DNA of 64,000 bases from Berkelbacteria bacterium GW2011_GWA2_35_9 (GTDB lineage Bacteria > Patescibacteriota > UBA1384 > GWA2-35-9). Position 1 is the first letter of the stretch. Each line of letters begins with the position of its first letter. The notes below the pieces were generated by a model. That model was not told the origin of the DNA and made no database searches. It worked only from the letters and a program-made list of their open reading frames with translations. The position numbers and the translations under genes were made by a program. This document shows positions 1 to 64,000 of this stretch, in pieces. Where the stretch lies: the NCBI GenBank assembly GCA_000991185.1, contig LBRB01000001.1:4080-68079 (forward strand). Direction: 5' to 3'.

Positions 1-99
1 CCTGTTTCAAACTTAATTTGGTCGCTAAAATATAACCAAGTCGGGTTAATTAATATTTTAAAACAAATAAAAAAATAATTATAATTTTATAGGAGAAAT

Positions 100-501
100 A
101 TGTCAGAAGAAAAAAAGGAAAAATCAAAGTTTGAAGATCTAATCAAAAAGATCGAAGAATTATCAGTCAAGGATTTGGCTGAATTGGTTAAGGAATTAGA
201 AGAAAGATTTGGGGTTTCAGCAATGGCTCCAGTTGCCGTTGCAGGAACAGGCGCAACTGCAGAAGTAAGCGCTGATGATGATAAAAAAGCAGAATATACC
301 ATACATTTGAAGGATGCAGGCGTTCAAAAGATTGCTGTTATTAAGGCGATCAGAGAAGTTAGACCGGATTTAGGATTAAAAGAAGCTAAAGATTTAGCTG
401 ATGGCGCACCAAAAGACATTAAAGAGAGTGTTCCAGCCGAAGAAGCTGAAGATGCTAAAAAGAAATTTACCGAAGCTGGCGCAACAGTTGAGCTAAAGTA
501 A
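100..501 (+). CDS. rplL: 50S ribosomal protein L7/L12
   Basis: 133 aa; N-terminal dimerisation helix, Ala/Gly hinge (MAPVAVAGTGA), C-terminal EAKDLADGAPKDIKE...AGATVELK typical of L7/L12; RBS taggaga upstream. Confidence 0.95.
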   Translation: MSEEKKEKSKFEDLIKKIEELSVKDLAELVKELEERFGVSAMAPVAVAGTGATAEVSADDDKKAEYTIHLKDAGVQKIAVIKAIREVRPDLGLKEAKDLADGAPKDIKESVPAEEAEDAKKKFTEAGATVELK

Positions 502-525
502 CCATTTTTTTATTACTTAATCCAA

Positions 526-552
526 ATATGCACGTTCCTGGAATGTGCATAT
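526..552 (+). terminator. Hairpin atatgcac-N11-gtgcatat followed by T-rich tract; candidate rplL terminator
   Basis: 8-bp perfect inverted repeat seen directly; weak U-tract. Confidence 0.45.
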
Positions 553-631
553 TTGTGACTGTTTAATTTCTCTAAATTATTTGCTAAAATAGAATAGTCA
601 ATCGATTAATATAATAGAGGGAAGTGTTCTT

Positions 632-976
632 ATGAATTTGGGTGTAATTAAAAAAGCTGAGGCTCCTTTATCGACGGGTGAAGAAATTAATCAATCTCAG
701 GGTGGAGATGTTGAAATTAAACCTGGTGTTGATATAGCTGAAAAACCAAAAGATGAAGAGGTAAAGAGTGATATTTTTTCAAAAGATGAAGATAATTCTG
801 GTTTATCTGCAGAATTTACTAATCAAAATCAGATAATTGATGCAAGTAATCCTGACATTGATGAAGTAAAAAAACCAGCTGTTGATCTTGAAAAAGCGGG
901 AAAAATGGTTTTTGGAAATAATGAAATAAATGATTTTAAGGATTTTGCTGATAAATTTAATCAAATAGTTTACTAA
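632..976 (+). CDS. Small acidic hypothetical protein (114 aa), translationally coupled to downstream ATPase
   Basis: ORF with RBS-like agaggga; stop TAA overlaps next ATG (TAATG at 974-978); Asp/Glu/Lys-rich, low complexity; no recognisable domain. Confidence 0.5.
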   Translation: MNLGVIKKAEAPLSTGEEINQSQGGDVEIKPGVDIAEKPKDEEVKSDIFSKDEDNSGLSAEFTNQNQIIDASNPDIDEVKKPAVDLEKAGKMVFGNNEINDFKDFADKFNQIVY

Positions 977-3459
977 TGCCTGAGATATTTTTAATTGGAT
1001 TAATTTTAGGAATAGCCATTCTTGGTTTCAGTTTTTACAGTCATAATAAAGAGAAAATTAAGTTTGTGACAACTATCACTAATATTGTGACTTTTAAAAT
1101 TATCGTTCCCAAGGAAACAATTCGTAAAGAAGACTCGAGCGCTAGTGATAGCGCTAAAGATTTCAAAGAAGCAATTGCACCGATGGAACAATTTTTTTCA
1201 GCGATTTCATCAGTATTTGAACGAGAAATTGTTAAAGATTATGCCAATATTCAAGATGTGATTAGTCTGGAAATTGTTGCCAAAGATAATTTAATTTGTT
1301 TCTATTTAACCTGCCCAGCAGATCATTCGGAAATGATAAAAAGACAAATTTTAGCTTATTATCCATACGCAGTTCTCGATGTCGTTCCAAATCACAATAT
1401 TTTTGATATTCAAGGCAATGAAAATCAATTTGTTTCTTGTGCCGGTCTACGAGCTAACAAGCGTTTTATCTATCCGATAAAAACTTATAAAAATTTAGAT
1501 GTTGATGCGCTTAATGGTTTGACAAATTCAATTTCAAAACTTGGGATGCATTCATCGGTTGCAATACAAATTCAAATCAAACCGATTAGCGATCGCTGGA
1601 GGATCTATCCCGCTTTAGCGGCAAGAGAGGTTTTGGAAGGCAAAACTAACTATATTCACAGTAATTGGAAAACACGATTTTTGAATCAAGCTCAAGAAAT
1701 GGTTTTGAATTCAATTGCAAAAAGTAGTAGTAAGGATGGGGGAGCGTCGGGAGGAAAAAGTTGGCGTCAAACACCAGTTCAGGAAGACTTAATGAAAGCC
1801 TTTAACGAAAAAGCTAGCAAACCGGGTTTTAAAACTTATATAAGAATAGTCTCAGTTTCGAACGAAAAATCAGTCGCTGAAAGTCATCGAGAAAATATTA
1901 TCTCAAGTTTTTCTCAATTCAATGCCCCGGCTTGGAATAGTTTTATACCAATCCGATATACCATTAATAATTACCGAGTTGTAAAAAATTTCATATTGAG
2001 AATTTTTGAGAATAAGCACTCAATGATATTAAATAGTGAAGAAATTGCTTCTATTTTTCACTTGCCAACCCGTTTTGTTGAAACACCGAATATCCAGTGG
2101 TTGCAGTCAAGAACTTTACCAGCACCAGCTAATTTGCCAACTGAAGGTATTATTATCGGCGAATCAATTCATCGAGGTGAAAAAGTTCCAGTTAAAATTA
2201 AAGATGAAGATCGACGCCGACACATTTTTATGATTGGAAAAACCGGTGTTGGTAAAACAACATTGTTTGAAAATATGGTTGATCAAGATATCCGAAATGG
2301 CAAAGGGATTGCATATTTGGACCCAAACGGTGATGCGGTTCAGTCAATATTGGAGAAAATCCCTAAAGAAAGAGCCGAAGATGTTATCTATTTCGATCCA
2401 GCTAATACTGAAAACCCGATGGGTTTAAATTTACTTGAGTGGGACAATGATGAAGAAAAAGATTTCTTAATTGCTGAATGGCTTGAAATGTTTTATAAGC
2501 TTTACGATCCAAATAAGACTGGAATAATTGGACCACAGTTTGAACATTGGGGAAGAAATGCCGCCCTGACCGTGATGAGTCTTCCCGAAGGTGGAACCTT
2601 AATCGATATACCAAGACTTTTTACCGATGATCAATTTCGGGAACGAGCGATTAAAAGTGTTCAAGATCCTATTGTTAAAGCTTTTTGGCAAGAACAATTA
2701 GCCAAAACTGCCGATTTTCATAAATCAGAAATGTACAATTATTTTATATCTAAATTCGGACGATTTATGACTAATAAAATGATGCGCAATATTATTGGTC
2801 AATCAAAAAGTGCTTTTGATCTTAGAAAAATTATGGATGAGGGAAAAATATTACTAGTCAATTTGTCAAAAGGTGAGTTAGGCGAAATGAATTCTTACCT
2901 TTTAGGTATGGTTTTAGTTTCAAAAATTCAGTCGGCAGCTTTTTCAAGAGCTAATATTCCTGAGGCGGAAAGAAAAGATTTTTATCTGTACGTGGATGAG
3001 TTTCAAAACTTTACGACCGATAGCTTTGCGACAATTTTATCGGAGGCAAGAAAATATCGATTGTCGCTAAATGTAACTAATCAATACATTGCGCAATTAA
3101 CTGAAAAGATTAGAGACGCTGTTGTTGGAAATGCCGGTACATTAATTTGTTACCGTATTGGAGCCGGCGATGCGGAATATATGGTTAAAGAATTTCCTAG
3201 CGTAACGATTGACGATATGGTGAATTTAGATAAATATACAACCTATACAAAATTGTTGATCGATTTAACGCCATCAAAACCGTTTACTATGCATGGCGTT
3301 TTAAGTCCAATAGAAAAAAATCAAGCGATGAGGGAAGCAATTGTACAATTATCAAATTTGAAATATACTCATACTAAGAGTGAGGTTGAAAAATTACTTG
3401 ATAAAAGATATAAAAAAGAAAATATTGATAAAGAGAGCGGTATTAATGTTTTAGAGTAA
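976..3459 (+). CDS. Membrane-anchored P-loop ATPase, TraG/VirD4/TrwB-like (FtsK-HerA superfamily), paralog 1
   Basis: 827 aa; N-terminal TM helix (IFLIGLILGIAILGFSF). Large N-domain with motif EEIASIFHLP. Walker A FMIGKTGVGKTT, DPNGDA, Walker B YLYVDEFQNF, ARKYRLSL, TNQYIAQL. Confidence 0.6.
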   Translation: MPEIFLIGLILGIAILGFSFYSHNKEKIKFVTTITNIVTFKIIVPKETIRKEDSSASDSAKDFKEAIAPMEQFFSAISSVFEREIVKDYANIQDVISLEIVAKDNLICFYLTCPADHSEMIKRQILAYYPYAVLDVVPNHNIFDIQGNENQFVSCAGLRANKRFIYPIKTYKNLDVDALNGLTNSISKLGMHSSVAIQIQIKPISDRWRIYPALAAREVLEGKTNYIHSNWKTRFLNQAQEMVLNSIAKSSSKDGGASGGKSWRQTPVQEDLMKAFNEKASKPGFKTYIRIVSVSNEKSVAESHRENIISSFSQFNAPAWNSFIPIRYTINNYRVVKNFILRIFENKHSMILNSEEIASIFHLPTRFVETPNIQWLQSRTLPAPANLPTEGIIIGESIHRGEKVPVKIKDEDRRRHIFMIGKTGVGKTTLFENMVDQDIRNGKGIAYLDPNGDAVQSILEKIPKERAEDVIYFDPANTENPMGLNLLEWDNDEEKDFLIAEWLEMFYKLYDPNKTGIIGPQFEHWGRNAALTVMSLPEGGTLIDIPRLFTDDQFRERAIKSVQDPIVKAFWQEQLAKTADFHKSEMYNYFISKFGRFMTNKMMRNIIGQSKSAFDLRKIMDEGKILLVNLSKGELGEMNSYLLGMVLVSKIQSAAFSRANIPEAERKDFYLYVDEFQNFTTDSFATILSEARKYRLSLNVTNQYIAQLTEKIRDAVVGNAGTLICYRIGAGDAEYMVKEFPSVTIDDMVNLDKYTTYTKLLIDLTPSKPFTMHGVLSPIEKNQAMREAIVQLSNLKYTHTKSEVEKLLDKRYKKENIDKESGINVLE

Positions 3460-3462
3460 ATT

Positions 3463-6129
3463 ATGCCATTTTTAACTATAGTAATCATTGCTTTAATCGT
3501 TTATGTCAGTATAATTGGCATCGGGATTTTGTGGTGGATGATAATTAAAAATAATCGATCCATTAGTCAAACAGATGACAAAAAATATATATTGCTAGAA
3601 ATATTGGTGCCAAAAAATAATGAGAAAGGACCCTTGGCGGCAGAAAGTATGTTTGCGTCAATGCATGGTATTTTTCAGGAAGCAATCGAAAGTCAAGAGA
3701 AATTAAGTTTTGAAATAGCCTCTAAGGGAAAATTTATTATTTTTTATGCTCATATTCCAGCCCATCTAAAAGATTTTATTGAAGGACAAATTTACTCGCA
3801 ATATCCAACTGTCGAAATATCGGAGGTTAAGGATTATGCATCGGTTGTTATGCGAGATCCAAACCAAAAAGCGATTGTAGGAACTGAATTAAAGTTAAAT
3901 AAAGATTATGTTTTTCCAATAAAAACCTTTTTAAATTTTGAGGTTGATCCGTTATCTAGTATTACTGGAATGTTATCTAAGATTGAAGAAGGGGAGCAAT
4001 TATGGATTCAGATAATTGTTCAGCCAATTGCTGATGATTGGCAAGATAGGGGAGTTAAATATGTTAAATCGGTTAAAGAGACTGGCAAAGGACCAGAAAG
4101 TTTAGAATTTAAAAAAGAATTAAAAAAAAGATTATCCAGTCTATCAAAAGATTTGGCTCAAAGTGCAAAAGGAGTATTTGCCTCGTCATCTGATAGTGCG
4201 TCCAAAGATTCTGGGGGGAAAGATATCGTTTTACCAGGTCCAGTTGAGGCTGCGTTATCAGGTATTAATGAAAAGATTACTAAGCTTGGGTTTTTGACGA
4301 CCATTCGGATAGTGTGTATTTCGAACGATGAAGAATTGTCAAAAAATAAACTCAATGGTTTAGTCGGAGCATTCAAACAATTCAATACAGTCAATTTAAA
4401 TGGTTTTGGAATAAAAGAAATTTTATCTGGTCAGGAAATATTGGAAGAATATATACTACGAAAAACAAATGTCAACGCTTTTGTTCTAAATATTGAAGAA
4501 TTAGCATCGATTTATCATTTGCCGAACATATCGGTTGAAACTCCTTTAATTAGTTGGGCAGGAAGCAAAAAAGGTGAACCACCATCTAATTTGCCAATAA
4601 AAAGCGAAGGGGAAAAGAATATCGTCCCGATTGGAGAAACAAATTTTAGAAATTATCGAATGCAATTTGGGATTAAACAAAAAGATAGGCGATTACACAT
4701 ATATACGATTGGAAAAACCGGAACTGGTAAATCAACGATGCTTGAAAATATGATAATTGATGATATTTTATCGGGAAGAGGAGTGGCTGTAGTTGATCCG
4801 CACGGGGATTTAATTGATCATGTTTTAGAATTTGTGCCGGACAGTCGGATTGATGATGTAGTCTATTTCTCTCCAGCCGATCGAGAGTATCCTGTTGGGT
4901 TTAATCTGCTTGAAAATGTTGATCCTGATTTAAAAAATGTAGTTGCCTCCGGAGTTGTTGGAATATTCAAAAAAATCTTTGGAGAATCATGGGGTCCAAG
5001 ATTAGAGTATATACTCAGAAATGCAGTTTTATCGCTTTTGGATTATCCAGATGCGACGATGCTTGAAATAATTAAAATTTTAATTGATAAAAGTTTTCGC
5101 AAAAAAGTATTAGAGTACGTAAAAGACCCAGTACTATTAGATTTTTGGTTAAACGAATATGATAAATATGATCAAAAATTTAGAACTGAAGCAGTAGCGC
5201 CTATTCAAAACAAGGTCGGACAATTTTTATCAACTACTACTATTCGAAATATAGTTGGGCAGCCGGAATCAACAATTAATTTGAATAATATAATGGATGA
5301 AAGAAAAATTTTATTAATTGATTTATCAATTGGAAAAATAGGGGAGGATACAGCCGCTTTGTTAGGGTCAATGATGATTACAAAAATTCAGCTCTCAGCT
5401 ATGCAAAGAGCTCATATTTCAGAAGCAGAAAGAGTTGATTTTTATTTGTATGTTGATGAGTTCCAAAACTTTGCAACTGATAGTTTTGCGACTATACTTT
5501 CAGAAGCTAGAAAATATCATTTAAATTTAGTGATGACCAATCAATACATAGCTCAGATGCCTGAGATTGTCAAAGAAGCGATATTTGGAAATGTGGGAAC
5601 ATTGATATCATTCAGGGTTGGAGCAGGAGATAGTGAAGCGTTGGTTAAAGAGTTTGAACCAATTTTTGATTCTAACGATTTGGTTAATTTAGCCAATTAC
5701 AATATTTATGTAAAAATGGCGATTGATGGAGTAACATCACCGGCATTCTCGGCAGTTTCATTGGCGCCAAAAAAAGAAGGTTATCATAATCGAGATAAAA
5801 TTATTAATCGTTCACGGGAACAATATGCTAAATCGAGAGAAGAAGTTGAACAAAGACAATCGGATGTTTCAGGACATTTTGATGATGACCAAAATGTTTC
5901 AGACAAGTCAAAAGGAAATAAAATAACTAAAATTGATGATAATATATACCAACAGGATGGTGAAACATTCTTTAATGATGACAAAGGAAACAGATGGTAC
6001 ATACAAAGTAAGACCAAAGACCAAAGATCAAAGACCAAAAAATTACCAAAAGAAGAGAAAATAAATACAATTACAGAGGATAAAATTGATCTTGAAAATG
6101 ACTTGTTGCTACCACTCGATAAATTGTAA
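3463..6129 (+). CDS. Membrane-anchored P-loop ATPase, TraG/VirD4/TrwB-like, paralog 2, with Lys/Asp-rich C-terminal tail
   Basis: 888 aa; 4-nt spacing to upstream gene. Same architecture: TM helix, N-domain motif EELASIYHLP, Walker A YTIGKTGTGKST, DPHGD, YLYVDEFQNF, ARKYHLNL, TNQYIAQM. Low-complexity K/D/Q-rich C-terminus. Confidence 0.6.
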   Translation: MPFLTIVIIALIVYVSIIGIGILWWMIIKNNRSISQTDDKKYILLEILVPKNNEKGPLAAESMFASMHGIFQEAIESQEKLSFEIASKGKFIIFYAHIPAHLKDFIEGQIYSQYPTVEISEVKDYASVVMRDPNQKAIVGTELKLNKDYVFPIKTFLNFEVDPLSSITGMLSKIEEGEQLWIQIIVQPIADDWQDRGVKYVKSVKETGKGPESLEFKKELKKRLSSLSKDLAQSAKGVFASSSDSASKDSGGKDIVLPGPVEAALSGINEKITKLGFLTTIRIVCISNDEELSKNKLNGLVGAFKQFNTVNLNGFGIKEILSGQEILEEYILRKTNVNAFVLNIEELASIYHLPNISVETPLISWAGSKKGEPPSNLPIKSEGEKNIVPIGETNFRNYRMQFGIKQKDRRLHIYTIGKTGTGKSTMLENMIIDDILSGRGVAVVDPHGDLIDHVLEFVPDSRIDDVVYFSPADREYPVGFNLLENVDPDLKNVVASGVVGIFKKIFGESWGPRLEYILRNAVLSLLDYPDATMLEIIKILIDKSFRKKVLEYVKDPVLLDFWLNEYDKYDQKFRTEAVAPIQNKVGQFLSTTTIRNIVGQPESTINLNNIMDERKILLIDLSIGKIGEDTAALLGSMMITKIQLSAMQRAHISEAERVDFYLYVDEFQNFATDSFATILSEARKYHLNLVMTNQYIAQMPEIVKEAIFGNVGTLISFRVGAGDSEALVKEFEPIFDSNDLVNLANYNIYVKMAIDGVTSPAFSAVSLAPKKEGYHNRDKIINRSREQYAKSREEVEQRQSDVSGHFDDDQNVSDKSKGNKITKIDDNIYQQDGETFFNDDKGNRWYIQSKTKDQRSKTKKLPKEEKINTITEDKIDLENDLLLPLDKL

Positions 6130-6194
6130 TAATACCCTGAAAAAATCACTACTTTCGGGGGAGAGGTGAAAAAATCGGGGGAGTGCTCGAAAAA

Positions 6195-6229
6195 GATAAA
6201 AGATTAAAGATAAAAGATAAAAGATTAAA
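6195..6229. repeat. Tandem heptamer repeat GAT(A/T)AAA x5 inside a 535-bp AT-rich non-coding convergent intergenic region
   Basis: gataaaagattaaagataaaagataaaagattaaag seen directly. Confidence 0.5.
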
Positions 6230-6664
6230 GATGAGGTTGGGTCGGGAAAAGAGAGAAATTGCACGAAAAAAAATAATCCTAAAAATTACCAATTTTGAGT
6301 AGGTGAGTACTAATTGTGGATAAAAATACTAAGACGCACAATGGAACTTGTGCGACTTAGTTATATCAAATTTAACAATACGATCAGTCGCTATGTGCTT
6401 ATGTGCGTTGGTAGCTTAAATATATATACAATTATAAATATACATATTTCAACACGAATTATCTTAGATTATATTTGTCTCTATTTTTTACATTCACAGT
6501 ATGACTATATTTGATAATTACCTACTATTTGAGTACTCCTAACAGGTAAAAAACCGCAAATTTGCGATATAAGCAATGATTTTATTATTGATGATAAATT
6601 ACTCGTAAAATATAAAAAAAATTACACAATAATTTGCATATGCAATATGTAAAAATAAAAAAAA

Positions 6665-7552
6665 TTAATTTAGAGGTCGCTTATTGTGCCAAATTACAAT
6701 TAAACTTGCAGCGATAAAAATTGATGAATAAGTACCAATAATAATACCAAATAGTAAAGTAAATATAAAATGTTGTAATGTATTACCACCCAATACAAAA
6801 AGTGCAGACAGGGCGAATATAAGTGTTAATGATGTACTTAGGGATCTAGCAAGAGTTTGGGTTAATGCATGAGAAGTATTAATATAAAAAGAATTTCTAG
6901 GATTTAAAATGACATTTTCCCGAATACGATCAAAGACAACAATTGTATCATGAACCGAAAATCCCATAACAGTCAATATTGCGGTAATAAATAAACTATC
7001 AACTTCATAATTCAAAAAAATGCCGGAAAAGGCGAATGCGCCGGTGGTTATGAAAATGTCGTGTAAAAGTGCCACCACTGCAATAATACCAAAACGCCAA
7101 GCAGAAACAGAATTTGGTAAATTGCGAAATGCATATGCAATATATAAAATTATTGCAAATGAAGCAAAAATTACTGACAGAATTGCTTTATTCTTCAAAC
7201 TTTCAGAAATAGTTGGTCCAACACTTTCAAAACTAAGTTGCTCACTCTCCCCTATCTTGGACAGGTCGTTAATAATTTCGTCTTTAGTCTTTTCATCAAT
7301 TGTTTTAGTTTTGATAATAAAAACATTGTCCTCAGTAGTTTTACTGATAGTAATTGGCAAATCTCTTTTTTGAAAGACTTCTTTGATATTTTCATTGTTC
7401 TCTATTTTACTTCTCAATTCCAGAACACTTCCACCCGTAAAATCAATCCCAATTTTTAATTTATAAAAACTAAGAACAAAGATTGATGCGATTGTAATAA
7501 GCAGACTAAAATAAATAAAGAGATAACGGAATTTTAAAATATCAAATTTCAT
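6665..7552 (-). CDS. secF: Protein-export membrane protein SecF
   Basis: 295 aa; N-terminus MKFDILKFRYLF..IGIDFTGGSVLELR and C-terminal TM bundle typical of SecF; overlaps secD by 4 nt. Confidence 0.9.
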   Translation of the reverse strand: MKFDILKFRYLFIYFSLLITIASIFVLSFYKLKIGIDFTGGSVLELRSKIENNENIKEVFQKRDLPITISKTTEDNVFIIKTKTIDEKTKDEIINDLSKIGESEQLSFESVGPTISESLKNKAILSVIFASFAIILYIAYAFRNLPNSVSAWRFGIIAVVALLHDIFITTGAFAFSGIFLNYEVDSLFITAILTVMGFSVHDTIVVFDRIRENVILNPRNSFYINTSHALTQTLARSLSTSLTLIFALSALFVLGGNTLQHFIFTLLFGIIIGTYSSIFIAASLIVIWHNKRPLN

Positions 7553-8880
7553 ATCGTTTTTTTAATTTTAATTATTTTAATTTTAGGTAATTTTAATTTG
7601 AAATTAGAAAAAAGCAATAACAGTGTTTGCGAAATAGTTATAGCTGAAAACATTGAAACTAATATTCCAATCAGTAGCGTGATCGCAAACCCTCTAACAA
7701 TTCCGGAACCAAACCAGATTAAAATAATTGAAGTAATTATTGTAGAAAAATTTGAATCACGAATAGATGACCAGGCTCGACGAAAACCTTCTTGAATGGC
7801 TGTAATTTTACCTTTTCCCATCTGACTTTCTTCTTTAGTTCTTTCAAAAATTAAAATATTAGCATCAACTGCTGCTCCAATCGACAGAATTAGTCCAGCA
7901 ATTCCAGCTAATGTAATAGTAACAGGTATTAATTTGAAGACCGCCAATACAATAATTATATAGATAAGTAATGCCAAGGATGCGATCACGCCTGATCCTT
8001 TGTATTGGAAAATCATAAATAATGTTACTAAAATAATTGCTACAAAACTGGCAAAAATACTTTTTGAAATTGATTCATTACCTAATTGCGCCCCAACAGT
8101 TCGTTGCGAAATTAATTCAAGTGGAACTGGCAAAGCGCCCGAGTTAAGTGAAATTGAAAGCGAACGAGCTGAGGTTGCATCAAAATTGCCAGAAATTACA
8201 GCATTACCACCGACAATCGCTTCGTTTACATTAGGAGCAGAAACGATTTCATTATCTAAAATAATTGCGACTGGTTTACCGACATTTCGAGTGGTTATTT
8301 CTTCAAACAATTTAGCACCATCACTATTAAATGAGATCGAAACAACCGGCTCAGATTTAATACCTCCAGCTGAATTTCCTGATCCTCCCCCACCTTGATA
8401 TGTAATAGTAGCATTGGATAAATATTTTCCCGTCAACTCAGTTTTTTTCCATTCCTTAGTTACACCATCTCCATTTTCCCCACCCGATTGTTCTTGAAAT
8501 TCTAGATTAGCAGTTTTGCCGACTAAATCTATTGCTTGATTGATATCTTGAATTCCGGGCAATTCAAGTGTAATAATTTTTTGGTTATTTAATGTTCCAG
8601 CTTGGATTACTGGTTCTGATACACCGAGCGAATCAACCCTCTTTCTAATTACCGAGAGTACACTTTCAGTGGCTTGTTGCTTTTGGTTCTCTTCGGTTTT
8701 TGAAAGATCTAGTTTATAGGTTAATTGACTTCCACCAGCAATATCCAAACCTTTAACCAGATCAATTTTTTTAGTTTCATTTAGTATCTTAATGTTTTTG
8801 TTGTTTGGCTTAACAACAAAAACAGCTAAAAAAGTTATCAGAATAATTAAAAAAACTCGCCACAAAATAATTCTTTTCAT
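7549..8880 (-). CDS. secD: Protein-export membrane protein SecD
   Basis: 443 aa; LDIAGGSQLTYKLD periplasmic-domain motif and C-terminal RND-like TM region; operon with secF. Confidence 0.9.
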   Translation of the reverse strand: MKRIILWRVFLIILITFLAVFVVKPNNKNIKILNETKKIDLVKGLDIAGGSQLTYKLDLSKTEENQKQQATESVLSVIRKRVDSLGVSEPVIQAGTLNNQKIITLELPGIQDINQAIDLVGKTANLEFQEQSGGENGDGVTKEWKKTELTGKYLSNATITYQGGGGSGNSAGGIKSEPVVSISFNSDGAKLFEEITTRNVGKPVAIILDNEIVSAPNVNEAIVGGNAVISGNFDATSARSLSISLNSGALPVPLELISQRTVGAQLGNESISKSIFASFVAIILVTLFMIFQYKGSGVIASLALLIYIIIVLAVFKLIPVTITLAGIAGLILSIGAAVDANILIFERTKEESQMGKGKITAIQEGFRRAWSSIRDSNFSTIITSIILIWFGSGIVRGFAITLLIGILVSMFSAITISQTLLLLFSNFKLKLPKIKIIKIKKTI

Positions 8881-8903
8881 ATTAATAAGATAACAAATAA
8901 TAA

Positions 8904-9590
8904 TTATTTCTCAATAGCTGGACCAATTTTATCAATAATTATTTTTAGATCGGCTGGAAGGTCGGATTGAAAATTAAACAATTTATTTTTATATTTAAAG
9001 CCAATTTTATAGCTATGTAAAAATTGTCTTTCCAATTTTAAACCGTCACTCATTCTTTTCGAATCTTTAAAAAAGTATATCTTATCCCCAATTATAGGAT
9101 GGTGTAAATAATTAGCAGTTAATCTAATTTGGTGTGTTCTGCCACTAAAAATTGAAAATTTAACCAATGAGAAATAATTATTTTTATATTGATAATAATG
9201 TTTTACCCGCCAACTTGTTTTAGAACTTCTTAGATCTCCCCTATTTAATTGCGTTGAGTATTGAGTAATTTTCATTGGTTTTTTTCTTTTCGGATCACGG
9301 GAAATATTCAGTTCAACTTGACCGCTATTTTCTAATTTTCCCCAGACCAAACCCAGATACGACTTGTTAACTTTTCTATCTTTAAAAAGTTTTTGAATTG
9401 TAATAAGTGCAGAATTATTTTTAGCAATTACCATTAATCCAGATGTATCTTTATCTAGCCGATGGATTAAACCATTTCTTTCGATATTATTTTTATTATT
9501 AATTTCATCGGCAATTTCAAAAGATTCAACATTCGGGTGTTTATCAACCATATAAAAATCATTATTTTCGTACTTAATTGAATATTTCAT
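8904..9590 (-). CDS. RluA-family pseudouridine synthase
   Basis: 228 aa; catalytic motif GLIHRLDKDTSGLMVIAKN and HQIRLT motif. Confidence 0.85.
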   Translation of the reverse strand: MKYSIKYENNDFYMVDKHPNVESFEIADEINNKNNIERNGLIHRLDKDTSGLMVIAKNNSALITIQKLFKDRKVNKSYLGLVWGKLENSGQVELNISRDPKRKKPMKITQYSTQLNRGDLRSSKTSWRVKHYYQYKNNYFSLVKFSIFSGRTHQIRLTANYLHHPIIGDKIYFFKDSKRMSDGLKLERQFLHSYKIGFKYKNKLFNFQSDLPADLKIIIDKIGPAIEK

Positions 9591-9603
9591 AATTAGATAT
9601 TGA

Positions 9604-10080
9604 TTAATTTAATAACCAAATTGAGTAATTTAATACTGACGCAAAAGAGACCCAAAGCAAATATGGAATCATTAACCAACCAGAATTAAGAGAAAATTTA
9701 TTAGCGTTAGTAATACACAGAAATATCAAAAACCACAAAATTGCAATAGTAAACAATGCACTTCCAATTAAATTGAAGCCAAAAAACACTATTGACCATA
9801 AAGCGTTAAAAAATAATTGAAGATAAAAAAGGTTTAAAACTTTTTGACGATGTTTAGTTGGATTTGAATTTAATATTAGAAATAAAACTACGATTAGTAT
9901 TAAATATAAGACTGTCCAAACTGGTCCAAATATCCAATTAGGCGGATTAAAAATTGGTTTTGTTAAAGCTTGGTACCAACCATCAATTGCTCTAAATGTT
10001 GCTAGCGATCCGATTAAAGCGGTTAAAAACACCGACCCAACCGAAATTAACCAATATTTTGTTGATTTCTTTAATTTCAT
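9604..10080 (-). CDS. TspO/MBR family tryptophan-rich sensory protein
   Basis: 158 aa, 5 TM helices; motifs WYQALTKPIFNPPNWIFGPVWTVLY and Trp-rich helices. Confidence 0.75.
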   Translation of the reverse strand: MKLKKSTKYWLISVGSVFLTALIGSLATFRAIDGWYQALTKPIFNPPNWIFGPVWTVLYLILIVVLFLILNSNPTKHRQKVLNLFYLQLFFNALWSIVFFGFNLIGSALFTIAILWFLIFLCITNANKFSLNSGWLMIPYLLWVSFASVLNYSIWLLN

Positions 10081-10127
10081 AATTTAATTATAGCATAATT
10101 TTAACAAAAAGCCCCCAAGTATGGAGG

Positions 10128-10967
10128 CTAAATTTGTCTTTGTGTATCTAAATTAGGTATATTATTCCTGATTCGTTTTATGCCATTTTTTATTAATGCA
10201 TCAACATTTTGGCGATTACAGCCTAGAATTTCAGCAGTTTTCTCAAGGGTTTTAAATTGACCGTCTTCTAATCCATAACGAATTATAATCGCTTCTCTTT
10301 GTTTCTTTGTTGTATTATTTAATAATTTATCAACCTTATCATAATATTGATTTGTTGTCAGATTTTCAACATCATAATCTACGCAAGGAAGGACATCTTG
10401 ATAATTTGGGGGTAGACCATCATGTGTTGATGTATAAAAATGTTGAAATGATATTATTTCCTCAAGGCTCAAGATTGGTGTAATACTATATAGTTTCTTT
10501 GCATATTGATATGCTTCAATACTAATCATTAAACGATCAGCAATCTCTTCATCGCTTAAATGATGGTTTTCACTAACCATCGAAAAATCTTGTATATGAC
10601 ATGCTATCAGTATATACCTAAGAAACTTTTCTGGAATTACAAAATTTTTACAATTATTATTTATATATCTTTTTAACCCCCTGTCAATGGCTGTGCACAC
10701 AAAAGTTGTAATCATGCCTTTATTTTTTTTATATCGTTTCAAAGCTTTAATGGTCAGTAAATAACCCTCTTCTATTAAATCCAACAGATCATCGGGGTTA
10801 TCTGTTAATTTTTTTGCCCTAAAAGTAATAAATTTTCGTAATGAATTGGCTATGATATGAAGAAATTTTATATCCCCAGTTTCAAGATACTTTTCATGAT
10901 AATTTAGTTGTTGTTCATAACTTAAAGTAGCTTCGGAAGAACTATAAAAATATAATACTGATGGCAT
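10128..10967 (-). CDS. Sigma-70 family RNA polymerase sigma factor (divergent)
   Basis: 279 aa; region 2-like DLLDLIEEGYLLTIKALKRYK...FVCTAIDRGLKRYI and region 4 HTH REAIIIRYGLEDGQFKTLEKTAEILGCNRQNVDALIKNGIKRIRN. Confidence 0.7.
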   Translation of the reverse strand: MPSVLYFYSSSEATLSYEQQLNYHEKYLETGDIKFLHIIANSLRKFITFRAKKLTDNPDDLLDLIEEGYLLTIKALKRYKKNKGMITTFVCTAIDRGLKRYINNNCKNFVIPEKFLRYILIACHIQDFSMVSENHHLSDEEIADRLMISIEAYQYAKKLYSITPILSLEEIISFQHFYTSTHDGLPPNYQDVLPCVDYDVENLTTNQYYDKVDKLLNNTTKKQREAIIIRYGLEDGQFKTLEKTAEILGCNRQNVDALIKNGIKRIRNNIPNLDTQRQI

Positions 10968-11073
10968 GCTTCCTCCTTTCTATTCAAGTGCGAATTATGA
11001 AAAGTATAGCAAAATAATTAGAATATATCAATGTTCCTCGTATTATATTAACGATTAATTATTTTTATTTTTT

Positions 11074-12174
11074 TTATTCCCTACCCCCAATATCCAGCAT
11101 TTCAATACCTTTGATTTGTGGCAAACTGTTTCCAGCGATACCAGTCAAGCTACCATAAATTCCAAAAAGTGATTTATACATTTTTTCCAGTTCTTTTTCC
11201 CGTTGTTTCCACTGTTTTTCAAACGCCATTTTTTCTTTGTTGATTTGGTTCTGAAGTGAAAGATATGTCTCAATTATCGCTTCAAGTTGGTGAGAAAATT
11301 CACTGGAGGTCATATATTCAAACAAAATTTGTGCATCAGTTTGAGTTTTTGATGAAATGGCTTTTTGTTTGGCGACAGCTAAAAGTTGTTGTCGTAAAAT
11401 ATTAGCCAGAGAAATTGTATGTTTGGGTGTGGAAATCCAAACATTATTGATAGAAATAATATCTTTTTGACAATCTTTAGGCATAACAGTTGTAATCAAG
11501 ACTGCTAATTCGGCTTTTTCGGTTCGTTGATCGGACTTAAGTTTGTCAATAAAATTTTGATCAAATCTTTTTGTTCTTTTCAATTCCCAAATTATTTTTC
11601 CGGCACTATTGCCAAGCGGGGTTTTAACCACCTGAATTATATCGGCTCCCTTTATACCTTTTTTTACTTCAATGACTTCGTCATTCTGAAAAGCGTTTCT
11701 GAGTTCATTTTCTAAATCAAGTTCTAATATTTCACCTTGGGTTTGTTGTGATCCTTGTTCTGATTTTCGTCTTGCATTGTCAAGCAGTTTTTTCAAATCG
11801 TTGATCGTTTTATCCTTCTCCATCTCTCTATGCCGGTAGTCCTCTGAGGCTATTTTTATAGCATCTAATTTAGCTTTATCTTTTTCGATTCCAATCAATT
11901 TTTCCATTTCAAGAGCTCGTTTTTCATCATTTTCTTTAAGTGAGCGGATTAATTTATTTAATTCCAATAGTTGATTGCTTAAATCACGATTTCTTTCTTT
12001 CAATTCTCCAGTTTCATTTTCTTTGTCTTTTAATTTTAAATTATAATTTTCCTCAAATTTTGTTTTAATTTTACTTTCTAATTCAGACTTGGTTTTTTCA
12101 TCAATTTCGTGACTCAAAGCTGACGAAATTTCAATCGTTTTTTTACAATACGGACATTTAATTGTATTGTTCAT
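11074..12174 (-). CDS. Zinc-ribbon/coiled-coil protein with DUF2130-like C-terminal domain
   Basis: 366 aa; N-terminal CPYC zinc ribbon, ~150-aa coiled coil, C-terminal GEILELDLENEL...DEVIEVKKGIKGADIIQVV block resembling DUF2130. Confidence 0.5.
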   Translation of the reverse strand: MNNTIKCPYCKKTIEISSALSHEIDEKTKSELESKIKTKFEENYNLKLKDKENETGELKERNRDLSNQLLELNKLIRSLKENDEKRALEMEKLIGIEKDKAKLDAIKIASEDYRHREMEKDKTINDLKKLLDNARRKSEQGSQQTQGEILELDLENELRNAFQNDEVIEVKKGIKGADIIQVVKTPLGNSAGKIIWELKRTKRFDQNFIDKLKSDQRTEKAELAVLITTVMPKDCQKDIISINNVWISTPKHTISLANILRQQLLAVAKQKAISSKTQTDAQILFEYMTSSEFSHQLEAIIETYLSLQNQINKEKMAFEKQWKQREKELEKMYKSLFGIYGSLTGIAGNSLPQIKGIEMLDIGGRE

Positions 12175-12205
12175 AGTAATTTGATTATAACATAGCTTAA
12201 TACTA

Positions 12206-12388
12206 TTGATATATGAAAAAATTTATAGTATTCTATATGAGGAATTGGATTTGAAAAAGGGGGTCAAGGCAATGCAAAAATTATTTGTAAAAGCGAAAAA
12301 ATATTATGATTATTTATTAATAGGTTTAGCAATACTCGCAATACTTTATTCATTCATAATTGTAATTGATACCTTATTTTTCAAATAA
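12206..12388 (+). CDS. Small membrane protein (60 aa), hypothetical
   Basis: ORF with one predicted TM helix (LLIGLAILAILYSFIIVI); followed by intrinsic terminator. Confidence 0.3.
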   Translation: MIYEKIYSILYEELDLKKGVKAMQKLFVKAKKYYDYLLIGLAILAILYSFIIVIDTLFFK

Positions 12389-12406
12389 TAGTTCTTTAAT
12401 TTAATT

Positions 12407-12431
12407 TTCCCCTTTCTAGGGGAATTTTTTT
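12407..12431 (+). terminator. Rho-independent terminator ttcccc-tttcta-ggggaa + T7
   Basis: Perfect 6-bp GC-rich stem with 7-T run seen directly; T-run overlaps the stop codon of the convergent helicase gene. Confidence 0.55.
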
Positions 12432-15321
12432 AGAATAGATCACAAAAATCACAAGGGTAATCACTTTTTCTATGTTCAAATTTCAGAGCTTGGATATCAC
12501 CCCAAACTGATTTAATCAACTCTTTAAATTCCATCATTTCTTTATACGAAAACTGAAAATTCTGTTTAGCAAAACGAAAATCGTTATCTAAAAATTCCAG
12601 TTCGGTTTCAACTATTTTCCATTTTAATTTAAAGCGATAATCCAAATCTCCTAAAAGTTGATAAAACATTAATTGATATAAATAACTTTTGTCAGCTTTT
12701 TTGGTTAAACTTAAAATTTCATTTCTTGATCGAACTCGTCCGGTTTTATAGTCGATAACTTTAACTGTTTTTAATTTTGGATCAATCCATTCAATTTTAT
12801 CAATTTTACCAGTCAATGGAATTCCGGCGAAATGGATGTTGTGATTATAAAAACTATATTCGGTATGAATTGGCGGAGCGATGCTGTCTCTATTTTTTAA
12901 ATAATAATTTTCAATTAATTTATGTCCATCTTTTTGATAATGTTTGATATCGGACTTCGATAAAATTTCATCTCCAAGTGCATTATCGAAATAGCTGATA
13001 AATTCGTCTTGACTTGGCATTTCTCCACGATTTTTCATTTCAAGAAAAAAATCTTCAAACGCTTTGTGCATGGCTGTTCCATAACTTTGAGATGGCGATT
13101 TTATGGCGGGAACACGCAAGATATTTTTAATTAAAAAGTCTTTTGGACAACGGAGATAATTAGTTAGACTAGTTGGTGAAAGTGGACTATATTTGACTTT
13201 ATTTTGTAACCAGATTTTATCTTGTTTTTGAAAATTTAATTTCACTTTTTCTAGTTTTAAATTAAAAATACTTTTAACGATTTCATTGTTAATATTTAAT
13301 TCTTGACTATGTACCAATTTTGCATCTAGCTCATTAACAAAACGACTAGTAACAGTATTTTTTCCATTATGATTATTGGCGATTGAAATATTTATTTCAG
13401 ATTTGGCTCTAGAAAGTGCTACAAAAAACAATCGCCTCTCCTCATCAATCAATTCTTCAGATTTTGTCAAGTTATTTTCAAACGGAATAATAAATAATTC
13501 ACTATTCTTTTTTTGCCAATAGCTATTTTCCATTTGTGGTAAGTAAACTATTTCAAATTCGGTTCCCTTTGCACCATGAATGGTAGAGATGGTAACACCG
13601 TATTTTGAGTTAAACAATTTATTTTCTTTTAGAAATTTAATATTTATTGAACGAGCAGTTTCAAAATCATTTAAAATTTCTGGAAGTTTGTTTTTGTTAT
13701 TTTTAACATAATCAAATATTGTATTAAAAATATTAATTAAATTTAAATAATTTTTATTGTTTAAAATTTTTTCTTTAAAACCAAAATCAATAAATATTTT
13801 TTCGAATATTTGCGCACTGGTTAAATCATTTTTATCAATGATTATTTGTTTGATCTTTTCAATAAAATCACGGGACTTTTTATTTAAATGATTAAAACGA
13901 GATGTTTTTACGATGTTTAAAGATTTAATTTTATAGCAATTTTCAAGATTAAGTTTATCAGCAAAAGTGTAAACTAGTTGCCCCCAAAGAATTTTATTTT
14001 CTGGCTGATCAATAAATTTTAAAAAATTTAGATAGTTAATAACAATTTGTTCGTCAAATATATTTTCAGAACGATTGATATTAAAAGGAATATTCGTTCT
14101 TTTAAAGTAGTTTACCAGCTCATCAATTTGACTATTTTGACGAACAAAAATGGCGATATTCTCAGGTTTTATTTTTTGATTAAGTTTCTTTTCCATATCC
14201 GAAATAATTGAAAATATTTCTTGATCTGCATTATCATATAAACTTAAATTAATTTCACCAATTTTATTATTATCAGATTTCAATACTGTTTTAGCATTAC
14301 CATCAATAAAATTAGAATATAGATTAATAATATTTTGTGTCGAGCGATAGTTTTTATCAAGAATGATTTTTTTACTTTTTGAGTATTTTTTAGAAAAATA
14401 TTGAATATTAAAATTTGAAGCGCCTTGAAAGCGATAAATAGATTGGTTCTCGTCGCCAACGGCAAAAAGATTAGGGTTATCTTTAAAATAAGTGGTTAGA
14501 TTTTCTAATAATTTTAATTGCGAAGAATTAGTGTCTTGAAATTCATCGACTAAAATATATTGAAACTTTTCTTGCAAGATTAATGATAATTCCTGATTGT
14601 TTTCAATTGCTTGATTAATCCAGTTAATCATATCTTCATAATCATAAAAACCATTTTTAGCTAAATAGTTTTGATAATCAACAAATAAATTTTTTAATTC
14701 TTTAGTTCGTTCGATTTTGTTTTTTAATATTTTTAGTTCATTTTTATTTTTCTTATTCGCCTGATTGAAAATTTTATATAAACTCGTTTCTAATAAATTG
14801 GGTTCAATCCCTTCTCTTTTAAGATCTGAGAATGCTTTGGTAATTTGAGTAACAAAATAGAGATTATTTTTTAGTGGTTTAAGGCGATAGTAATTGCTTT
14901 TAATTAGCAGTTTTTTTATTATTTTAAATCGCTCTAATTCATTCAGACTAGTTAGCTCACGGAATTGTTTTTTATTTTGTTGTTCAAAATAAGTATTAAA
15001 AAAATATGGATATTCATTAATAATTTTGTTGGCAAAACTATGGAAAGTGTTAATTTCAATGTCGTAAGCTTGATTGCCAAAAATACTCAACAATCGTTCA
15101 CGCATTTCTTGCGTGGCAATATCTGTAAAAGTTAAACATAAAATGTTATAGGGATTAACTTGAGTTAATTTTAATATATTAGCAATTCTTAGAGCGAGAA
15201 CTTGAGTTTTTCCCGTGCCCGGTCCTGCCAAAACTAATACAGGTCCATCAATTATATCAACCGCTTTTTTTTGTTCGGAATTTAGTTTTAAATAATAATC
15301 TGTAAAAGAGTTTTTTGTCAT
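12430..15321 (-). CDS. UvrD-family helicase fused to C-terminal PD-(D/E)xK (RecB/Cas4-like, Fe-S) nuclease; AddA-like
   Basis: 963 aa; Walker A LAGPGTGKTQVLALRIANIL, helicase motifs (VDEFQDTN, GDENQSIYRFQGA). C-terminal nuclease motif VIDYKTG and terminal Cys cluster YPCDFCDLF. Confidence 0.8.
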   Translation of the reverse strand: MTKNSFTDYYLKLNSEQKKAVDIIDGPVLVLAGPGTGKTQVLALRIANILKLTQVNPYNILCLTFTDIATQEMRERLLSIFGNQAYDIEINTFHSFANKIINEYPYFFNTYFEQQNKKQFRELTSLNELERFKIIKKLLIKSNYYRLKPLKNNLYFVTQITKAFSDLKREGIEPNLLETSLYKIFNQANKKNKNELKILKNKIERTKELKNLFVDYQNYLAKNGFYDYEDMINWINQAIENNQELSLILQEKFQYILVDEFQDTNSSQLKLLENLTTYFKDNPNLFAVGDENQSIYRFQGASNFNIQYFSKKYSKSKKIILDKNYRSTQNIINLYSNFIDGNAKTVLKSDNNKIGEINLSLYDNADQEIFSIISDMEKKLNQKIKPENIAIFVRQNSQIDELVNYFKRTNIPFNINRSENIFDEQIVINYLNFLKFIDQPENKILWGQLVYTFADKLNLENCYKIKSLNIVKTSRFNHLNKKSRDFIEKIKQIIIDKNDLTSAQIFEKIFIDFGFKEKILNNKNYLNLINIFNTIFDYVKNNKNKLPEILNDFETARSINIKFLKENKLFNSKYGVTISTIHGAKGTEFEIVYLPQMENSYWQKKNSELFIIPFENNLTKSEELIDEERRLFFVALSRAKSEINISIANNHNGKNTVTSRFVNELDAKLVHSQELNINNEIVKSIFNLKLEKVKLNFQKQDKIWLQNKVKYSPLSPTSLTNYLRCPKDFLIKNILRVPAIKSPSQSYGTAMHKAFEDFFLEMKNRGEMPSQDEFISYFDNALGDEILSKSDIKHYQKDGHKLIENYYLKNRDSIAPPIHTEYSFYNHNIHFAGIPLTGKIDKIEWIDPKLKTVKVIDYKTGRVRSRNEILSLTKKADKSYLYQLMFYQLLGDLDYRFKLKWKIVETELEFLDNDFRFAKQNFQFSYKEMMEFKELIKSVWGDIQALKFEHRKSDYPCDFCDLF

Positions 15322-15356
15322 ACTTATTGTTCGGTAAAAATATTAAATACTCTAAA

Positions 15357-15614
15357 TTATTTCAGTTTTTCAATTAATGTTTCTTTAGTCAAAATTCCTG
15401 AAAGTTGGTCAACAACCTCACTGTCTTTTTTTATCACAAAAGTCGGGATAGACATTACATTATATTTTTGTGCTTCATCTTGATGCTCATCAACATTAAT
15501 TTTGGTAAATTTAACATCTTTTAATTCTTCTTCAAGATTTTCGATAATTGGTTTCATTGATTGGCATGGTCCACACCAATCAGCGTAAAAATCAATTAAT
15601 TCTATTTGTGCCAT
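15357..15614 (-). CDS. trxA: Thioredoxin
   Basis: 85 aa; active site WCGPCQ. Confidence 0.9.
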   Translation of the reverse strand: MAQIELIDFYADWCGPCQSMKPIIENLEEELKDVKFTKINVDEHQDEAQKYNVMSIPTFVIKKDSEVVDQLSGILTKETLIEKLK

Positions 15615-16116
15615 AATATATCCCTTTCCAATAATGATTTAATTTTGAATGATTTAATAATTTATAAGTTCCAAATATTACTGTTGTGTAAAATATATCG
15701 CCTAATAGCATATTGCGATAAAATGGCAGAGCGAGAGCGAAACAACGAACAAGACCGGAAAAATTTAATATGTACATTCCGGAGAAAAAGAAAACGGCAA
15801 GATTAGTCAGAATAAAAAATATTGTTGATGAAGTTAAGATTGCCAGTATTAAATTTTTAAAATTAAAATGGTTTTTTAAATATTGTCCAAATAAAGTTGA
15901 AAAGATCAAGGAAATGTAAACAGTTAGCATAATTTTAGGATCATAAAATCCGAGCAGAGCATCAGTGAATAACATAATAAATATTATTGAAATAACTGCG
16001 CTTTTTTTATCTAAATATTTCCCTCCAAAAATCCCAACGGCATTGATAGCAGTAAAATTTGCCGGATGGGTTATAACTCTAGAAAAACCAGCTAATAAAA
16101 TTAAAATATAAACCAT
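15592..16116 (-). CDS. Integral membrane protein, hypothetical (5-6 TM)
   Basis: 174 aa highly hydrophobic; 23-nt overlap with trxA; family not recognised from sequence. Confidence 0.5.
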   Translation of the reverse strand: MVYILILLAGFSRVITHPANFTAINAVGIFGGKYLDKKSAVISIIFIMLFTDALLGFYDPKIMLTVYISLIFSTLFGQYLKNHFNFKNLILAILTSSTIFFILTNLAVFFFSGMYILNFSGLVRCFALALPFYRNMLLGDIFYTTVIFGTYKLLNHSKLNHYWKGIYYGTNRIN

Positions 16117-16262
16117 ATTTTAAGATAAAAAATATAAAACAAAAGAGTAAAGACAGTAATTCAGACGAAACTAGAAAAAGTTGCTACCATACTCAATATT
16201 AACAGAACTATGATGGTAATAATAATTATTCTTTGCCAAGATTTCATTATTGATAATATTAA

Positions 16263-16652
16263 TTAAAATTCAAACTTTTCGTACTTCCACTCAACCTTAT
16301 CGCTATTTTTCGTTATGTTTTTAGAAGCAGTTGAATCGGATTTAACACCATTAACATAGTAGACCCAAAAATAATCTTCTTGAGCGCCTTTACCATTAAT
16401 CGAAAGTACATATTCACCTAAGTCTTCACCAAAATCTTGGGTTTCAATTTCGGCTTTTTCTCTGAGTAAAGTCAAGACATCGATTCCATCTCGACCATCA
16501 TAACTAATTGATTCAATTTGACTATTTGTATTTGTAGCGTCTTTATTATAGCGACTATCTTGATCTTTTAAAGCTGGTTGCATCAAATAATAACCACCAA
16601 TAACAATCAAAATTACAACTGCTAATGACAAAAAAAGTTTATTATTTTTCAT
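16263..16652 (-). CDS. Membrane-anchored DUF4430-like protein
   Basis: Start moved to internal ATG at 16652 preceded by RBS aaggaga; ORF-track start 16739 would overlap the upstream gene by 70 nt. N-terminal TM; C-terminal YFWVYYVNG...VEWKYEKF resembles DUF4430. Confidence 0.45.
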   Translation of the reverse strand: MKNNKLFLSLAVVILIVIGGYYLMQPALKDQDSRYNKDATNTNSQIESISYDGRDGIDVLTLLREKAEIETQDFGEDLGEYVLSINGKGAQEDYFWVYYVNGVKSDSTASKNITKNSDKVEWKYEKFEF

Positions 16653-16668
16653 AAATCTCCTTATTAAA

Positions 16669-17181
16669 TTATTTTTTAACTGTCTTTTGATAATAACTGA
16701 CAAGATAATAAAGCGCAACCCCCGTCGCAACTGACACATTAAGAGAATTTTTTTTACCCAACATCGGGAGCATGATTATATTATCAGACAATTTTAAGAT
16801 TTTTTTATCCACACCCTTAATTTCGTGTCCGACTACTAGTGCTAATGGAAATTGATATTTTATTGTATTATATTGTTCGGCTCTGCCCGTTAATTCAAGT
16901 GAAATAATTTGATATGTTTTCGATATTTTAGATAAATATTCTAAAATATCTTTATGATATTCCCACATAACGCTTTTTTCTGCTCCAATAGCAGTTTTTT
17001 CAATTTTTCCTAAAGAATTTTTTATTTTAGCCAGTGATGGATTTTTCATTTCATCTGTTCCAGTCATTCCGCACAGAACTACTTTTTCAATATTACAGGC
17101 GTCAGCAGTTCTCAAAATCGCCCCAACATTATAGAGCGAGCGAATATTATCGAGTACTAAAATAATTGGAAGTTTATTCAT
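16669..17181 (-). CDS. SpoU/TrmH-family RNA 2'-O-methyltransferase
   Basis: 170 aa; LVLDNIRSLYNVGAILRTADA and SPOUT knot motifs. Confidence 0.85.
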   Translation of the reverse strand: MNKLPIILVLDNIRSLYNVGAILRTADACNIEKVVLCGMTGTDEMKNPSLAKIKNSLGKIEKTAIGAEKSVMWEYHKDILEYLSKISKTYQIISLELTGRAEQYNTIKYQFPLALVVGHEIKGVDKKILKLSDNIIMLPMLGKKNSLNVSVATGVALYYLVSYYQKTVKK

Positions 17182-17349
17182 AACCTGATTATTTTACAGA
17201 ATATTTTTGATTACGTAAAGTGTTAAGCACTAGCTCGGTCTGCCAAATGAGATGCGGTTGAGGGAAAATCATCCGACATTGATATTAGTATTGATTATTG
17301 CATTTAGTAACTTATAATTAATATAGTACATGGAAATTCAGGAAAGTAG

Positions 17350-17754
17350 GTGGTCATTATGTTGCGATTGATCCAAGGATTTTTCTTTCAAAATTACCAA
17401 AGTCTTGAACTTGGGTTTGGGCTTGAAGGAAGCGAAATGATGATAAGGGAAGGTTTGTGTCGTTTTATGTTTTATGGAGTTATTATTCCAAGTTCTCCCC
17501 AGACTCCGAATATATTAAAAGGTGAAATGAATGATCGTTTTGGTGAATCATTATTAACAGACATTGTTATCCTCCCAGATAAGGTAAGTTTTACAAAACA
17601 GTATCATCAGGATAAGCGAACTTTAAGTTACAATTTTACGCTTCAAGAAGGTAATGACAGGATTTGGGTAGGGAGATTTAGCTCTTCTTTTGCAAATGGT
17701 GATGCAAAATGTATTATTACTGAGGTACCAATCAGTTTTTTTGAACCAACTTAG
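17350..17754 (+). CDS. Hypothetical protein (134 aa), orphan
   Basis: ORF with aggtgg RBS-like element; no recognisable motif; visibly more GC-rich than flanks; convergent with Y-family polymerase. Confidence 0.25.
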   Translation: MVIMLRLIQGFFFQNYQSLELGFGLEGSEMMIREGLCRFMFYGVIIPSSPQTPNILKGEMNDRFGESLLTDIVILPDKVSFTKQYHQDKRTLSYNFTLQEGNDRIWVGRFSSSFANGDAKCIITEVPISFFEPT

Positions 17755-17820
17755 ATCAAGTATTGTTTCTGTTACTTTGTCTTATTTTTCAAGCCTTACG
17801 CAAATGTGTGAGGCGTTTTT

Positions 17821-19047
17821 TTATTTGGGTTCTCCGAACGAGATGCGATTGGGGGCGATTGCGTCGCTTTCGAGTAAATTGCCACTGGTGATGGTTTGAC
17901 TGCCGTACTTGTCGTTTATCTTATCCATTAACTTTGAGATGTTTTCTATCTTTTTTTGACAATCAAAAAGTGGTAACTGGTGAGCTGAACGATTAAGATT
18001 GTAAGCGGTTAAGTAGAGAGCAATTGGTTTAAAATTGCTTGGCAATTTATTCAAAAGATGACAAGCTGCCCAAGTGATTCTTTGACTATCGCAAACTAAT
18101 GGTAAACGACAATAAGTTTTGAGCGTTCCGAACGGTAAGGTTTTAATTATCAGTGAAATCGCTCCGGCTTGTAATTTTTCTTTTCTAAGGCGATAACCGA
18201 TTTTGAAAGCTAGTTTAGCTAAAACTTTTTTTAAACATTTTATTTCTCTTAATTCCGGTGGTAAGACAAAAGAGTGCCCAACCGTTTGACGACGAGACGT
18301 AAAAATATCGGTCTCATAGCCTCTTAATCGAAAATACCAAATTTTGCCCATATGTTTGAGGTTTTTCAGAAGATATAGTTGATCAGCTTGGTAAAGATCG
18401 GTTGGAGTTTTGATCCCCAAAAAGTTTAGTTTTTTCTCTATATTAAAATTAATTCCCGGCAAATCACGAAGTTTTAGTTGTTGATAAAAAGTTTTTAGAT
18501 TATCTAATCCACAAGTATAAAATCCATTCGGTTTGTTGATTTCTGAAGCGGTCTTAGCAATAAACTGATTTGGTCCAATGCCAATTGAGCAAGTTAGAAA
18601 ATCCCCTACTCTCTGACGCATTTGGTTTTTAATTGTACAAGCAATCTTTTGACAGCATGCAATATTTCTCTCGCTGGGTGAAAGTACTAATGACATTTCA
18701 TCAACGCTCATAACCCGAACAAATGGCGTTAAATTATTTAACAATTTAACAATTTGATGATGAAAAAAAATATAGAGTTCGGGTCGAGCTTCTTGAACGA
18801 TTACTTTTGGGTAAATAGCTTGTGCCTCCTTAACCAACATACCAGTTTTAATACCAAGCTTTTTAGCGTTTTTTGAGGGTGAAATAATACAACCAGTTGG
18901 ACTCACATAAGGCGTAACAACTATAGGTACACCTCGGAGGTTAGCCTGGACTTGTTGCTCGACTGAAGCAAAGTAACTATCCATATCGAGAAAAAGAATT
19001 CGGTAATTTTGTGGAGGCGCAAAAGACATAATACAAAAAGCGTACAA
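17821..19047 (-). CDS. Y-family DNA polymerase (DinB/UmuC-like)
   Basis: 408 aa; catalytic motif ILFLDMDSYFASVEQ; palm/fingers/little-finger arrangement; true start may be internal Met at 19029. Confidence 0.85.
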   Translation of the reverse strand: MYAFCIMSFAPPQNYRILFLDMDSYFASVEQQVQANLRGVPIVVTPYVSPTGCIISPSKNAKKLGIKTGMLVKEAQAIYPKVIVQEARPELYIFFHHQIVKLLNNLTPFVRVMSVDEMSLVLSPSERNIACCQKIACTIKNQMRQRVGDFLTCSIGIGPNQFIAKTASEINKPNGFYTCGLDNLKTFYQQLKLRDLPGINFNIEKKLNFLGIKTPTDLYQADQLYLLKNLKHMGKIWYFRLRGYETDIFTSRRQTVGHSFVLPPELREIKCLKKVLAKLAFKIGYRLRKEKLQAGAISLIIKTLPFGTLKTYCRLPLVCDSQRITWAACHLLNKLPSNFKPIALYLTAYNLNRSAHQLPLFDCQKKIENISKLMDKINDKYGSQTITSGNLLESDAIAPNRISFGEPK

Positions 19048-19171
19048 AAACCGAACAAATAAAACAAGCTGGGGATAAACAAAAATTAAAGATCAAAAAT
19101 TCAGATTAAAATTCAAAATCCAAATTTCAAATATTGAATATTGTATTTTGAGTTTTGAAGTTTAGCTATAT

Positions 19172-21790
19172 TCATCCGCATTCCGAATGTCCGCAAGAGA
19201 GGCAGAGTTTACAACCTTCTATTCTTTGATACGTAGCTTGTCCACAAGATGGGCAGAGATCAGAGGAAGTTTTGCTTTGAGACAGTTTACCGGTCGAGAT
19301 TAAACTGGCTTGATGAGCGGTTGGATTGTCTGAGCCATTTGAGATATTGTAGTGACTTTCTAAGACTTGACTAATTGCATCCGGCAAGCTCATAACTCTA
19401 TTTTTTCCAAACCCAATACTATTCGATCCTCCAATACTGTGGAGTTGGTTTATGATATATCTAATCCTTTCGTCCCCAGTCACATTTGACGAAAGTCTTA
19501 AGAAAAGAGAAATCAACCTTCCCAATGCTTCTGCCATTGCCTTGATGTCACTCCCCGCTTTTCCAATTTCAACAAATACCTCAAACGGATTGCCTTTCTC
19601 ATCGTCATTCATTGTGACAAAGGCAGTGCCGGTGGGAGTTTTTTTACTGACAGTTGCCCCATGGAGTGTTTCTGGACGGGGGCGGATTGGTTTTTCATCA
19701 ACAGTAGTTTTTACTTCTTTATCGTCCTTTTTTAGCGACAAAATTTGTTCGTCTCGAGAGCCATCTCGATAAATTGTTCCACCCTTACAACCCAAATCGT
19801 AAAGTAATTCGTAAAGTTTTTTTGTATCTTCTAAGGTGTAATTATTCGGCGTATTGCAAGTTTTTGAAATACTTGAATCCACCCACTTTTGGATTGCCGC
19901 TTGAACCCTAACATGATCTTCTGGAGTCATGTCCATGGCGGTTGTAAAGTAATCAGGCAGTTTTTCGTCTTTATGGTTTCGTTTCCAATCTTCGTAAACT
20001 GCAACTTGTTCATCGTGGATTCCGAGTCGGCTTTTTCTTTGATAAACCCAGCTGTAAAACGGTTCGATGCCGGTTGATGTCCCAACCATAGTTCCGGTTG
20101 TACCGTTCGGAGCTTGGGTTAAAAGTGTAACATTTCGAATTCCATATTTAACCACCAAATCTCTAATTTCTTGAGGCATAGCTTTCATAAAACCACTCTC
20201 GATATGTTTTTCAGCGATAAACTGTGGAAAGGCGCCTTTCTCGATTGCCAAACCGATTGACGCTTTATAGACAATTGTCGTTAAAAACCGATAAAGTTTA
20301 TCGATAAAATCAAGCGATTCTTGGCTTCCGTAGCGGATTTTCTTTTTGATTAAGAGCTCGGCTAGCCCCATCGTATTTAATCCTACTCGGCGCTCGCCTT
20401 GTTGTTGGGTTTTGTTTTCATCCATAAAATATGGAGTGGCGTCAATAATATTATCTAAGAATCGGGTTGAGTATTGAGCCGCAATTTCGAGTCTTTTCCA
20501 ATCTACATCTTGAGTTTCTTTATTATAAAACTTGGCTAGATTGATAGCTCCTAAATTACACACACCAAAGCCGGGCAAACCTTGTTCTCCGCAAGGGTTA
20601 GTCCCGATGATGTTAGCAAAATAATATGAGTTACTCATCTTATTGGTTCTCTCGATGAAAAATAGACCCGGCTCAGCCGATGCCCAAGCTGAACCAATTA
20701 TTTTGTCCCACATTTCTCGAGCTTTGATAGTTTTGTAAATTTTGACTTTCCCACCATTCTTCTCCCACTCATCAATATCTCCATTCCATTCTTTGTTGTA
20801 TTTTTCTTCGCTGAAATCAGGAAATTTCAATTGCCAGTCACCGTCTTTTTTCAATTGATCCATGAATTTATCACTTACGGCAACGGAAATATTAGCATTG
20901 TTAATTTTCCCAGCGACTCGTTTGCTATCAATAAAATCATAAACATCTGGGTGCCAATCGTTGAGCATCAACATGAGAGCGCCTCGACGAGAACCACCTT
21001 GCTCAATCAGTCCAGTCGCAAAAGAGTACAATGCACCCCAAGAAACCGAACCAGACGATCTACCATTTACACCTTTGACATAAGCGTGTTTAGGTCGGAG
21101 GGTTGAGATATTTATTCCGACCCCCCCGCCTCGAGAAAATATTTCAGTCATAATTCCGAGAGTTTTAATTATCCCCTCTCTCGAATCTCGAGGAGATGGA
21201 ATTACATAACAGTTATAGTAAGTTAATTTTTGATTAGTTCCAGCAGCAGCCAAAATCCTTCCTGCTGGTACAAATTTCCAGTCGTCCAGTAGCCAACGGA
21301 ATTTCTTTTGCCAACTAACTTGCAGTTCTTTAGTTTTTTCTACTTTCGAAACCCCTTGTGAAATTCGATCCAACATTTGATCAGGAATTGTTTCGCTTGG
21401 TATGTCGATATCAGTAATCTCACTTTCCACCATCGTTCCGTCGTAAAGTTTAATTGAAACTTTACTATTAGTTAAGAATTTTTCAATATGTCCAATTTCT
21501 TTTTGTCTGGTATTGATATCAACACAGACGATTGCCTTATCTCCAACATTCAAATTGGTTTTAGATGCGTCTTTGAGAGCGTAACGGTCCAAAAATATTT
21601 TCTCTCCCAGTTCGCCTAGTTCAGTTGATCCAATAATATCTAATTTAAAATCTGGTTTACGATTTAAATTAAGATGAGGGTCGATTTGAGGTGCAGGATT
21701 TTGCTTTATGGTAGTTGGTTTATTATTAAAACCTTTATTGTTTTTCGACACTATTTCGATAGGCTTTAAGCCAAAATCGCTATTATTCAT
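19172..21790 (-). CDS. nrdJ: Class II (adenosylcobalamin-dependent) ribonucleotide reductase with C-terminal zinc ribbon
   Basis: 872 aa; active-site NPCGEQ, thiyl-radical loop, C-terminal CPSCGQATYQRIEGCKLCLSCGHSECG; RBS aaggaggg. Confidence 0.85.
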   Translation of the reverse strand: MNNSDFGLKPIEIVSKNNKGFNNKPTTIKQNPAPQIDPHLNLNRKPDFKLDIIGSTELGELGEKIFLDRYALKDASKTNLNVGDKAIVCVDINTRQKEIGHIEKFLTNSKVSIKLYDGTMVESEITDIDIPSETIPDQMLDRISQGVSKVEKTKELQVSWQKKFRWLLDDWKFVPAGRILAAAGTNQKLTYYNCYVIPSPRDSREGIIKTLGIMTEIFSRGGGVGINISTLRPKHAYVKGVNGRSSGSVSWGALYSFATGLIEQGGSRRGALMLMLNDWHPDVYDFIDSKRVAGKINNANISVAVSDKFMDQLKKDGDWQLKFPDFSEEKYNKEWNGDIDEWEKNGGKVKIYKTIKAREMWDKIIGSAWASAEPGLFFIERTNKMSNSYYFANIIGTNPCGEQGLPGFGVCNLGAINLAKFYNKETQDVDWKRLEIAAQYSTRFLDNIIDATPYFMDENKTQQQGERRVGLNTMGLAELLIKKKIRYGSQESLDFIDKLYRFLTTIVYKASIGLAIEKGAFPQFIAEKHIESGFMKAMPQEIRDLVVKYGIRNVTLLTQAPNGTTGTMVGTSTGIEPFYSWVYQRKSRLGIHDEQVAVYEDWKRNHKDEKLPDYFTTAMDMTPEDHVRVQAAIQKWVDSSISKTCNTPNNYTLEDTKKLYELLYDLGCKGGTIYRDGSRDEQILSLKKDDKEVKTTVDEKPIRPRPETLHGATVSKKTPTGTAFVTMNDDEKGNPFEVFVEIGKAGSDIKAMAEALGRLISLFLRLSSNVTGDERIRYIINQLHSIGGSNSIGFGKNRVMSLPDAISQVLESHYNISNGSDNPTAHQASLISTGKLSQSKTSSDLCPSCGQATYQRIEGCKLCLSCGHSECG

Positions 21791-21910
21791 ACTACCCTCC
21801 TTTTTTATTATTTTTTAGTGTATTACTATTTGTAGTACGAAAAAAAATGGCTGTCAAGTCCTACTCAGTAGACACAAAATTAGTTCTTAATTAGTTCGTA
21901 ATTATCGAGA

Positions 21911-23014
21911 TTATTTCAACTTTCGTCTAATAAATGCTGGTACTTCCATATCATCTTCTTCGGTTTCATCTTCTTCCAGCATAGGTGTATTTTGGATAAA
22001 TGGTTCGCTTTCCTCAATTTTAATACTTGGTTGGTAAACTTTTGGTTTTAGTTTAATATCATCTCCATAATCAAATCCAGTTGCAATAACGGTAATTTTT
22101 ATTTCACCCGACATTGATTCATCAACAATTGCACCGAATATTATAGTTGCATCTTGATCGGCTGCTTCAGTAATCATTTTAGCCGCTTCGTCAATTTCAT
22201 ACATTGCCATATCTGGTCCACCAGTTATGTTAAAGAGAATACCCTTGGCACCTTCAATTGATAAATCTAAAAGCGGAGATTCAATGGCAGCTTTAGCTGC
22301 TTCAGCACTACGATTATCGCCAGACGATCTGCCAATCCCCATCAAAGCCGAACCAGCATCTTTCATGATTGTTTTAACATCAGCAAAGTCGACATTAATT
22401 ATTCCGTGTACAGTAATTAAATCAGTTATTCCTTGAACACCTTGTCGAAGAACATCATCAACGACCAAAAAAGCATCTCTCAAAGAGGTTTTTTTATCAA
22501 TAACTTGAAGTAATCGATCGTTCGGAATTGTAATTAAGGTATCAACCTTATCCTTTAGTTCCTCAATACCCAATTCGGCAACTTTTTTTCTTTTCAGTCC
22601 TTCGAATGAAAAAGGCTTGGTGACAACGGCAACTGTCAACGAACCCAGCTCTCGTGCGATCTGAGCGACTTGCGAAGACGCTCCTGTTCCGGTTCCGCCA
22701 CCCATTCCACAAGTAACAAAAACCATATCAGAACCTTTTAATGCCTCATACACTTCATCCTTATTCTCTTCAATTGCTTTTTTTCCAATGTCCAAATCAG
22801 CTCCAGCTCCTAATCCACGAGTCAATTCTTTACCAATTTGAATTTTTGTTGGAGAACTATTGTTTGCCAAAGTTTGCGCATCGGTATTGATGGCAATGAA
22901 CTCAACTCCTCGAAGTTTTGATTGAATCATTCTTTCGATTGAGTTGTTTCCTGACCCGCCGACTCCGACAACCCGGATGACGGCAAATGTTTCTAATGGG
23001 GATTCATTTATCAT
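21911..23014 (-). CDS. ftsZ: Cell division GTPase FtsZ
   Basis: 367 aa; GVGGSGNN and tubulin signature [11 protein letters not shown]. Confidence 0.95.
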
Positions 23015-23125
23015 AATAACCTCTCCTTAACTATCTCCCCTCCCTTTTATTCTTTAAAATGATTATTAAACAAAAAAATATATTTGTCAAATCTGAATAA
23101 ATAATATTGCTATATTTTTATAAAA

Positions 23126-24364
23126 TTAAGGTAAAAATTTCTGTAGCCAACCTTTAGCGGTAGACAAGATATCGGTGACATTACCCTTGGGCAAACTGAA
23201 TGAAAATCCTCCATTACCAAGTTGGTCATAACCATCAAGCATTAAACCTAAAGCGGTTGAATAATCTGGGTCATCCAGATTATTGACGGAACCAGAAATT
23301 TCCAAATTAGGTTTACCAATTTGAGCCGGTAGTTGGAGTTCGTGTTTAGCTAATTCGATAATACCATCCAAATTAGCGCCACCTCCAGTGAAAACAATTC
23401 CGGCTGGAAGTAATCCATCTTTATTAATATTTCTTAATTCTTTGATAATTATTTCAAATATTTCTTTTACTCGTGCTTCAATAATTTCACTTAAAAATTT
23501 TCTATCATAAACATTATCATCATCAGGATCAAATTTATTCATATGAATTTTTTCTGTTGATTTGACTTTTTCTACATCAGCAGTTCCATATTTAATTTTG
23601 ATTTGTTCAGCATTTTCTAATGAAGTTTTTAAACCCCTTGCAATATCGTTAGTGATACTGACTGAGCCAAGAGGAATAATAGCTGAGTGGACCATATCTT
23701 TTTCTTCATAAACAGCGATAGAGGTTGTTCCTCCACCCAGATCAACTAATATAACACCCGTTTCTTTCTGTTTTTTATCTAATAAAGCATGACCAGTCGC
23801 AAGGGGTGAAAAAAGCAAACCGTCAAGAGTAATTCCAGCTTGTGAAACTGAACGAGTTAAATTTCTAATTGAGTTTGAACTACCAGCGACAATTAAACTT
23901 TCAACTTCTAATCTAACACCGGTTAAACCAATTGGATCTTTAGTTTCTTCTTGACCATCAATTATAAAATATTTTGGAATAACATGGATAATTTCTTTAT
24001 TAGCTGGTAAAGCAATTACTCTTGAGGTTTCAATCACACGGTCAATATCTACTTGAGTTATCTCTCCGTTTGGTTTAGAAACAGCGACCGTTCCCCTCGA
24101 TACAAGAGTTGAAATATGAGCTCCCCCAATACCTACAAAAGCATTAGAAATTTGGGTTTGACATTCTTGCTCAGCTAATTGAAGCACACTAGAAATAGCG
24201 GATACAGTATCGTCCAAGTCAATAATCTCGCCCTTTCTCATACCCGAGTTGATGGTCTTAACTAATGAGGTTACAGTAAGAATTCCTTCTCTTACTTCTC
24301 CAACACAGACGGCGATTTTAGTCGTTCCGATATCAATACCTACAATTGGATTACTTTTATTCAT
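23126..24364 (-). CDS. ftsA: Cell division protein FtsA
   Basis: 412 aa; actin-fold motifs IVGIDIGTTKIAV, DLGGGTTSIAVY. Confidence 0.9.
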   Translation of the reverse strand: MNKSNPIVGIDIGTTKIAVCVGEVREGILTVTSLVKTINSGMRKGEIIDLDDTVSAISSVLQLAEQECQTQISNAFVGIGGAHISTLVSRGTVAVSKPNGEITQVDIDRVIETSRVIALPANKEIIHVIPKYFIIDGQEETKDPIGLTGVRLEVESLIVAGSSNSIRNLTRSVSQAGITLDGLLFSPLATGHALLDKKQKETGVILVDLGGGTTSIAVYEEKDMVHSAIIPLGSVSITNDIARGLKTSLENAEQIKIKYGTADVEKVKSTEKIHMNKFDPDDDNVYDRKFLSEIIEARVKEIFEIIIKELRNINKDGLLPAGIVFTGGGANLDGIIELAKHELQLPAQIGKPNLEISGSVNNLDDPDYSTALGLMLDGYDQLGNGGFSFSLPKGNVTDILSTAKGWLQKFLP

Positions 24365-24601
24365 TGATTATAAATACACAAAAATTTTAGTTTTATTAAA
24401 ACTGTGGATAATTAAATTGTCATTTAAAATTATATCACAGATATAATTATCTTCCATACGATTATGATTCGTAAAATAAATTTCTACTCTAAATAATGTG
24501 TTACTATTAGTAATATAAAATAAATCAAAGAAAAATTTATAATAAAACAAATATAAAGTAAATAACATCAATAATTACTGATGCTATAAGAAAGGAGATA
24601 A

Positions 24602-25678
24602 ATGTCAATTGACAAAGAAGGTATGGTTAGTAGTATAAAGAAGTTAGACACTCAGAATATGATCTCTTCTATTGAAGAAATGCCTTTACAGGTACAAGAA
24701 GCATGGGGGCAAGCCCAAAATATTAAACTTGATTACAGAGCAAAAAATATTAAAAATATATTAGTCGCTGGTATGGGTGGGTCAGCACTTGGGGCTAGAA
24801 TTATCAAGGCACTATTTCAAAAAGAACTTAAGGTCCCAATTGATATATATAATGATTATTCGATCCCGGCTTTTGTTAACAAAGACACACTATTTATTGC
24901 TTCGAGTTACTCAGGGGACACTGAAGAAACACTTGACGCATTAGAAAAGGCTATAATTAAAACCAAGATGATTATCTCAATTGGATCAGGCGGAAAACTA
25001 ATAGAAAGATCAAAAGAACTTAATATTCCCTTCTACCACATAAAACCAAGCCATAACCCATGCAATCAACCAAGAATGGCAGTTGCTTACTCTATAATTG
25101 GGCAACTAGCTTTTTTTGATAAAATTGGTCTAATTAGCCTAAGTAATGATTGGAACAATAATATTATTAAGTTATTAGAGAGTAATAATAATAATTATTC
25201 ACTAAAAATTAATCCCAATCATAACTTAACTCAAGAACTTGCGGCTAAGATATACGGAAAAATACCTGTCATTGTATCGTCGGAGCATCTTGTTGGAGCA
25301 ATATACACATCACGCAATCAATTCAATGAGAACAGTAAAAATTATGCTGATTACCACATCATCCCTGAGCTTAATCACCACATACTTGAAAGTTTAAGCT
25401 TCCCGAAATCCAACTCCAAAAACTTAGTTATAGTTATTATTAACTCTAAGTTTTTTGATAAAAGGAACCAAAAAAGATTAAAAATTACCAGTGAAATTGC
25501 AATAAAAAATAAGATTGAAGTTGAGTACGTTAATCTTTTTGGTGAGACAAAGGTCGAGGAAGTGTTTGAATCAATTCACTTTTTTGCATATGTGATATAT
25601 TACCTTGCTATGTTAAACGGCTGTGATCCATCTTTTATTCCGTGGGTAGATCTATTTAAGAAAAAAATGAAAAAATAA
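24602..25678 (+). CDS. Bifunctional phosphoglucose/phosphomannose isomerase (SIS domain), copy 1
   Basis: 358 aa; VAGMGGSALGA and SYSGDTEET SIS motifs; upstream of manC. Confidence 0.75.
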   Translation: MSIDKEGMVSSIKKLDTQNMISSIEEMPLQVQEAWGQAQNIKLDYRAKNIKNILVAGMGGSALGARIIKALFQKELKVPIDIYNDYSIPAFVNKDTLFIASSYSGDTEETLDALEKAIIKTKMIISIGSGGKLIERSKELNIPFYHIKPSHNPCNQPRMAVAYSIIGQLAFFDKIGLISLSNDWNNNIIKLLESNNNNYSLKINPNHNLTQELAAKIYGKIPVIVSSEHLVGAIYTSRNQFNENSKNYADYHIIPELNHHILESLSFPKSNSKNLVIVIINSKFFDKRNQKRLKITSEIAIKNKIEVEYVNLFGETKVEEVFESIHFFAYVIYYLAMLNGCDPSFIPWVDLFKKKMKK

Positions 25679-25707
25679 TAAAAACAAAAGCAGATAGAAT
25701 AAATATT

Positions 25708-26790
25708 ATGAAAAACAATCATTACATATTAATTGTAGCGGGCGGGACCGGAACACGGCTTTATCCGAGATCTCGTGAAGCTAAACCAAAACAATTTCAA
25801 AAAATATTTGGCAACAAAACACTTTTAGAACAGACTTATTTACGCTCAAAGAAAATAGTTGGAAAAAATAATATTTTTATTTCGACCAATGAAAAATATG
25901 TTAATATTACAAAAAAATTTCTTCCTGAGATTAATTCAAAACAAATTATATCTGAACCGTGCAAAAAAAATACGGCTCCAGCTATATCGTTAGCGGTTGC
26001 AAAAATTTATCAATCGGATCCAAGCGCAATTATTGCGAGTATACATTCTGATCATATTGTATTAAAGGAAGATGCTTTCAAAGATGTTATTAATCTAGCC
26101 TTTGATTCGATTGAGATTGAAAAGGATATTATTTTTACTATTGGGATCAAACCAACCCATGCTCATACTGGTTATGGATATATCGAAAAAGGAAAACTGA
26201 AGAAAGAAATTGATAATTTTAAAATTTTTTGGGCAGAAAAATTTGTTGAAAAACCCAACCATCAAACCGCAGAGAAGTATTTTAAAACCGGAAGATTTGA
26301 TTGGAACGCTGGTTATTTTATTTTTGATGCCAAACATTATTTGGATGAATTAAAAAAATACGCACTAAAATTATCCAAAGGAATTAATAAAATAGTCAAA
26401 GACAAAAATAATTTAAAAACAATTTACGAGAAGTTTGAAAGCGAGCCAGTTGATACGGTTATTATGGAAAGAACCGATAAAATTGCAGTTATCCCAGTTG
26501 ATCTTGGCTGGTCCGATGTTGGTAGTTGGGATAGCGTTTCTCAACTTTTTGAAAATGATACCGATGATGGCGATGGTAATTATTTTGAAGGATTGGTTTC
26601 GTTAGTTGATACAAAAAATTCAATGGTGCTTAATGAAAGTGGTAATAAATTGATTGCTACAATTGGTCTTGAAGATATTATTGTTGTCAGTAGTGAAGAT
26701 GCTATTTTAATTGTTAAAAAAGGTAAAAGTGAAGAAGTTAAACAGATCGTTGAAGAACTCAAAGAAAAAAGAAAACATCATTTGGTCTAA
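25708..26790 (+). CDS. manC: Mannose-1-phosphate guanylyltransferase (GDP-mannose pyrophosphorylase)
   Basis: 360 aa; nucleotidyltransferase motif ILIVAGGTGTRLYPRSREAKPKQF. Confidence 0.8.
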   Translation: MKNNHYILIVAGGTGTRLYPRSREAKPKQFQKIFGNKTLLEQTYLRSKKIVGKNNIFISTNEKYVNITKKFLPEINSKQIISEPCKKNTAPAISLAVAKIYQSDPSAIIASIHSDHIVLKEDAFKDVINLAFDSIEIEKDIIFTIGIKPTHAHTGYGYIEKGKLKKEIDNFKIFWAEKFVEKPNHQTAEKYFKTGRFDWNAGYFIFDAKHYLDELKKYALKLSKGINKIVKDKNNLKTIYEKFESEPVDTVIMERTDKIAVIPVDLGWSDVGSWDSVSQLFENDTDDGDGNYFEGLVSLVDTKNSMVLNESGNKLIATIGLEDIIVVSSEDAILIVKKGKSEEVKQIVEELKEKRKHHLV

Positions 26791-27005
26791 TTTTTATGCT
26801 CATCGCTTCGTTGATATGGTAATCCGGGAATATTTAGACAAATAAATCTTGTTGATTATGTACCATATCACTATTTTAGCAATATTAGCAGAATTGTTAT
26901 GTTGGTGTCATATTGAATTTGAGAGCTATAACAGAGGTAACAAACAAAAAAATTGTTCGGCTACTTGTTTGATTTGTGATCCAAGTGCTGGTAAGAATGG
27001 AAAAT

Positions 27006-27037
27006 AGTACTAAATTAACGATCGTTAAACTAGTACT
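27006..27037. repeat. 32-bp near-perfect palindrome AGTACTAAATTAACGATCGTTAAACTAGTACT
   Basis: 15-bp arms with 2 mismatches around CGATCG; followed by AU-rich tract; in intergenic region between manC and rbp. Confidence 0.5.
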
Positions 27038-27101
27038 ATTTATTATTAGACAAAATACAGTAGAAATGATGAGTTGACGATGTGGTCAGTCAGGACGGGA
27101 G

Positions 27102-27130
27102 TTGACATTTGTGTTAGTTTGTGATATCAT
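27102..27130 (+). promoter_or_regulatory. Sigma-70-type promoter: TTGACA-17 bp-TATCAT with TGn extended -10
   Basis: Consensus -35, 17-nt spacer, extended -10 seen directly; predicts ~100-nt leader for the RRM protein gene. Confidence 0.5.
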
Positions 27131-27234
27131 TACAAGTAAAGTAAGTTTTCATAGCGTTTATGTTCTCAAGCTTTATGCGTAGGGACAAGCTAGTTTGAAA
27201 AGGTCGCCTTACGTAATAAAAAAGGAAAAAAAAT

Positions 27235-27525
27235 ATGATTAAGTTATATGTAGGAAATCTTCCATATACCATCAACGACGAAGGCTTGAAGTCTTTATTC
27301 GCTGAAGCTGGAACTATTTCTGAAGCTGTTATTATTAATGACAGAGATTCAGGACGTTCAAAAGGTTTTGGATTCGTTACCTTCGAGAACGATGAAGAAG
27401 GTAAGAAAGCAATTGAAGCTTTCAACGAAAAAGATTTAGAAGGAAGAAAAATAGTTGTTAATGAAGCTCGACCAAGAGAAGAAAGACCACAACGTGATTT
27501 CGGTCACGGTGGTTACAATAGATAA
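27235..27525 (+). CDS. RRM-type RNA-binding protein (glycine-rich tail)
   Basis: 96 aa; RNP-2 LYVGNL and RNP-1 KGFGFVTF motifs. Confidence 0.85.
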   Translation: MIKLYVGNLPYTINDEGLKSLFAEAGTISEAVIINDRDSGRSKGFGFVTFENDEEGKKAIEAFNEKDLEGRKIVVNEARPREERPQRDFGHGGYNR

Positions 27526-27546
27526 GCTATCTATTTATTAACAAAA

Positions 27547-27574
27547 ACAAAAAATGCGCTTCAGCGCATTTTTT
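27547..27574 (+). terminator. Rho-independent terminator aaaaaatgcgc-ttca-gcgcatttttt
   Basis: Perfect hairpin flanked by A-run and T-run (bidirectional). Confidence 0.65.
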
Positions 27575-27586
27575 GATACACATACA

Positions 27587-27625
27587 ACCAACTTTTCCGC
27601 AACCTCCGGGGTTGCGGAAAAGTTG
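27587..27625 (-). terminator. Very stable 17-19-bp hairpin ccaacttttccgcaacc-tccgg-ggttgcggaaaagttgg; terminator of convergent cupin gene
   Basis: Perfect 17-bp inverted repeat seen directly; sits 12 nt beyond cupin stop. Confidence 0.5.
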
Positions 27626-27636
27626 GTTAAGGGGTT

Positions 27637-28029
27637 TTAGAGGGAGGTTTGACCATCAAAATGTTCTTCGCCACTTTCGGCGATTTCTTTAGTTTTGTGG
27701 ACAGTTCCATCTTTGTGGTTGGGAGGTGAATAAACAGTGTAGAGTTTCATTTCATCGGTTCCGGTATTGATGATATTATGTTCAACTCCAGACGGAACAA
27801 CTACTGCAAAACCATCGCTGATCTCTGTTTCTTTACCATCCAGGACAGTTTTTCCGGTTCCTTTATCAACTCGGATAAATTGATCTAATTGATGAACTTC
27901 ACTGCCAATATCCTCCCCCGCTTTTAAGCTCATCACAACCAACTGACTGTGTTTAGCCGTAAACAACACTTTTTGAAAATTATTATTCTCAAGTGTCTCT
28001 TTCTCAATATTTCCAATATATGTGTTCAT
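27637..28029 (-). CDS. Cupin-domain protein
   Basis: 130 aa; cupin motifs G(X)5HxH-like EVHQLDQFIRVDKGTG and PSGVEHNIINTG. Confidence 0.7.
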   Translation of the reverse strand: MNTYIGNIEKETLENNNFQKVLFTAKHSQLVVMSLKAGEDIGSEVHQLDQFIRVDKGTGKTVLDGKETEISDGFAVVVPSGVEHNIINTGTDEMKLYTVYSPPNHKDGTVHKTKEIAESGEEHFDGQTSL

Positions 28030-28049
28030 AAAACCTCCAAATTAATTAT

Positions 28050-28553
28050 TTAGATATCTGAATAATTTTTTCTAACACAACTCCAGCCTCCGTCCTTATA
28101 GCAATTCAAATCGTTATTAGTTTTATTTTCATATTTAAACAAAACTCGATATCCCTGTGAATTGGGTGAATATGGAGTTTGCGGACGATATTGATATCCG
28201 CAATCAGTGTTTAATGGGTTCGAGATAGTCGTTGAAAGATAGCCCGCAGCTACAAGTGGTTGAAGAAAAGTATTGGAAGTTTTCTTATTCCCATGAAATC
28301 CAGTACAATTATCTAATCCGGGGCCTGTTATTGTTGGATAGTAGCCATTATCATTATAATACATCTCAAGTGCAATCGATATTGCTGACATATCAGAATC
28401 AATCTTTGCATTCCTCGCTTTGGCTTGTGCGTTGTCGACACTAACTGTTACAACACCGGCAAGAATACCAATAATCGCAATTACAACTAGCAATTCGATA
28501 AGAGTAAATCCCTTCGAACCTCTAAAAATAAGCCCTTTTTTATTTATTTTCAT
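28050..28553 (-). CDS. Type IV pilin-like / pseudopilin protein (prepilin-type N-terminal cleavage/methylation domain)
   Basis: 167 aa; class III signal KGFTLIELLVVIAIIGILAGV; Cys pair near C-terminus. Confidence 0.75.
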   Translation of the reverse strand: MKINKKGLIFRGSKGFTLIELLVVIAIIGILAGVVTVSVDNAQAKARNAKIDSDMSAISIALEMYYNDNGYYPTITGPGLDNCTGFHGNKKTSNTFLQPLVAAGYLSTTISNPLNTDCGYQYRPQTPYSPNSQGYRVLFKYENKTNNDLNCYKDGGWSCVRKNYSDI

Positions 28554-28662
28554 AATCCTCCTAATAATAATATTTAATATTTATTATTAGTATTATATCA
28601 TATAATTTCTTGGCAACAAAAAATTTGCCTTACTCCTTAACTTTTGATATATTAATATTATT

Positions 28663-29745
28663 ATGAATGATAATAATTTATCGAGAATTTTGGATATTGA
28701 AAACGAATATTCTACCATTGACAAAAGTAATATTTTACAGAATTTACTTGATTTTCCAGATCAACTTAATACCGTTTTTGAAGAAGTAAAAAAACTAACT
28801 ATTCCGTCTAATTACATACAAATCAACAAAGTACTTTTTATTGGCGTTGGTGGATCAGCGGTTGGGGCGGAAATGACCATCGGTTTAGTTAAGGAAAATT
28901 CTCATTTACCGATTGAATTATGTCGTGATTATCAAATTCCAAATTGGGTAGATAAAAATACATTGGTAATTGGATCGTCATATTCAGGCGGAACTGAAGA
29001 GACAGTGACTGCTTTTGAAAATTCAGCACAGAAAGGAGCAAAAATATTCGGTATTACTTCCGGAGGAAAGATCGCTTCGATTTGTCGTAAATACAAAGCT
29101 CCCTATTATGAAATAAATTACGGGAGTGAGCCAAGAATGGCACTGGGTTATTCTTTAGGAGCGCAAATTGCATTACTAAAAAAATTGAAAATATACGATA
29201 TTGAAGATAGTGAAATTGAGAAATCTATTAAAACACTTGATAAATTAATTGAGAAAATCAGTAGTGGAGTTGAGACAAATAATAATTTTGCCAAGCAACT
29301 GGCTAACAATATTTATGGAAAAATACCGGTATTTGTTGGATCATCAACCCTTTCGGCTGTGGCAAAAAGAGCCAAACAGCAGATCAATGAGAATACGAAA
29401 TCAGTCGCTTTATTCGAACCATTACCAGAAATGAATCACAATTTTGTAGTCGGTTTACAATTTCCTGACAATATAAATGAAAAAATATTTATCATCCTTT
29501 TGCAATCTAGCTACGATCATCCAAGAAATAAATTGCGTTATCAAATTTTACAAACTATTTTTGATCAAAAAAATATTGCTTATGAATCGGTTATAATTCA
29601 ACCAACAGTCTCAAGATTTTCGGAATTGATTAGTGTAGTTTCTTATGTTGATTTTGTTTCTTATTACCTGTCTCTTTTATACCAAGTTGACCCAAGTCTA
29701 ACTGAAACAATTGAATATATTAAAGAAAAATTAGCCAAAGAATAA
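28663..29745 (+). CDS. Bifunctional phosphoglucose/phosphomannose isomerase (SIS domain), copy 2
   Basis: 360 aa; IGVGGSAVGA and SYSGGTEET; paralog of 24602-25678. Confidence 0.75.
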   Translation: MNDNNLSRILDIENEYSTIDKSNILQNLLDFPDQLNTVFEEVKKLTIPSNYIQINKVLFIGVGGSAVGAEMTIGLVKENSHLPIELCRDYQIPNWVDKNTLVIGSSYSGGTEETVTAFENSAQKGAKIFGITSGGKIASICRKYKAPYYEINYGSEPRMALGYSLGAQIALLKKLKIYDIEDSEIEKSIKTLDKLIEKISSGVETNNNFAKQLANNIYGKIPVFVGSSTLSAVAKRAKQQINENTKSVALFEPLPEMNHNFVVGLQFPDNINEKIFIILLQSSYDHPRNKLRYQILQTIFDQKNIAYESVIIQPTVSRFSELISVVSYVDFVSYYLSLLYQVDPSLTETIEYIKEKLAKE

Positions 29746-29768
29746 ATTATTTAAAATAAGGAGGGGGG

Positions 29769-30959
29769 TTGTCAAGTCGAATAAAAAACCTATTTCCACG
29801 TGTGATAATTAATTCTCGTTGCGAGAAGACTATTGAAATTGATCTAATTTCTGATAATTGGGAAAAAGTAACTGCTTCAGTGCCGAGCGGAAAATCAAAA
29901 GGTAAAAAAGAGATTGTGGAAGTAAAAGCAGACAAAGCTGTTAATCTAATTGAAAATAAAATATTTTCCAAAATTAAGGGTTTTGAACTCTGCCAACAAA
30001 TTAAATTTGATCAATTGCTTAACGAATACGGCGATAATGTTGGTTCTAATACTAAATTAGTTTTATCAATTGCTTATTTAAAATTAAGTAGTCTTAGTCT
30101 TTCACTTGAGAACTACGCCTATATTCGTCACTATTTGACTAAGATTCATAAATCTTTTTATCACTTCCCTACTCCATATTTTAATATGGTTAATGGTGGA
30201 GTCCACGCTAATAATAATCTTGGTTTTCAAGAATTTTTAGTTATTCCTAAATTAAAAGCTAGTTTTAAGGAAAATTATTGGTCAGCGGTTGAAATTTATC
30301 AAAGTCTAAAATTGGTTTTAATCAAAAGTGGGTTGGGTACAACCATTGCTGATGAAGGTGGTTATTCATTTGATTTAAAAGATGATACTAAAGTTTTTGA
30401 CTTATTAAAAATTGCGTGTACAGAAAAATCACTAGTTCCTGGAAAAGAGATTTTTTTCGGCATTGATGCCAGCGCTGACAATTTACATAAATCGGCTGAT
30501 AATTTGACTTCTACATATGAAAAAATTATGGCTAATTATCCACTTGTTTATCTAGAAGATCCATATTCGGAAAACGATTTCAAGTATTGGCTAGCTATTA
30601 TGTCAAAAAAGAATCACAATTTTCTTATCGTTGGCGATGACTTGACGGTTACTAATAGTCAATATATTAACCAGTATGCCCAACAAAAACTGATCAATGG
30701 AGTAATTATTAAACCAAATCAAATTGGGACAATTACCCAGACATTGGAAGCGATTGAAACAGCTAAAAAAAATCATTTAAAAATTATTGTTTCTCATCGA
30801 AGCGGAGAAACTAATGATGATTTTATCGCTGATTTTGCACTAGCAGTTGAGGCAGATGGAGTCAAATTTGGTGCCCCAGCAAGGGGTGAAAGAGTCGCTA
30901 AATACAATCGATTATTAAAAATAGAAGATAATTTGATCAATCAAACAAATAATAACTAA
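29769..30959 (+). CDS. eno: Enolase (divergent)
   Basis: 396 aa; TTG start after RBS aaggagggggg; ASVPSGKSKGKKE and SHRSGETNDDFIADFALAV...YNRLLKIED motifs. Confidence 0.8.
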   Translation: MSSRIKNLFPRVIINSRCEKTIEIDLISDNWEKVTASVPSGKSKGKKEIVEVKADKAVNLIENKIFSKIKGFELCQQIKFDQLLNEYGDNVGSNTKLVLSIAYLKLSSLSLSLENYAYIRHYLTKIHKSFYHFPTPYFNMVNGGVHANNNLGFQEFLVIPKLKASFKENYWSAVEIYQSLKLVLIKSGLGTTIADEGGYSFDLKDDTKVFDLLKIACTEKSLVPGKEIFFGIDASADNLHKSADNLTSTYEKIMANYPLVYLEDPYSENDFKYWLAIMSKKNHNFLIVGDDLTVTNSQYINQYAQQKLINGVIIKPNQIGTITQTLEAIETAKKNHLKIIVSHRSGETNDDFIADFALAVEADGVKFGAPARGERVAKYNRLLKIEDNLINQTNNN

Positions 30960-30964
30960 ATATT

Positions 30965-32545
30965 ATGAAAAAAACAGCTTTAATAATTTTAGATGGTTTA
31001 GGAATATCACCGGATAAAAAAGGTAATGCCTTTTTAAATGCAAAAACACCCGGATTAAATTTTATGCTTAAAAATTGTCCATCAACTTTACTCCAAGCCA
31101 GTGGAGAATCGGTTGGGTTACCTTGGGGAGAGATGGGAAATAGTGAAGTCGGTCATACGAACTTAGGTACCGGAAGAGTGGTTTTACAGGATTATCCATT
31201 AATATCAAAAAGTATTGAAAATGGTTCATTCTACGAAAAGATTGTTTTAAAAGATATGGTTAATTATGTTAAAAAAAATAAGAGTAACTTACATATACTT
31301 GGTATCGGTAGTGACGGAGGTGTTCATGGTCATATCGATCACATACTCGCCGGATTAGAACTAGCTAAACGAAATAATTTAAAAAATGTCTATATTCATA
31401 TTTTTTCCGACGGAAGAGATAGCTCGCCTAAAGCGTTGAAAAAATTTTTAGACAAGATAAATAATGCTTGTCAAACGCTCGGGGTTGGTAAAATTGCTAC
31501 GGTAGTTGGGCGTTATTACGCAATGGATAGAGATAAAAATTGGGATAGAACTAAAATCGCTTACGACTTAATTACTCGATTAGACGGTAATAAGTATCCT
31601 GATTATTTAACAGCAATTGATAGTCAATACCGTAAACGAAAATCGGACGAATTTTTAGAGCCGTGTGTTTTAGAAGGAGCTGAAGCGGTTAAAAACAATG
31701 ATGCGATTTTTATGACTAATTTTCGTTGCGATCGGGCTATTCAGTTAGCCAAAGCTTTTACGGACGACAATTTTATTGGTTTCAAAAGAGTCAAAATTTC
31801 AAATCTATATTTCGCAGGAATGGTATTGTATCAGGAAAATTTAAAAATTAATCCAATATTTTCTCCGGTTGATCTTAATAATCCAGCCACAAATTCTTTA
31901 GCTAATCCATTGGGAAAAATAATTAGCGAACATCGTTTATCTCAAGCTCGAATTTCAGAAACTGAAAAATTTGCCCATGTGACATATTTTTTTAATGCGG
32001 GAGAAAAAAAACCATTTAGAGGCGAAAAGCAAATATTGGTGCCGTCACTTAAAATTTCTAGTTATGATAAAAAACCCGAAATGTCAATTACTGGAGTGGT
32101 TACAAAAATTTTAGCTGAGGTAGCTAGTGAAAAAGATTTTATATTAATAAATTTTGCTAATCCTGATATGGTCGGTCACAGTGGAAACCTGAATGCTGCA
32201 ATTCAGGCTGTTGAGTATGTTGATGAAGCGCTAATAAAAGTTGTTAATGTTATGTTAGCCAGAGATTATTTTGTGATGATTACTGCCGATCATGGTAATT
32301 GTGAAGAAATGATTAATGCTAAAACTGGCGAGATCGATAAAGAACATTCAGTTAGTCCGGTGCCTTTTATTTTAGTTGATCAAATTAAACAGATCGAGCT
32401 AGAAGAATCAAACAGCAGTTTAATTAAATTGACTAAACGGCAACCAATCGGTTTATTGGCGGATATTGCGCCAACGATTTTAGAAATATTAGAGATAAAA
32501 AAACCGGTTGAAATGACTGGTCAGTCTTTAATCGGCATGATCTAA
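30965..32545 (+). CDS. gpmI: 2,3-bisphosphoglycerate-independent phosphoglycerate mutase, copy 1
   Basis: 526 aa; GNSEVGHTNLGTGRVV, ITADHGNCE. Confidence 0.9.
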   Translation: MKKTALIILDGLGISPDKKGNAFLNAKTPGLNFMLKNCPSTLLQASGESVGLPWGEMGNSEVGHTNLGTGRVVLQDYPLISKSIENGSFYEKIVLKDMVNYVKKNKSNLHILGIGSDGGVHGHIDHILAGLELAKRNNLKNVYIHIFSDGRDSSPKALKKFLDKINNACQTLGVGKIATVVGRYYAMDRDKNWDRTKIAYDLITRLDGNKYPDYLTAIDSQYRKRKSDEFLEPCVLEGAEAVKNNDAIFMTNFRCDRAIQLAKAFTDDNFIGFKRVKISNLYFAGMVLYQENLKINPIFSPVDLNNPATNSLANPLGKIISEHRLSQARISETEKFAHVTYFFNAGEKKPFRGEKQILVPSLKISSYDKKPEMSITGVVTKILAEVASEKDFILINFANPDMVGHSGNLNAAIQAVEYVDEALIKVVNVMLARDYFVMITADHGNCEEMINAKTGEIDKEHSVSPVPFILVDQIKQIELEESNSSLIKLTKRQPIGLLADIAPTILEILEIKKPVEMTGQSLIGMI

Positions 32546-32546
32546 A

Positions 32547-34067
32547 ATGAAAAATGTTTTATTAATTGTTTTAGATGGTTGGGGCATTGCACCGTATTGG
32601 GGTGGTAATGTTTTTGCAGTTGCAAAAACACCTGTATACACTAATTTTTTAAATAATTATCCAAATTCAAAGCTTCATGCTCATGGATCGTATGTCGGTT
32701 TGCCCGGCAATGAAATGGGAAATAGTGAAGTTGGTCATTTGAATATTGGGGCTGGACGAATTGTTAAACAGGATAGTTCTATTATAAATCAAGCGATTAG
32801 CGATGGAACTTTATTTACTAATCAAATATTTTTAGAATCAATTGAAAAAAGCCAAAAAAATAATCGCCCAATTCAAGTCATGGGTTTACTTTCGAACGGA
32901 ATGGTTCACTCTTCATTTGATCATCTAATGGCATTGATTGATTTGTTCCAAAAACATAATTTTAAAAATGTTTTTTATCATATTTTCACAGATGGTCGTG
33001 ACAGTCCGCCACAGAGTGGCATTATATTTTTAAAAAAATTGATTGAGAAAATAAACCAAACTGGAGTTGGAAAAATTGCGACATTATCTGGTCGTTTTTA
33101 CGCTATGGATAGAGATAAAAATTATTCAAGAACAACATTATCGGCGGATGCGATTTGTCGTGGAGTCGGACAGCACATTTACAATCCAATCAAAGCATTG
33201 TCTGATTGTTACGCAAAAGGCTTAACCGATGAATTTATTCCCCCTTTGGTTTTAGTTGATAGTGACAATCTAGCAGTTTTTGATATTCGGGAAAATGACG
33301 ATATTATTTTTTATAATTTTAGGCAAGATCGGGCTCGGCAAATAATTGAAAAAATTTGTACATATTATCCATCAATAAAAATAATTGGTTTTATTCCCTA
33401 CGGAATCGAAGATAATAAAAATTTAAAAAATAATTTGCGATCGGCTTTTTCGCCGTCTAAGCCAATCAATCATTTAACTGAATTTTTGTCCTTTAATAAT
33501 TTAAAACAATTGAAAATTGCTGAAACGGAAAAATTTAATCATATTACTTATTTTTTTAATGGTTTAAACACAAAAAATTTTCAGCTGGAGGATCGAATAT
33601 TAATTAATTCAAAAAAAGTTTCTAATTATCGTCTTTTGCCAGAAATGTCAGCCAAAGAAATTACTCAAAAAACGATTCGAGCGTTAGCCAAACAAGATTA
33701 TTATTTTATCTTGGTCAATTATGCCAATGCCGATATGGTTGGACATACCGGTGATCGTTTAGCGGGGAAAATTGCGGTTGAAACAATTGATGAACAACTT
33801 TCAATTTTGGTAGATACTGCGATACAGAATAATTATTCTGTCGTTATTACTGCTGATCATGGCAATATTGAGGAAATGCTAAATCCACAAACAGGCGAAC
33901 TTCAAACTTCACACAGTAAAAATGAAGTTCCGTTGATTATTATTGACAATCAACTCAGAGGAAAAATTACACTCAATAATGGGATATTGGCTGATGTTGC
34001 ACCAACAATTTTAAAAATAATGGATTTAAAAAAACCAGCTGAAATGACAGGCAAAGAATTATTTTAA
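32547..34067 (+). CDS. gpmI: 2,3-bisphosphoglycerate-independent phosphoglycerate mutase, copy 2 (tandem paralog)
   Basis: 506 aa; GNSEVGHLNIGAGRIV, ITADHGNIE. Confidence 0.9.
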   Translation: MKNVLLIVLDGWGIAPYWGGNVFAVAKTPVYTNFLNNYPNSKLHAHGSYVGLPGNEMGNSEVGHLNIGAGRIVKQDSSIINQAISDGTLFTNQIFLESIEKSQKNNRPIQVMGLLSNGMVHSSFDHLMALIDLFQKHNFKNVFYHIFTDGRDSPPQSGIIFLKKLIEKINQTGVGKIATLSGRFYAMDRDKNYSRTTLSADAICRGVGQHIYNPIKALSDCYAKGLTDEFIPPLVLVDSDNLAVFDIRENDDIIFYNFRQDRARQIIEKICTYYPSIKIIGFIPYGIEDNKNLKNNLRSAFSPSKPINHLTEFLSFNNLKQLKIAETEKFNHITYFFNGLNTKNFQLEDRILINSKKVSNYRLLPEMSAKEITQKTIRALAKQDYYFILVNYANADMVGHTGDRLAGKIAVETIDEQLSILVDTAIQNNYSVVITADHGNIEEMLNPQTGELQTSHSKNEVPLIIIDNQLRGKITLNNGILADVAPTILKIMDLKKPAEMTGKELF

Positions 34068-34073
34068 AATATT

Positions 34074-35387
34074 ATGATTCCAAAAGAAGTTATTAAAATT
34101 ATTAAAAAACTGCAGGCTAATGGTTTCATTGGTTTAATTGCTGGTGGCGCCGTGCGTGATTTGGTACTGGGTCGTGAAATTAATGATTATGATATTGTGT
34201 CAAACGCAGAGTATCACGATTTAATTAAAATATTTTCTAAAGTAGTTCCATACGCACTTGAATATGGCGTAAGTTTGATAATTGAAAATAATAAAAGTTA
34301 TGAAATTACTTTATTTAGAAAAGACTTTGAGTATAGTGATGGGCGAAGACCCAAATATATTGAAAAAAGTACCCCTAAGGAAGATGCGATGCGCCGGGAT
34401 TTTACAATCAATGCGCTTTATTACGATCCGATAGGAAAAAAAATTATTGATTATATCGGTGGAAAAAAAGATCTGGAAGATAAATTGATTCGTTTTGTTG
34501 GTATTCCGACAGAAAGAATTAACGAGGATAATTTACGGTTATTAAGAGCGATTCGGATTAAAAATCAACTTAATTTTAGTTATGAAAATGAGACTTTAAA
34601 AGCAATTATTGACCATTCAGATTTAATAAAAAAAGTTTCAAATGCAAGAGTTGGACAGGAAATGGCAAAAATTTTGTTGTCGAAAAATCGTAGTCAAGCA
34701 ATTAAAGAATTATCGAGTTTTGGAATATTAAAATATATTATGCCTGAGATTACTCGTTTAAAAGGGTTAAAACAACCAGATATTTTTCATCAAGAAGGAG
34801 ATGTGCTAACTCATACATTTTTAGCCTTATCTCAAATAGATGATTACGAAAATTTATATGTAATTTTAGCGACACTTTTTCATGACAGTGGCAAATTAGA
34901 AGCTATTACCTATCCACGCAACGAAAATGATAGGATTCGTTTTAATGATCATGCTTATTATTCAGCTAGTATTGCTAATCAAGTTATGACTCGCTTTAAT
35001 TATTCAAAAGTTATTCGACAATCAACGATTTGGTTGATAAAAAATCATATGAGTTGGTTTCAGATTTTCGAAATGTCACAAGCTAAAAAACAAAAAATGT
35101 TCAATCATCCACTTTTCTCAGATTTAATTAAATTAGCCTATTACGATGCAATGGGAACTTATCCGCAAAACATAGATCATGTAGTTGAATTACAACAACT
35201 TTATCAAAAAGAGTATCGACCTTTACCAAAAAAATTATTAACTGGCAAAGATTTAGTTGAGCTTGGAATTGACAAAAAAATGATTGGAAAGGTTTTAGAA
35301 AAAATTTATAATTTACAGATTAATGGCAAGATCCGTTCTAAGAAAGAAGCGTTGAAAAAAGTCAGTCAGTTATTGATAAACAGGTAA
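34074..35387 (+). CDS. cca: CCA-adding tRNA nucleotidyltransferase with HD domain
   Basis: 437 aa; GLIAGGAVRDLVLGREINDYDIV Pol-beta head; HD-motif FHDSGK. Confidence 0.85.
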   Translation: MIPKEVIKIIKKLQANGFIGLIAGGAVRDLVLGREINDYDIVSNAEYHDLIKIFSKVVPYALEYGVSLIIENNKSYEITLFRKDFEYSDGRRPKYIEKSTPKEDAMRRDFTINALYYDPIGKKIIDYIGGKKDLEDKLIRFVGIPTERINEDNLRLLRAIRIKNQLNFSYENETLKAIIDHSDLIKKVSNARVGQEMAKILLSKNRSQAIKELSSFGILKYIMPEITRLKGLKQPDIFHQEGDVLTHTFLALSQIDDYENLYVILATLFHDSGKLEAITYPRNENDRIRFNDHAYYSASIANQVMTRFNYSKVIRQSTIWLIKNHMSWFQIFEMSQAKKQKMFNHPLFSDLIKLAYYDAMGTYPQNIDHVVELQQLYQKEYRPLPKKLLTGKDLVELGIDKKMIGKVLEKIYNLQINGKIRSKKEALKKVSQLLINR

Positions 35388-35413
35388 TAAATTGGTAGAA
35401 TTAATTATCCATA

Positions 35414-35488
35414 GGGCTCGTAGCTTAGCGGTAGAGTGCTTGCATGGCATGCAAGAGGTCGGGAGTTCGATCCTCCCCGAGTCCACCA
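35414..35488 (+). tRNA. tRNA-Ala (anticodon GGC)
   Basis: Hand-folded cloverleaf: acceptor GGGCUCG/CGAGUCC with G3:U70 Ala identity pair, anticodon loop AUGGCAU, T-arm GGGAG-UUCGAUC-CUCCC, encoded CCA. Confidence 0.85.
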
Positions 35489-35514
35489 ACTCGTAACAAA
35501 TATAATAAATTTAT

Positions 35515-35679
35515 ATGATACAACTTCGAAAAAATCGGGATAAATGTCCAAAGTGCAAAGGAATTTTGATAAAACAAATTGAAAATCGTCAGTCTTTTGG
35601 ACAAACTCTAAATCCGACTTTTCGCTGTAGTGCCTGTGGACGGAATTATGAACTAAAAGTTAGGAATAATAAAATATGA
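35515..35679 (+). CDS. Small zinc-ribbon protein (54 aa), not in ORF track
   Basis: ATG...TGA ORF MIQLRKNRDKCPKCKGIL...FRCSACGRNYELKVRNNKI; two CxxC pairs ~24 aa apart. Confidence 0.4.
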   Translation: MIQLRKNRDKCPKCKGILIKQIENRQSFGQTLNPTFRCSACGRNYELKVRNNKI

Positions 35680-35731
35680 TGTACGATTAGTAGTTATTTA
35701 CTAATTGATCTAAAAGAGATAAAATAGTCCT

Positions 35732-38104
35732 ATGAGTAAGGTTTATAATCATAAAGCGATTGAAGAAAAATGGCAAAAAGTTTGGGATGAAAAAAAAGTT
35801 TACCAAACTGATACCGATCTAAGTAAAAAAAAGAAATATATTCTCGATATGTTTCCTTACCCTTCGGGCGCTGGCTTACATGTTGGTCATCCTTTAGGTT
35901 ATATTGCATCCGATATTGTTAGTCGATACTATAAAATGAATGATTATCGAGTACTCCATCCAATGGGTTGGGATGCTTTTGGATTGCCAGCTGAAAATTA
36001 TGCCATTAAATCAGGAATTCATCCAGACAAATCAACTAAATCAAACATTGAAACTTTTAAACGACAATTAAAAAGCTTAGGTTTAAGTTACGATTGGTCA
36101 AGGGAAATTAATACTTCAGATTCGGAATATTATAAATGGACACAATGGATATTTCTAAAGTTATTTGAAAAAGGCTTAGCCTATAAAAAGAAAGCGCCAG
36201 TCAATTGGTGTAGTTCATGCCAAACAGTTTTAGCCAATGAGCAGGTTATAGATGGAAAGTGTGAACGGTGTAAAAACGGTGTAATTCAAAAAGAGTTAGA
36301 ACAATGGTTTTTCAAGATTACTGAATATGCTGAGGAATTGTTAGCTGATATTGATAAACTAGATTGGAGCGAAGCAATTAAAACGATGCAGAGAAACTGG
36401 ATTGGAAAGTCGGAAGGAGCAAAAATTAAGTTCACAGTTCACAGTTCACAGTTCACAGATGATTCAATCGAAGTGTTTACGACGAGACCGGATACATTAT
36501 TCGGAGCAACATATATAGTATTAGCTCCCGAAAATGAGCTAATACAAAAATTTAAAATTCAAATTACAAACTTCAAAGAAATTGAAAATTACATTAAAGA
36601 AAGTAAGAAGAAAACGGATTTGCAAAGAACAGATTTATCAAAAGAAAAAACTGGTATTGAATTAAAAGGGATTAGAGCGATTAATCCAGTCAATAAAAAA
36701 GAAATTCCAATATGGATTGCAGATTATGTATTAAACAATTATGGTACAGGTGCAATTATGGCAGTGCCAGCGCATGATGAAAGGGACTTTGAATTTGCCA
36801 ACAAATTCAATCTTGAAAATATTAGAGTTATTGAGGGAGGTGAATTGCCATACATTGGAAATGGCAAAATGATTAACTCAGACAAATTTAATGGTCAACA
36901 GTCAAATAATATTATTAATGAAATTACTCAATTAGCAAGAGGAGAATTAACCACTCAATACAAACTTCGAGATTGGTTAATATCAAGGCAGCGTTATTGG
37001 GGAGCACCGATACCGATTATTTATTGCGATAAGTGCGGAATGCAACCGGTGCCGGAAGATCAATTGCCAGTTGAGCTATCAACCGATGTAGATTTCAAGC
37101 CGACCGGTGAATCACCGCTAGAAAGTTCTAAATCATTTCATAATGTGAAATGTCCAAACTGTCACTCCCCCGCTCGTCGAGAATCGGATACGATGGATAC
37201 TTTTGTCGATTCGAGCTGGTACTACCTCGCATACACTATCAATAAAAATTCGAAATTCGAAATTAGAAATTCGAAACTAATTGAAGATTGGATGCCAGTT
37301 GATATTTATGTTGGAGGGGCTGAACATGCAGTGATGCATCTTTTATACGCTCGTTTTATCACCAAAGCTTTACGAGATATGAAAGTTTTGAATATTGATG
37401 AGCCATTTTCATCTTTAAAAAATCAAGGGACGATTTTGGCAGAAGATGGCAGAAAAATGAGTAAATCATTTAATAATGTAATAAATCCTGATGATATTGT
37501 TGATGTTTACGGAGCTGATACATTCAGATTATACGAAATGTTTATGGGTCCTTTTTCTGACACTAAGCCATGGTCAACAAAAAATATTGCCGGTGTTAAT
37601 CGATTTATTAAAAAATTATTCAATATTGAATATAAAAATGACGATACGACTAATGAACATACCAAAACCAAAATAGAACAGTTGAAAAAAAGTGTTTCTG
37701 ATGATATACTTAGTTTTTCGTTCAATACAGCAATTGCTAAAATGATGAGTTTTGTTAAAGATAAAAATCTGTATCTAAATAAAAAAATCTGGCAAGAATT
37801 TTTAATTATTTTATCTCCATTTGTGCCCTATGCTTCACAGGAATTGTGGACAAAAACTGGTAAAAAAGGATTAATTGTTAATGAGCAATGGGTTAAAGTT
37901 GACAAGTCAAAACTGGATGATCAGGTTAAAGATTTTATGATTATTATTGGAGGAAAAAAACTAGGTAGTATTAAATTGATGACTAATATGTCAGAGCATG
38001 AAATAATCGAACAAATATCAAAAGATAAAATCATTTGTGATAAATTAAATAATAAAAAAATAAAAAATATAAAAATTCATGAGAATGTTATAATACTTAT
38101 GTAG
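35732..38104 (+). CDS. leuS: Leucyl-tRNA synthetase
   Basis: 790 aa; HVGHPLGY (HIGH) and KMSKS motifs, CP1 editing domain. Confidence 0.95.
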   Translation: MSKVYNHKAIEEKWQKVWDEKKVYQTDTDLSKKKKYILDMFPYPSGAGLHVGHPLGYIASDIVSRYYKMNDYRVLHPMGWDAFGLPAENYAIKSGIHPDKSTKSNIETFKRQLKSLGLSYDWSREINTSDSEYYKWTQWIFLKLFEKGLAYKKKAPVNWCSSCQTVLANEQVIDGKCERCKNGVIQKELEQWFFKITEYAEELLADIDKLDWSEAIKTMQRNWIGKSEGAKIKFTVHSSQFTDDSIEVFTTRPDTLFGATYIVLAPENELIQKFKIQITNFKEIENYIKESKKKTDLQRTDLSKEKTGIELKGIRAINPVNKKEIPIWIADYVLNNYGTGAIMAVPAHDERDFEFANKFNLENIRVIEGGELPYIGNGKMINSDKFNGQQSNNIINEITQLARGELTTQYKLRDWLISRQRYWGAPIPIIYCDKCGMQPVPEDQLPVELSTDVDFKPTGESPLESSKSFHNVKCPNCHSPARRESDTMDTFVDSSWYYLAYTINKNSKFEIRNSKLIEDWMPVDIYVGGAEHAVMHLLYARFITKALRDMKVLNIDEPFSSLKNQGTILAEDGRKMSKSFNNVINPDDIVDVYGADTFRLYEMFMGPFSDTKPWSTKNIAGVNRFIKKLFNIEYKNDDTTNEHTKTKIEQLKKSVSDDILSFSFNTAIAKMMSFVKDKNLYLNKKIWQEFLIILSPFVPYASQELWTKTGKKGLIVNEQWVKVDKSKLDDQVKDFMIIIGGKKLGSIKLMTNMSEHEIIEQISKDKIICDKLNNKKIKNIKIHENVIILM

Positions 38105-38137
38105 CATAATCTGTGATAAAATTAATAAAGGAATAAT

Positions 38138-38314
38138 ATGGCAGAACCAAAAAAACAAAGAAGTCGTTCAAGGAGTAGAAAAGCGAAAAACAACCTTGGT
38201 TGGAAAGCACCGTCAATAGCACGATGCATAGAATGTAATACGGTCAAGCGACCACATCAGGTTTGTATGAATTGTGGGGAGTATCGAAAAAATAAAATAA
38301 TTTCAACCAAATAA
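38138..38314 (+). CDS. rpmF: 50S ribosomal protein L32, not in ORF track
   Basis: 58-aa ORF MAEPKKQRSRSRSRKAKN...CIECNTVKRPHQVCMNCGEYRKNK; C4 zinc ribbon typical of L32. Confidence 0.8.
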   Translation: MAEPKKQRSRSRSRKAKNNLGWKAPSIARCIECNTVKRPHQVCMNCGEYRKNKIISTK

Positions 38315-38317
38315 AAT

Positions 38318-38779
38318 ATGTCAGTCAATCGACACTTAACTCGAATTTTAATGTTTCAAACTCTATTCGAGTGGGATTTTCGTGATAATGTAGATTTTAA
38401 TAAAATTAGAGATAGAAATTTTGCTATTTATAAAGATGATGTTGATATTGAATACGGAAAAAATACTTTAAAAGAAATCGTTACTAAAATTAAAGATTTG
38501 GATGAAAAAATAGTTTCAGTAGCGCCAGACTTCCCGATTGAAAAAGTGGCGAATATTGATAAAGCAATATTAAGATTGTCTATTTACGAATTGCTTTATA
38601 GTCAAGAAATTCCGCCAAAGGTTGCAATCAACGAAGCAGTTGAGTTAGCAAAAACATTTGGAGGTGACAATACTTACAAATTTGTGAATGGAGTGTTGGG
38701 CACCGTTTATAGACAAAGTGAAAAATATAATGAAGATGAAGCTAAAGAATTAAATTTAACACCAATTGAAGAGTTATGA
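38318..38779 (+). CDS. nusB: Transcription antitermination factor NusB-like
   Basis: 153 aa all-helical; [16 protein letters not shown]-terminus and position upstream of rnc. Confidence 0.6.
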
Positions 38780-39483
38780 ACAAAATTGATAAAAAAGTAT
38801 TAATCGATAAGTTTTTAGATAAAGTATCGGTGAAATTTAAAAATAAAGATTTGATTCGACAGGCTTTTGTTCACCGTTCGTATTTAAACGAGAATCCAAA
38901 TTTTGACTTAGACCATAACGAAAGATTAGAATTTTTGGGTGACGCAGTCTTAGAACTAGTGGTTACAGAGCATCTTTATAGTAATTACCCTAATCCTGAA
39001 GGAGAATTAACTAACTGGCGATCAGCTTTAGTTAAAGGAGAAACACTTTCAAAAATTGCCAAAGAATTAAAAATGGAAGAATTGCTTTATCTGTCAAAAG
39101 GTGAATCGAACGGAACGCAACGAGCTAGAGATTTAATTTTAGCTAATGCTTTTGAAGCTTTAATAGGTGCAATTTATTTAGATCAAACTATTTTAGTTGC
39201 CGAACAATTTATTATTAAATATGTCATTATTCGATTACCTGAAATTTTGAAAGATAAAACATACCTTGATTCAAAAAGTCGACTTCAAGAATATGCTCAA
39301 GCTCAATATGGATACACGCCAGAATATAAAGTTATCAGTGAAACTGGACCGGATCATGATAAAGTTTTTATCGTAGAAGTATTCGTTGGTTCAAATGTGA
39401 TGGGCAAAGGTGAAGGATTATCCAAACAAGAAGCGCAACAAAACGCCGCATCAAATGCGGTCAAAAAATTAATAACTAAATAA
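38776..39483 (+). CDS. rnc: Ribonuclease III
   Basis: 235 aa; signature [15 protein letters not shown] and C-terminal dsRBD. Confidence 0.9.
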
Positions 39484-39490
39484 TTTAGAT

Positions 39491-40204
39491 CTATTTATAA
39501 CAAAGTGGTTTAATCTTGTAATAATACTTGATTACATTTTTTATTTGATTTGAAAGTTCAACCGTTTCAATATTAAACCTTGGGTCTTTAGATAGATTTC
39601 GACTAAGATTATAGACTAATATTTTAGCTCTTAATCTTGTGATTAACAAAAAACGATTGCTTTTAAGTATTTCATGCGATTTGAATAAAAAACTTTTATA
39701 GAATTCGTCAATAGGTTTGATGTTATAATATTTAATAAAATCAGGACTGAACTCAGAAAGTTTTAGTGTTTCGATGTTGATATTAAATTGTTTGGCGAGT
39801 TGATTAATTTTAGAGAGATTTTCAGCGTTACCAATTAGAATTTGATATGCAAATGAAACAAAACCAATATCTTTTAAAGCGTTAAAGAATAGAGTTTTAA
39901 ATGATCTTTTTTTATAACCTCGAATTATAATTAAATATGTTGTTCGTTTAATATTTTTATCGATTAAGGATATCGGCAGTAACTTTTCATCCAACCATAC
40001 TTCTCCTTGGGCTGTAATTTTATAAATATTATTTTCGTATTTTACAAAGTTACTATTGATAAGCTTGGTCAAATTTGTTTTAACTATTCTTTTTGAGAAC
40101 GAAAAATATCTAATAATTTCATCGAATGAAACATTTTTCAAATCGTCGATTAAAATTAATAATTTCGTTGTAGTTGAAATATCTTCAATATTTTGCATAT
40201 GCAA
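39491..40204 (-). CDS. Hypothetical protein with N-terminal winged-helix-like region
   Basis: 237 aa; N-terminus resembles PadR/MarR wHTH (IIRYFSFSKRIVKTNLTKLINSNFV...YKITAQGEVWL); C-terminal domain unknown. Confidence 0.4.
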   Translation of the reverse strand: MHMQNIEDISTTTKLLILIDDLKNVSFDEIIRYFSFSKRIVKTNLTKLINSNFVKYENNIYKITAQGEVWLDEKLLPISLIDKNIKRTTYLIIIRGYKKRSFKTLFFNALKDIGFVSFAYQILIGNAENLSKINQLAKQFNINIETLKLSEFSPDFIKYYNIKPIDEFYKSFLFKSHEILKSNRFLLITRLRAKILVYNLSRNLSKDPRFNIETVELSNQIKNVIKYYYKIKPLCYK

Positions 40205-40243
40205 CTAATATAACATACAAAATATATTATGCAATAATAAAAT

Positions 40244-41263
40244 TCAATAAAAGTACTTCAAATTATTGTAACCCCACTCCAACAAAGCTTTACACTCTTC
40301 AGCTGATGCAGTATTCGTGTTAGAAAAAGTATTTATAATAACTGCAATTAATATATGCCCATCTCTTTCTGCTGCCGAAACTAAATTGTGACCAGCAGTT
40401 GGAGTAAAACCAGTTTTACCGCCAATAATACCTGAAAAAAACATCTCTTCTTTAACTAAACGATTTGAATTTACAAGATGATGGTTTAATCCACTAACAG
40501 ATGTAATATCTTTTTCGGATGTTTTAATAATTGATTTAATTTTATCAAATCTTAAGGCGTATGAAAGTAATGTAGCGATATCATGGGCGCTCGATTTACC
40601 TTCATCGTTAAGACCGGCTGGATCTAAAAAATTAGTGTTATTCATGCGTAAATCTTTCGCTTTTGAATTCATTAATTCTACAAACTTTTCTTCCGACCCA
40701 GAAATATGTTCTGCTAAGACAATAGCGCTGTCATTGGCGGAATTAATCAAAAGTGCATTAAGCAGATCATCAATACTAATTTTTTCATCTATGGCTAAAC
40801 TAATAGTTGAACCGTTAGTGTAAACAGCATTTTTCGATACGGTCGCAATATCGTCAAGTTTTCCATTTTCCATTGTTAGAACAGCAGTCATTAATTTAGT
40901 TATTGAAGCAACTGGAACTGAAATATATTCATCTTTAGCTACAATTATTTCGGCGCTTTTTTGATCTACTAAAATATAATTTTTTGCGTTAATAATTGGC
41001 TTAGGAGTACCAGGAATAATGATTGGCGGTAAAACTAATTTATTTTTTAATTCGTCAATTTTAGATACATTCTCACTCTCACTCTTTACGCCTAAAACAT
41101 TACCATTATTGTTAGTATTATTTTTATTAGATATATAATTAGCTGATTTTTGAAATAAAAATAGTAACAAAAAAACGCCAACTGAAATGGCTGTTATTTT
41201 GTAAAAAAGTGTTTTTGGATCACTTTTTTCTTTTTCGATCTTGGGTGGTAATATGTAACTCAT
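40244..41263 (-). CDS. D-alanyl-D-alanine carboxypeptidase (peptidase S11, PBP5/6-like)
   Basis: 339 aa; SxxK (ASITKLMT), SxN (NSANDSA), KTG (GGKTGFT); overlaps aspS 3' end by 44 nt. Confidence 0.8.
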   Translation of the reverse strand: MSYILPPKIEKEKSDPKTLFYKITAISVGVFLLLFLFQKSANYISNKNNTNNNGNVLGVKSESENVSKIDELKNKLVLPPIIIPGTPKPIINAKNYILVDQKSAEIIVAKDEYISVPVASITKLMTAVLTMENGKLDDIATVSKNAVYTNGSTISLAIDEKISIDDLLNALLINSANDSAIVLAEHISGSEEKFVELMNSKAKDLRMNNTNFLDPAGLNDEGKSSAHDIATLLSYALRFDKIKSIIKTSEKDITSVSGLNHHLVNSNRLVKEEMFFSGIIGGKTGFTPTAGHNLVSAAERDGHILIAVIINTFSNTNTASAEECKALLEWGYNNLKYFY

Positions 41264-42617
41264 CTAACTGTTTTTTATCAACTCGACATGGCGAATCCAT
41301 CAACGGGTCTCTCCCATCACCTGTTTTAGGGAATGGTATAACTTCTCTGATATTATTTTCATTATTTAAAACCATTAACAATCGATCATATCCAATTGCA
41401 ATCCCCCCGTGTGGCGGTACTCCAAATTTAAAAGCTTTTAATAAATGTCCAAATTTTTCTTCTATATCAGCTTGACTATGATCTAAAAATTCAAAAACTC
41501 GTTTTAAAACAGCAACATCATGAGTTCTGATACTACCTCCAGCAACTTCATTACCGTTGATAACTAAGTCATACTGTTGAGCGATAACTTTTTCAGGATC
41601 TTGTTTTTCAAAATCTTCCACAAACTCTTTTTTAATGGCAGTAAAGGGATGATGAGATGGACCAAAACTGCCATCTTCTTTCTTTTCAAACATTGGGAAA
41701 TCAACTACCCAACAAATTGCTAACTCGTTTTTATCATTTTTATTTTTTCGCAAATCAGGACGATCGGTCTGATATTTTTCCATAGCTTCTTTATGAGTTA
41801 AACGAGGAATAGGGGTTAAAGTCAAATATTTTTCTGGATAAATAGTTTTGATTAGTTCTAAAACTAGATTTTCTGTTAATTTAATTATGTTCTTTTCATC
41901 AACAAAACTAGCTTCAATATCAACTTGAGTAAATTCCGGTTGCCGATCCCCTCTTTGATCTTCATCCCGGAAATTTCTAACAATTTGAAAATATTTTTCT
42001 ATTCCGGCAATTTGCAAAAGTTGTTTATATTGTTGTGGTGATTGAGGTAAAGCGTAAAACATACCAGCTTGATTTCTGCTGGGCACCAAGAAATCTCTCG
42101 CACCTTCAGGAGTCGATTTAGTTAAGAGTGGTGTTTCAATCTCCAAATAACCTTTTTTAGATAAATAATTTCTGATAAATTGATTCGATTTATGTCGGTT
42201 AATAAGGTTTTGCTTCATTCTTTTAGTGCGTAGATCGAGGTAGCGGTATTTTAAACGAGTTTCTTCTAAAACTCCTGAAGTATCGTCTAATTCAAATGGT
42301 AGCTTATCGCAAGGACTGATAACTTCAAGTTTTTCAGATTGAATCTCAACATCGCCCGAAATAATATTTTTATTAACTAAATTTTCTGGTCTTTTAACCA
42401 CCTCACCGGTAACTGAAACGACACTTTCAATTGAAACTTTTTCCGCTTTTTCATAATCATTATTGCCAGGTAAAATTACCACCTGAACAATTCCATAACG
42501 ATCACGAATATCCAAGAAAGTAATCTTGCCGTGGTTTCGTTTTGAATTTACCCAACCAAAAACAGTTACTTTCTCACCAACTAGACCATTTAAATTTTTT
42601 GTTAAAACTCTATTCAT
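41220..42617 (-). CDS. aspS: Aspartyl-tRNA synthetase (short class IIb form; Asp/Asn-type)
   Basis: 465 aa; N-terminal OB fold, QSPQQYKQ, class II motifs 2/3 (FRDEDQRGDRQPEFTQVD, GGIAIGYDRLLM). Confidence 0.75.
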   Translation of the reverse strand: MNRVLTKNLNGLVGEKVTVFGWVNSKRNHGKITFLDIRDRYGIVQVVILPGNNDYEKAEKVSIESVVSVTGEVVKRPENLVNKNIISGDVEIQSEKLEVISPCDKLPFELDDTSGVLEETRLKYRYLDLRTKRMKQNLINRHKSNQFIRNYLSKKGYLEIETPLLTKSTPEGARDFLVPSRNQAGMFYALPQSPQQYKQLLQIAGIEKYFQIVRNFRDEDQRGDRQPEFTQVDIEASFVDEKNIIKLTENLVLELIKTIYPEKYLTLTPIPRLTHKEAMEKYQTDRPDLRKNKNDKNELAICWVVDFPMFEKKEDGSFGPSHHPFTAIKKEFVEDFEKQDPEKVIAQQYDLVINGNEVAGGSIRTHDVAVLKRVFEFLDHSQADIEEKFGHLLKAFKFGVPPHGGIAIGYDRLLMVLNNENNIREVIPFPKTGDGRDPLMDSPCRVDKKQLDELHITTQDRKRKK

Positions 42618-42630
42618 TTACCTTGTTATT

Positions 42631-43230
42631 TTATAGGAAATTTAGTTTTTTGTAAACATCTCGAGTCACCTCAACATCCTTTTGACAATATTTGTATACC
42701 AGTTCATGTTTGTTTTTCAAATAATAATCATAAACTTCACTCCCTTTCATTATTTCCTTAGAAGAAGTGATACCAAAAATCTTGGCTAATCGATCTAAAC
42801 TCGTTAAGTTACTTGACCATTTATTCCATTCTCGCATTGTGTCGTAGATTGGATCATTTCTATACCGAGCAAAAAACAGATTTTGGGTTGGTTTAACATT
42901 ATGAATAATTGATCTTTTGTAAATAAACGGCAGATCGAATTCCATTATGTTGTGACCAATAAAAATATTCGCTGGCTGAGCGATTTGCCAAAATTTAGTT
43001 AAAATATCTTTTTCGTCACCACTCAAAACTTCAACGTTATCATCATTAATTGCATATGCAATACAATAAATTTTGCCAAAATCGCCATTAAACGAGGTGT
43101 TTCGATGGTACTCTTCGAAAGTTTGTTTTTTAATATTTTTATCTCTGGTCAAATCTTCATAAGTAGTTTTAACTAAATCCAATACTTTTCCATCTGCGGG
43201 TAATGTTTCGATGTCTAAATATATTTTCAT
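42631..43230 (-). CDS. Stand-alone DnaQ-fold 3'-5' exonuclease (PolB-exonuclease-like)
   Basis: 199 aa; Exo I YLDIETLP, Exo II FIGHNIMEFDLPFI, Exo III YCQKDVEVTRDVY. Confidence 0.6.
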   Translation of the reverse strand: MKIYLDIETLPADGKVLDLVKTTYEDLTRDKNIKKQTFEEYHRNTSFNGDFGKIYCIAYAINDDNVEVLSGDEKDILTKFWQIAQPANIFIGHNIMEFDLPFIYKRSIIHNVKPTQNLFFARYRNDPIYDTMREWNKWSSNLTSLDRLAKIFGITSSKEIMKGSEVYDYYLKNKHELVYKYCQKDVEVTRDVYKKLNFL

Positions 43231-45074
43231 CTTATTATTGCCTCAAAATTATTTTTTAGCATAATTAAAGTTTTTTGATACGCATCATTGATTTTATTGA
43301 TATCTTGAATATCAAATATTAAATGAAAAGCGTAACTGATTTTATTTTCTCCGAAATTTTTATTTTCAAATTTGTCAAAAAGATCAATGTCAAATATCGC
43401 TTGAATATTTGAATGAAGAGTGTATTTAATCTTTTCAAAATAAATATTCTTATTCACAACGATTGAAATGTCGAGAATGGTTGGATGAAATTTTGAAAAA
43501 GATTTAAATTTAATCGGTTTTAATTCCAATTCAGATAGTGTAATTTTATTTTTTAATTTAAATAAATCAAAAGCTTTATCAAGGGGTGTTTCGTAAACGA
43601 AAAGTGATTTGCGAATTTTAAAAATTGAGTAGTTTTTATCATGAGGAGAAATTTTTATTTCGCCATCAATATTTAATTTTTGATGAGATAAAATTGCCAG
43701 ATTTTCAATTTCATTGTCTTGATAAAAAACATTTCCAATTTCAAATAATTTTATATTTGAATACCAAGGATTTTTTGAGGCAGTCTTAATTAAAAGTGGT
43801 ACCAAAGAATTTCTTAACGATTGATGTTCGTTGGACAACGGGTTTTTAATAGTGACAAGTTGATTGTCGTTCTGATTAAAAATTTTAGTTTCATTTTCTG
43901 AGAGAAAAGAATACGTCGAGACTTCATTAAAACCTAAATCAGTTAAGCTTTTTTTTAATTGATATTTTTTCCAATATTGATCGTTATCAACTATTTCAGT
44001 TGGTTTGTCGATGACTTTAACTTTTAAATTATTATAACCATAGACTCGGGCAATTTCTTCAGCTAGATCTTGCCAAATAGTGATGTCTTTTCGATAGCTT
44101 GGTGGGACAACTTCATCATCGGTAATTTGACAACCCACTGATTGAAGGGCATTATTACAGAATTGTTTATCAAAATTTGTTCCAATTAATTGAGAAACTT
44201 TTTTGTAATCAAGTTTTATTTTTGATTTCGCAGACAAATTAATATCTTGATAAAATAATTCTTCTACTCTCCCCCATTTATTTTCTTCAATAATTTGTTT
44301 AAATTTTGCAAGGGTAATTTTAGTCAAATTTTCATCAACACCTCGTTCATATCGGTAGGAAGCGGGTGTGGTAATTTTGCTAGATTTTGAAGCTAAGCGA
44401 ATGATATCTGGATTAAATATGGATGTTTGAACAAAAATATTTTTAGTTTTATCGGTAGTGGCGCTATTTTTACCACCCATAACGCCGATTAAGTCAACAA
44501 TTTTATTGCCTGATTCATAGATTAACAAATCTTGCTTAAGTTCAATTGAGCTATTGTCGAGTAAAACTATTTTTTCTTTTTCTTGGCTTTTTCTTAATTT
44601 TAATTGGTATTTAATTGAATCAAGATCAAACGAATGGAGTGGTTGACCAGTCTCGAGCATTAAATAATTAGTCAAATCAACAAAATTATTAATTGGTTTT
44701 AAACCACAGGCAATTATTCTTTTTTGAATATATTCTGGGGAAGCAGTAATCTTAATATCTTTTACTACCAAACCAGCAAAATTAATAACCTCATCTTTAG
44801 CCTCAATGTCGAAATTAATTAATTTAGAAGTTGTCTGAAATTTTGGCAGACTATTATTTTTTGATTTAATCTGGCTTGGAAATTTAATCGCTAATTCACG
44901 AGCTATGCCGATGATGGATAACATATCAGCACGATTGGGGGTAACTTCGATTTCGACAAATTCATTGTTGATATTTTCAACCTCGAAACCAAGTTCGCTA
45001 AAAGCAGTTTCAATCATATTTAGATCGTTAGGAAAATCAACAAATTCATTTAACCAATCGAATGGTGCAAGCAT
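43227..45074 (-). CDS. pheT: Phenylalanyl-tRNA synthetase beta subunit (short form)
   Basis: 615 aa; B3/B4 and B5 domains, VTPNRADMLS motif; overlaps pheS. Confidence 0.85.
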   Translation of the reverse strand: MLAPFDWLNEFVDFPNDLNMIETAFSELGFEVENINNEFVEIEVTPNRADMLSIIGIARELAIKFPSQIKSKNNSLPKFQTTSKLINFDIEAKDEVINFAGLVVKDIKITASPEYIQKRIIACGLKPINNFVDLTNYLMLETGQPLHSFDLDSIKYQLKLRKSQEKEKIVLLDNSSIELKQDLLIYESGNKIVDLIGVMGGKNSATTDKTKNIFVQTSIFNPDIIRLASKSSKITTPASYRYERGVDENLTKITLAKFKQIIEENKWGRVEELFYQDINLSAKSKIKLDYKKVSQLIGTNFDKQFCNNALQSVGCQITDDEVVPPSYRKDITIWQDLAEEIARVYGYNNLKVKVIDKPTEIVDNDQYWKKYQLKKSLTDLGFNEVSTYSFLSENETKIFNQNDNQLVTIKNPLSNEHQSLRNSLVPLLIKTASKNPWYSNIKLFEIGNVFYQDNEIENLAILSHQKLNIDGEIKISPHDKNYSIFKIRKSLFVYETPLDKAFDLFKLKNKITLSELELKPIKFKSFSKFHPTILDISIVVNKNIYFEKIKYTLHSNIQAIFDIDLFDKFENKNFGENKISYAFHLIFDIQDINKINDAYQKTLIMLKNNFEAIIR

Positions 45075-45078
45075 AATT

Positions 45079-45759
45079 TTATTTAAATTGTTTTATAAAT
45101 CGAATATCGTTTTGATACGGCAAGCGGATATCTTTAATACCATAATACAACATCATTAAACGATTTATTCCCATACCAAAAGCAAAACCTTGAAATATTT
45201 TCGGATCAATATGCATATTTTTTAAAACCTCTGGATGGATCATACCACTCCCCATCACTTCAAGCCATTTGTTTTCAAAAAATATATCAAAGTCCATACC
45301 CGGCTCAACAAAAGGATAGTAATGAGGACGAGTTCTAACCTTGATTGAACCTCCATAGATTTTTTTAAGTATATATTCAATCGTGCCTTTTAAATCAGCC
45401 AGTGTAATATTTTTATCAATTGCAAAACCTTCAAATTGATCAAAAACTGCTTCGTGAGTAGCATCGGTTTTTTCATTTCTATAAACTCGACCGGGAATAA
45501 CGATTCGAGCTGGTGGTTGGCGATTTTCCATAGAACGGACTTGACCAGCTGATGTTTGGGTGCGTAAAACTTTTTTATCGCTTAACCAAAAAGTGTCTTG
45601 CTCATCTCGTGCCGGATGATTAGCTGGAACTAATAACGAATCAAAATTATACCACTCGCTTTCGATTTCTGGTGTTTCAACCACCTCAAAACCTAGCTCC
45701 TCAAAAAGCTTGACTAAATAGCTAGTGAATTGGGTAATTGGGTGAAGTGTGCCTTGCAT
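45079..45759 (-). CDS. pheS: Phenylalanyl-tRNA synthetase alpha subunit (short form)
   Basis: 226 aa; class II core motifs (FRVYRNE..., GFAFGMGINRL). Confidence 0.85.
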   Translation of the reverse strand: MQGTLHPITQFTSYLVKLFEELGFEVVETPEIESEWYNFDSLLVPANHPARDEQDTFWLSDKKVLRTQTSAGQVRSMENRQPPARIVIPGRVYRNEKTDATHEAVFDQFEGFAIDKNITLADLKGTIEYILKKIYGGSIKVRTRPHYYPFVEPGMDFDIFFENKWLEVMGSGMIHPEVLKNMHIDPKIFQGFAFGMGINRLMMLYYGIKDIRLPYQNDIRFIKQFK

Positions 45760-45761
45760 AA

Positions 45762-46145
45762 TTAATTATTTAAAATTGCTTTGATAAAAAATTCTAACAA
45801 AATTGCAATAAAAATCAAAATACATGCTTGAAGTGTATTTAGAACATTTAATGAATTTAAGCCGAGCAAACTGACAATCAGAACCGATAAAATTGTTGCT
45901 TGGCGAATACTGATAGAAATATTAGTATTGATGCTATTTTTTGAAAAAAGATTAATTCGAACGAATATCATAATCATTGTTAATATCCCAGATAACCAAA
46001 AAAACAGAGTGCCAAAAAAACTTAATATTGCCAGTATGTCACCTGAAAATGGATCAAAGTTATAGAGAATATAGATCCAAATTGCAAATGCAACAAGTGT
46101 TGAAGAAAAAATTGAGAATAGATTATATTTAATTCTTTCTGTCAT
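45762..46145 (-). CDS. Small integral membrane protein, hypothetical
   Basis: 127 aa, 4 predicted TM helices; no family recognised. Confidence 0.4.
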   Translation of the reverse strand: MTERIKYNLFSIFSSTLVAFAIWIYILYNFDPFSGDILAILSFFGTLFFWLSGILTMIMIFVRINLFSKNSINTNISISIRQATILSVLIVSLLGLNSLNVLNTLQACILIFIAILLEFFIKAILNN

Positions 46146-46458
46146 CGGTAGTATTTAACATTTTATCAATATTTTCAGTTGAATTATCAACCACAAATTC
46201 TAAAATTGGAGTAAACTTGAGTGGCACTTTATCGGCAATAATGCGTTGAAAATGAGATTTATTTTTATTCAATTTATCAACATAATCTTCGACATTAATT
46301 AAGGAATTGATATAGACTTTTGCGTGACGAAAATCTTTATCTGCATCAACGCCGGTAACCGTAACCAAACTATTGTCATTACTAAAATATTCTAGCATTT
46401 CCAACGCTAGCTGTTTCTGCATTTCACTATTAACCCGATCAATCCGATTTGAATTCAT
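46129..46458 (-). CDS. rbfA: Ribosome-binding factor A
   Basis: 109 aa; RIDRVNSEMQKQLALEM...VTVTGVDADKDFRHAKVYI KH-like motif. Confidence 0.75.
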   Translation of the reverse strand: MNSNRIDRVNSEMQKQLALEMLEYFSNDNSLVTVTGVDADKDFRHAKVYINSLINVEDYVDKLNKNKSHFQRIIADKVPLKFTPILEFVVDNSTENIDKMLNTTDDRKN

Positions 46459-46579
46459 TACTCATATAATATCAGATAATCCTCAATTTTAAAATACACC
46501 TCGGAGGTGGCGAGAGACTCCTGCGAGGTGTGAACACGGTTCCTTGAATTATTCCAAGATAAAGCGTATTATTTAATCT

Positions 46580-47197
46580 ATGGTAAAACAAAATACGAAT
46601 ACTCAAAAAGAATTAAAAGTTCCATTCAATTTTAAGGTTCGTAACAAAGGTTGTGCTCTTGCGTGTGTTGAAATGATAATGAGTTATTATCATCAAAATA
46701 TTGATGTAGATAAAATTTACAAATCTCTTGCAATGAGCAATGACGGTTTAGATTTATTTGAAGTTGCATCTGAACTATCTCGCATAGGATATCAAATTAA
46801 TGGTGGGTTTACTGATGAAGATATTACCTTTGGAGTAAAAAATCATGTTGAATTAATAAATGATAAAATTTTAAAAAAAATTGATAAAAATCTAGTTGAA
46901 GCATATAAAGGTATTTTGATGACAATGGATAAAAATAAAAATATAAAAATTCATAGACTAGTGCTTAGAGATATTAAAGAATCAATAGATAAAAACGAGC
47001 CTATCATAATAAATTTACTATCGAAAGGAAAAAACGAATTTATGCATTCGGTCTGTGTGATTGGGTATAATGAAAACGATATTGTGATTCTTAATCCACC
47101 CAAGATTGGAAAAGAGTATATACAGATGGAAACATTTTTTAATCTTCACCAAGAATCAGGTGGTTATTATTTTTCAATAAAGAGACGGAGCATCTGA
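46580..47197 (+). CDS. Stand-alone papain-like C39-family cysteine peptidase domain protein
   Basis: 205 aa; catalytic Cys context NKGCALACVEMIMSYY and His context HSVCVIGYNENDIVILNP typical of peptidase C39; no ABC transporter fusion. Confidence 0.6.
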   Translation: MVKQNTNTQKELKVPFNFKVRNKGCALACVEMIMSYYHQNIDVDKIYKSLAMSNDGLDLFEVASELSRIGYQINGGFTDEDITFGVKNHVELINDKILKKIDKNLVEAYKGILMTMDKNKNIKIHRLVLRDIKESIDKNEPIIINLLSKGKNEFMHSVCVIGYNENDIVILNPPKIGKEYIQMETFFNLHQESGGYYFSIKRRSI

Positions 47198-47208
47198 CGA
47201 TGCTCCGT
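47185..47208. terminator. 10-bp hairpin acggagcatc-tgac-gatgctccgt overlapping C39 stop; plausible bidirectional terminator
   Basis: Perfect inverted repeat seen directly; U-rich tract only on minus-strand reading. Confidence 0.4.
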
Positions 47209-47227
47209 TAATATTGGGTGTTCTCGG

Positions 47228-47410
47228 TCACATGTTCCACCAGCCTTTGCTCGATCCCGATTTTCCAGTACTAGAGCTTGACTTTTTTGTGGATGATGAA
47301 GTATTCGCTTGCTTGGTTTTGGCGTTTGTGCCAAAATTTCTGCTATCTTTCATCCCACTTGACCGAACCTTAGGTCGAGGAGATCCACCAGAACCCTTGG
47401 TTTTACTCAT
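47228..47410 (-). CDS. Small basic Ser/Lys/Gly-rich protein (60 aa), hypothetical
   Basis: Start placed at the second Met (47410); consensus RBS AAGGAGGTG 7 nt upstream. GC-rich; sequence MSKTKGSGGSPRPK...SSSTGKSGSSKGWWNM. Confidence 0.4.
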   Translation of the reverse strand: MSKTKGSGGSPRPKVRSSGMKDSRNFGTNAKTKQANTSSSTKKSSSSTGKSGSSKGWWNM

Positions 47411-47589
47411 GGTTTTCACCTCCTTGATATCCAAATGAGCATATTATCACATATTGAATATTAAATGTCAATAGAAAAAACTAATAAAACAAAACCCTGC
47501 ACGCTATTTTCGAGGAACCATACGGAGCCCCACATGCAAGGATTTACTTGTAATCACTTTCGTGATCAATATAATTGTATAGTAAGTGG

Positions 47590-47607
47590 TCAACTTATGT
47601 CAATAGC
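47590..47607. repeat. Direct repeat copy ACTTATGTCAATAGCAAA (upstream of fic)
   Basis: 17/18 identical to 48742-48759; related copy AATGTCAATAGAAAAAA at ~47464 and partial TTGTCAATATATGTCA at ~47645. Confidence 0.55.
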
Positions 47608-47808
47608 AAATACTTAAAAAGACAATATCCCCATACCCCAATTTGTCAATATATGTCATTATTGTCACAGTTGTTAGTTTATGTTTATTTTACTCCTTAC
47701 TCCTCACTTTTTACTCCTTACTCCTTCCCCTCGACAACAGACAGGTAAAGGGTAGGATACCTCAAAACCGTGAAAATGTAGTATATTTTTGTGTTTTTCA
47801 CGGTTTTG

Positions 47809-47837
47809 TTGACAAAAACATAAAATACTGCTATAAT
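47809..47837 (+). promoter_or_regulatory. Consensus sigma-70 promoter TTGACA-17-TATAAT; predicted leaderless transcript for fic
   Basis: -10 ends 9 nt before the ATG at 47847, no RBS; 9-bp inverted repeat CCGTGAAAA-N20-TTTTCACGG (47768-47805) abuts the -35. Confidence 0.55.
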
Positions 47838-47846
47838 ATAGTCAAT

Positions 47847-48728
47847 ATGACTAAAATACTTAATGTTTATAATAAGATAAATACCCTTAGAGAAAGATAC
47901 TACAAAGCCTCAGCTGGTAAAGAATCGTTGATTTCTCTAATTCTTGAAACTGAAGTGGCGGAGCAGGTATATAACTCAAATGCGATAGAGAATAGCACCC
48001 TTAGCCTTGAAGAAACAGAAAAAATATTACTCCAGATTGACTTAGACAGGTATATTACTGAGCGAGAAATATTTGAAGCAAAAAACCTTGCTCGAGTCGT
48101 ATCGTATATTGAAACAAGAGCCAAAGAACAAGAACTAACTCTTGATGTGATCTTATTACTTCACAAAATGTTGATTACTAATATTAGGGATGAGGTTGCT
48201 GGAAGATTCAGAAATGATAACGAATTTGTCCGAGTCGGAAATCATATTGCCCCTAACCCCAAAGAAGTGTTTAAGCTACTCGATAAAATGCTAGTACAAT
48301 ATAATGGCTCAAGCCACGATAATATAATTAAAAGAATTGCCAGATTTCATCTAGCGTTTGAAAGTATTCACCCATTTGTCGATGGTAATGGTCGTATTGG
48401 AAGAGTTCTAAATAATTATTTGTTAATTAGGGAAGGGTTTGTCCCAATCAACATTAAATTTATTGACCGAAAAAAATATTATAATGCTTTTAAAGAGTTT
48501 GATAACAATGGCTCAACGAGCATTATGGAAGAGATCGTTGGGAGAGCGTTAACTAATAGTTATTACAAAAGATTGGCTTATCTAGAAGGTAAAAAGATTA
48601 TTACTCTGTCAAACTACGCTAAGGAAAACAAATTATCTCATTCCAACCTAATTAACAAAGCCAACCGGCAGACTATCGAAGCGTTTCTAGAAAAAAATAT
48701 CTGGAAAATCACCAAGGATTATAAGTAA
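47847..48728 (+). CDS. Fic/Doc family protein (class II, N-terminal inhibitory motif), likely AMP-transferase
   Basis: 294 aa from Met at 47847; ORF-track start 47643 is a hydrophobic upstream extension before the promoter. Fic motif HPFVDGNGRIGR; inhibitory motif SNAIEN near N-terminus. Confidence 0.85.
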   Translation: MTKILNVYNKINTLRERYYKASAGKESLISLILETEVAEQVYNSNAIENSTLSLEETEKILLQIDLDRYITEREIFEAKNLARVVSYIETRAKEQELTLDVILLLHKMLITNIRDEVAGRFRNDNEFVRVGNHIAPNPKEVFKLLDKMLVQYNGSSHDNIIKRIARFHLAFESIHPFVDGNGRIGRVLNNYLLIREGFVPINIKFIDRKKYYNAFKEFDNNGSTSIMEEIVGRALTNSYYKRLAYLEGKKIITLSNYAKENKLSHSNLINKANRQTIEAFLEKNIWKITKDYK

Positions 48729-48741
48729 GTAAATCAGCACC

Positions 48742-48759
48742 CACTTATGTCAATAGAAA
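48742..48759. repeat. Direct repeat copy ACTTATGTCAATAGAAAA (downstream of fic)
   Basis: Matches 47590-47607; the pair brackets the ~1.15-kb fic cassette including its promoter. Confidence 0.55.
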
Positions 48760-48841
48760 AAAATAAAAGATAATAATTACCATGCAACTATCCGAAAACG
48801 AAAAACGGGATATAGAAAATAAATCTTAATATTAAACAACT

Positions 48842-49726
48842 ATGTCAGAAGAACAAAAAAGAATATTGGAAAAACAGTTGTGGGGCGTGGCGAATGCGCT
48901 CCGTGGCAAGATGAACGCCGACGAGTATAAAAACTATATTCTCGGTTTTATTTTCTACAAATACCTGTCCGAAAAGCTTGAGCGCTATGTCAACGAAAAG
49001 ATTATCTCAGGCGAAGATTTCACTTTTGCCCAAATTAAGGAGAAAACCAAACAAGGTCAAGAAGACATTGGGCATATCAAGATCGCCTGTATTGGGCATC
49101 TTGGTTATTTCCTCAAGCCTACTGAATTATTTTCGTATATCGTCAAAAAGGGCAAAGGCGAGATAAAAGATCAACCCAAATTCATCCTTGAAGATATTAA
49201 AAAGATTTTAGATGCGATAGAAAAAACATCTGCCAATACCGACAGCGAAGATGATTTTAAGGGACTTTTTGACGATGTTGACCTGACCTCGACTAAACTT
49301 GGTTCGCGGGAAAGCGAGAAAAACGAAGTTGTCGTGGAAGTGCTAACTCTACTTAGCGGAATTGACTTTAAGCTGGAGGACGCCAAAAGCGACCTACTCG
49401 GCGATGCCTACGAATATCTCATTGGTGAGTTTGCTGCTGGCGCCGGTAAAAAAGGCGGCGAATTTTACACCCCCGCCCAAGTTTCTCGCTTGTTAGCGCA
49501 AATAGTATCGCTCGATAAAAAGCGGCTCAAATCCGCCTACGATGCAACTTGCGGGTCAGGATCTCTTTTGCTCCGTCTTGGCGAGTTTACTGATGTTGTT
49601 AATTACTATGGTCAGGAACTTAACCCGACCACCTACAACCTTGCCCGAATGAATATGATTTTGCACGGTGTCCATTTTGATCATTTGAGGCGTAATGTCA
49701 AAATTGGTGGGCTGGTCATAACTTGA
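48842..49726 (+). pseudogene. hsdM: Type I restriction-modification methyltransferase subunit HsdM, 3'-truncated by IS insertion
   Basis: N-terminal HsdM domain (LWGVANALRGKM..YKNYILGFIFYKYLS), DATCGSGSLL (motif I), NMILHG. ORF then runs into the IS left inverted repeat and stops. Catalytic NPPF half and hsdS/hsdR are absent. Confidence 0.75.
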
Positions 49727-50744
49727 TTGTGATATAATTGAACCTTAAAATAAAAGTCTAATTACAGGAGATTGTAACAATGAGAAAAAAAATGTCTATA
49801 TTGTGGTTCAAGTAAAACTAAAAAGAACGGTCGAAGATATGACCGCCAATGCTATTTATGCAGAGTCTGTGGCAAACGATTTCAAAGTAAAAATAGATCC
49901 ACTAAATTAGCTCGTGTTATCTGGCACTCATATACCTTCAAGCGACAAAAGCTCTCCGATCTAGCTAAAGATTATGGTAAAAGTATCAATTGGATCAAGA
50001 AGCAGATCAAGTCAGTTGAGATTAAACCCAGGATCAAAGTAGAACTAATTACACCCGAACCTACGGTCATCGTCGTTGACAGCACCTTTTTCAAAAGAGT
50101 CTTTGGTATTATGGTAGTTCGCAGTGTTCATCTTAAACAAAACATCTAACGGAAAGAAATTATTAACGAAACGATTAGTGAATATCTCTTTGCCAGAACC
50201 ACCATCGAACAACAGGGCTGGCTTATTAAGGGAGTTGTTTTGGACGGCAGGATAGGCGCCAAGCGAGTCTTTGCCGATATTCCGGTGCAGATGTGTCAGT
50301 TCCACCAAAAACAGATCATCAACCGTTATTTAACATTAAATCCGATCCTTCCCGCTAGTATTGAGTTGCGAAAGATTGTCCAGTCCTTATGCCAAACTAA
50401 TCTAATTACCTTTACTAACCAATTAGATGCTTGGCAGAAATGGGGAATCTTTATCAAAGAAAAGACCAAGGACACAATTAACCCAAGGAGATGGCACTAC
50501 ACTCACGGAAGAACACGGTCAGCCTATCAAAGCTTAATGACCAATCTGCCTTACTTGTTTACTTACCAGAAGTATCCCGAGCTACACATACCAAACACTA
50601 CCAATTCACTGGATGGCTACTTTTCCCACTTAAAGGAATTAACTAAGTTACATAGAGGATTAAACAAGCAAACAAAAAGAAAAATGATTAAAGAAATATT
50701 AGCTAAAAATAGCTAAAACAGCCCACCAATTTTGACATTACGCC
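49689..50744 (+). mobile_element. Insertion sequence (~1056 bp) with perfect 26-bp terminal inverted repeats GGCGTAATGTCAAAATTGGTGGGCTG; IS1595-like
   Basis: IRL 49689-49714 and IRR 50719-50744 are exact reverse complements (read directly); encloses zinc-ribbon+DDE transposase reading frame; no target-site duplication detected. Confidence 0.7.
49780..50716 (+). pseudogene. IS1595-family-like transposase (zinc ribbon CxxC-x16-CxxC + DDE domain), disrupted
   Basis: ATG at 49780 with RBS aggag. Frame switch needed in A8 run (49785-49792) to reach zinc-ribbon frame (CLYCGSS...CRVCGKRF, VIVVDSTFFKR). In-frame TAA at 50147-50149. C-terminal part is track ORF 50240-50716 (TTG). Confidence 0.55.
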
Positions 50745-50751
50745 ACTATTT

Positions 50752-51852
50752 ATGGAAATTGAACAATTAATAAATAAACAGGGGGAAATTGTGAACAAAC
50801 CTAAAAGACAATGGTTAAAGTGGATAGGAGTTCTCGTATTAATACTGATAGTGCTTTCTGCTATGGAGCATTTTGGATTGGTGCCGAAAAAACCGGAAGT
50901 ACAGATTTCGGCGCTCGGGAAAAAACAAATCAACTGCCAGCGAACTTTTACGCCTAAATACTCAAGCGGACCTTACTACAACGGACCATTGTTTGACGAC
51001 CACTTTCATCTGCCATTTTCGCCCGGGATGCGATCTTTTTTTGTTAAAATGCCGACACTTGGCGAAGGCAAAGATGTAACTATAAACGAAATTCTCTGCA
51101 ATTTTGACCGGGAAAAATCCAGTGGTGCGTTGACTTTCTATATGCCAAAAAGCACCAATAAAGTAACCATCCCGCAAGCCAATGAAATTAAAAACTACAC
51201 AGATAAAATTAATTTGTTTGTCTCACCAGCTATAATCAAGCCCAAAGATTTAGAAAAAATCATTAAAGAAAATCCGGGTCTATTTGTGGGTATTGGCGAG
51301 ATCGGTTTTTATGAGTTTACCAACAAATGGCGACCGATAAATGGCAGATGGGCGAATGAAATCTACAATATTTCCGATACATACAATTTGCCGGTGATGA
51401 TCCACTCGGGAAAGGGTCAGCAGGAACAGGTTGAAAATGTGTTAGCTAGTTATCCGAATGTGACATTTCTCTTGCACGGGCACGAAAGTGCGCAATATAT
51501 TACCGAGCTGATGGGAACCTTCACAAATATTTACTATTCCGTCGATGGCGCTTCGCTCTACTCAATGCGAGGAGCGATGGTCAGATCGGGCTACGACGAT
51601 TATGTTGCCGGATTCAAAAATGAGTTTACATCGCTTATTGACGAAGGAATCAGTTTTTGGCGCGACAAGATAGGCGAATATCCAGACCGATTCATACTTG
51701 GCACTGACCGTGGTGGCACAGGACATTACAGCGAGGAGTTTAGTCAGCTGACAGAAGAATTTTCACGAGCATTTATCGGCGGACTCGACAAAAGCGTCCA
51801 AGAAAAATTTGCTCATCAAAATGCAGAAAAGTTTTTGAATATTAATAAATAA
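50752..51852 (+). CDS. Membrane-anchored amidohydrolase-like (TIM-barrel metal-dependent hydrolase) protein
   Basis: 366 aa; N-terminal TM helix; HxH (FDDHFHLPF), LLHGHES, LGTDRGG Asp consistent with amidohydrolase-2 ligand pattern; GC-richer than core genome. Confidence 0.45.
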   Translation: MEIEQLINKQGEIVNKPKRQWLKWIGVLVLILIVLSAMEHFGLVPKKPEVQISALGKKQINCQRTFTPKYSSGPYYNGPLFDDHFHLPFSPGMRSFFVKMPTLGEGKDVTINEILCNFDREKSSGALTFYMPKSTNKVTIPQANEIKNYTDKINLFVSPAIIKPKDLEKIIKENPGLFVGIGEIGFYEFTNKWRPINGRWANEIYNISDTYNLPVMIHSGKGQQEQVENVLASYPNVTFLLHGHESAQYITELMGTFTNIYYSVDGASLYSMRGAMVRSGYDDYVAGFKNEFTSLIDEGISFWRDKIGEYPDRFILGTDRGGTGHYSEEFSQLTEEFSRAFIGGLDKSVQEKFAHQNAEKFLNINK

Positions 51853-51958
51853 TATCGTTATAATCCTTATAAACAAACGGTACTATGCTATATAGTAGAG
51901 TACCAAACATATTTTTCTCAGTTCTTTTCTATGCTGTTTAATACTTATCTCAAAACTC

Positions 51959-52360
51959 TTACCGTTTTGACCATTGTGGGGCTTTGCGAGCACTTTTGAG
52001 TCCCGGTTTTTTGCGTTCTTTTTCTCTCGAATCACGAGTTAAATAGCCAAGTTTTCTAAGAGTTGGCTTTAAAGTTTCGTCATAATCAACTAGAGCACGA
52101 GCTATTCCCATTGTAATGGCATCTTTTTGTGAGCTGAACCCCCCACCTTTTGTAATAATTGAAATTGAAAATTTGCTATCCATACCAACCGATTTAAAAA
52201 CATCCTCAATATATTTATCAAAATTATCAATTTCTTTTTTATTGATGGTTGAAGTTCTTTTTGATTTATAAATACGGACAGTTGCAACAGTTCTTTTTCT
52301 TCTTCCAGTGCCTTGATAATATTGTCTCTTTACATTTTTAGTTTCAGTCATTTTTAACAA
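51959..52360 (-). CDS. rpsI: 30S ribosomal protein S9
   Basis: 133 aa; C-terminus ARKAPQWSKR. Confidence 0.9.
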   Translation of the reverse strand: MLKMTETKNVKRQYYQGTGRRKRTVATVRIYKSKRTSTINKKEIDNFDKYIEDVFKSVGMDSKFSISIITKGGGFSSQKDAITMGIARALVDYDETLKPTLRKLGYLTRDSREKERKKPGLKSARKAPQWSKR

Positions 52361-52730
52361 ATTTTAATCTTTTTAACCAATTATCTTTCAAGCGATTGTC
52401 TGGTAACATTCCGGAAACAGCTTTGTATAAAACTTTTTCAGTATTATTTTTAAACAAATCTTTTAATTTTGTCTCTTTTAAGTTACCAATATATCCACTA
52501 TGTCGATAATATATTTTTTGATTAATTTTATTACCGCTGAATTTTAATTTGTTTACATTCGAAACAAAAACTGTATCACCGCAGTCAGCATTAGGTGTAT
52601 AACTAGTTTTATTTTTCCCCCTCAATAAAACAGCGATTTGTACAGCTAATCTTCCCAAATAAATTCCAGTGGCATCGATATCATGCCTAATTCGGTTAAT
52701 TTTAGTAATTGGTTTGGTAGCTTTTATCAT
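52344..52730 (-). CDS. rplM: 50S ribosomal protein L13
   Basis: 128 aa; GRLAVQIAVLLRGKNK motif. Confidence 0.9.
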   Translation of the reverse strand: MIKATKPITKINRIRHDIDATGIYLGRLAVQIAVLLRGKNKTSYTPNADCGDTVFVSNVNKLKFSGNKINQKIYYRHSGYIGNLKETKLKDLFKNNTEKVLYKAVSGMLPDNRLKDNWLKRLKFVKND

Positions 52731-53167
52731 TTATTATTTTTAGTTTTTTTCAAAATCTTCTTTGAACTTTTTTCAGACATTTCTTTTTCTTCTTTAACCT
52801 CAGCCAGTTTGACCAAATCAGGGTTAATTTTCAACATTGCTAATTCTGCCCCGTCTCCTTTTCTAGTGTTTAGATTATACTTGAAAACAAATTTATCATT
52901 ATTTTTCAAATTAGGTTGATAAACTTCAATTAATTTGTCAATTACATTCTTCCCGATTAAATATTTTTTTAAATATCTTATTAAATTAACATTATTATCT
53001 GAATTTTTTATTCGTGATAACAATTTTTCAGTGATTGGCTTGATCGCTTTAATTTTCGCTTTAGTAGAAGTGATTTTCTCATACAAAAATAACGACGTTA
53101 GCATATTTTTTACCAACAAGCGTCGATGACCGATTTTTCGTGATAATTTTTGATGAGTTGGAAGCAT
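52727..53167 (-). CDS. rplQ: 50S ribosomal protein L17
   Basis: 146 aa; N-terminus RKIGHRRLLVKNMLTSL typical of L17. Confidence 0.9.
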   Translation of the reverse strand: MLPTHQKLSRKIGHRRLLVKNMLTSLFLYEKITSTKAKIKAIKPITEKLLSRIKNSDNNVNLIRYLKKYLIGKNVIDKLIEVYQPNLKNNDKFVFKYNLNTRKGDGAELAMLKINPDLVKLAEVKEEKEMSEKSSKKILKKTKNNK

Positions 53168-53172
53168 CTTTG

Positions 53173-53913
53173 TTATTTAGTTTTCTTGGTTGTTTTTTTA
53201 GTTGCCTTTTTCTTTTCTGGTTGAGATATATTTTCCAAAATAACATTCAAGTGTTCGCAAATAACTTGGCAAGACTTTGATAGAATTACATCCGGCGTCA
53301 CTGAACCATCGCTTGAAATTGACAATATCAACTTATCATAGTTGGTATCTTGTCCGACACGAGTGTTCTCAACATCAAAGCTAATTTTTCGAATTGGAGT
53401 GAAATTAGCATCAATTGCAATCATACCGAATTCAAGAGCACTACTATCTCTATTTTCGGTAGGCAAATAACCTTTGCCAGTTTCAACAACAGCTTCAATT
53501 TCTAGCTTTGCACCTTTATCTAAAGTTGCGATCGGTTGTTCTGGATCAATAATTTCAATATCAGCATTCTTTTTGAAATCTTTAGCAGAAACTTTTTTTG
53601 CACCGCTAACGGATAATTTAATTGTAACTGGATCGTTGGTGAATTTCTTCATCCGTAATTGTTTTAAATTCAAAATAATTTCAATGACATCTTCTTTTAC
53701 GCCTTTGATCGAAGAAAATTCGTGGGTGACATTATTTATTTTTATTGAAGTTATTGCATTGCCTTCAATTGAACTTAGTGCTACACGACGAATAGCATTA
53801 CCTAAAGTTACACCGTAGCCAGGCAAAAGTGGATCTAAAACAAAAACTCCTTCATTGTCTTTCAGACTTTCTGTTTTAAATTTTAAATAATCCATTTCTT
53901 TTAATATAGGCAT
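53173..53913 (-). CDS. rpoA: DNA-directed RNA polymerase alpha subunit, N-terminal domain only
   Basis: 246 aa; LDPLLPGYGVTLGNAIRRVALSSIEG alpha-NTD; ends in Lys-rich tail, no alpha-CTD. Confidence 0.85.
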   Translation of the reverse strand: MPILKEMDYLKFKTESLKDNEGVFVLDPLLPGYGVTLGNAIRRVALSSIEGNAITSIKINNVTHEFSSIKGVKEDVIEIILNLKQLRMKKFTNDPVTIKLSVSGAKKVSAKDFKKNADIEIIDPEQPIATLDKGAKLEIEAVVETGKGYLPTENRDSSALEFGMIAIDANFTPIRKISFDVENTRVGQDTNYDKLILSISSDGSVTPDVILSKSCQVICEHLNVILENISQPEKKKATKKTTKKTK

Positions 53914-53931
53914 ATATTTCCTTTCTTTTTA

Positions 53932-54531
53932 TTATCGATTATAAAACTCTACGATAAGTTGTTCGTTAAGATCGAACGGAGCGTTTTCTCTGTTCGGTAG
54001 CTTAACAACCGTAATACTTTTTTTATTTTTATCTATTTTTAACCAATTTGGAATTTCGTTATCTTGAAGTTCCAATTTATCTTTATCAGCTTGTTTACGA
54101 ATAGTCAAAACATCACCTTTGTCAATAATAATTGAAGGTATATTAACTTTCTTGTCGTTTAGGTAGAACTTAGCATGAGAAACCATTTGCCGACCATGAA
54201 GTCGAGATTTAGCAAAACTGGCACGATAAACAACATTATCCAATCGTCTTTCAAGCAATGTTAAAAGTAACTCACCAGTTGCTTTTGGATCTTTTGAAGC
54301 AATTTTGAAAAATCTTCGGAATGGTTTTTCTCTTAATCCATAAATAAATTTAGCTTTTTGTTTTTCAGCTAACTGTAATCCATAGTCAGATAATTTTCTT
54401 CTAAATTTCTTACCATGTTGACCAGGAATATAGGGTCTTTTAGATAGTATTTTCTGTTGTTTAGCAGAAATTGCGATCTTTAGTGATCGTGCCTTTTTTA
54501 ACTGTGATGGATAAACTTTACTTTTTGGCAT
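53932..54531 (-). CDS. rpsD: 30S ribosomal protein S4
   Basis: 199 aa; S4 domain LSDYGLQLAEKQKAKFIYG. Confidence 0.9.
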   Translation of the reverse strand: MPKSKVYPSQLKKARSLKIAISAKQQKILSKRPYIPGQHGKKFRRKLSDYGLQLAEKQKAKFIYGLREKPFRRFFKIASKDPKATGELLLTLLERRLDNVVYRASFAKSRLHGRQMVSHAKFYLNDKKVNIPSIIIDKGDVLTIRKQADKDKLELQDNEIPNWLKIDKNKKSITVVKLPNRENAPFDLNEQLIVEFYNR

Positions 54532-54908
54532 TATACTCTCCTCGGTTTTTTAGGTCTTGGTCCGTTGTGTGGAATTGGGGTCGTGTCTTTAATTTTTGTA
54601 ATCTTTAAACCAGTTGAAGCGATGGCTCTAACAGCTGCGTCTCGACCAGATCCGACACCCTTAACATAAACTTCAATTTCTTTTAAACCCAGCGCTAATG
54701 CTTTATCGAGCGCTATTTTAGTGGCTGATCCAGATGCAAATGGAGTTGATTTTTTTGTGCCTTTAAAACCCGAACTACCGGCAGTTGCCCACGAAATGAC
54801 ATTTCCCTTAATATCAGTAATTGAAATTATAGTATTGTTAAACGAAGCAGAAATGAATATCTTTCCACTATTAACTATTTTAACAACTTTTTTTTGATTT
54901 TTTTTCAT
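54531..54908 (-). CDS. rpsK: 30S ribosomal protein S11
   Basis: 125 aa; GSGRDAAVRAIASTGLKITKIKDTTPIPHNGPRPKKPRR. Confidence 0.9.
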   Translation of the reverse strand: MKKNQKKVVKIVNSGKIFISASFNNTIISITDIKGNVISWATAGSSGFKGTKKSTPFASGSATKIALDKALALGLKEIEVYVKGVGSGRDAAVRAIASTGLKITKIKDTTPIPHNGPRPKKPRRV

Positions 54909-54923
54909 ATAATCATTTAATTA

Positions 54924-55313
54924 TTAAGTCTTTTCCGCCGCTTTCTTACGACCTGATCCAACGGTAACTTTCTTTCCTCTTTTGGTTCGAGCGTTGGTTT
55001 TAGTTCTTTGACCCCTAACCGGCAGTCCTTTATTGTGTCTCGACCCACGATATGATTGGATATCTTTTAATAATCGAATATTTTGTGAAATATCAATTTT
55101 TAAATCGTTTTCAACTCGGTAACCATTATCAATAATAAGTTTAATCTTTGCCACATCATCGTCAGTCAAATCTTTTACTCGAGTATCTGGATTAATATTA
55201 GCAGAAGATAAAATAGTCGAAGCATTTTTATAGCCAACTCCAAATATTTTTGGAAGAGCAGCTTCCACTCGTTTATCTGAATCTAATATAACTCCTGAAA
55301 TTCTAACTGTCAT
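54924..55313 (-). CDS. rpsM: 30S ribosomal protein S13
   Basis: 129 aa; RISGVILDSDKRVEAALPKIFGVG. Confidence 0.9.
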   Translation of the reverse strand: MTVRISGVILDSDKRVEAALPKIFGVGYKNASTILSSANINPDTRVKDLTDDDVAKIKLIIDNGYRVENDLKIDISQNIRLLKDIQSYRGSRHNKGLPVRGQRTKTNARTKRGKKVTVGSGRKKAAEKT

Positions 55314-55315
55314 AT

Positions 55316-55429
55316 TTATCCTTGTCTTTGTTTGTGTCGAGGATCTTCACAGATAACGAAGACTATTCGTCGACGACGAATAATTCGACATTTATTGCAC
55401 CTTTTTTTTACTGATGGTTTAACTTTCAT
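55316..55429 (-). CDS. rpmJ: 50S ribosomal protein L36, not in ORF track
   Basis: 37 aa [37 protein letters not shown] read from reverse complement. Confidence 0.85.
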
Positions 55430-55431
55430 AT

Positions 55432-55647
55432 TTATATTCTTCTAATAATACGACCCTTAGTCAGATTGTAAAGTGAAAATTCCACTAAAACCCGATCACC
55501 AACTGTAACTTTGATGTAATTTTTTCTCATTTTTCCGGACAAAATCCCTAATACTTTTTGTCCGTTTTCGAGGATAACACGAAAAATTGTGTTGGGAAGA
55601 GATTCTTCAACCACACCCTCTAACGTAATAACTTCTTTTTTACTCAT
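55432..55647 (-). CDS. infA: Translation initiation factor IF-1
   Basis: 71 aa; S1-like [33 protein letters not shown]. Confidence 0.9.
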
Positions 55648-55729
55648 TTAGCTTTATTTAATATATCAAATTATTCTCAACTTGTCAACCAAAACTATAT
55701 CTGTTGGACAATAAATATGAAATATTTGA

Positions 55730-56467
55730 TTATGTAATAATCTCAACACCATTTTGTGTAACTATTACAGTATGTTCAAAATGGGCTGATTTATCATTAT
55801 TTTTAGTTTTAATCGACCATTTATTTTTGTTGATTATTTTTTCAGACTTTAGAGAAAACATTGGCTCGATTGCTAAAACATCGCCAGATTTAATCTCAAT
55901 CCCATGATTTTTAACTCCAAAATTATAAATTGTTGGTTTCTCATGAACAGCTTTACCAGTACCATGACCGGATAAATCTTGGATAACTTTTAATTTAGCT
56001 TGCTCAGCTGTTTGGGCAATAATATTTCCAATATCACCCGTTTTTACACCTGGTTTGATGATCTTAATTGCATTGTTTAGCGCTTTTTGCGTCGCTTGGC
56101 ATAAGATTTTATCCTGATTATCTTGAGAAAAATTGAGGGTTATTGCTCCATCTGTAAACATATCATTATAAATAATACCTAAATCTATCGAGACTAAATC
56201 TCCCGATTTAATACAATAATCAAACGGAATGCCGTGAACAATAGTATCATTTACAGACAAACAAACTGAAGAAGGAAATCCATCATAACCCTTGAAAGAT
56301 GCAGTTGCATATTGTTCGCAAATAGTCTTATCAACAAAATTTTCTATTTCAAGTAAATTCGTTCCGATTTTAACAGATTTTTTTAAATTTTCTAATATGT
56401 TTCTCAAGATTTTTCCACTAATTTTGAGATCGTTATACGCCTGTGAATCGATTTTTATATTTGCCAT
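55730..56467 (-). CDS. map: Methionine aminopeptidase type I
   Basis: 245 aa; pita-bread metal ligands (DGFPSSVCLSVNDTIVHGIP, H..E..). Confidence 0.9.
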   Translation of the reverse strand: MANIKIDSQAYNDLKISGKILRNILENLKKSVKIGTNLLEIENFVDKTICEQYATASFKGYDGFPSSVCLSVNDTIVHGIPFDYCIKSGDLVSIDLGIIYNDMFTDGAITLNFSQDNQDKILCQATQKALNNAIKIIKPGVKTGDIGNIIAQTAEQAKLKVIQDLSGHGTGKAVHEKPTIYNFGVKNHGIEIKSGDVLAIEPMFSLKSEKIINKNKWSIKTKNNDKSAHFEHTVIVTQNGVEIIT

Positions 56468-57123
56468 CAGTTTTTTAGTACTTTTTTTATAGATCGATCA
56501 ATCTCTAAAGCAATATTTTTAATTGTTTTTGCTCCATTAAATTCTAATACTTTATTATCATCAGATAATTTATCAATTACTGGCTGGGTTTGTTTTTCAT
56601 AAATTTCAAACCTTTTAGAAATTGCTTTACCATTATCATCATCTCTTTTTTCTAGTTTTATATGACATTTTTTACACTCAAACACTTTGTCAATTGATTT
56701 TGAATATGTATTTTCACACTTTGGGCAAATTAACCGATCGGCAATTCTTTCTTTGGCAATTTTTTGACTCAGACTCAAATGAATTACAACTATTTCATCC
56801 ATTTCTAAATATTTTTTAATTTTAAATATTATTCCTAATTGTTTTATTCTTCTAGGAAAACCATCAAAAATAATATTGTGTGGGTGACCGATCTTTTTTA
56901 TTTGATTAAAAATAATTTTTGAAAATATACGATCCGGAATCATTTTACCAACTGTAGCATAGGATTTAACGCTTTTACCAATTTTTGAATTAGATTCAAT
57001 CTCTTTTCTAATCAATTCTCCGGCTTCGATGATTGGAATATGATGTTTGGTTGCCAAAATATTTGCTTGAGTTCCCTTACCACTACCTTGTATACCTAAA
57101 AATATAATTATTCTTTTTTTCAT
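56467..57123 (-). CDS. adk: Adenylate kinase with zinc-binding LID
   Basis: 218 aa; P-loop GIQGSGKGTQ, LID CPKC...CKKCH. Confidence 0.9.
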   Translation of the reverse strand: MKKRIIIFLGIQGSGKGTQANILATKHHIPIIEAGELIRKEIESNSKIGKSVKSYATVGKMIPDRIFSKIIFNQIKKIGHPHNIIFDGFPRRIKQLGIIFKIKKYLEMDEIVVIHLSLSQKIAKERIADRLICPKCENTYSKSIDKVFECKKCHIKLEKRDDDNGKAISKRFEIYEKQTQPVIDKLSDDNKVLEFNGAKTIKNIALEIDRSIKKVLKN

Positions 57124-58013
57124 TCAATCTTAATTAAATATTTACCAGCAGTTATCTCACTGCTTTTTCCATCTAACATTGAAAATATTTTATCATCTTT
57201 TGTATAGAAAATATATTGATTAAAATTAATAAATGATTCGATTTTAGCTTCAAGTATTTCGCTATTAATTTTTGATTCAATATTATAGGCAAATAATTTG
57301 TTGTTATTTAAATAATAGATATTATTATTGTAAATATAAAAATCATCTGGCTTTTGATTAAGTTCAGCAATTAAATTTTTATTATTGTTTTTTAATTCGA
57401 CTGAATAAATTTCAAAAATGTTACTACGATCAACTACATAATAAAGCATTTTTTTATCAATCAAGAGATTAAATGGATTTAAGCTTTCATTGGCGATTTC
57501 CTCTTTATTCTTACCACTTAAATTTATAGTAAAAATTTTGTAACCGATACTTCTCTCGGCGTTTGAATATTCAGTATAAGCAATATTTTCACTCCCAAGC
57601 TCAAGATTATCTTTATTAAAATTAGATACCGTCAAAATTTTTTTACCGCTTGAGTTTAATGAAACTGTATACAAATTATCAACGTTGTCTTTACTCATTA
57701 CAATAAATAATTTATCGTTATTAATTCCCAGTACTTTTGTTACTTTTTCTTTTTCATCAGCGTCAGTAAAAATGACATTTTTATTCTGACCATCATATTT
57801 ATATATATCGGTTCTGACATTATCTTTATTATAAAAATAAATACTTTTGTATTCGACTGACTTGTTTACAGATGTGCTTTGTGTATTTTCAATATTTGCT
57901 TGTAAGGGTGTATTTGTTTCAGAACTTTTTTGGTTTTTAAAAAAACCAAAAAATAATATTAGAATTGAAATCAGAAAAAAAATATAGAGATATTGATTTT
58001 TAGTAGATTTCAT
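57120..58013 (-). CDS. Membrane-anchored hypothetical protein, beta-rich repeat (propeller-like)
   Basis: 297 aa; N-terminal TM, Asn/Tyr-rich repeated beta-strand pattern; inserted between adk and secY. Confidence 0.5.
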   Translation of the reverse strand: MKSTKNQYLYIFFLISILILFFGFFKNQKSSETNTPLQANIENTQSTSVNKSVEYKSIYFYNKDNVRTDIYKYDGQNKNVIFTDADEKEKVTKVLGINNDKLFIVMSKDNVDNLYTVSLNSSGKKILTVSNFNKDNLELGSENIAYTEYSNAERSIGYKIFTINLSGKNKEEIANESLNPFNLLIDKKMLYYVVDRSNIFEIYSVELKNNNKNLIAELNQKPDDFYIYNNNIYYLNNNKLFAYNIESKINSEILEAKIESFINFNQYIFYTKDDKIFSMLDGKSSEITAGKYLIKIE

Positions 58014-59289
58014 AAGAACGAGAAATAAGATGAGCTTTAATTTGAGAAGAAGTATCTAAAATTACAGATACTAAAATTAAAATACTGGTTCCTCCTAGAA
58101 CGAGGGTGGTTATATGAGTATATTTTTGTACCAAAAATGGAGATATGGCAATAATTCCAAGAAAAATTGAACCCGGTAAAGTAATTCGATTTAGAACATA
58201 CGAGACAAAATTCTCAGTCTCCTTGCCAGGTCTAATACCGGGAATAAAACCACCTTGTTTTTGTAAGTTCTCAGCTACATCTTTGGGCTTGAAAACAATT
58301 GAACTGTAAAAATAGGTAAAGAGAATTACTAAAATAAAATAAGATATGCCATAAAATATATGATTAGGATCAAAAATTCTGACTAAGGTTTTAGAAAAAT
58401 TAACTAAATATTCTGATTTAGCGTTTTGCAAATAACGACCTAAAATACCAGGTATAACGATGAAAGATAGAGCAAAAATAATTGGGATCACCCCAGCAAT
58501 ATTAACTTTTATTGGTAAATAAGTATCAATGATTTGACCAGAAGTTTTAAATGAACTTTGTCGTGCATATGAAATAGGAATTTTACGAATCGCATCGTTC
58601 ATTATTACGATAAAGAAGATCGTTAATATTGAGGTTACAGCAAATATAAATAAACCATTTAGCATAGTTGAGTCAATTATTCCCCCGGCTGTTATAGCTG
58701 AAATTGTATTGTTGATTTGGCTTGGCATTCCACCAATAATATTAATAGTAATTATTAATGAAATTCCATTACCAATTCCTGATTCGGAAATATTTTCCCC
58801 CAACCACATATAAAATACAGAAGTAGCGGTAGAAACTAATATTGATAAACCAAGAATTAAAGGAGTTAATTCAACAATAACTCCCTGATTTTTTAGCAAC
58901 GAAATTAAACCGAACGATTGAATAATTGACATTGGAACGGTTAGTAAACGAGTATATTGATTGATTTTATTTTTTCCATACTCGCCTTCTTTTTGAAGAT
59001 CTTCAAGTGAGGGAATTATATATGTCATTAACTGCATTATTATTGAAGCGGTAATATATGGACCAACTCCCATAAATCCAATCGAAAAACGAGAAAGAGA
59101 ACCACCAGAAAAAATATCTAACAAACCCAATAATTGGTTTGATGAAAAAAATTCTTGTAGTTGATTAGTCTGAATTCCTGGTAATGGAATTTGATCAATT
59201 ACTCTAACAATCAATAAAATGATTGTAGTTACAAGAATTTTCTTTCTTAAATCTTTTAATTGCCAAAGATTCTTAAGTGTTTTTAACAT
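58000..59289 (-). CDS. secY: Preprotein translocase SecY
   Basis: 429 aa; 10 TM segments, IDQIPLPGI N-terminal signature. Confidence 0.95.
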   Translation of the reverse strand: MLKTLKNLWQLKDLRKKILVTTIILLIVRVIDQIPLPGIQTNQLQEFFSSNQLLGLLDIFSGGSLSRFSIGFMGVGPYITASIIMQLMTYIIPSLEDLQKEGEYGKNKINQYTRLLTVPMSIIQSFGLISLLKNQGVIVELTPLILGLSILVSTATSVFYMWLGENISESGIGNGISLIITINIIGGMPSQINNTISAITAGGIIDSTMLNGLFIFAVTSILTIFFIVIMNDAIRKIPISYARQSSFKTSGQIIDTYLPIKVNIAGVIPIIFALSFIVIPGILGRYLQNAKSEYLVNFSKTLVRIFDPNHIFYGISYFILVILFTYFYSSIVFKPKDVAENLQKQGGFIPGIRPGKETENFVSYVLNRITLPGSIFLGIIAISPFLVQKYTHITTLVLGGTSILILVSVILDTSSQIKAHLISRSYEIY

Positions 59290-59294
59290 AAGAA

Positions 59295-59516
59295 TTATCT
59301 TTTTTTATTTGGACGACTCTTTTTTTTGGGCAATCTTTTATATAATGGTGTTTGCCCTCCTTCAAATCCGAATGGAATACTGTTGCCAGTTCTTGATTTT
59401 TGACCTTTAGTTCCTTTTCCAGAAGTTTTACCTTTTCCCGAAGCACGACCTCTTCCAAGTCTTTTTTTCTTATTTTCTTTTTTCTCAAAAAAATCTGTCA
59501 ATTTAAAATCCGTCAT
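59295..59516 (-). CDS. rplO: 50S ribosomal protein L15, N-terminal half only (73 aa)
   Basis: [26 protein letters not shown]...[16 protein letters not shown] matches L15 N-terminal region; stop 6 nt before secY start. Confidence 0.75.
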
Positions 59517-59520
59517 AACT

Positions 59521-59970
59521 TTAACTTAATCTTTTTAATGCTAAAAATACAGCTTTGACAATATTTATTTTATTAGCGCTTCCAATATTTTTAGATATTA
59601 TATTATTAATACCAAAAGCTTCAACAACACTTCGTACCGGTCCTCCAGCCACTAACGATGTACCAGTTGTAGCCGGTTTTAAAATTACTTGCGCACTTGC
59701 ATATTTAACTTTTATCTCTCTCGAGATTGATTTATGTTCATTTAATTGAATTGTCAACATCTTTTTTTTAGCTTGGTTGATTGCCTTTGATATTGCATCA
59801 ACCACTTCAGTACTTTTTGCAACACCATATCCAGCTTTTCCATTTCTATTTCCAATTACAACTAAAGCTCTAAATCTTATACGGCGACCGCCTTTTACAG
59901 TTCTCGAAATACGGCTTATTTCAATAACCTTTTCTTCAAATTCTTTTTTTTCAGTTTTTTGATATTTCAT
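59521..59970 (-). CDS. rpsE: 30S ribosomal protein S5
   Basis: 149 aa; dsRBD-like N-term and [26 protein letters not shown]. Confidence 0.9.
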
Positions 59971-60284
59971 ATTTTAAGTCCTTTACTTCTTGCTGAATCG
60001 GCTAAAGTTTTTATTCTTCCAATATAGCGAAACGATCCTCTGTCGAAAACTACTTGCTTGATTTTTTTATTTAAACATTTTTCTGCAATATCGTTTCCGA
60101 CATAAACGGCTTGATCGTTTTTACTAACATTTTTTAATTTCAGACTATTTGAACTGACTAAAACTTTTCCTTTATCATCTATAACTTGTGAGTAAATATT
60201 AGTCAAGCTACGAAAAACTTTAAGAATCGGTAGATTTTTCTTATTTAAGAGTTTGAAAATATTTTTATTTTTATTCAATTTCAT
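59967..60284 (-). CDS. rplR: 50S ribosomal protein L18
   Basis: 105 aa; C-terminus [28 protein letters not shown]. Confidence 0.9.
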   Translation of the reverse strand: MKLNKNKNIFKLLNKKNLPILKVFRSLTNIYSQVIDDKGKVLVSSNSLKLKNVSKNDQAVYVGNDIAEKCLNKKIKQVVFDRGSFRYIGRIKTLADSARSKGLKI

Positions 60285-60293
60285 AAACTAAAA

Positions 60294-60842
60294 TTATTTT
60301 TCTGCCTTTAGTGATTTACCAGGTTTTAATTTTACAACTTCATCCGAGTAACGGATACCTTTCCCCTTATATGGTTCGGGCGGTCGTACTTTTCGAATAT
60401 TAGCTGCAAAATTACCAACTAATTGTTTATCAATTCCAGATATTTTAATACTATTTTTTTCAACTTTTATATCAATTCCTTCTGGAGCAATTATTTCAAC
60501 ATTATGAGAAAAACCAACACTTAAGATCAATTTATTATTTTCTAGTGTTACACGGTAGCCAATTCCAATAACTTCTAAATTCTTTTCGTATCCTCGAGTT
60601 ACGCCGACAATAGCATTGGCTATCAATGAACGATATAAACCGTGTAGAGATTTTGTACTTTTCTGTTCATTTTTTCTATTGATCTTGATGATATTTTCTT
60701 TCATATCAAATAGAATTCTGGATTTCATTTTAACTTCCAACTCACCCTTTGGTCCTGAAATTTTCAGATTATTAAGTTTGTCATCATAAACGACATTAAC
60801 ATCTTCAGGAACAATTATTATTTTTTTACCAATTTTTGACAT
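60294..60842 (-). CDS. rplF: 50S ribosomal protein L6
   Basis: 182 aa; two-domain L6 with PEPYKGKGIRY. Confidence 0.9.
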   Translation of the reverse strand: MSKIGKKIIIVPEDVNVVYDDKLNNLKISGPKGELEVKMKSRILFDMKENIIKINRKNEQKSTKSLHGLYRSLIANAIVGVTRGYEKNLEVIGIGYRVTLENNKLILSVGFSHNVEIIAPEGIDIKVEKNSIKISGIDKQLVGNFAANIRKVRPPEPYKGKGIRYSDEVVKLKPGKSLKAEK

Positions 60843-60845
60843 AAT

Positions 60846-61214
60846 TTATTCGATTATTGAAAACAATTTTTCTCCACCAATCTTTTCTTTTCTTGCCTCT
60901 CTTGATTCTTTTAAGCCTTTTGATGTGGACAAAATTATAATTCCTTTTCTTGGTGAAAACACATCTTTTGATTTGATATACAATCTTCTGCCTGGCTTAG
61001 AGTCTCTTTTAACTGGCATATCGATCATGTTTTCAGTGTCGAGATTAATTTCAATATTTCCATCCTCAATTATTTTAAAATCAACAATATATTTATATTT
61101 TTTTAATATTTTTAATATTTCGAGTTTGAATTTAGATGATTTTACAAAAATCGGCGTTTTGTTTGAACGATAAGCGTTTTTGATTGTAATTAATAAATTT
61201 GCTACTTTATCCAT
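60846..61214 (-). CDS. rpsH: 30S ribosomal protein S8
   Basis: 122 aa; MDKVANLLITIKNA N-terminus. Confidence 0.9.
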   Translation of the reverse strand: MDKVANLLITIKNAYRSNKTPIFVKSSKFKLEILKILKKYKYIVDFKIIEDGNIEINLDTENMIDMPVKRDSKPGRRLYIKSKDVFSPRKGIIILSTSKGLKESREARKEKIGGEKLFSIIE

Positions 61215-61220
61215 AATATT

Positions 61221-61406
61221 TTACCAAGATGATTTAATTACACCAGGAATTTCTCCTCGTGTGGCTCTTTCTCGAAAACATATACGACATAAACCATACG
61301 CCCGAAGGACTGATCGTGGTCTGCCACAAATTTGGCAACGACGAATTGTTCGTGACAAGTATTTTGGTTTTCTGCCTGACTTAACTATTAAACTTTTTTT
61401 TGCCAT
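61221..61406 (-). CDS. rpsZ: 30S ribosomal protein S14 type Z (zinc-binding)
   Basis: 61 aa; [23 protein letters not shown]. Confidence 0.9.
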
Positions 61407-61408
61407 TG

Positions 61409-61951
61409 TTATTTCTTTATTTTATCTTCTTTACCAATTGGAAAGCCAATATATTTTAACAAATGAATGACTTTTTGTCGATCTGAAGAATTTTTAAATA
61501 CAATTGTTATAGAAACTCCAATTATTCCAGATGGCGTGTCAAACGGTATTTCGGGAAAAACAAAATGTTCTTTTATTCCAAGCGATAAATTATTACTCTT
61601 GTCTAAACTATCAAGATTTATACCTTTAAAATCCCTAATGTTTGGTAAAGTTAAATTGACTAAACGGTCAAGAAAATCTTCCATTTTTTTTGCTCTCAAG
61701 GTTGTTTTATAACCAATAATCTCATTTTTTCGTAACTTAAAGGCAGAAATAGCATTTTTTGCTTGGCAATAAGCTGGTTTTTGACCAGTCATAGCAATTA
61801 AATCTTTTTTAATTTGGTCAATTTTAGCTTGATTGTCTCTAAATTTTCCAAAGCCTGTCGAAACTATGACTTTCGAAATTCTGACTACAGAAAAATAATT
61901 AACCTTATCTTCTTGAGCAATTTTTTCGTAAATTTTATTTAAATTAATCAT
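61409..61951 (-). CDS. rplE: 50S ribosomal protein L5
   Basis: 180 aa; conserved L5 core. Confidence 0.9.
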
Positions 61952-61959
61952 TCTAATAT

Positions 61960-62286
61960 TTATTTCTTTTCTATCTTTTTATCCAATGATTCTTGACATT
62001 TTTTACAAATTCTTTCAATCTTTTTATCTTTTCTGTCAACGACAATTTTAGTTTTTTTATTACAGGCTTGGCAAACTATGCTGACATTTGATATATTGAT
62101 CGGCATTGGTAAATCGATAATGCCACCCTTAGGGTATTTTCTGGAAACTTTTGCATTTTTTTTGTATATATTTTTACCAGAGATTATTAAGTTATTTTCT
62201 TTTCGATAAACCCTTTCAATCGTTCCAGTTTTTCCCTTGTCTTTACCTTTTAATATTAAAACTAAATCGTTTTTTTTAATTTTCAT
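61960..62286 (-). CDS. rplX: 50S ribosomal protein L24 with C-terminal C4 zinc-ribbon extension
   Basis: 108 aa; KOW motif KKNDLVLILKGKDKGKTG; C-terminal CQAC...CKKC. Confidence 0.85.
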   Translation of the reverse strand: MKIKKNDLVLILKGKDKGKTGTIERVYRKENNLIISGKNIYKKNAKVSRKYPKGGIIDLPMPINISNVSIVCQACNKKTKIVVDRKDKKIERICKKCQESLDKKIEKK

Positions 62287-62642
62287 ATCAATTCTCCCGC
62301 TAATGAAACTATTTTTTGATAACCCTTTTCCTTGATTTCCAATGCAACTGGTCCAATAATTCTTGTTCCAACAGGCAATTTATCTTTAATAATTACCGCA
62401 GCATTATCATCAAATTTAACCACAGTTCCATCTTTTCTTTTGATCGGAAATTTTTGACGAACAATAACTGCTTGAACCTTTTCTTTCTTTTTTATTGTGC
62501 CGTTAACAATTGCCGACTTAACAGTTGCAATAACTTTACTGCCAACATAGGCAACTCTTTTTTTTCCGTATACTTGAATAACCTGAATGCTTTTAGCACC
62601 ACTATTATCGGCAACATTAAGATTGGTATATTGTATTATCAT
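62283..62642 (-). CDS. rplN: 50S ribosomal protein L14
   Basis: 119 aa; MIIQYTNLNVADNSGAK. Confidence 0.9.
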   Translation of the reverse strand: MIIQYTNLNVADNSGAKSIQVIQVYGKKRVAYVGSKVIATVKSAIVNGTIKKKEKVQAVIVRQKFPIKRKDGTVVKFDDNAAVIIKDKLPVGTRIIGPVALEIKEKGYQKIVSLAGELI

Positions 62643-62649
62643 TATTTAA

Positions 62650-62874
62650 TTAAATTAATTTCCATTTTTTTCTTTTCGATATCGGTTGACAGTCAGTAAA
62701 TTGAACATTATCCCCTATTTTAATCTCATTATTTGCATTGCTACAATCTACTAAATATTTTTTTGTGACAGAATAAAACTTGTTATATAATGGATGTTTT
62801 TTTCTATGTAAAGTCTGAACTTTGCACGTTCTTTGATCGATCAACTTAACGATTGTTCCATTATATTTTTTCAT
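62650..62874 (-). CDS. rpsQ: 30S ribosomal protein S17
   Basis: 74 aa; OB-fold GTIVKLIDQRTCKVQ. Confidence 0.9.
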   Translation of the reverse strand: MKKYNGTIVKLIDQRTCKVQTLHRKKHPLYNKFYSVTKKYLVDCSNANNEIKIGDNVQFTDCQPISKRKKWKLI

Positions 62875-63082
62875 TGTTATTACTTAATAATTTTTCCGAA
62901 AGAATTGTTTTTAGTCTAGCTAAATTTCTTTTCGTTTCTTTTATTTTATGAATATTTTTAGTCTTTCCAAAATTAACACTAAACCTTAAGCTATTTAATT
63001 TCATTTTCAAAACATCTTCTTCAGCCAATAAAGATTTAATTGTCATTTTATTATACTTGACTATTGTATCGGTTTTTTTCAT
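62861..63082 (-). CDS. rpmC: 50S ribosomal protein L29
   Basis: 73 aa helical; position between L16 and S17. Confidence 0.85.
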   Translation of the reverse strand: MKKTDTIVKYNKMTIKSLLAEEDVLKMKLNSLRFSVNFGKTKNIHKIKETKRNLARLKTILSEKLLSNNNEKI

Positions 63083-63486
63083 TTTTCAATAAATTTAGTT
63101 TTAACTGGTAATTTATGACTGGCTAAACGAAAGGCTTCTTTAGCTAATGTATTATTAATACCGTCCATTTCAAATATTATTCTTCCCGGTGTAACAGTGA
63201 CTACAAAATGATCAGGTGCTCCTTTACCACCTCCCATTCCAACTTCTGCTGGTTGTGCTGAAACTGGTCTATCTGGAAAGACACGAATCCATATTTGACC
63301 TTCCCGTTTAAATAATCTTGTCATGGCTCTTCGGGCAGATTCAATTTGACGAGCTGTCAACCAACTGCGTGTTGTTGCTTTAATACCAAATTTTCCGAAT
63401 ACTAAATCTGAACCACGAGAAGAATTGCCAGGCATTTTACCTCGGAAACTTTTTCTAAACTTCATTTTTCTTGGTTGCATTAACAT
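63079..63486 (-). CDS. rplP: 50S ribosomal protein L16
   Basis: 135 aa; MLMQPRKMKFRKSFRG. Confidence 0.9.
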   Translation of the reverse strand: MLMQPRKMKFRKSFRGKMPGNSSRGSDLVFGKFGIKATTRSWLTARQIESARRAMTRLFKREGQIWIRVFPDRPVSAQPAEVGMGGGKGAPDHFVVTVTPGRIIFEMDGINNTLAKEAFRLASHKLPVKTKFIEK

Positions 63487-63502
63487 AGAAATTTTTGATT
63501 AA

Positions 63503-64000
63503 TTATAAGATTTGCTTACCATCATAAACCCAGACTTTAATTCCAATTACTCCATATGTAGTTTGAGCATGAAAAACGCAAAAGTCAATATTATTTTTTA
63601 AGGTTGATATTGGAATCGTACCTTGGCTATATTTTTCACTTCTAGAAATTTCAGCACCATTTAATCGTCCCGAAATAACAATCTTGACTCCTCTGGCACC
63701 CGATTCCATTGCTTTAGAAATAGCACCTTTAATAGCTCGTCGATACGGTATTCTCCTGCTAACTTGTTGTCCAATATTTTGAGCGATTAAAGTAGCTTTT
63801 ATTTCCGGTTTTTTTACTTCGCTGACATTAAGTTTAATTTTTTGGCTTGGTAATTTATTTTTTAATAAAAACTTTTCTATATTATTTTTAAAATCTTCAA
63901 TTCCTTTTCCTTGTCTTCCGATTATTAAACCTGGTCGTGCAGAATGAATATCAATAATAATATCTTTTTGGGATCTTTTTATAATAACTTTCTCAATCGC
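63503..64000 (-). CDS. rpsC: 30S ribosomal protein S3 (partial, N-terminus beyond window edge)
   Basis: Same frame as track ORF 63503-63709 stays open to window end; read by eye as ...IHSARPGLIIGRQGKGIEDF...SRRIPYRRAIKGAISKAMESGARGVK... Confidence 0.85.
   Translation of the reverse strand, partial: AIEKVIIKRSQKDIIIDIHSARPGLIIGRQGKGIEDFKNNIEKFLLKNKLPSQKIKLNVSEVKKPEIKATLIAQNIGQQVSRRIPYRRAIKGAISKAMESGARGVKIVISGRLNGAEISRSEKYSQGTIPISTLKNNIDFCVFHAQTTYGVIGIKVWVYDGKQIL

Follow-up and report, generated by a model that had tools for sequence, protein, structure and literature searches.

Our analysis suggests that the 5,448 bp lying between rbfA and rpsI in this Berkelbacteria (CPR) genome (positions 46510 to 51957 of the window, by which we mean the whole 64-kb stretch of DNA analyzed) form a mosaic genomic island that was assembled in several steps, instead of the single piece of cargo that had originally been predicted. 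We consider this explanation likely, a judgment made jointly on all of its parts, including that a tightly packed ancestral array, rplM-rpsI-rbfA-membrane protein-pheS-pheT, was interrupted by the block. The island is genuine but of an unremarkable kind, and in relatives the site is filled with other defense genes.

Borders of the island and the probable ancestral gene array

In blastn comparisons, the block has no counterpart in the closest relatives, which are 82 to 83% identical at the nucleotide level. Homology to the Crystal Geyser Berkelbacteria breaks off at 46509 and at 51958, the same two breakpoints are found against 14 relatives' loci, and flank identity to relatives is even (0.76 to 0.90) up to either border. 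On the left, the rbfA leader is 91% identical to eight Crystal Geyser contigs up to its last shared base and holds a promoter-like site and a hairpin (CACCTCGGAGGTG), while on the right the homology restarts one base ahead of the rpsI stop codon. Both borders are minus-strand housekeeping genes, as had been predicted, and all six genes named in the original prediction were confirmed where it had placed them. The island limits proposed at that time, 46460 to 51950, nearly coincide with the comparative breakpoints. The features of the region are as follows.

46129..46458, minus: rbfA, left flanking core gene outside the island (Pfam RBFA, E 1.2e-18; product 100% identical to RbfA of Berkelbacteria bacterium GW2011_GWA2_35_9)
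46459..46509, minus: rbfA leader, 51 nt, common to relatives; homology ends at 46509 (blastn)
46510..51957, no strand: island (blastn breakpoints)
46580..47197, plus: stand-alone C39-like cysteine peptidase, 205 aa (PF03412, E 7.8e-14; PF13529, E 5.2e-10)
47185..47208, minus: terminator hairpin where the C39 gene and the small ORF converge (10-pair stem with 6 G-C pairs, then a T-rich tail)
47228..47407, minus: small basic Ser/Lys-rich protein, 59 aa (AAGGAGG 7 nt ahead of the ATG at 47407)
47443..47471, minus: promoter-like site of the small ORF, TTGACA-17-GATAAT with extended TG (11/12 consensus matches)
47465..47474, plus: ATGTCAATAG, first of three exact copies
47809..47837, plus: perfect consensus promoter TTGACA-17-TATAAT with TG (12/12 matches), its end 9 nt upstream of the ATG of Fic
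47847..48728, plus: class II Fic protein, 293 aa (PF02661, E 1.8e-22)
48842..49688 (end approximate), plus: 5'-terminal 62% of hsdM, a type I restriction-modification gene (TIGR00497 positions 3 to 280 of 515)
49689..50744, plus: decayed 1,056-bp insertion sequence of the IS256 family, Zn-binding variant (26-bp terminal inverted repeats that match perfectly)
49780..50716, plus: transposase pseudogene (+1 frameshift in the A8 run 49785-49792; in-frame TAA at 50147-50149)
50752..51852, plus: amidohydrolase-superfamily TIM-barrel hydrolase, predicted membrane-anchored, 366 aa, apparently intact (AlphaFold2, Foldseek)
51879..51904, no strand: palindrome where the amidohydrolase gene and rpsI converge (88% complementary; inverted repeat I9)
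51959..52360, minus: rpsI, right flanking core gene outside the island (Pfam Ribosomal_S9, E 2.6e-34)

The empty site is found in 12 more distant metagenome loci, whose S9 proteins are 46 to 57% identical and which we assume, judging by synteny only, to belong to related CPR lineages. In all 12, rpsI is colinear and co-directional with the rbfA-side genes (rbfA, a gene for a 127-aa membrane protein, pheS, and pheT), at least one of which was detected per locus. Reading the ORFs of two loci gave a gap of 28 nt (L035) and 42 nt (L036) between rpsI and rbfA, and in four loci the tblastn matches on the rpsI and rbfA sides end about 50 to 125 nt apart. Since the spacing is this short in distant relatives, the block probably interrupts an ancestral array, which bears out the predicted insertion between the two genes. 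Island DNA was not found at the rpsI/rbfA junction of any relative examined, and its genes are thus not conserved there. Neither an integrase, nor a tRNA gene, nor flanking repeats were found at the island, and no entry mechanism is visible in the sequence.

The sequence comes from a metagenome-assembled genome, an insertion sequence lies inside the block, the composition of the block departs from that of the flanks, and the contigs of the closest relatives break at the junction, all of which would fit an assembly or binning chimera in which foreign reads were joined between true Berkelbacteria segments. We regard such a chimera as extremely improbable, because a 19,140-bp JGI contig from another sample (L112) reaches across the whole island and both flanking genes, rbfA and rpsI, without gaps and with 3 mismatches over 19,053 bp (99.98%), and because the short contigs L113 to L116, from MEGAHIT and other assemblies, cover the junctions of the insertion sequence with hsdM and with the amidohydrolase gene at 99.5 to 100%. 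Moreover, a repeat-induced misjoin is not expected because the insertion sequence is single copy in the window.

Composition and gene content

For 58 background genes, GC3 averages 0.228 ± 0.040, the highest z being 2.8. Foreign composition is confined to approximately 47.15 to 51.86 kb, where the small ORF (0.45), the truncated hsdM (0.46), the transposase remnant (0.47), and the amidohydrolase gene (0.43) have z values of 5.0 to 5.9 and the Fic gene (0.32) has a z of 2.2. The C39 gene is host-like (GC 27.8%, GC3 0.20, z = -0.7), so that the predicted GC-richer stretch stands for about 47150 to 51860 by GC3 and has to be given up for this gene, which is as AT-rich as the host. By tetranucleotide distance, 48.5 to 52 kb is the most deviant part of the window, equal to the ribonucleotide reductase gene at 19 to 21.5 kb, and neither measure finds a uniform composition.

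The horizontal origin originally proposed is now backed by donor-side evidence for three genes, namely those encoding the amidohydrolase, HsdM, and Fic. The best HsdM matches (73 to 85%) come from the Patescibacteria group wherever the source gives a name, and one contig of 49.5% GC, L118, carries both an hsdM (77%) and a Fic gene whose product is 78% identical over its full length, about 2 kb apart. We read Fic as forming one module with the 5' segment of hsdM, both being present on this other Patescibacteria-like contig. On L118, the Fic gene lies downstream of and convergent with hsdM, while in the window it precedes hsdM and points the same way; this difference and the lower GC3 of Fic (0.32) than of hsdM (0.46) count against their joint arrival. 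For the amidohydrolase, a foreign CPR origin is supported by its match to a gene of L110, from a different CPR genome (82% nucleotide and 85% amino acid identity, with homology limited to the ORF), whose other orthologues are far less similar to those of the window (TspO 53%, UvrD-type helicase 42%). In L110 (38% GC), this gene sits among core-like genes, without an insertion sequence or hsdM.

The truncated hsdM is the restriction-modification remnant that had been predicted. It encodes HsdM_N followed by the first third of N6_Mtase, and its residues 1 to 283 match HsdM proteins of 454 to 464 aa at 77 to 82%. Motif I (DATCGSG) is kept, and a motif scan of the remnant found no NPPF/Y motif IV. 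Being cut at about codon 283, HsdM is predicted to be catalytically dead and the restriction system to be non-functional. The adjoining insertion sequence is bounded by inverted repeats at 49689-49714 and 50719-50744 (chance expectation 0) and has no target-site duplication, the flanking 8-mers TCATTTGA and ACTATTTA being different. Its repaired 311-aa transposase matches the full-length profile of the IS256 Zn-binding variant, NF048019, at twice the cut-off (302.9 bits against 150; E 2.4e-90; model positions 2-300/304), and the N-terminal four-cysteine zinc-binding region and terminal inverted repeats of that type are both present. It differs from that type in that the transposase is a pseudogene, with lesions identical in the independent assembly L112, in lacking a target-site duplication, and in having no second copy in the window or in the relatives' loci examined. 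The element appears to be dead.

The Fic protein has the canonical HPFxDGNGRxxR motif of class II Fic proteins (FICD/HYPE), SoFic, and PDC-S04 (HPFVDGNGRIGR, at residue 175), and its motif SNAIEN at residue 44 aligns with the N-terminal inhibitory (S/T)xxxE(G/N) of FICD. Its top PDB relatives are FICD structures, with the alignment covering the inhibitory Glu, although the transmembrane or TPR region of FICD is missing. Defense-associated Fic profiles of PADLOC match it (PDC-S04, 1.8e-34; SoFic, 1.3e-28), while its score of 43.9 bits is far below the cut-off of 550 for the NCBIfam SoFic equivalog. Ahead of the promoter of this gene is an inverted repeat (47763-47808) with 14 nt matching perfectly. 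The gene is apparently intact and predicted to encode an AMP-transferase of the self-inhibited type, for which an anti-phage or stress function is a candidate. The suggestion that Fic is an effector is not supported; the protein is of the self-inhibited class II and, by its sequence affinities, appears to belong to a type I restriction-modification neighborhood.

Pfam matches of the amidohydrolase fall under the cut-off, and its assignment comes from an AlphaFold2 model (pLDDT 90.7) with a TIM barrel that Foldseek relates to 3cjp, 4i6k, and TatD-type structures at probability 1.0. With an HxH at residue 84, the invariant D319, and one N-terminal transmembrane helix (residues 20 to 40), the product is apparently an intact, membrane-anchored metal hydrolase. 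The palindrome downstream is a possible shared terminator of this gene and rpsI.

At the other end of the island, a scan of the C39-like peptidase sequence found no transmembrane window and a PDB search found no sequence relative; the enzyme is predicted to be cytoplasmic and is apparently intact. The small ORF in full spans 47228-47434 on the minus strand, with a likely true start at 47407, and reading of the sequence gives it its own promoter, Shine-Dalgarno sequence, and terminator. Its product has one homologue, P0234 (56 aa; E 6.6e-4 library-wide, 3e-13 pairwise), with the common motif GG[SA]PRPKVRSSGMK, and this 59-aa basic protein is apparently conserved and intact. The ORF is missing from the NCBI annotation, and JGI calls a gene on the opposite strand. 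The other two copies of ATGTCAATAG, at 47597-47606 and 48747-48756, bracket Fic; the window has no exact copy besides these three, and the minus strand of every copy includes TTGACA.

Proposed stepwise assembly of the island

We propose that a GC-richer Patescibacterium would have donated a type I restriction-modification neighborhood that included the class II Fic gene, and that an IS256-family element would then have entered hsdM at codon 283. An IS-associated deletion or IS-IS recombination may subsequently have removed the remaining hsdM, hsdS, and hsdR, setting the end of the element 7 nt upstream of the foreign CPR amidohydrolase gene, and the transposase would afterwards have picked up one frameshift and one stop codon as it decayed. 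The AT-rich C39 gene may be an older insert or may have been separately sourced. We infer this order of events, and likewise that DNA was taken up and then entered the genome by homologous recombination at the conserved flanks.

A single event from one donor, be it the remnant of an integrative element or one transformed fragment whose heterogeneity was inherited from the donor, would account for the clean breakpoints on either side and for the nearly equal GC3 of hsdM, the insertion sequence, and the amidohydrolase gene (0.43 to 0.47), and the donor could already have had the IS-mediated truncation. Such an origin is nevertheless unlikely, given that GC3 spreads from 0.20 (C39) through 0.32 (Fic) to 0.46, that the nearest relatives reside in different genomes (L118 for Fic and hsdM, L110 for the amidohydrolase), neither of which has the other module, and that the L110 gene stands amid core-like genes with no insertion sequence or hsdM.

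It is also conceivable, and in our estimation very unlikely, that the block dates back to the ancestor of this Berkelbacteria clade, with later loss or replacement in the relatives sampled, and that its composition reflects gene-specific constraints and not transfer. The C39 gene is host-like, the core ribonucleotide reductase gene likewise deviates in composition, and the Crystal Geyser lineage has the 51-nt leader of rbfA and the two breakpoints as well, so that the junction would already have been open in the common ancestor. However, protein constraint does not explain GC3 z values of 5 to 6, an 85% identical amidohydrolase in a genome with orthologues at 42 to 53% is not expected of an ancestral gene, a truncated hsdM and a dead insertion sequence are not conserved functional content, and tblastx found no remnants common to the relatives' cargo and the island.

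Apparent cargo turnover at the junction

Beside the stepwise assembly proposed above, the rpsI/rbfA junction itself behaves, as far as sequence comparison can tell, as a recurrently used hotspot of cargo turnover. Type III res and mod genes come next after rpsI in L001, L020, and L021, and a res C terminus does so in L022. Ahead of rbfA, Crystal Geyser relatives have an rve transposase/insertion sequence with three differing contexts beyond it, and a Hainich aquifer relative (L108) has lexA; the junction of L023, L031, and L041 holds other, smaller inserts. The flanking blocks end at identical nucleotides here and in the approximately 83%-identical Crystal Geyser relatives, and the DNA beyond them differs. 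In the closest relatives, the rpsI and rbfA sides are on separate contigs and their adjacency is assumed, and we infer the timing and number of events from a comparison whose nearest member has about 83% nucleotide identity.

Defense-island hotspots between conserved core genes are known from Escherichia, Pseudomonas, and Vibrio genomes. As in these, a fixed core-gene junction here holds lineage-specific, defense-type cargo without an integrase, with a type I remnant and Fic in this genome and type III systems in sister lineages. Unlike in these, three close lineages were sampled, the cargo is largely decayed or not known as defensive, and the site is embedded among the ribosomal-protein and rbfA genes of an ultra-small genome.

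Comparable islands have already been described in Patescibacteria, as aquifer Patescibacteria/CPR islands predicted with IslandViewer include one with a complete type I restriction-modification system (PMC12455944, mSystems 2025). Those islands resemble the present one in organism, habitat, atypical composition, mostly Patescibacteria exchange, and restriction-modification cargo. In contrast, the restriction-modification system described here has been cut by an insertion sequence to a 5' hsdM fragment, and the island is small (5.4 kb) and mosaic, with its insertion point located at nucleotide resolution and found empty in relatives.

Borders and composition of the rbfA-rpsI block

The island between rbfA and rpsI does not work as one machine; it records how DNA has repeatedly entered a permissive junction and decayed there. 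The original prediction of a horizontally acquired block in this place is supported, with corrections. The six genes that it named are all present, both borders are minus-strand housekeeping genes, and its interval of 46460-51950 lies close to the comparative one of 46510-51957.

Features of the island and its flanks (window positions)
46129-46458, minus strand: rbfA, housekeeping gene, left flank of the island
46580-47197, plus strand: gene of a C39 peptidase
47228-47407, minus strand: small ORF for a Ser/Lys-rich protein of 59 aa
47847-48728, plus strand: Fic gene
starting at 48842: hsdM', an N-terminal HsdM fragment
49689-50744: insertion sequence (IS) of 1,056 bp with perfect 26-bp terminal inverted repeats, which cuts hsdM
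50752-51852: amidohydrolase gene, 366 aa, one N-terminal transmembrane helix
51959-52360, minus strand: rpsI, housekeeping gene, right flank of the island

The borders were mapped against the nearest relatives, the Crystal Geyser 'Candidatus Berkelbacteria' contigs (RpoA 90% and RbfA 88% identical), which blastn aligns with the window at 82-83% identity. On the right flank the alignment is unbroken from 63919 down to 51958, on the left flank it runs from about 36.5 kb up to 46509, and it ends at these two positions in every contig, so that the unmatched block is 46510-51957, or 5,448 bp. Sliding identity of the flanks stays even right up to both borders, and no tract of other-ancestry recombination was seen beside them. 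On the rbfA side, the window and its relatives have in common a leader of 51 nt with a hairpin and a promoter-like site, while on the rpsI side homology stops one base short of the rpsI stop codon.

Metagenome contigs were also searched with S9 as the anchor, and the left-flank proteins of the window were then sought in these loci. In 12 more distant relatives (S9 46-57% identical), S9 is followed in the same direction by at least one of RbfA, a 127-aa membrane protein, PheS, and PheT. The comparison of the junction among relatives that had been proposed as a check thus returned gaps of 28-42 nt in distant genomes (rpsI stop to rbfA start, 28 nt in locus L035 and 42 nt in locus L036, from the ORFs) and other cargo in close ones; by tblastn, the rpsI and rbfA match ends are about 50-125 nt apart in L035, L029, L033, and L036. 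From this adjacency we conclude that the ancestral array was a compact rplM-rpsI-rbfA-membrane protein-pheS-pheT, and the island is an insertion that splits it. Absence from related genomes with an empty site, a mark of genomic islands, is therefore seen at the rpsI/rbfA junction. In this array, the PheS of the window (45079-45759, minus strand) is short, with 226-227 aa that make up the catalytic core alone; its length is kept in all close relatives, including loci L100-L107, and in L035 (1468-2151), and the ORF of another distant locus, L031, is longer (273 aa).

The island is no assembly artefact. A JGI contig of 19,140 bp from another sample reaches from rbfA across the island to rpsI and has 3 mismatches to the window over 19,053 bp, and the internal junctions are covered at 99.5-100% by four short contigs from other assemblies. 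In GenBank, the island proteins are KKP89219-KKP89223 on a scaffold of 110,555 bp. RbfA as encoded in the window matches the RbfA of Berkelbacteria bacterium GW2011_GWA2_35_9 at 100% identity. A tRNA scan found no tRNA gene at the island borders (the sole one of the window is at 35414), there are no repeats at the borders, and the island has no integrase. Islands carried by an integrase typically sit at a tRNA gene between direct repeats, but genomic islands in general need not do so, and a mobility gene is present here in the form of a decayed IS256-family element.

The claim that the block is GC-richer than its flanks held for most of its genes. Against a window GC of 32% and a background GC3 of 0.228 ± 0.040 (mean of the 58 genes outside the island, maximum z = 2.8), the small ORF (0.45), hsdM' (0.46), the transposase remnant (0.47), and the amidohydrolase gene (0.43) reach z = 5.0-5.9. 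Four of the six genes are thus strongly unlike the host and Fic is so more weakly (0.32, z = 2.2), but the C39 gene, at 0.20, is host-like and not deviant. Tetranucleotide distance, the other suggested check, is greatest at 48.5-52 kb, level with the ribonucleotide reductase gene region at 19-21.5 kb. This reductase gene (19172-21790, minus strand, barrel and TSCPD domains) has a GC3 of 0.34 (z = 2.8) and a tetranucleotide deviation equal to that of the island, and it could be either a second horizontally acquired gene or one that is just constrained.

Cargo of the island and its probable donors

Neither the restriction system nor the IS is functional any longer. The hsdM' fragment encodes HsdM_N and the first third of N6_Mtase (TIGR00497 positions 3-280 of 515), and its residues 1-283 align with HsdM proteins of 454-464 aa. 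It keeps motif I (DATCGSG) and is without motif IV (NPPF/Y), which rules out methylase activity; neither hsdS nor hsdR was found in the island, and the complete set of hsdM, hsdS, and hsdR that makes a type I restriction-modification system is not there. The best relatives of hsdM' (73-85%) belong to 'Patescibacteria group bacterium' wherever they are labelled, and the next tier, at about 60%, to Bacteroidota and others. One contig of 49.5% GC, L118, carries an hsdM that is 77% identical and, about 2 kb off, a Fic gene whose product is 78% identical over all 293 residues. The occurrence of both genes on L118 suggests that they were parts of one type I restriction-modification neighbourhood, although the different relative orientation of the two genes in L118 and the GC3 of Fic, which is below that of hsdM, weaken the case for a Fic-hsdM unit. 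On L118 (818-9377), a tandem pair of Phage_integrase genes, whose arrangement may be shufflon-like, lies immediately upstream of hsdM, and the contig also has a second, divergent Fic gene.

Once its frame is repaired, the transposase matches the NCBIfam model NF048019 (IS256 family transposase, variant Zn-binding type) with an E value of 2.4e-90 and 302.9 bits (cut-off 150) over model positions 2-300 of 304, and a 26-bp inverted repeat match has an expected number of 0 by chance. The intact transposase and target-site duplication of an active IS256 element are both missing: a one-base insertion lies in an A8 run (49785-49792) directly after the start codon, an in-frame TAA follows at 50147-50149, and the 8-mers flanking the element differ. 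Slippage at the A8 run might in principle regain the frame; the TAA would still end the protein. An independent assembly shows the same two lesions, which rules out errors in the sequencing of one assembly as their cause. The right IS end is 7 nt ahead of the amidohydrolase start codon, with no hsdS or hsdR beyond it, a pattern that would be expected if either an adjacent deletion associated with the IS had taken place or two IS copies had recombined. A 44-nt inverted repeat (49671-49714 and 50719-50762) that was first reported here was trimmed to its perfect 26-nt core; HsdM homology reaches codon 283 (nt ~49690), and alignment with contig L110 places the true amidohydrolase start at 50752.

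This L110, a scaffold of 38% GC from the ANAN16-1 metagenome assemblies (ENA), comes from a related but distinct CPR genome. Its amidohydrolase gene is 82% identical to that of the island in nucleotides and 85% in amino acids, with homology ending at the ORF bounds, while identity to the window orthologues falls to 53% for its TspO and 42% for its UvrD/PD-(D/E)XK helicase, a discrepancy that is direct evidence of transfer of the amidohydrolase between lineages. The modelled structure (pLDDT 90.7) is a TIM barrel, (beta/alpha)8, of the amidohydrolase superfamily; Foldseek gives a probability of 1.0 to 3cjp, 4i6k, and 1zzm, the nearest being 3cjp, 4i6k, and TatD-type structures. All 32 homologues keep H84, H86, H218, H242, and D319, and single-sequence Pfam scores fall just under the cut-offs (24.5 versus 27 and 23.3 versus 26.4). 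Barrel and HxH/Asp metal ligands together place the predicted protein in the amidohydrolase superfamily (Amidohydro_2 or TatD-like).

Horizontal acquisition, as first proposed, is thus borne out by the empty site in relatives, the foreign composition, and the donor-side matches on L110 and L118. We favour entry by DNA uptake, which would have been followed by homologous recombination through the conserved flanks.

Genes that are likely expressed

The likely expressed units are Fic, a cytoplasmic C39-like peptidase, a small basic protein, and a membrane-anchored hydrolase. The Fic protein (PF02661, E 1.8e-22) carries the motif HPFVDGNGRIGR at residue 175 and, N-terminal to it on the same chain, the inhibitory motif SNAIEN at residue 44, which aligns to TVAIEGN of FICD. 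With HxFx(D/E)GNGRxxR and the inhibitory (S/T)xxxE(G/N) both present, its motifs identify it as a putative class II AMP-transferase. A perfect TTGACA-17-TATAAT promoter ends 9 nt before the ATG. The PADLOC profiles PDC-S04 and SoFic are matched, and the protein scores far under the NCBIfam SoFic equivalog cut-off. A role of this predicted self-inhibited AMP-transferase in defence or stress is plausible. Since no relatives of Fic or C39 were found in IMG/VR viral contigs, a phage origin lacks support.

The 10-mer ATGTCAATAG has three exact copies in the whole 64-kb window (47465-47474, 47597-47606, and 48747-48756), all of them around Fic, with copies 2 and 3 bracketing it. A reading as att-like cassette ends was rejected as the main one, each copy being a minus-strand TTGACA box, two of the three with a good -10 hexamer; promoters, operator sites, and cassette-junction relics are the candidate explanations. 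Rfam searches of the GC-rich non-coding stretches, at gathering and permissive thresholds, yielded no RNA genes, and the sole match, mir-308 (E 0.047), was a chance match to the hairpin ahead of the Fic promoter.

The C39 domain is recognised by PF03412 (E 7.8e-14, 52.1 bits, cut-off 22) and PF13529 (40.5 bits, cut-off 24) in a stand-alone protein of 205 aa without a transmembrane helix. Bacteriocin processing by C39 peptidases involves fusion or adjacency to an ABC exporter and a substrate with a double-glycine leader; the island has no ABC transporter, and in the small protein, which has GSGG at residues 6-9, no leader consensus was recognised. The C39 gene and the small ORF run towards each other, and one strong hairpin terminator (47185-47208) serves both.

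The small ORF has a near-consensus promoter (TTGACA-17-GATAAT) and AAGGAGG 7 nt before its ATG at 47407. PADLOC, Pfam, and NCBIfam give no matches to its product; there is one distant homologue (P0234, 56 aa), with GG[SA]PRPKVRSSGMK in common. It is absent from the NCBI/GenBank annotation, and JGI calls a gene on the opposite strand. These signals suggest that it is probably a real gene. As the protein has no glutamate, it cannot carry the inhibitory SxxxE(G/N) motif and was rejected as a Fic antitoxin.

Reuse of the junction in related lineages

Other cargo occupies the same junction in close relatives. After rpsI in a Crystal Geyser relative comes a type III restriction-modification system in convergent orientation (ResIII helicase, 835 aa; membrane protein, 186 aa; N6_N4 methylase), at which the contig stops, and the same res gene follows rpsI in a Hainich aquifer contig. 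Ahead of rbfA, Crystal Geyser contigs L100, L101, and L107 have an rve-type transposase (366-375 aa) with three different continuations, and many contigs break there; a Hainich contig has lexA in this place, and no LexA homologue was found elsewhere in the window. More distant genomes have other small inserts: L023 encodes a membrane protein of 530 aa there, L031 has a PaaX-like gene, and the L041 spacer (10402-10860) is filled by a 17-aa (51-nt) unit repeated in tandem, five copies in all, and, after it, a small ferredoxin-like ORF. By tblastx, the island and the cargo of the relatives (type III system, rve IS, and lexA) have no remnants in common. Both breakpoints, but no cargo, are thus common to the window and the Crystal Geyser lineage, and on the simplest reading the junction would have opened before the two diverged, and other content would since have taken the place of the original one.

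The genomes of CPR bacteria are tiny, and few defence systems have been recognised in them. At the junction there is a type III system in the Crystal Geyser and Hainich relatives versus a type I hsdM remnant and Fic here, as would be seen at a defence hotspot. Among the intact island genes, PADLOC matches only Fic and none of C39, the small ORF, and the amidohydrolase; restriction-modification is dead. That the junction serves Berkelbacteria and related CPR as a defence hotspot throughout the lineage, with the C39 peptidase, the 59-aa protein, and the amidohydrolase as uncharacterised defence or counter-defence genes, strikes us as improbable; if true, the junction could be a 'bait' locus for CPR immune systems.

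Genomic islands in aquifer Patescibacteria have already been described (PMC12455944), and this one is a well-resolved member of that kind, which reveals no new kind of element or mechanism. To these it adds an empty site at the nucleotide level inside a ribosomal-protein/rbfA array and evidence of different restriction systems at the same junction in sister lineages. The entry of foreign DNA, even into a ribosomal-protein gene array, and its later decay can be followed here to the nucleotide, and sister lineages are seen to fill one intergenic junction with different restriction systems. We regard it as a clean, small example for the study of how genes flow between Patescibacteria, and surveys of their accessory and defence genes could possibly use it as an anchor locus.

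Some minor observations concern the relatives and the far end of the window. L107 links the rve transposase to the counterpart of window 559-2690, a stretch 44 kb distant from rbfA in this genome, reflecting either a multi-copy IS that drives rearrangement or an assembly ambiguity. In that part of the window, two adjacent large proteins of 827 and 888 aa (976-3459 and 3463-6129, plus strand) show one and the same weak domain pattern, TrwB/DUF87/TraG-D_C, and may be coupling-protein-like ATPases. In the Hainich relative L022, rpsI is preceded not by rplM but by another ORF (16-637), which by eye we took for a phage terminase C-terminus, and S9 begins with a Cys-rich MKCKRCKREIIK extension.
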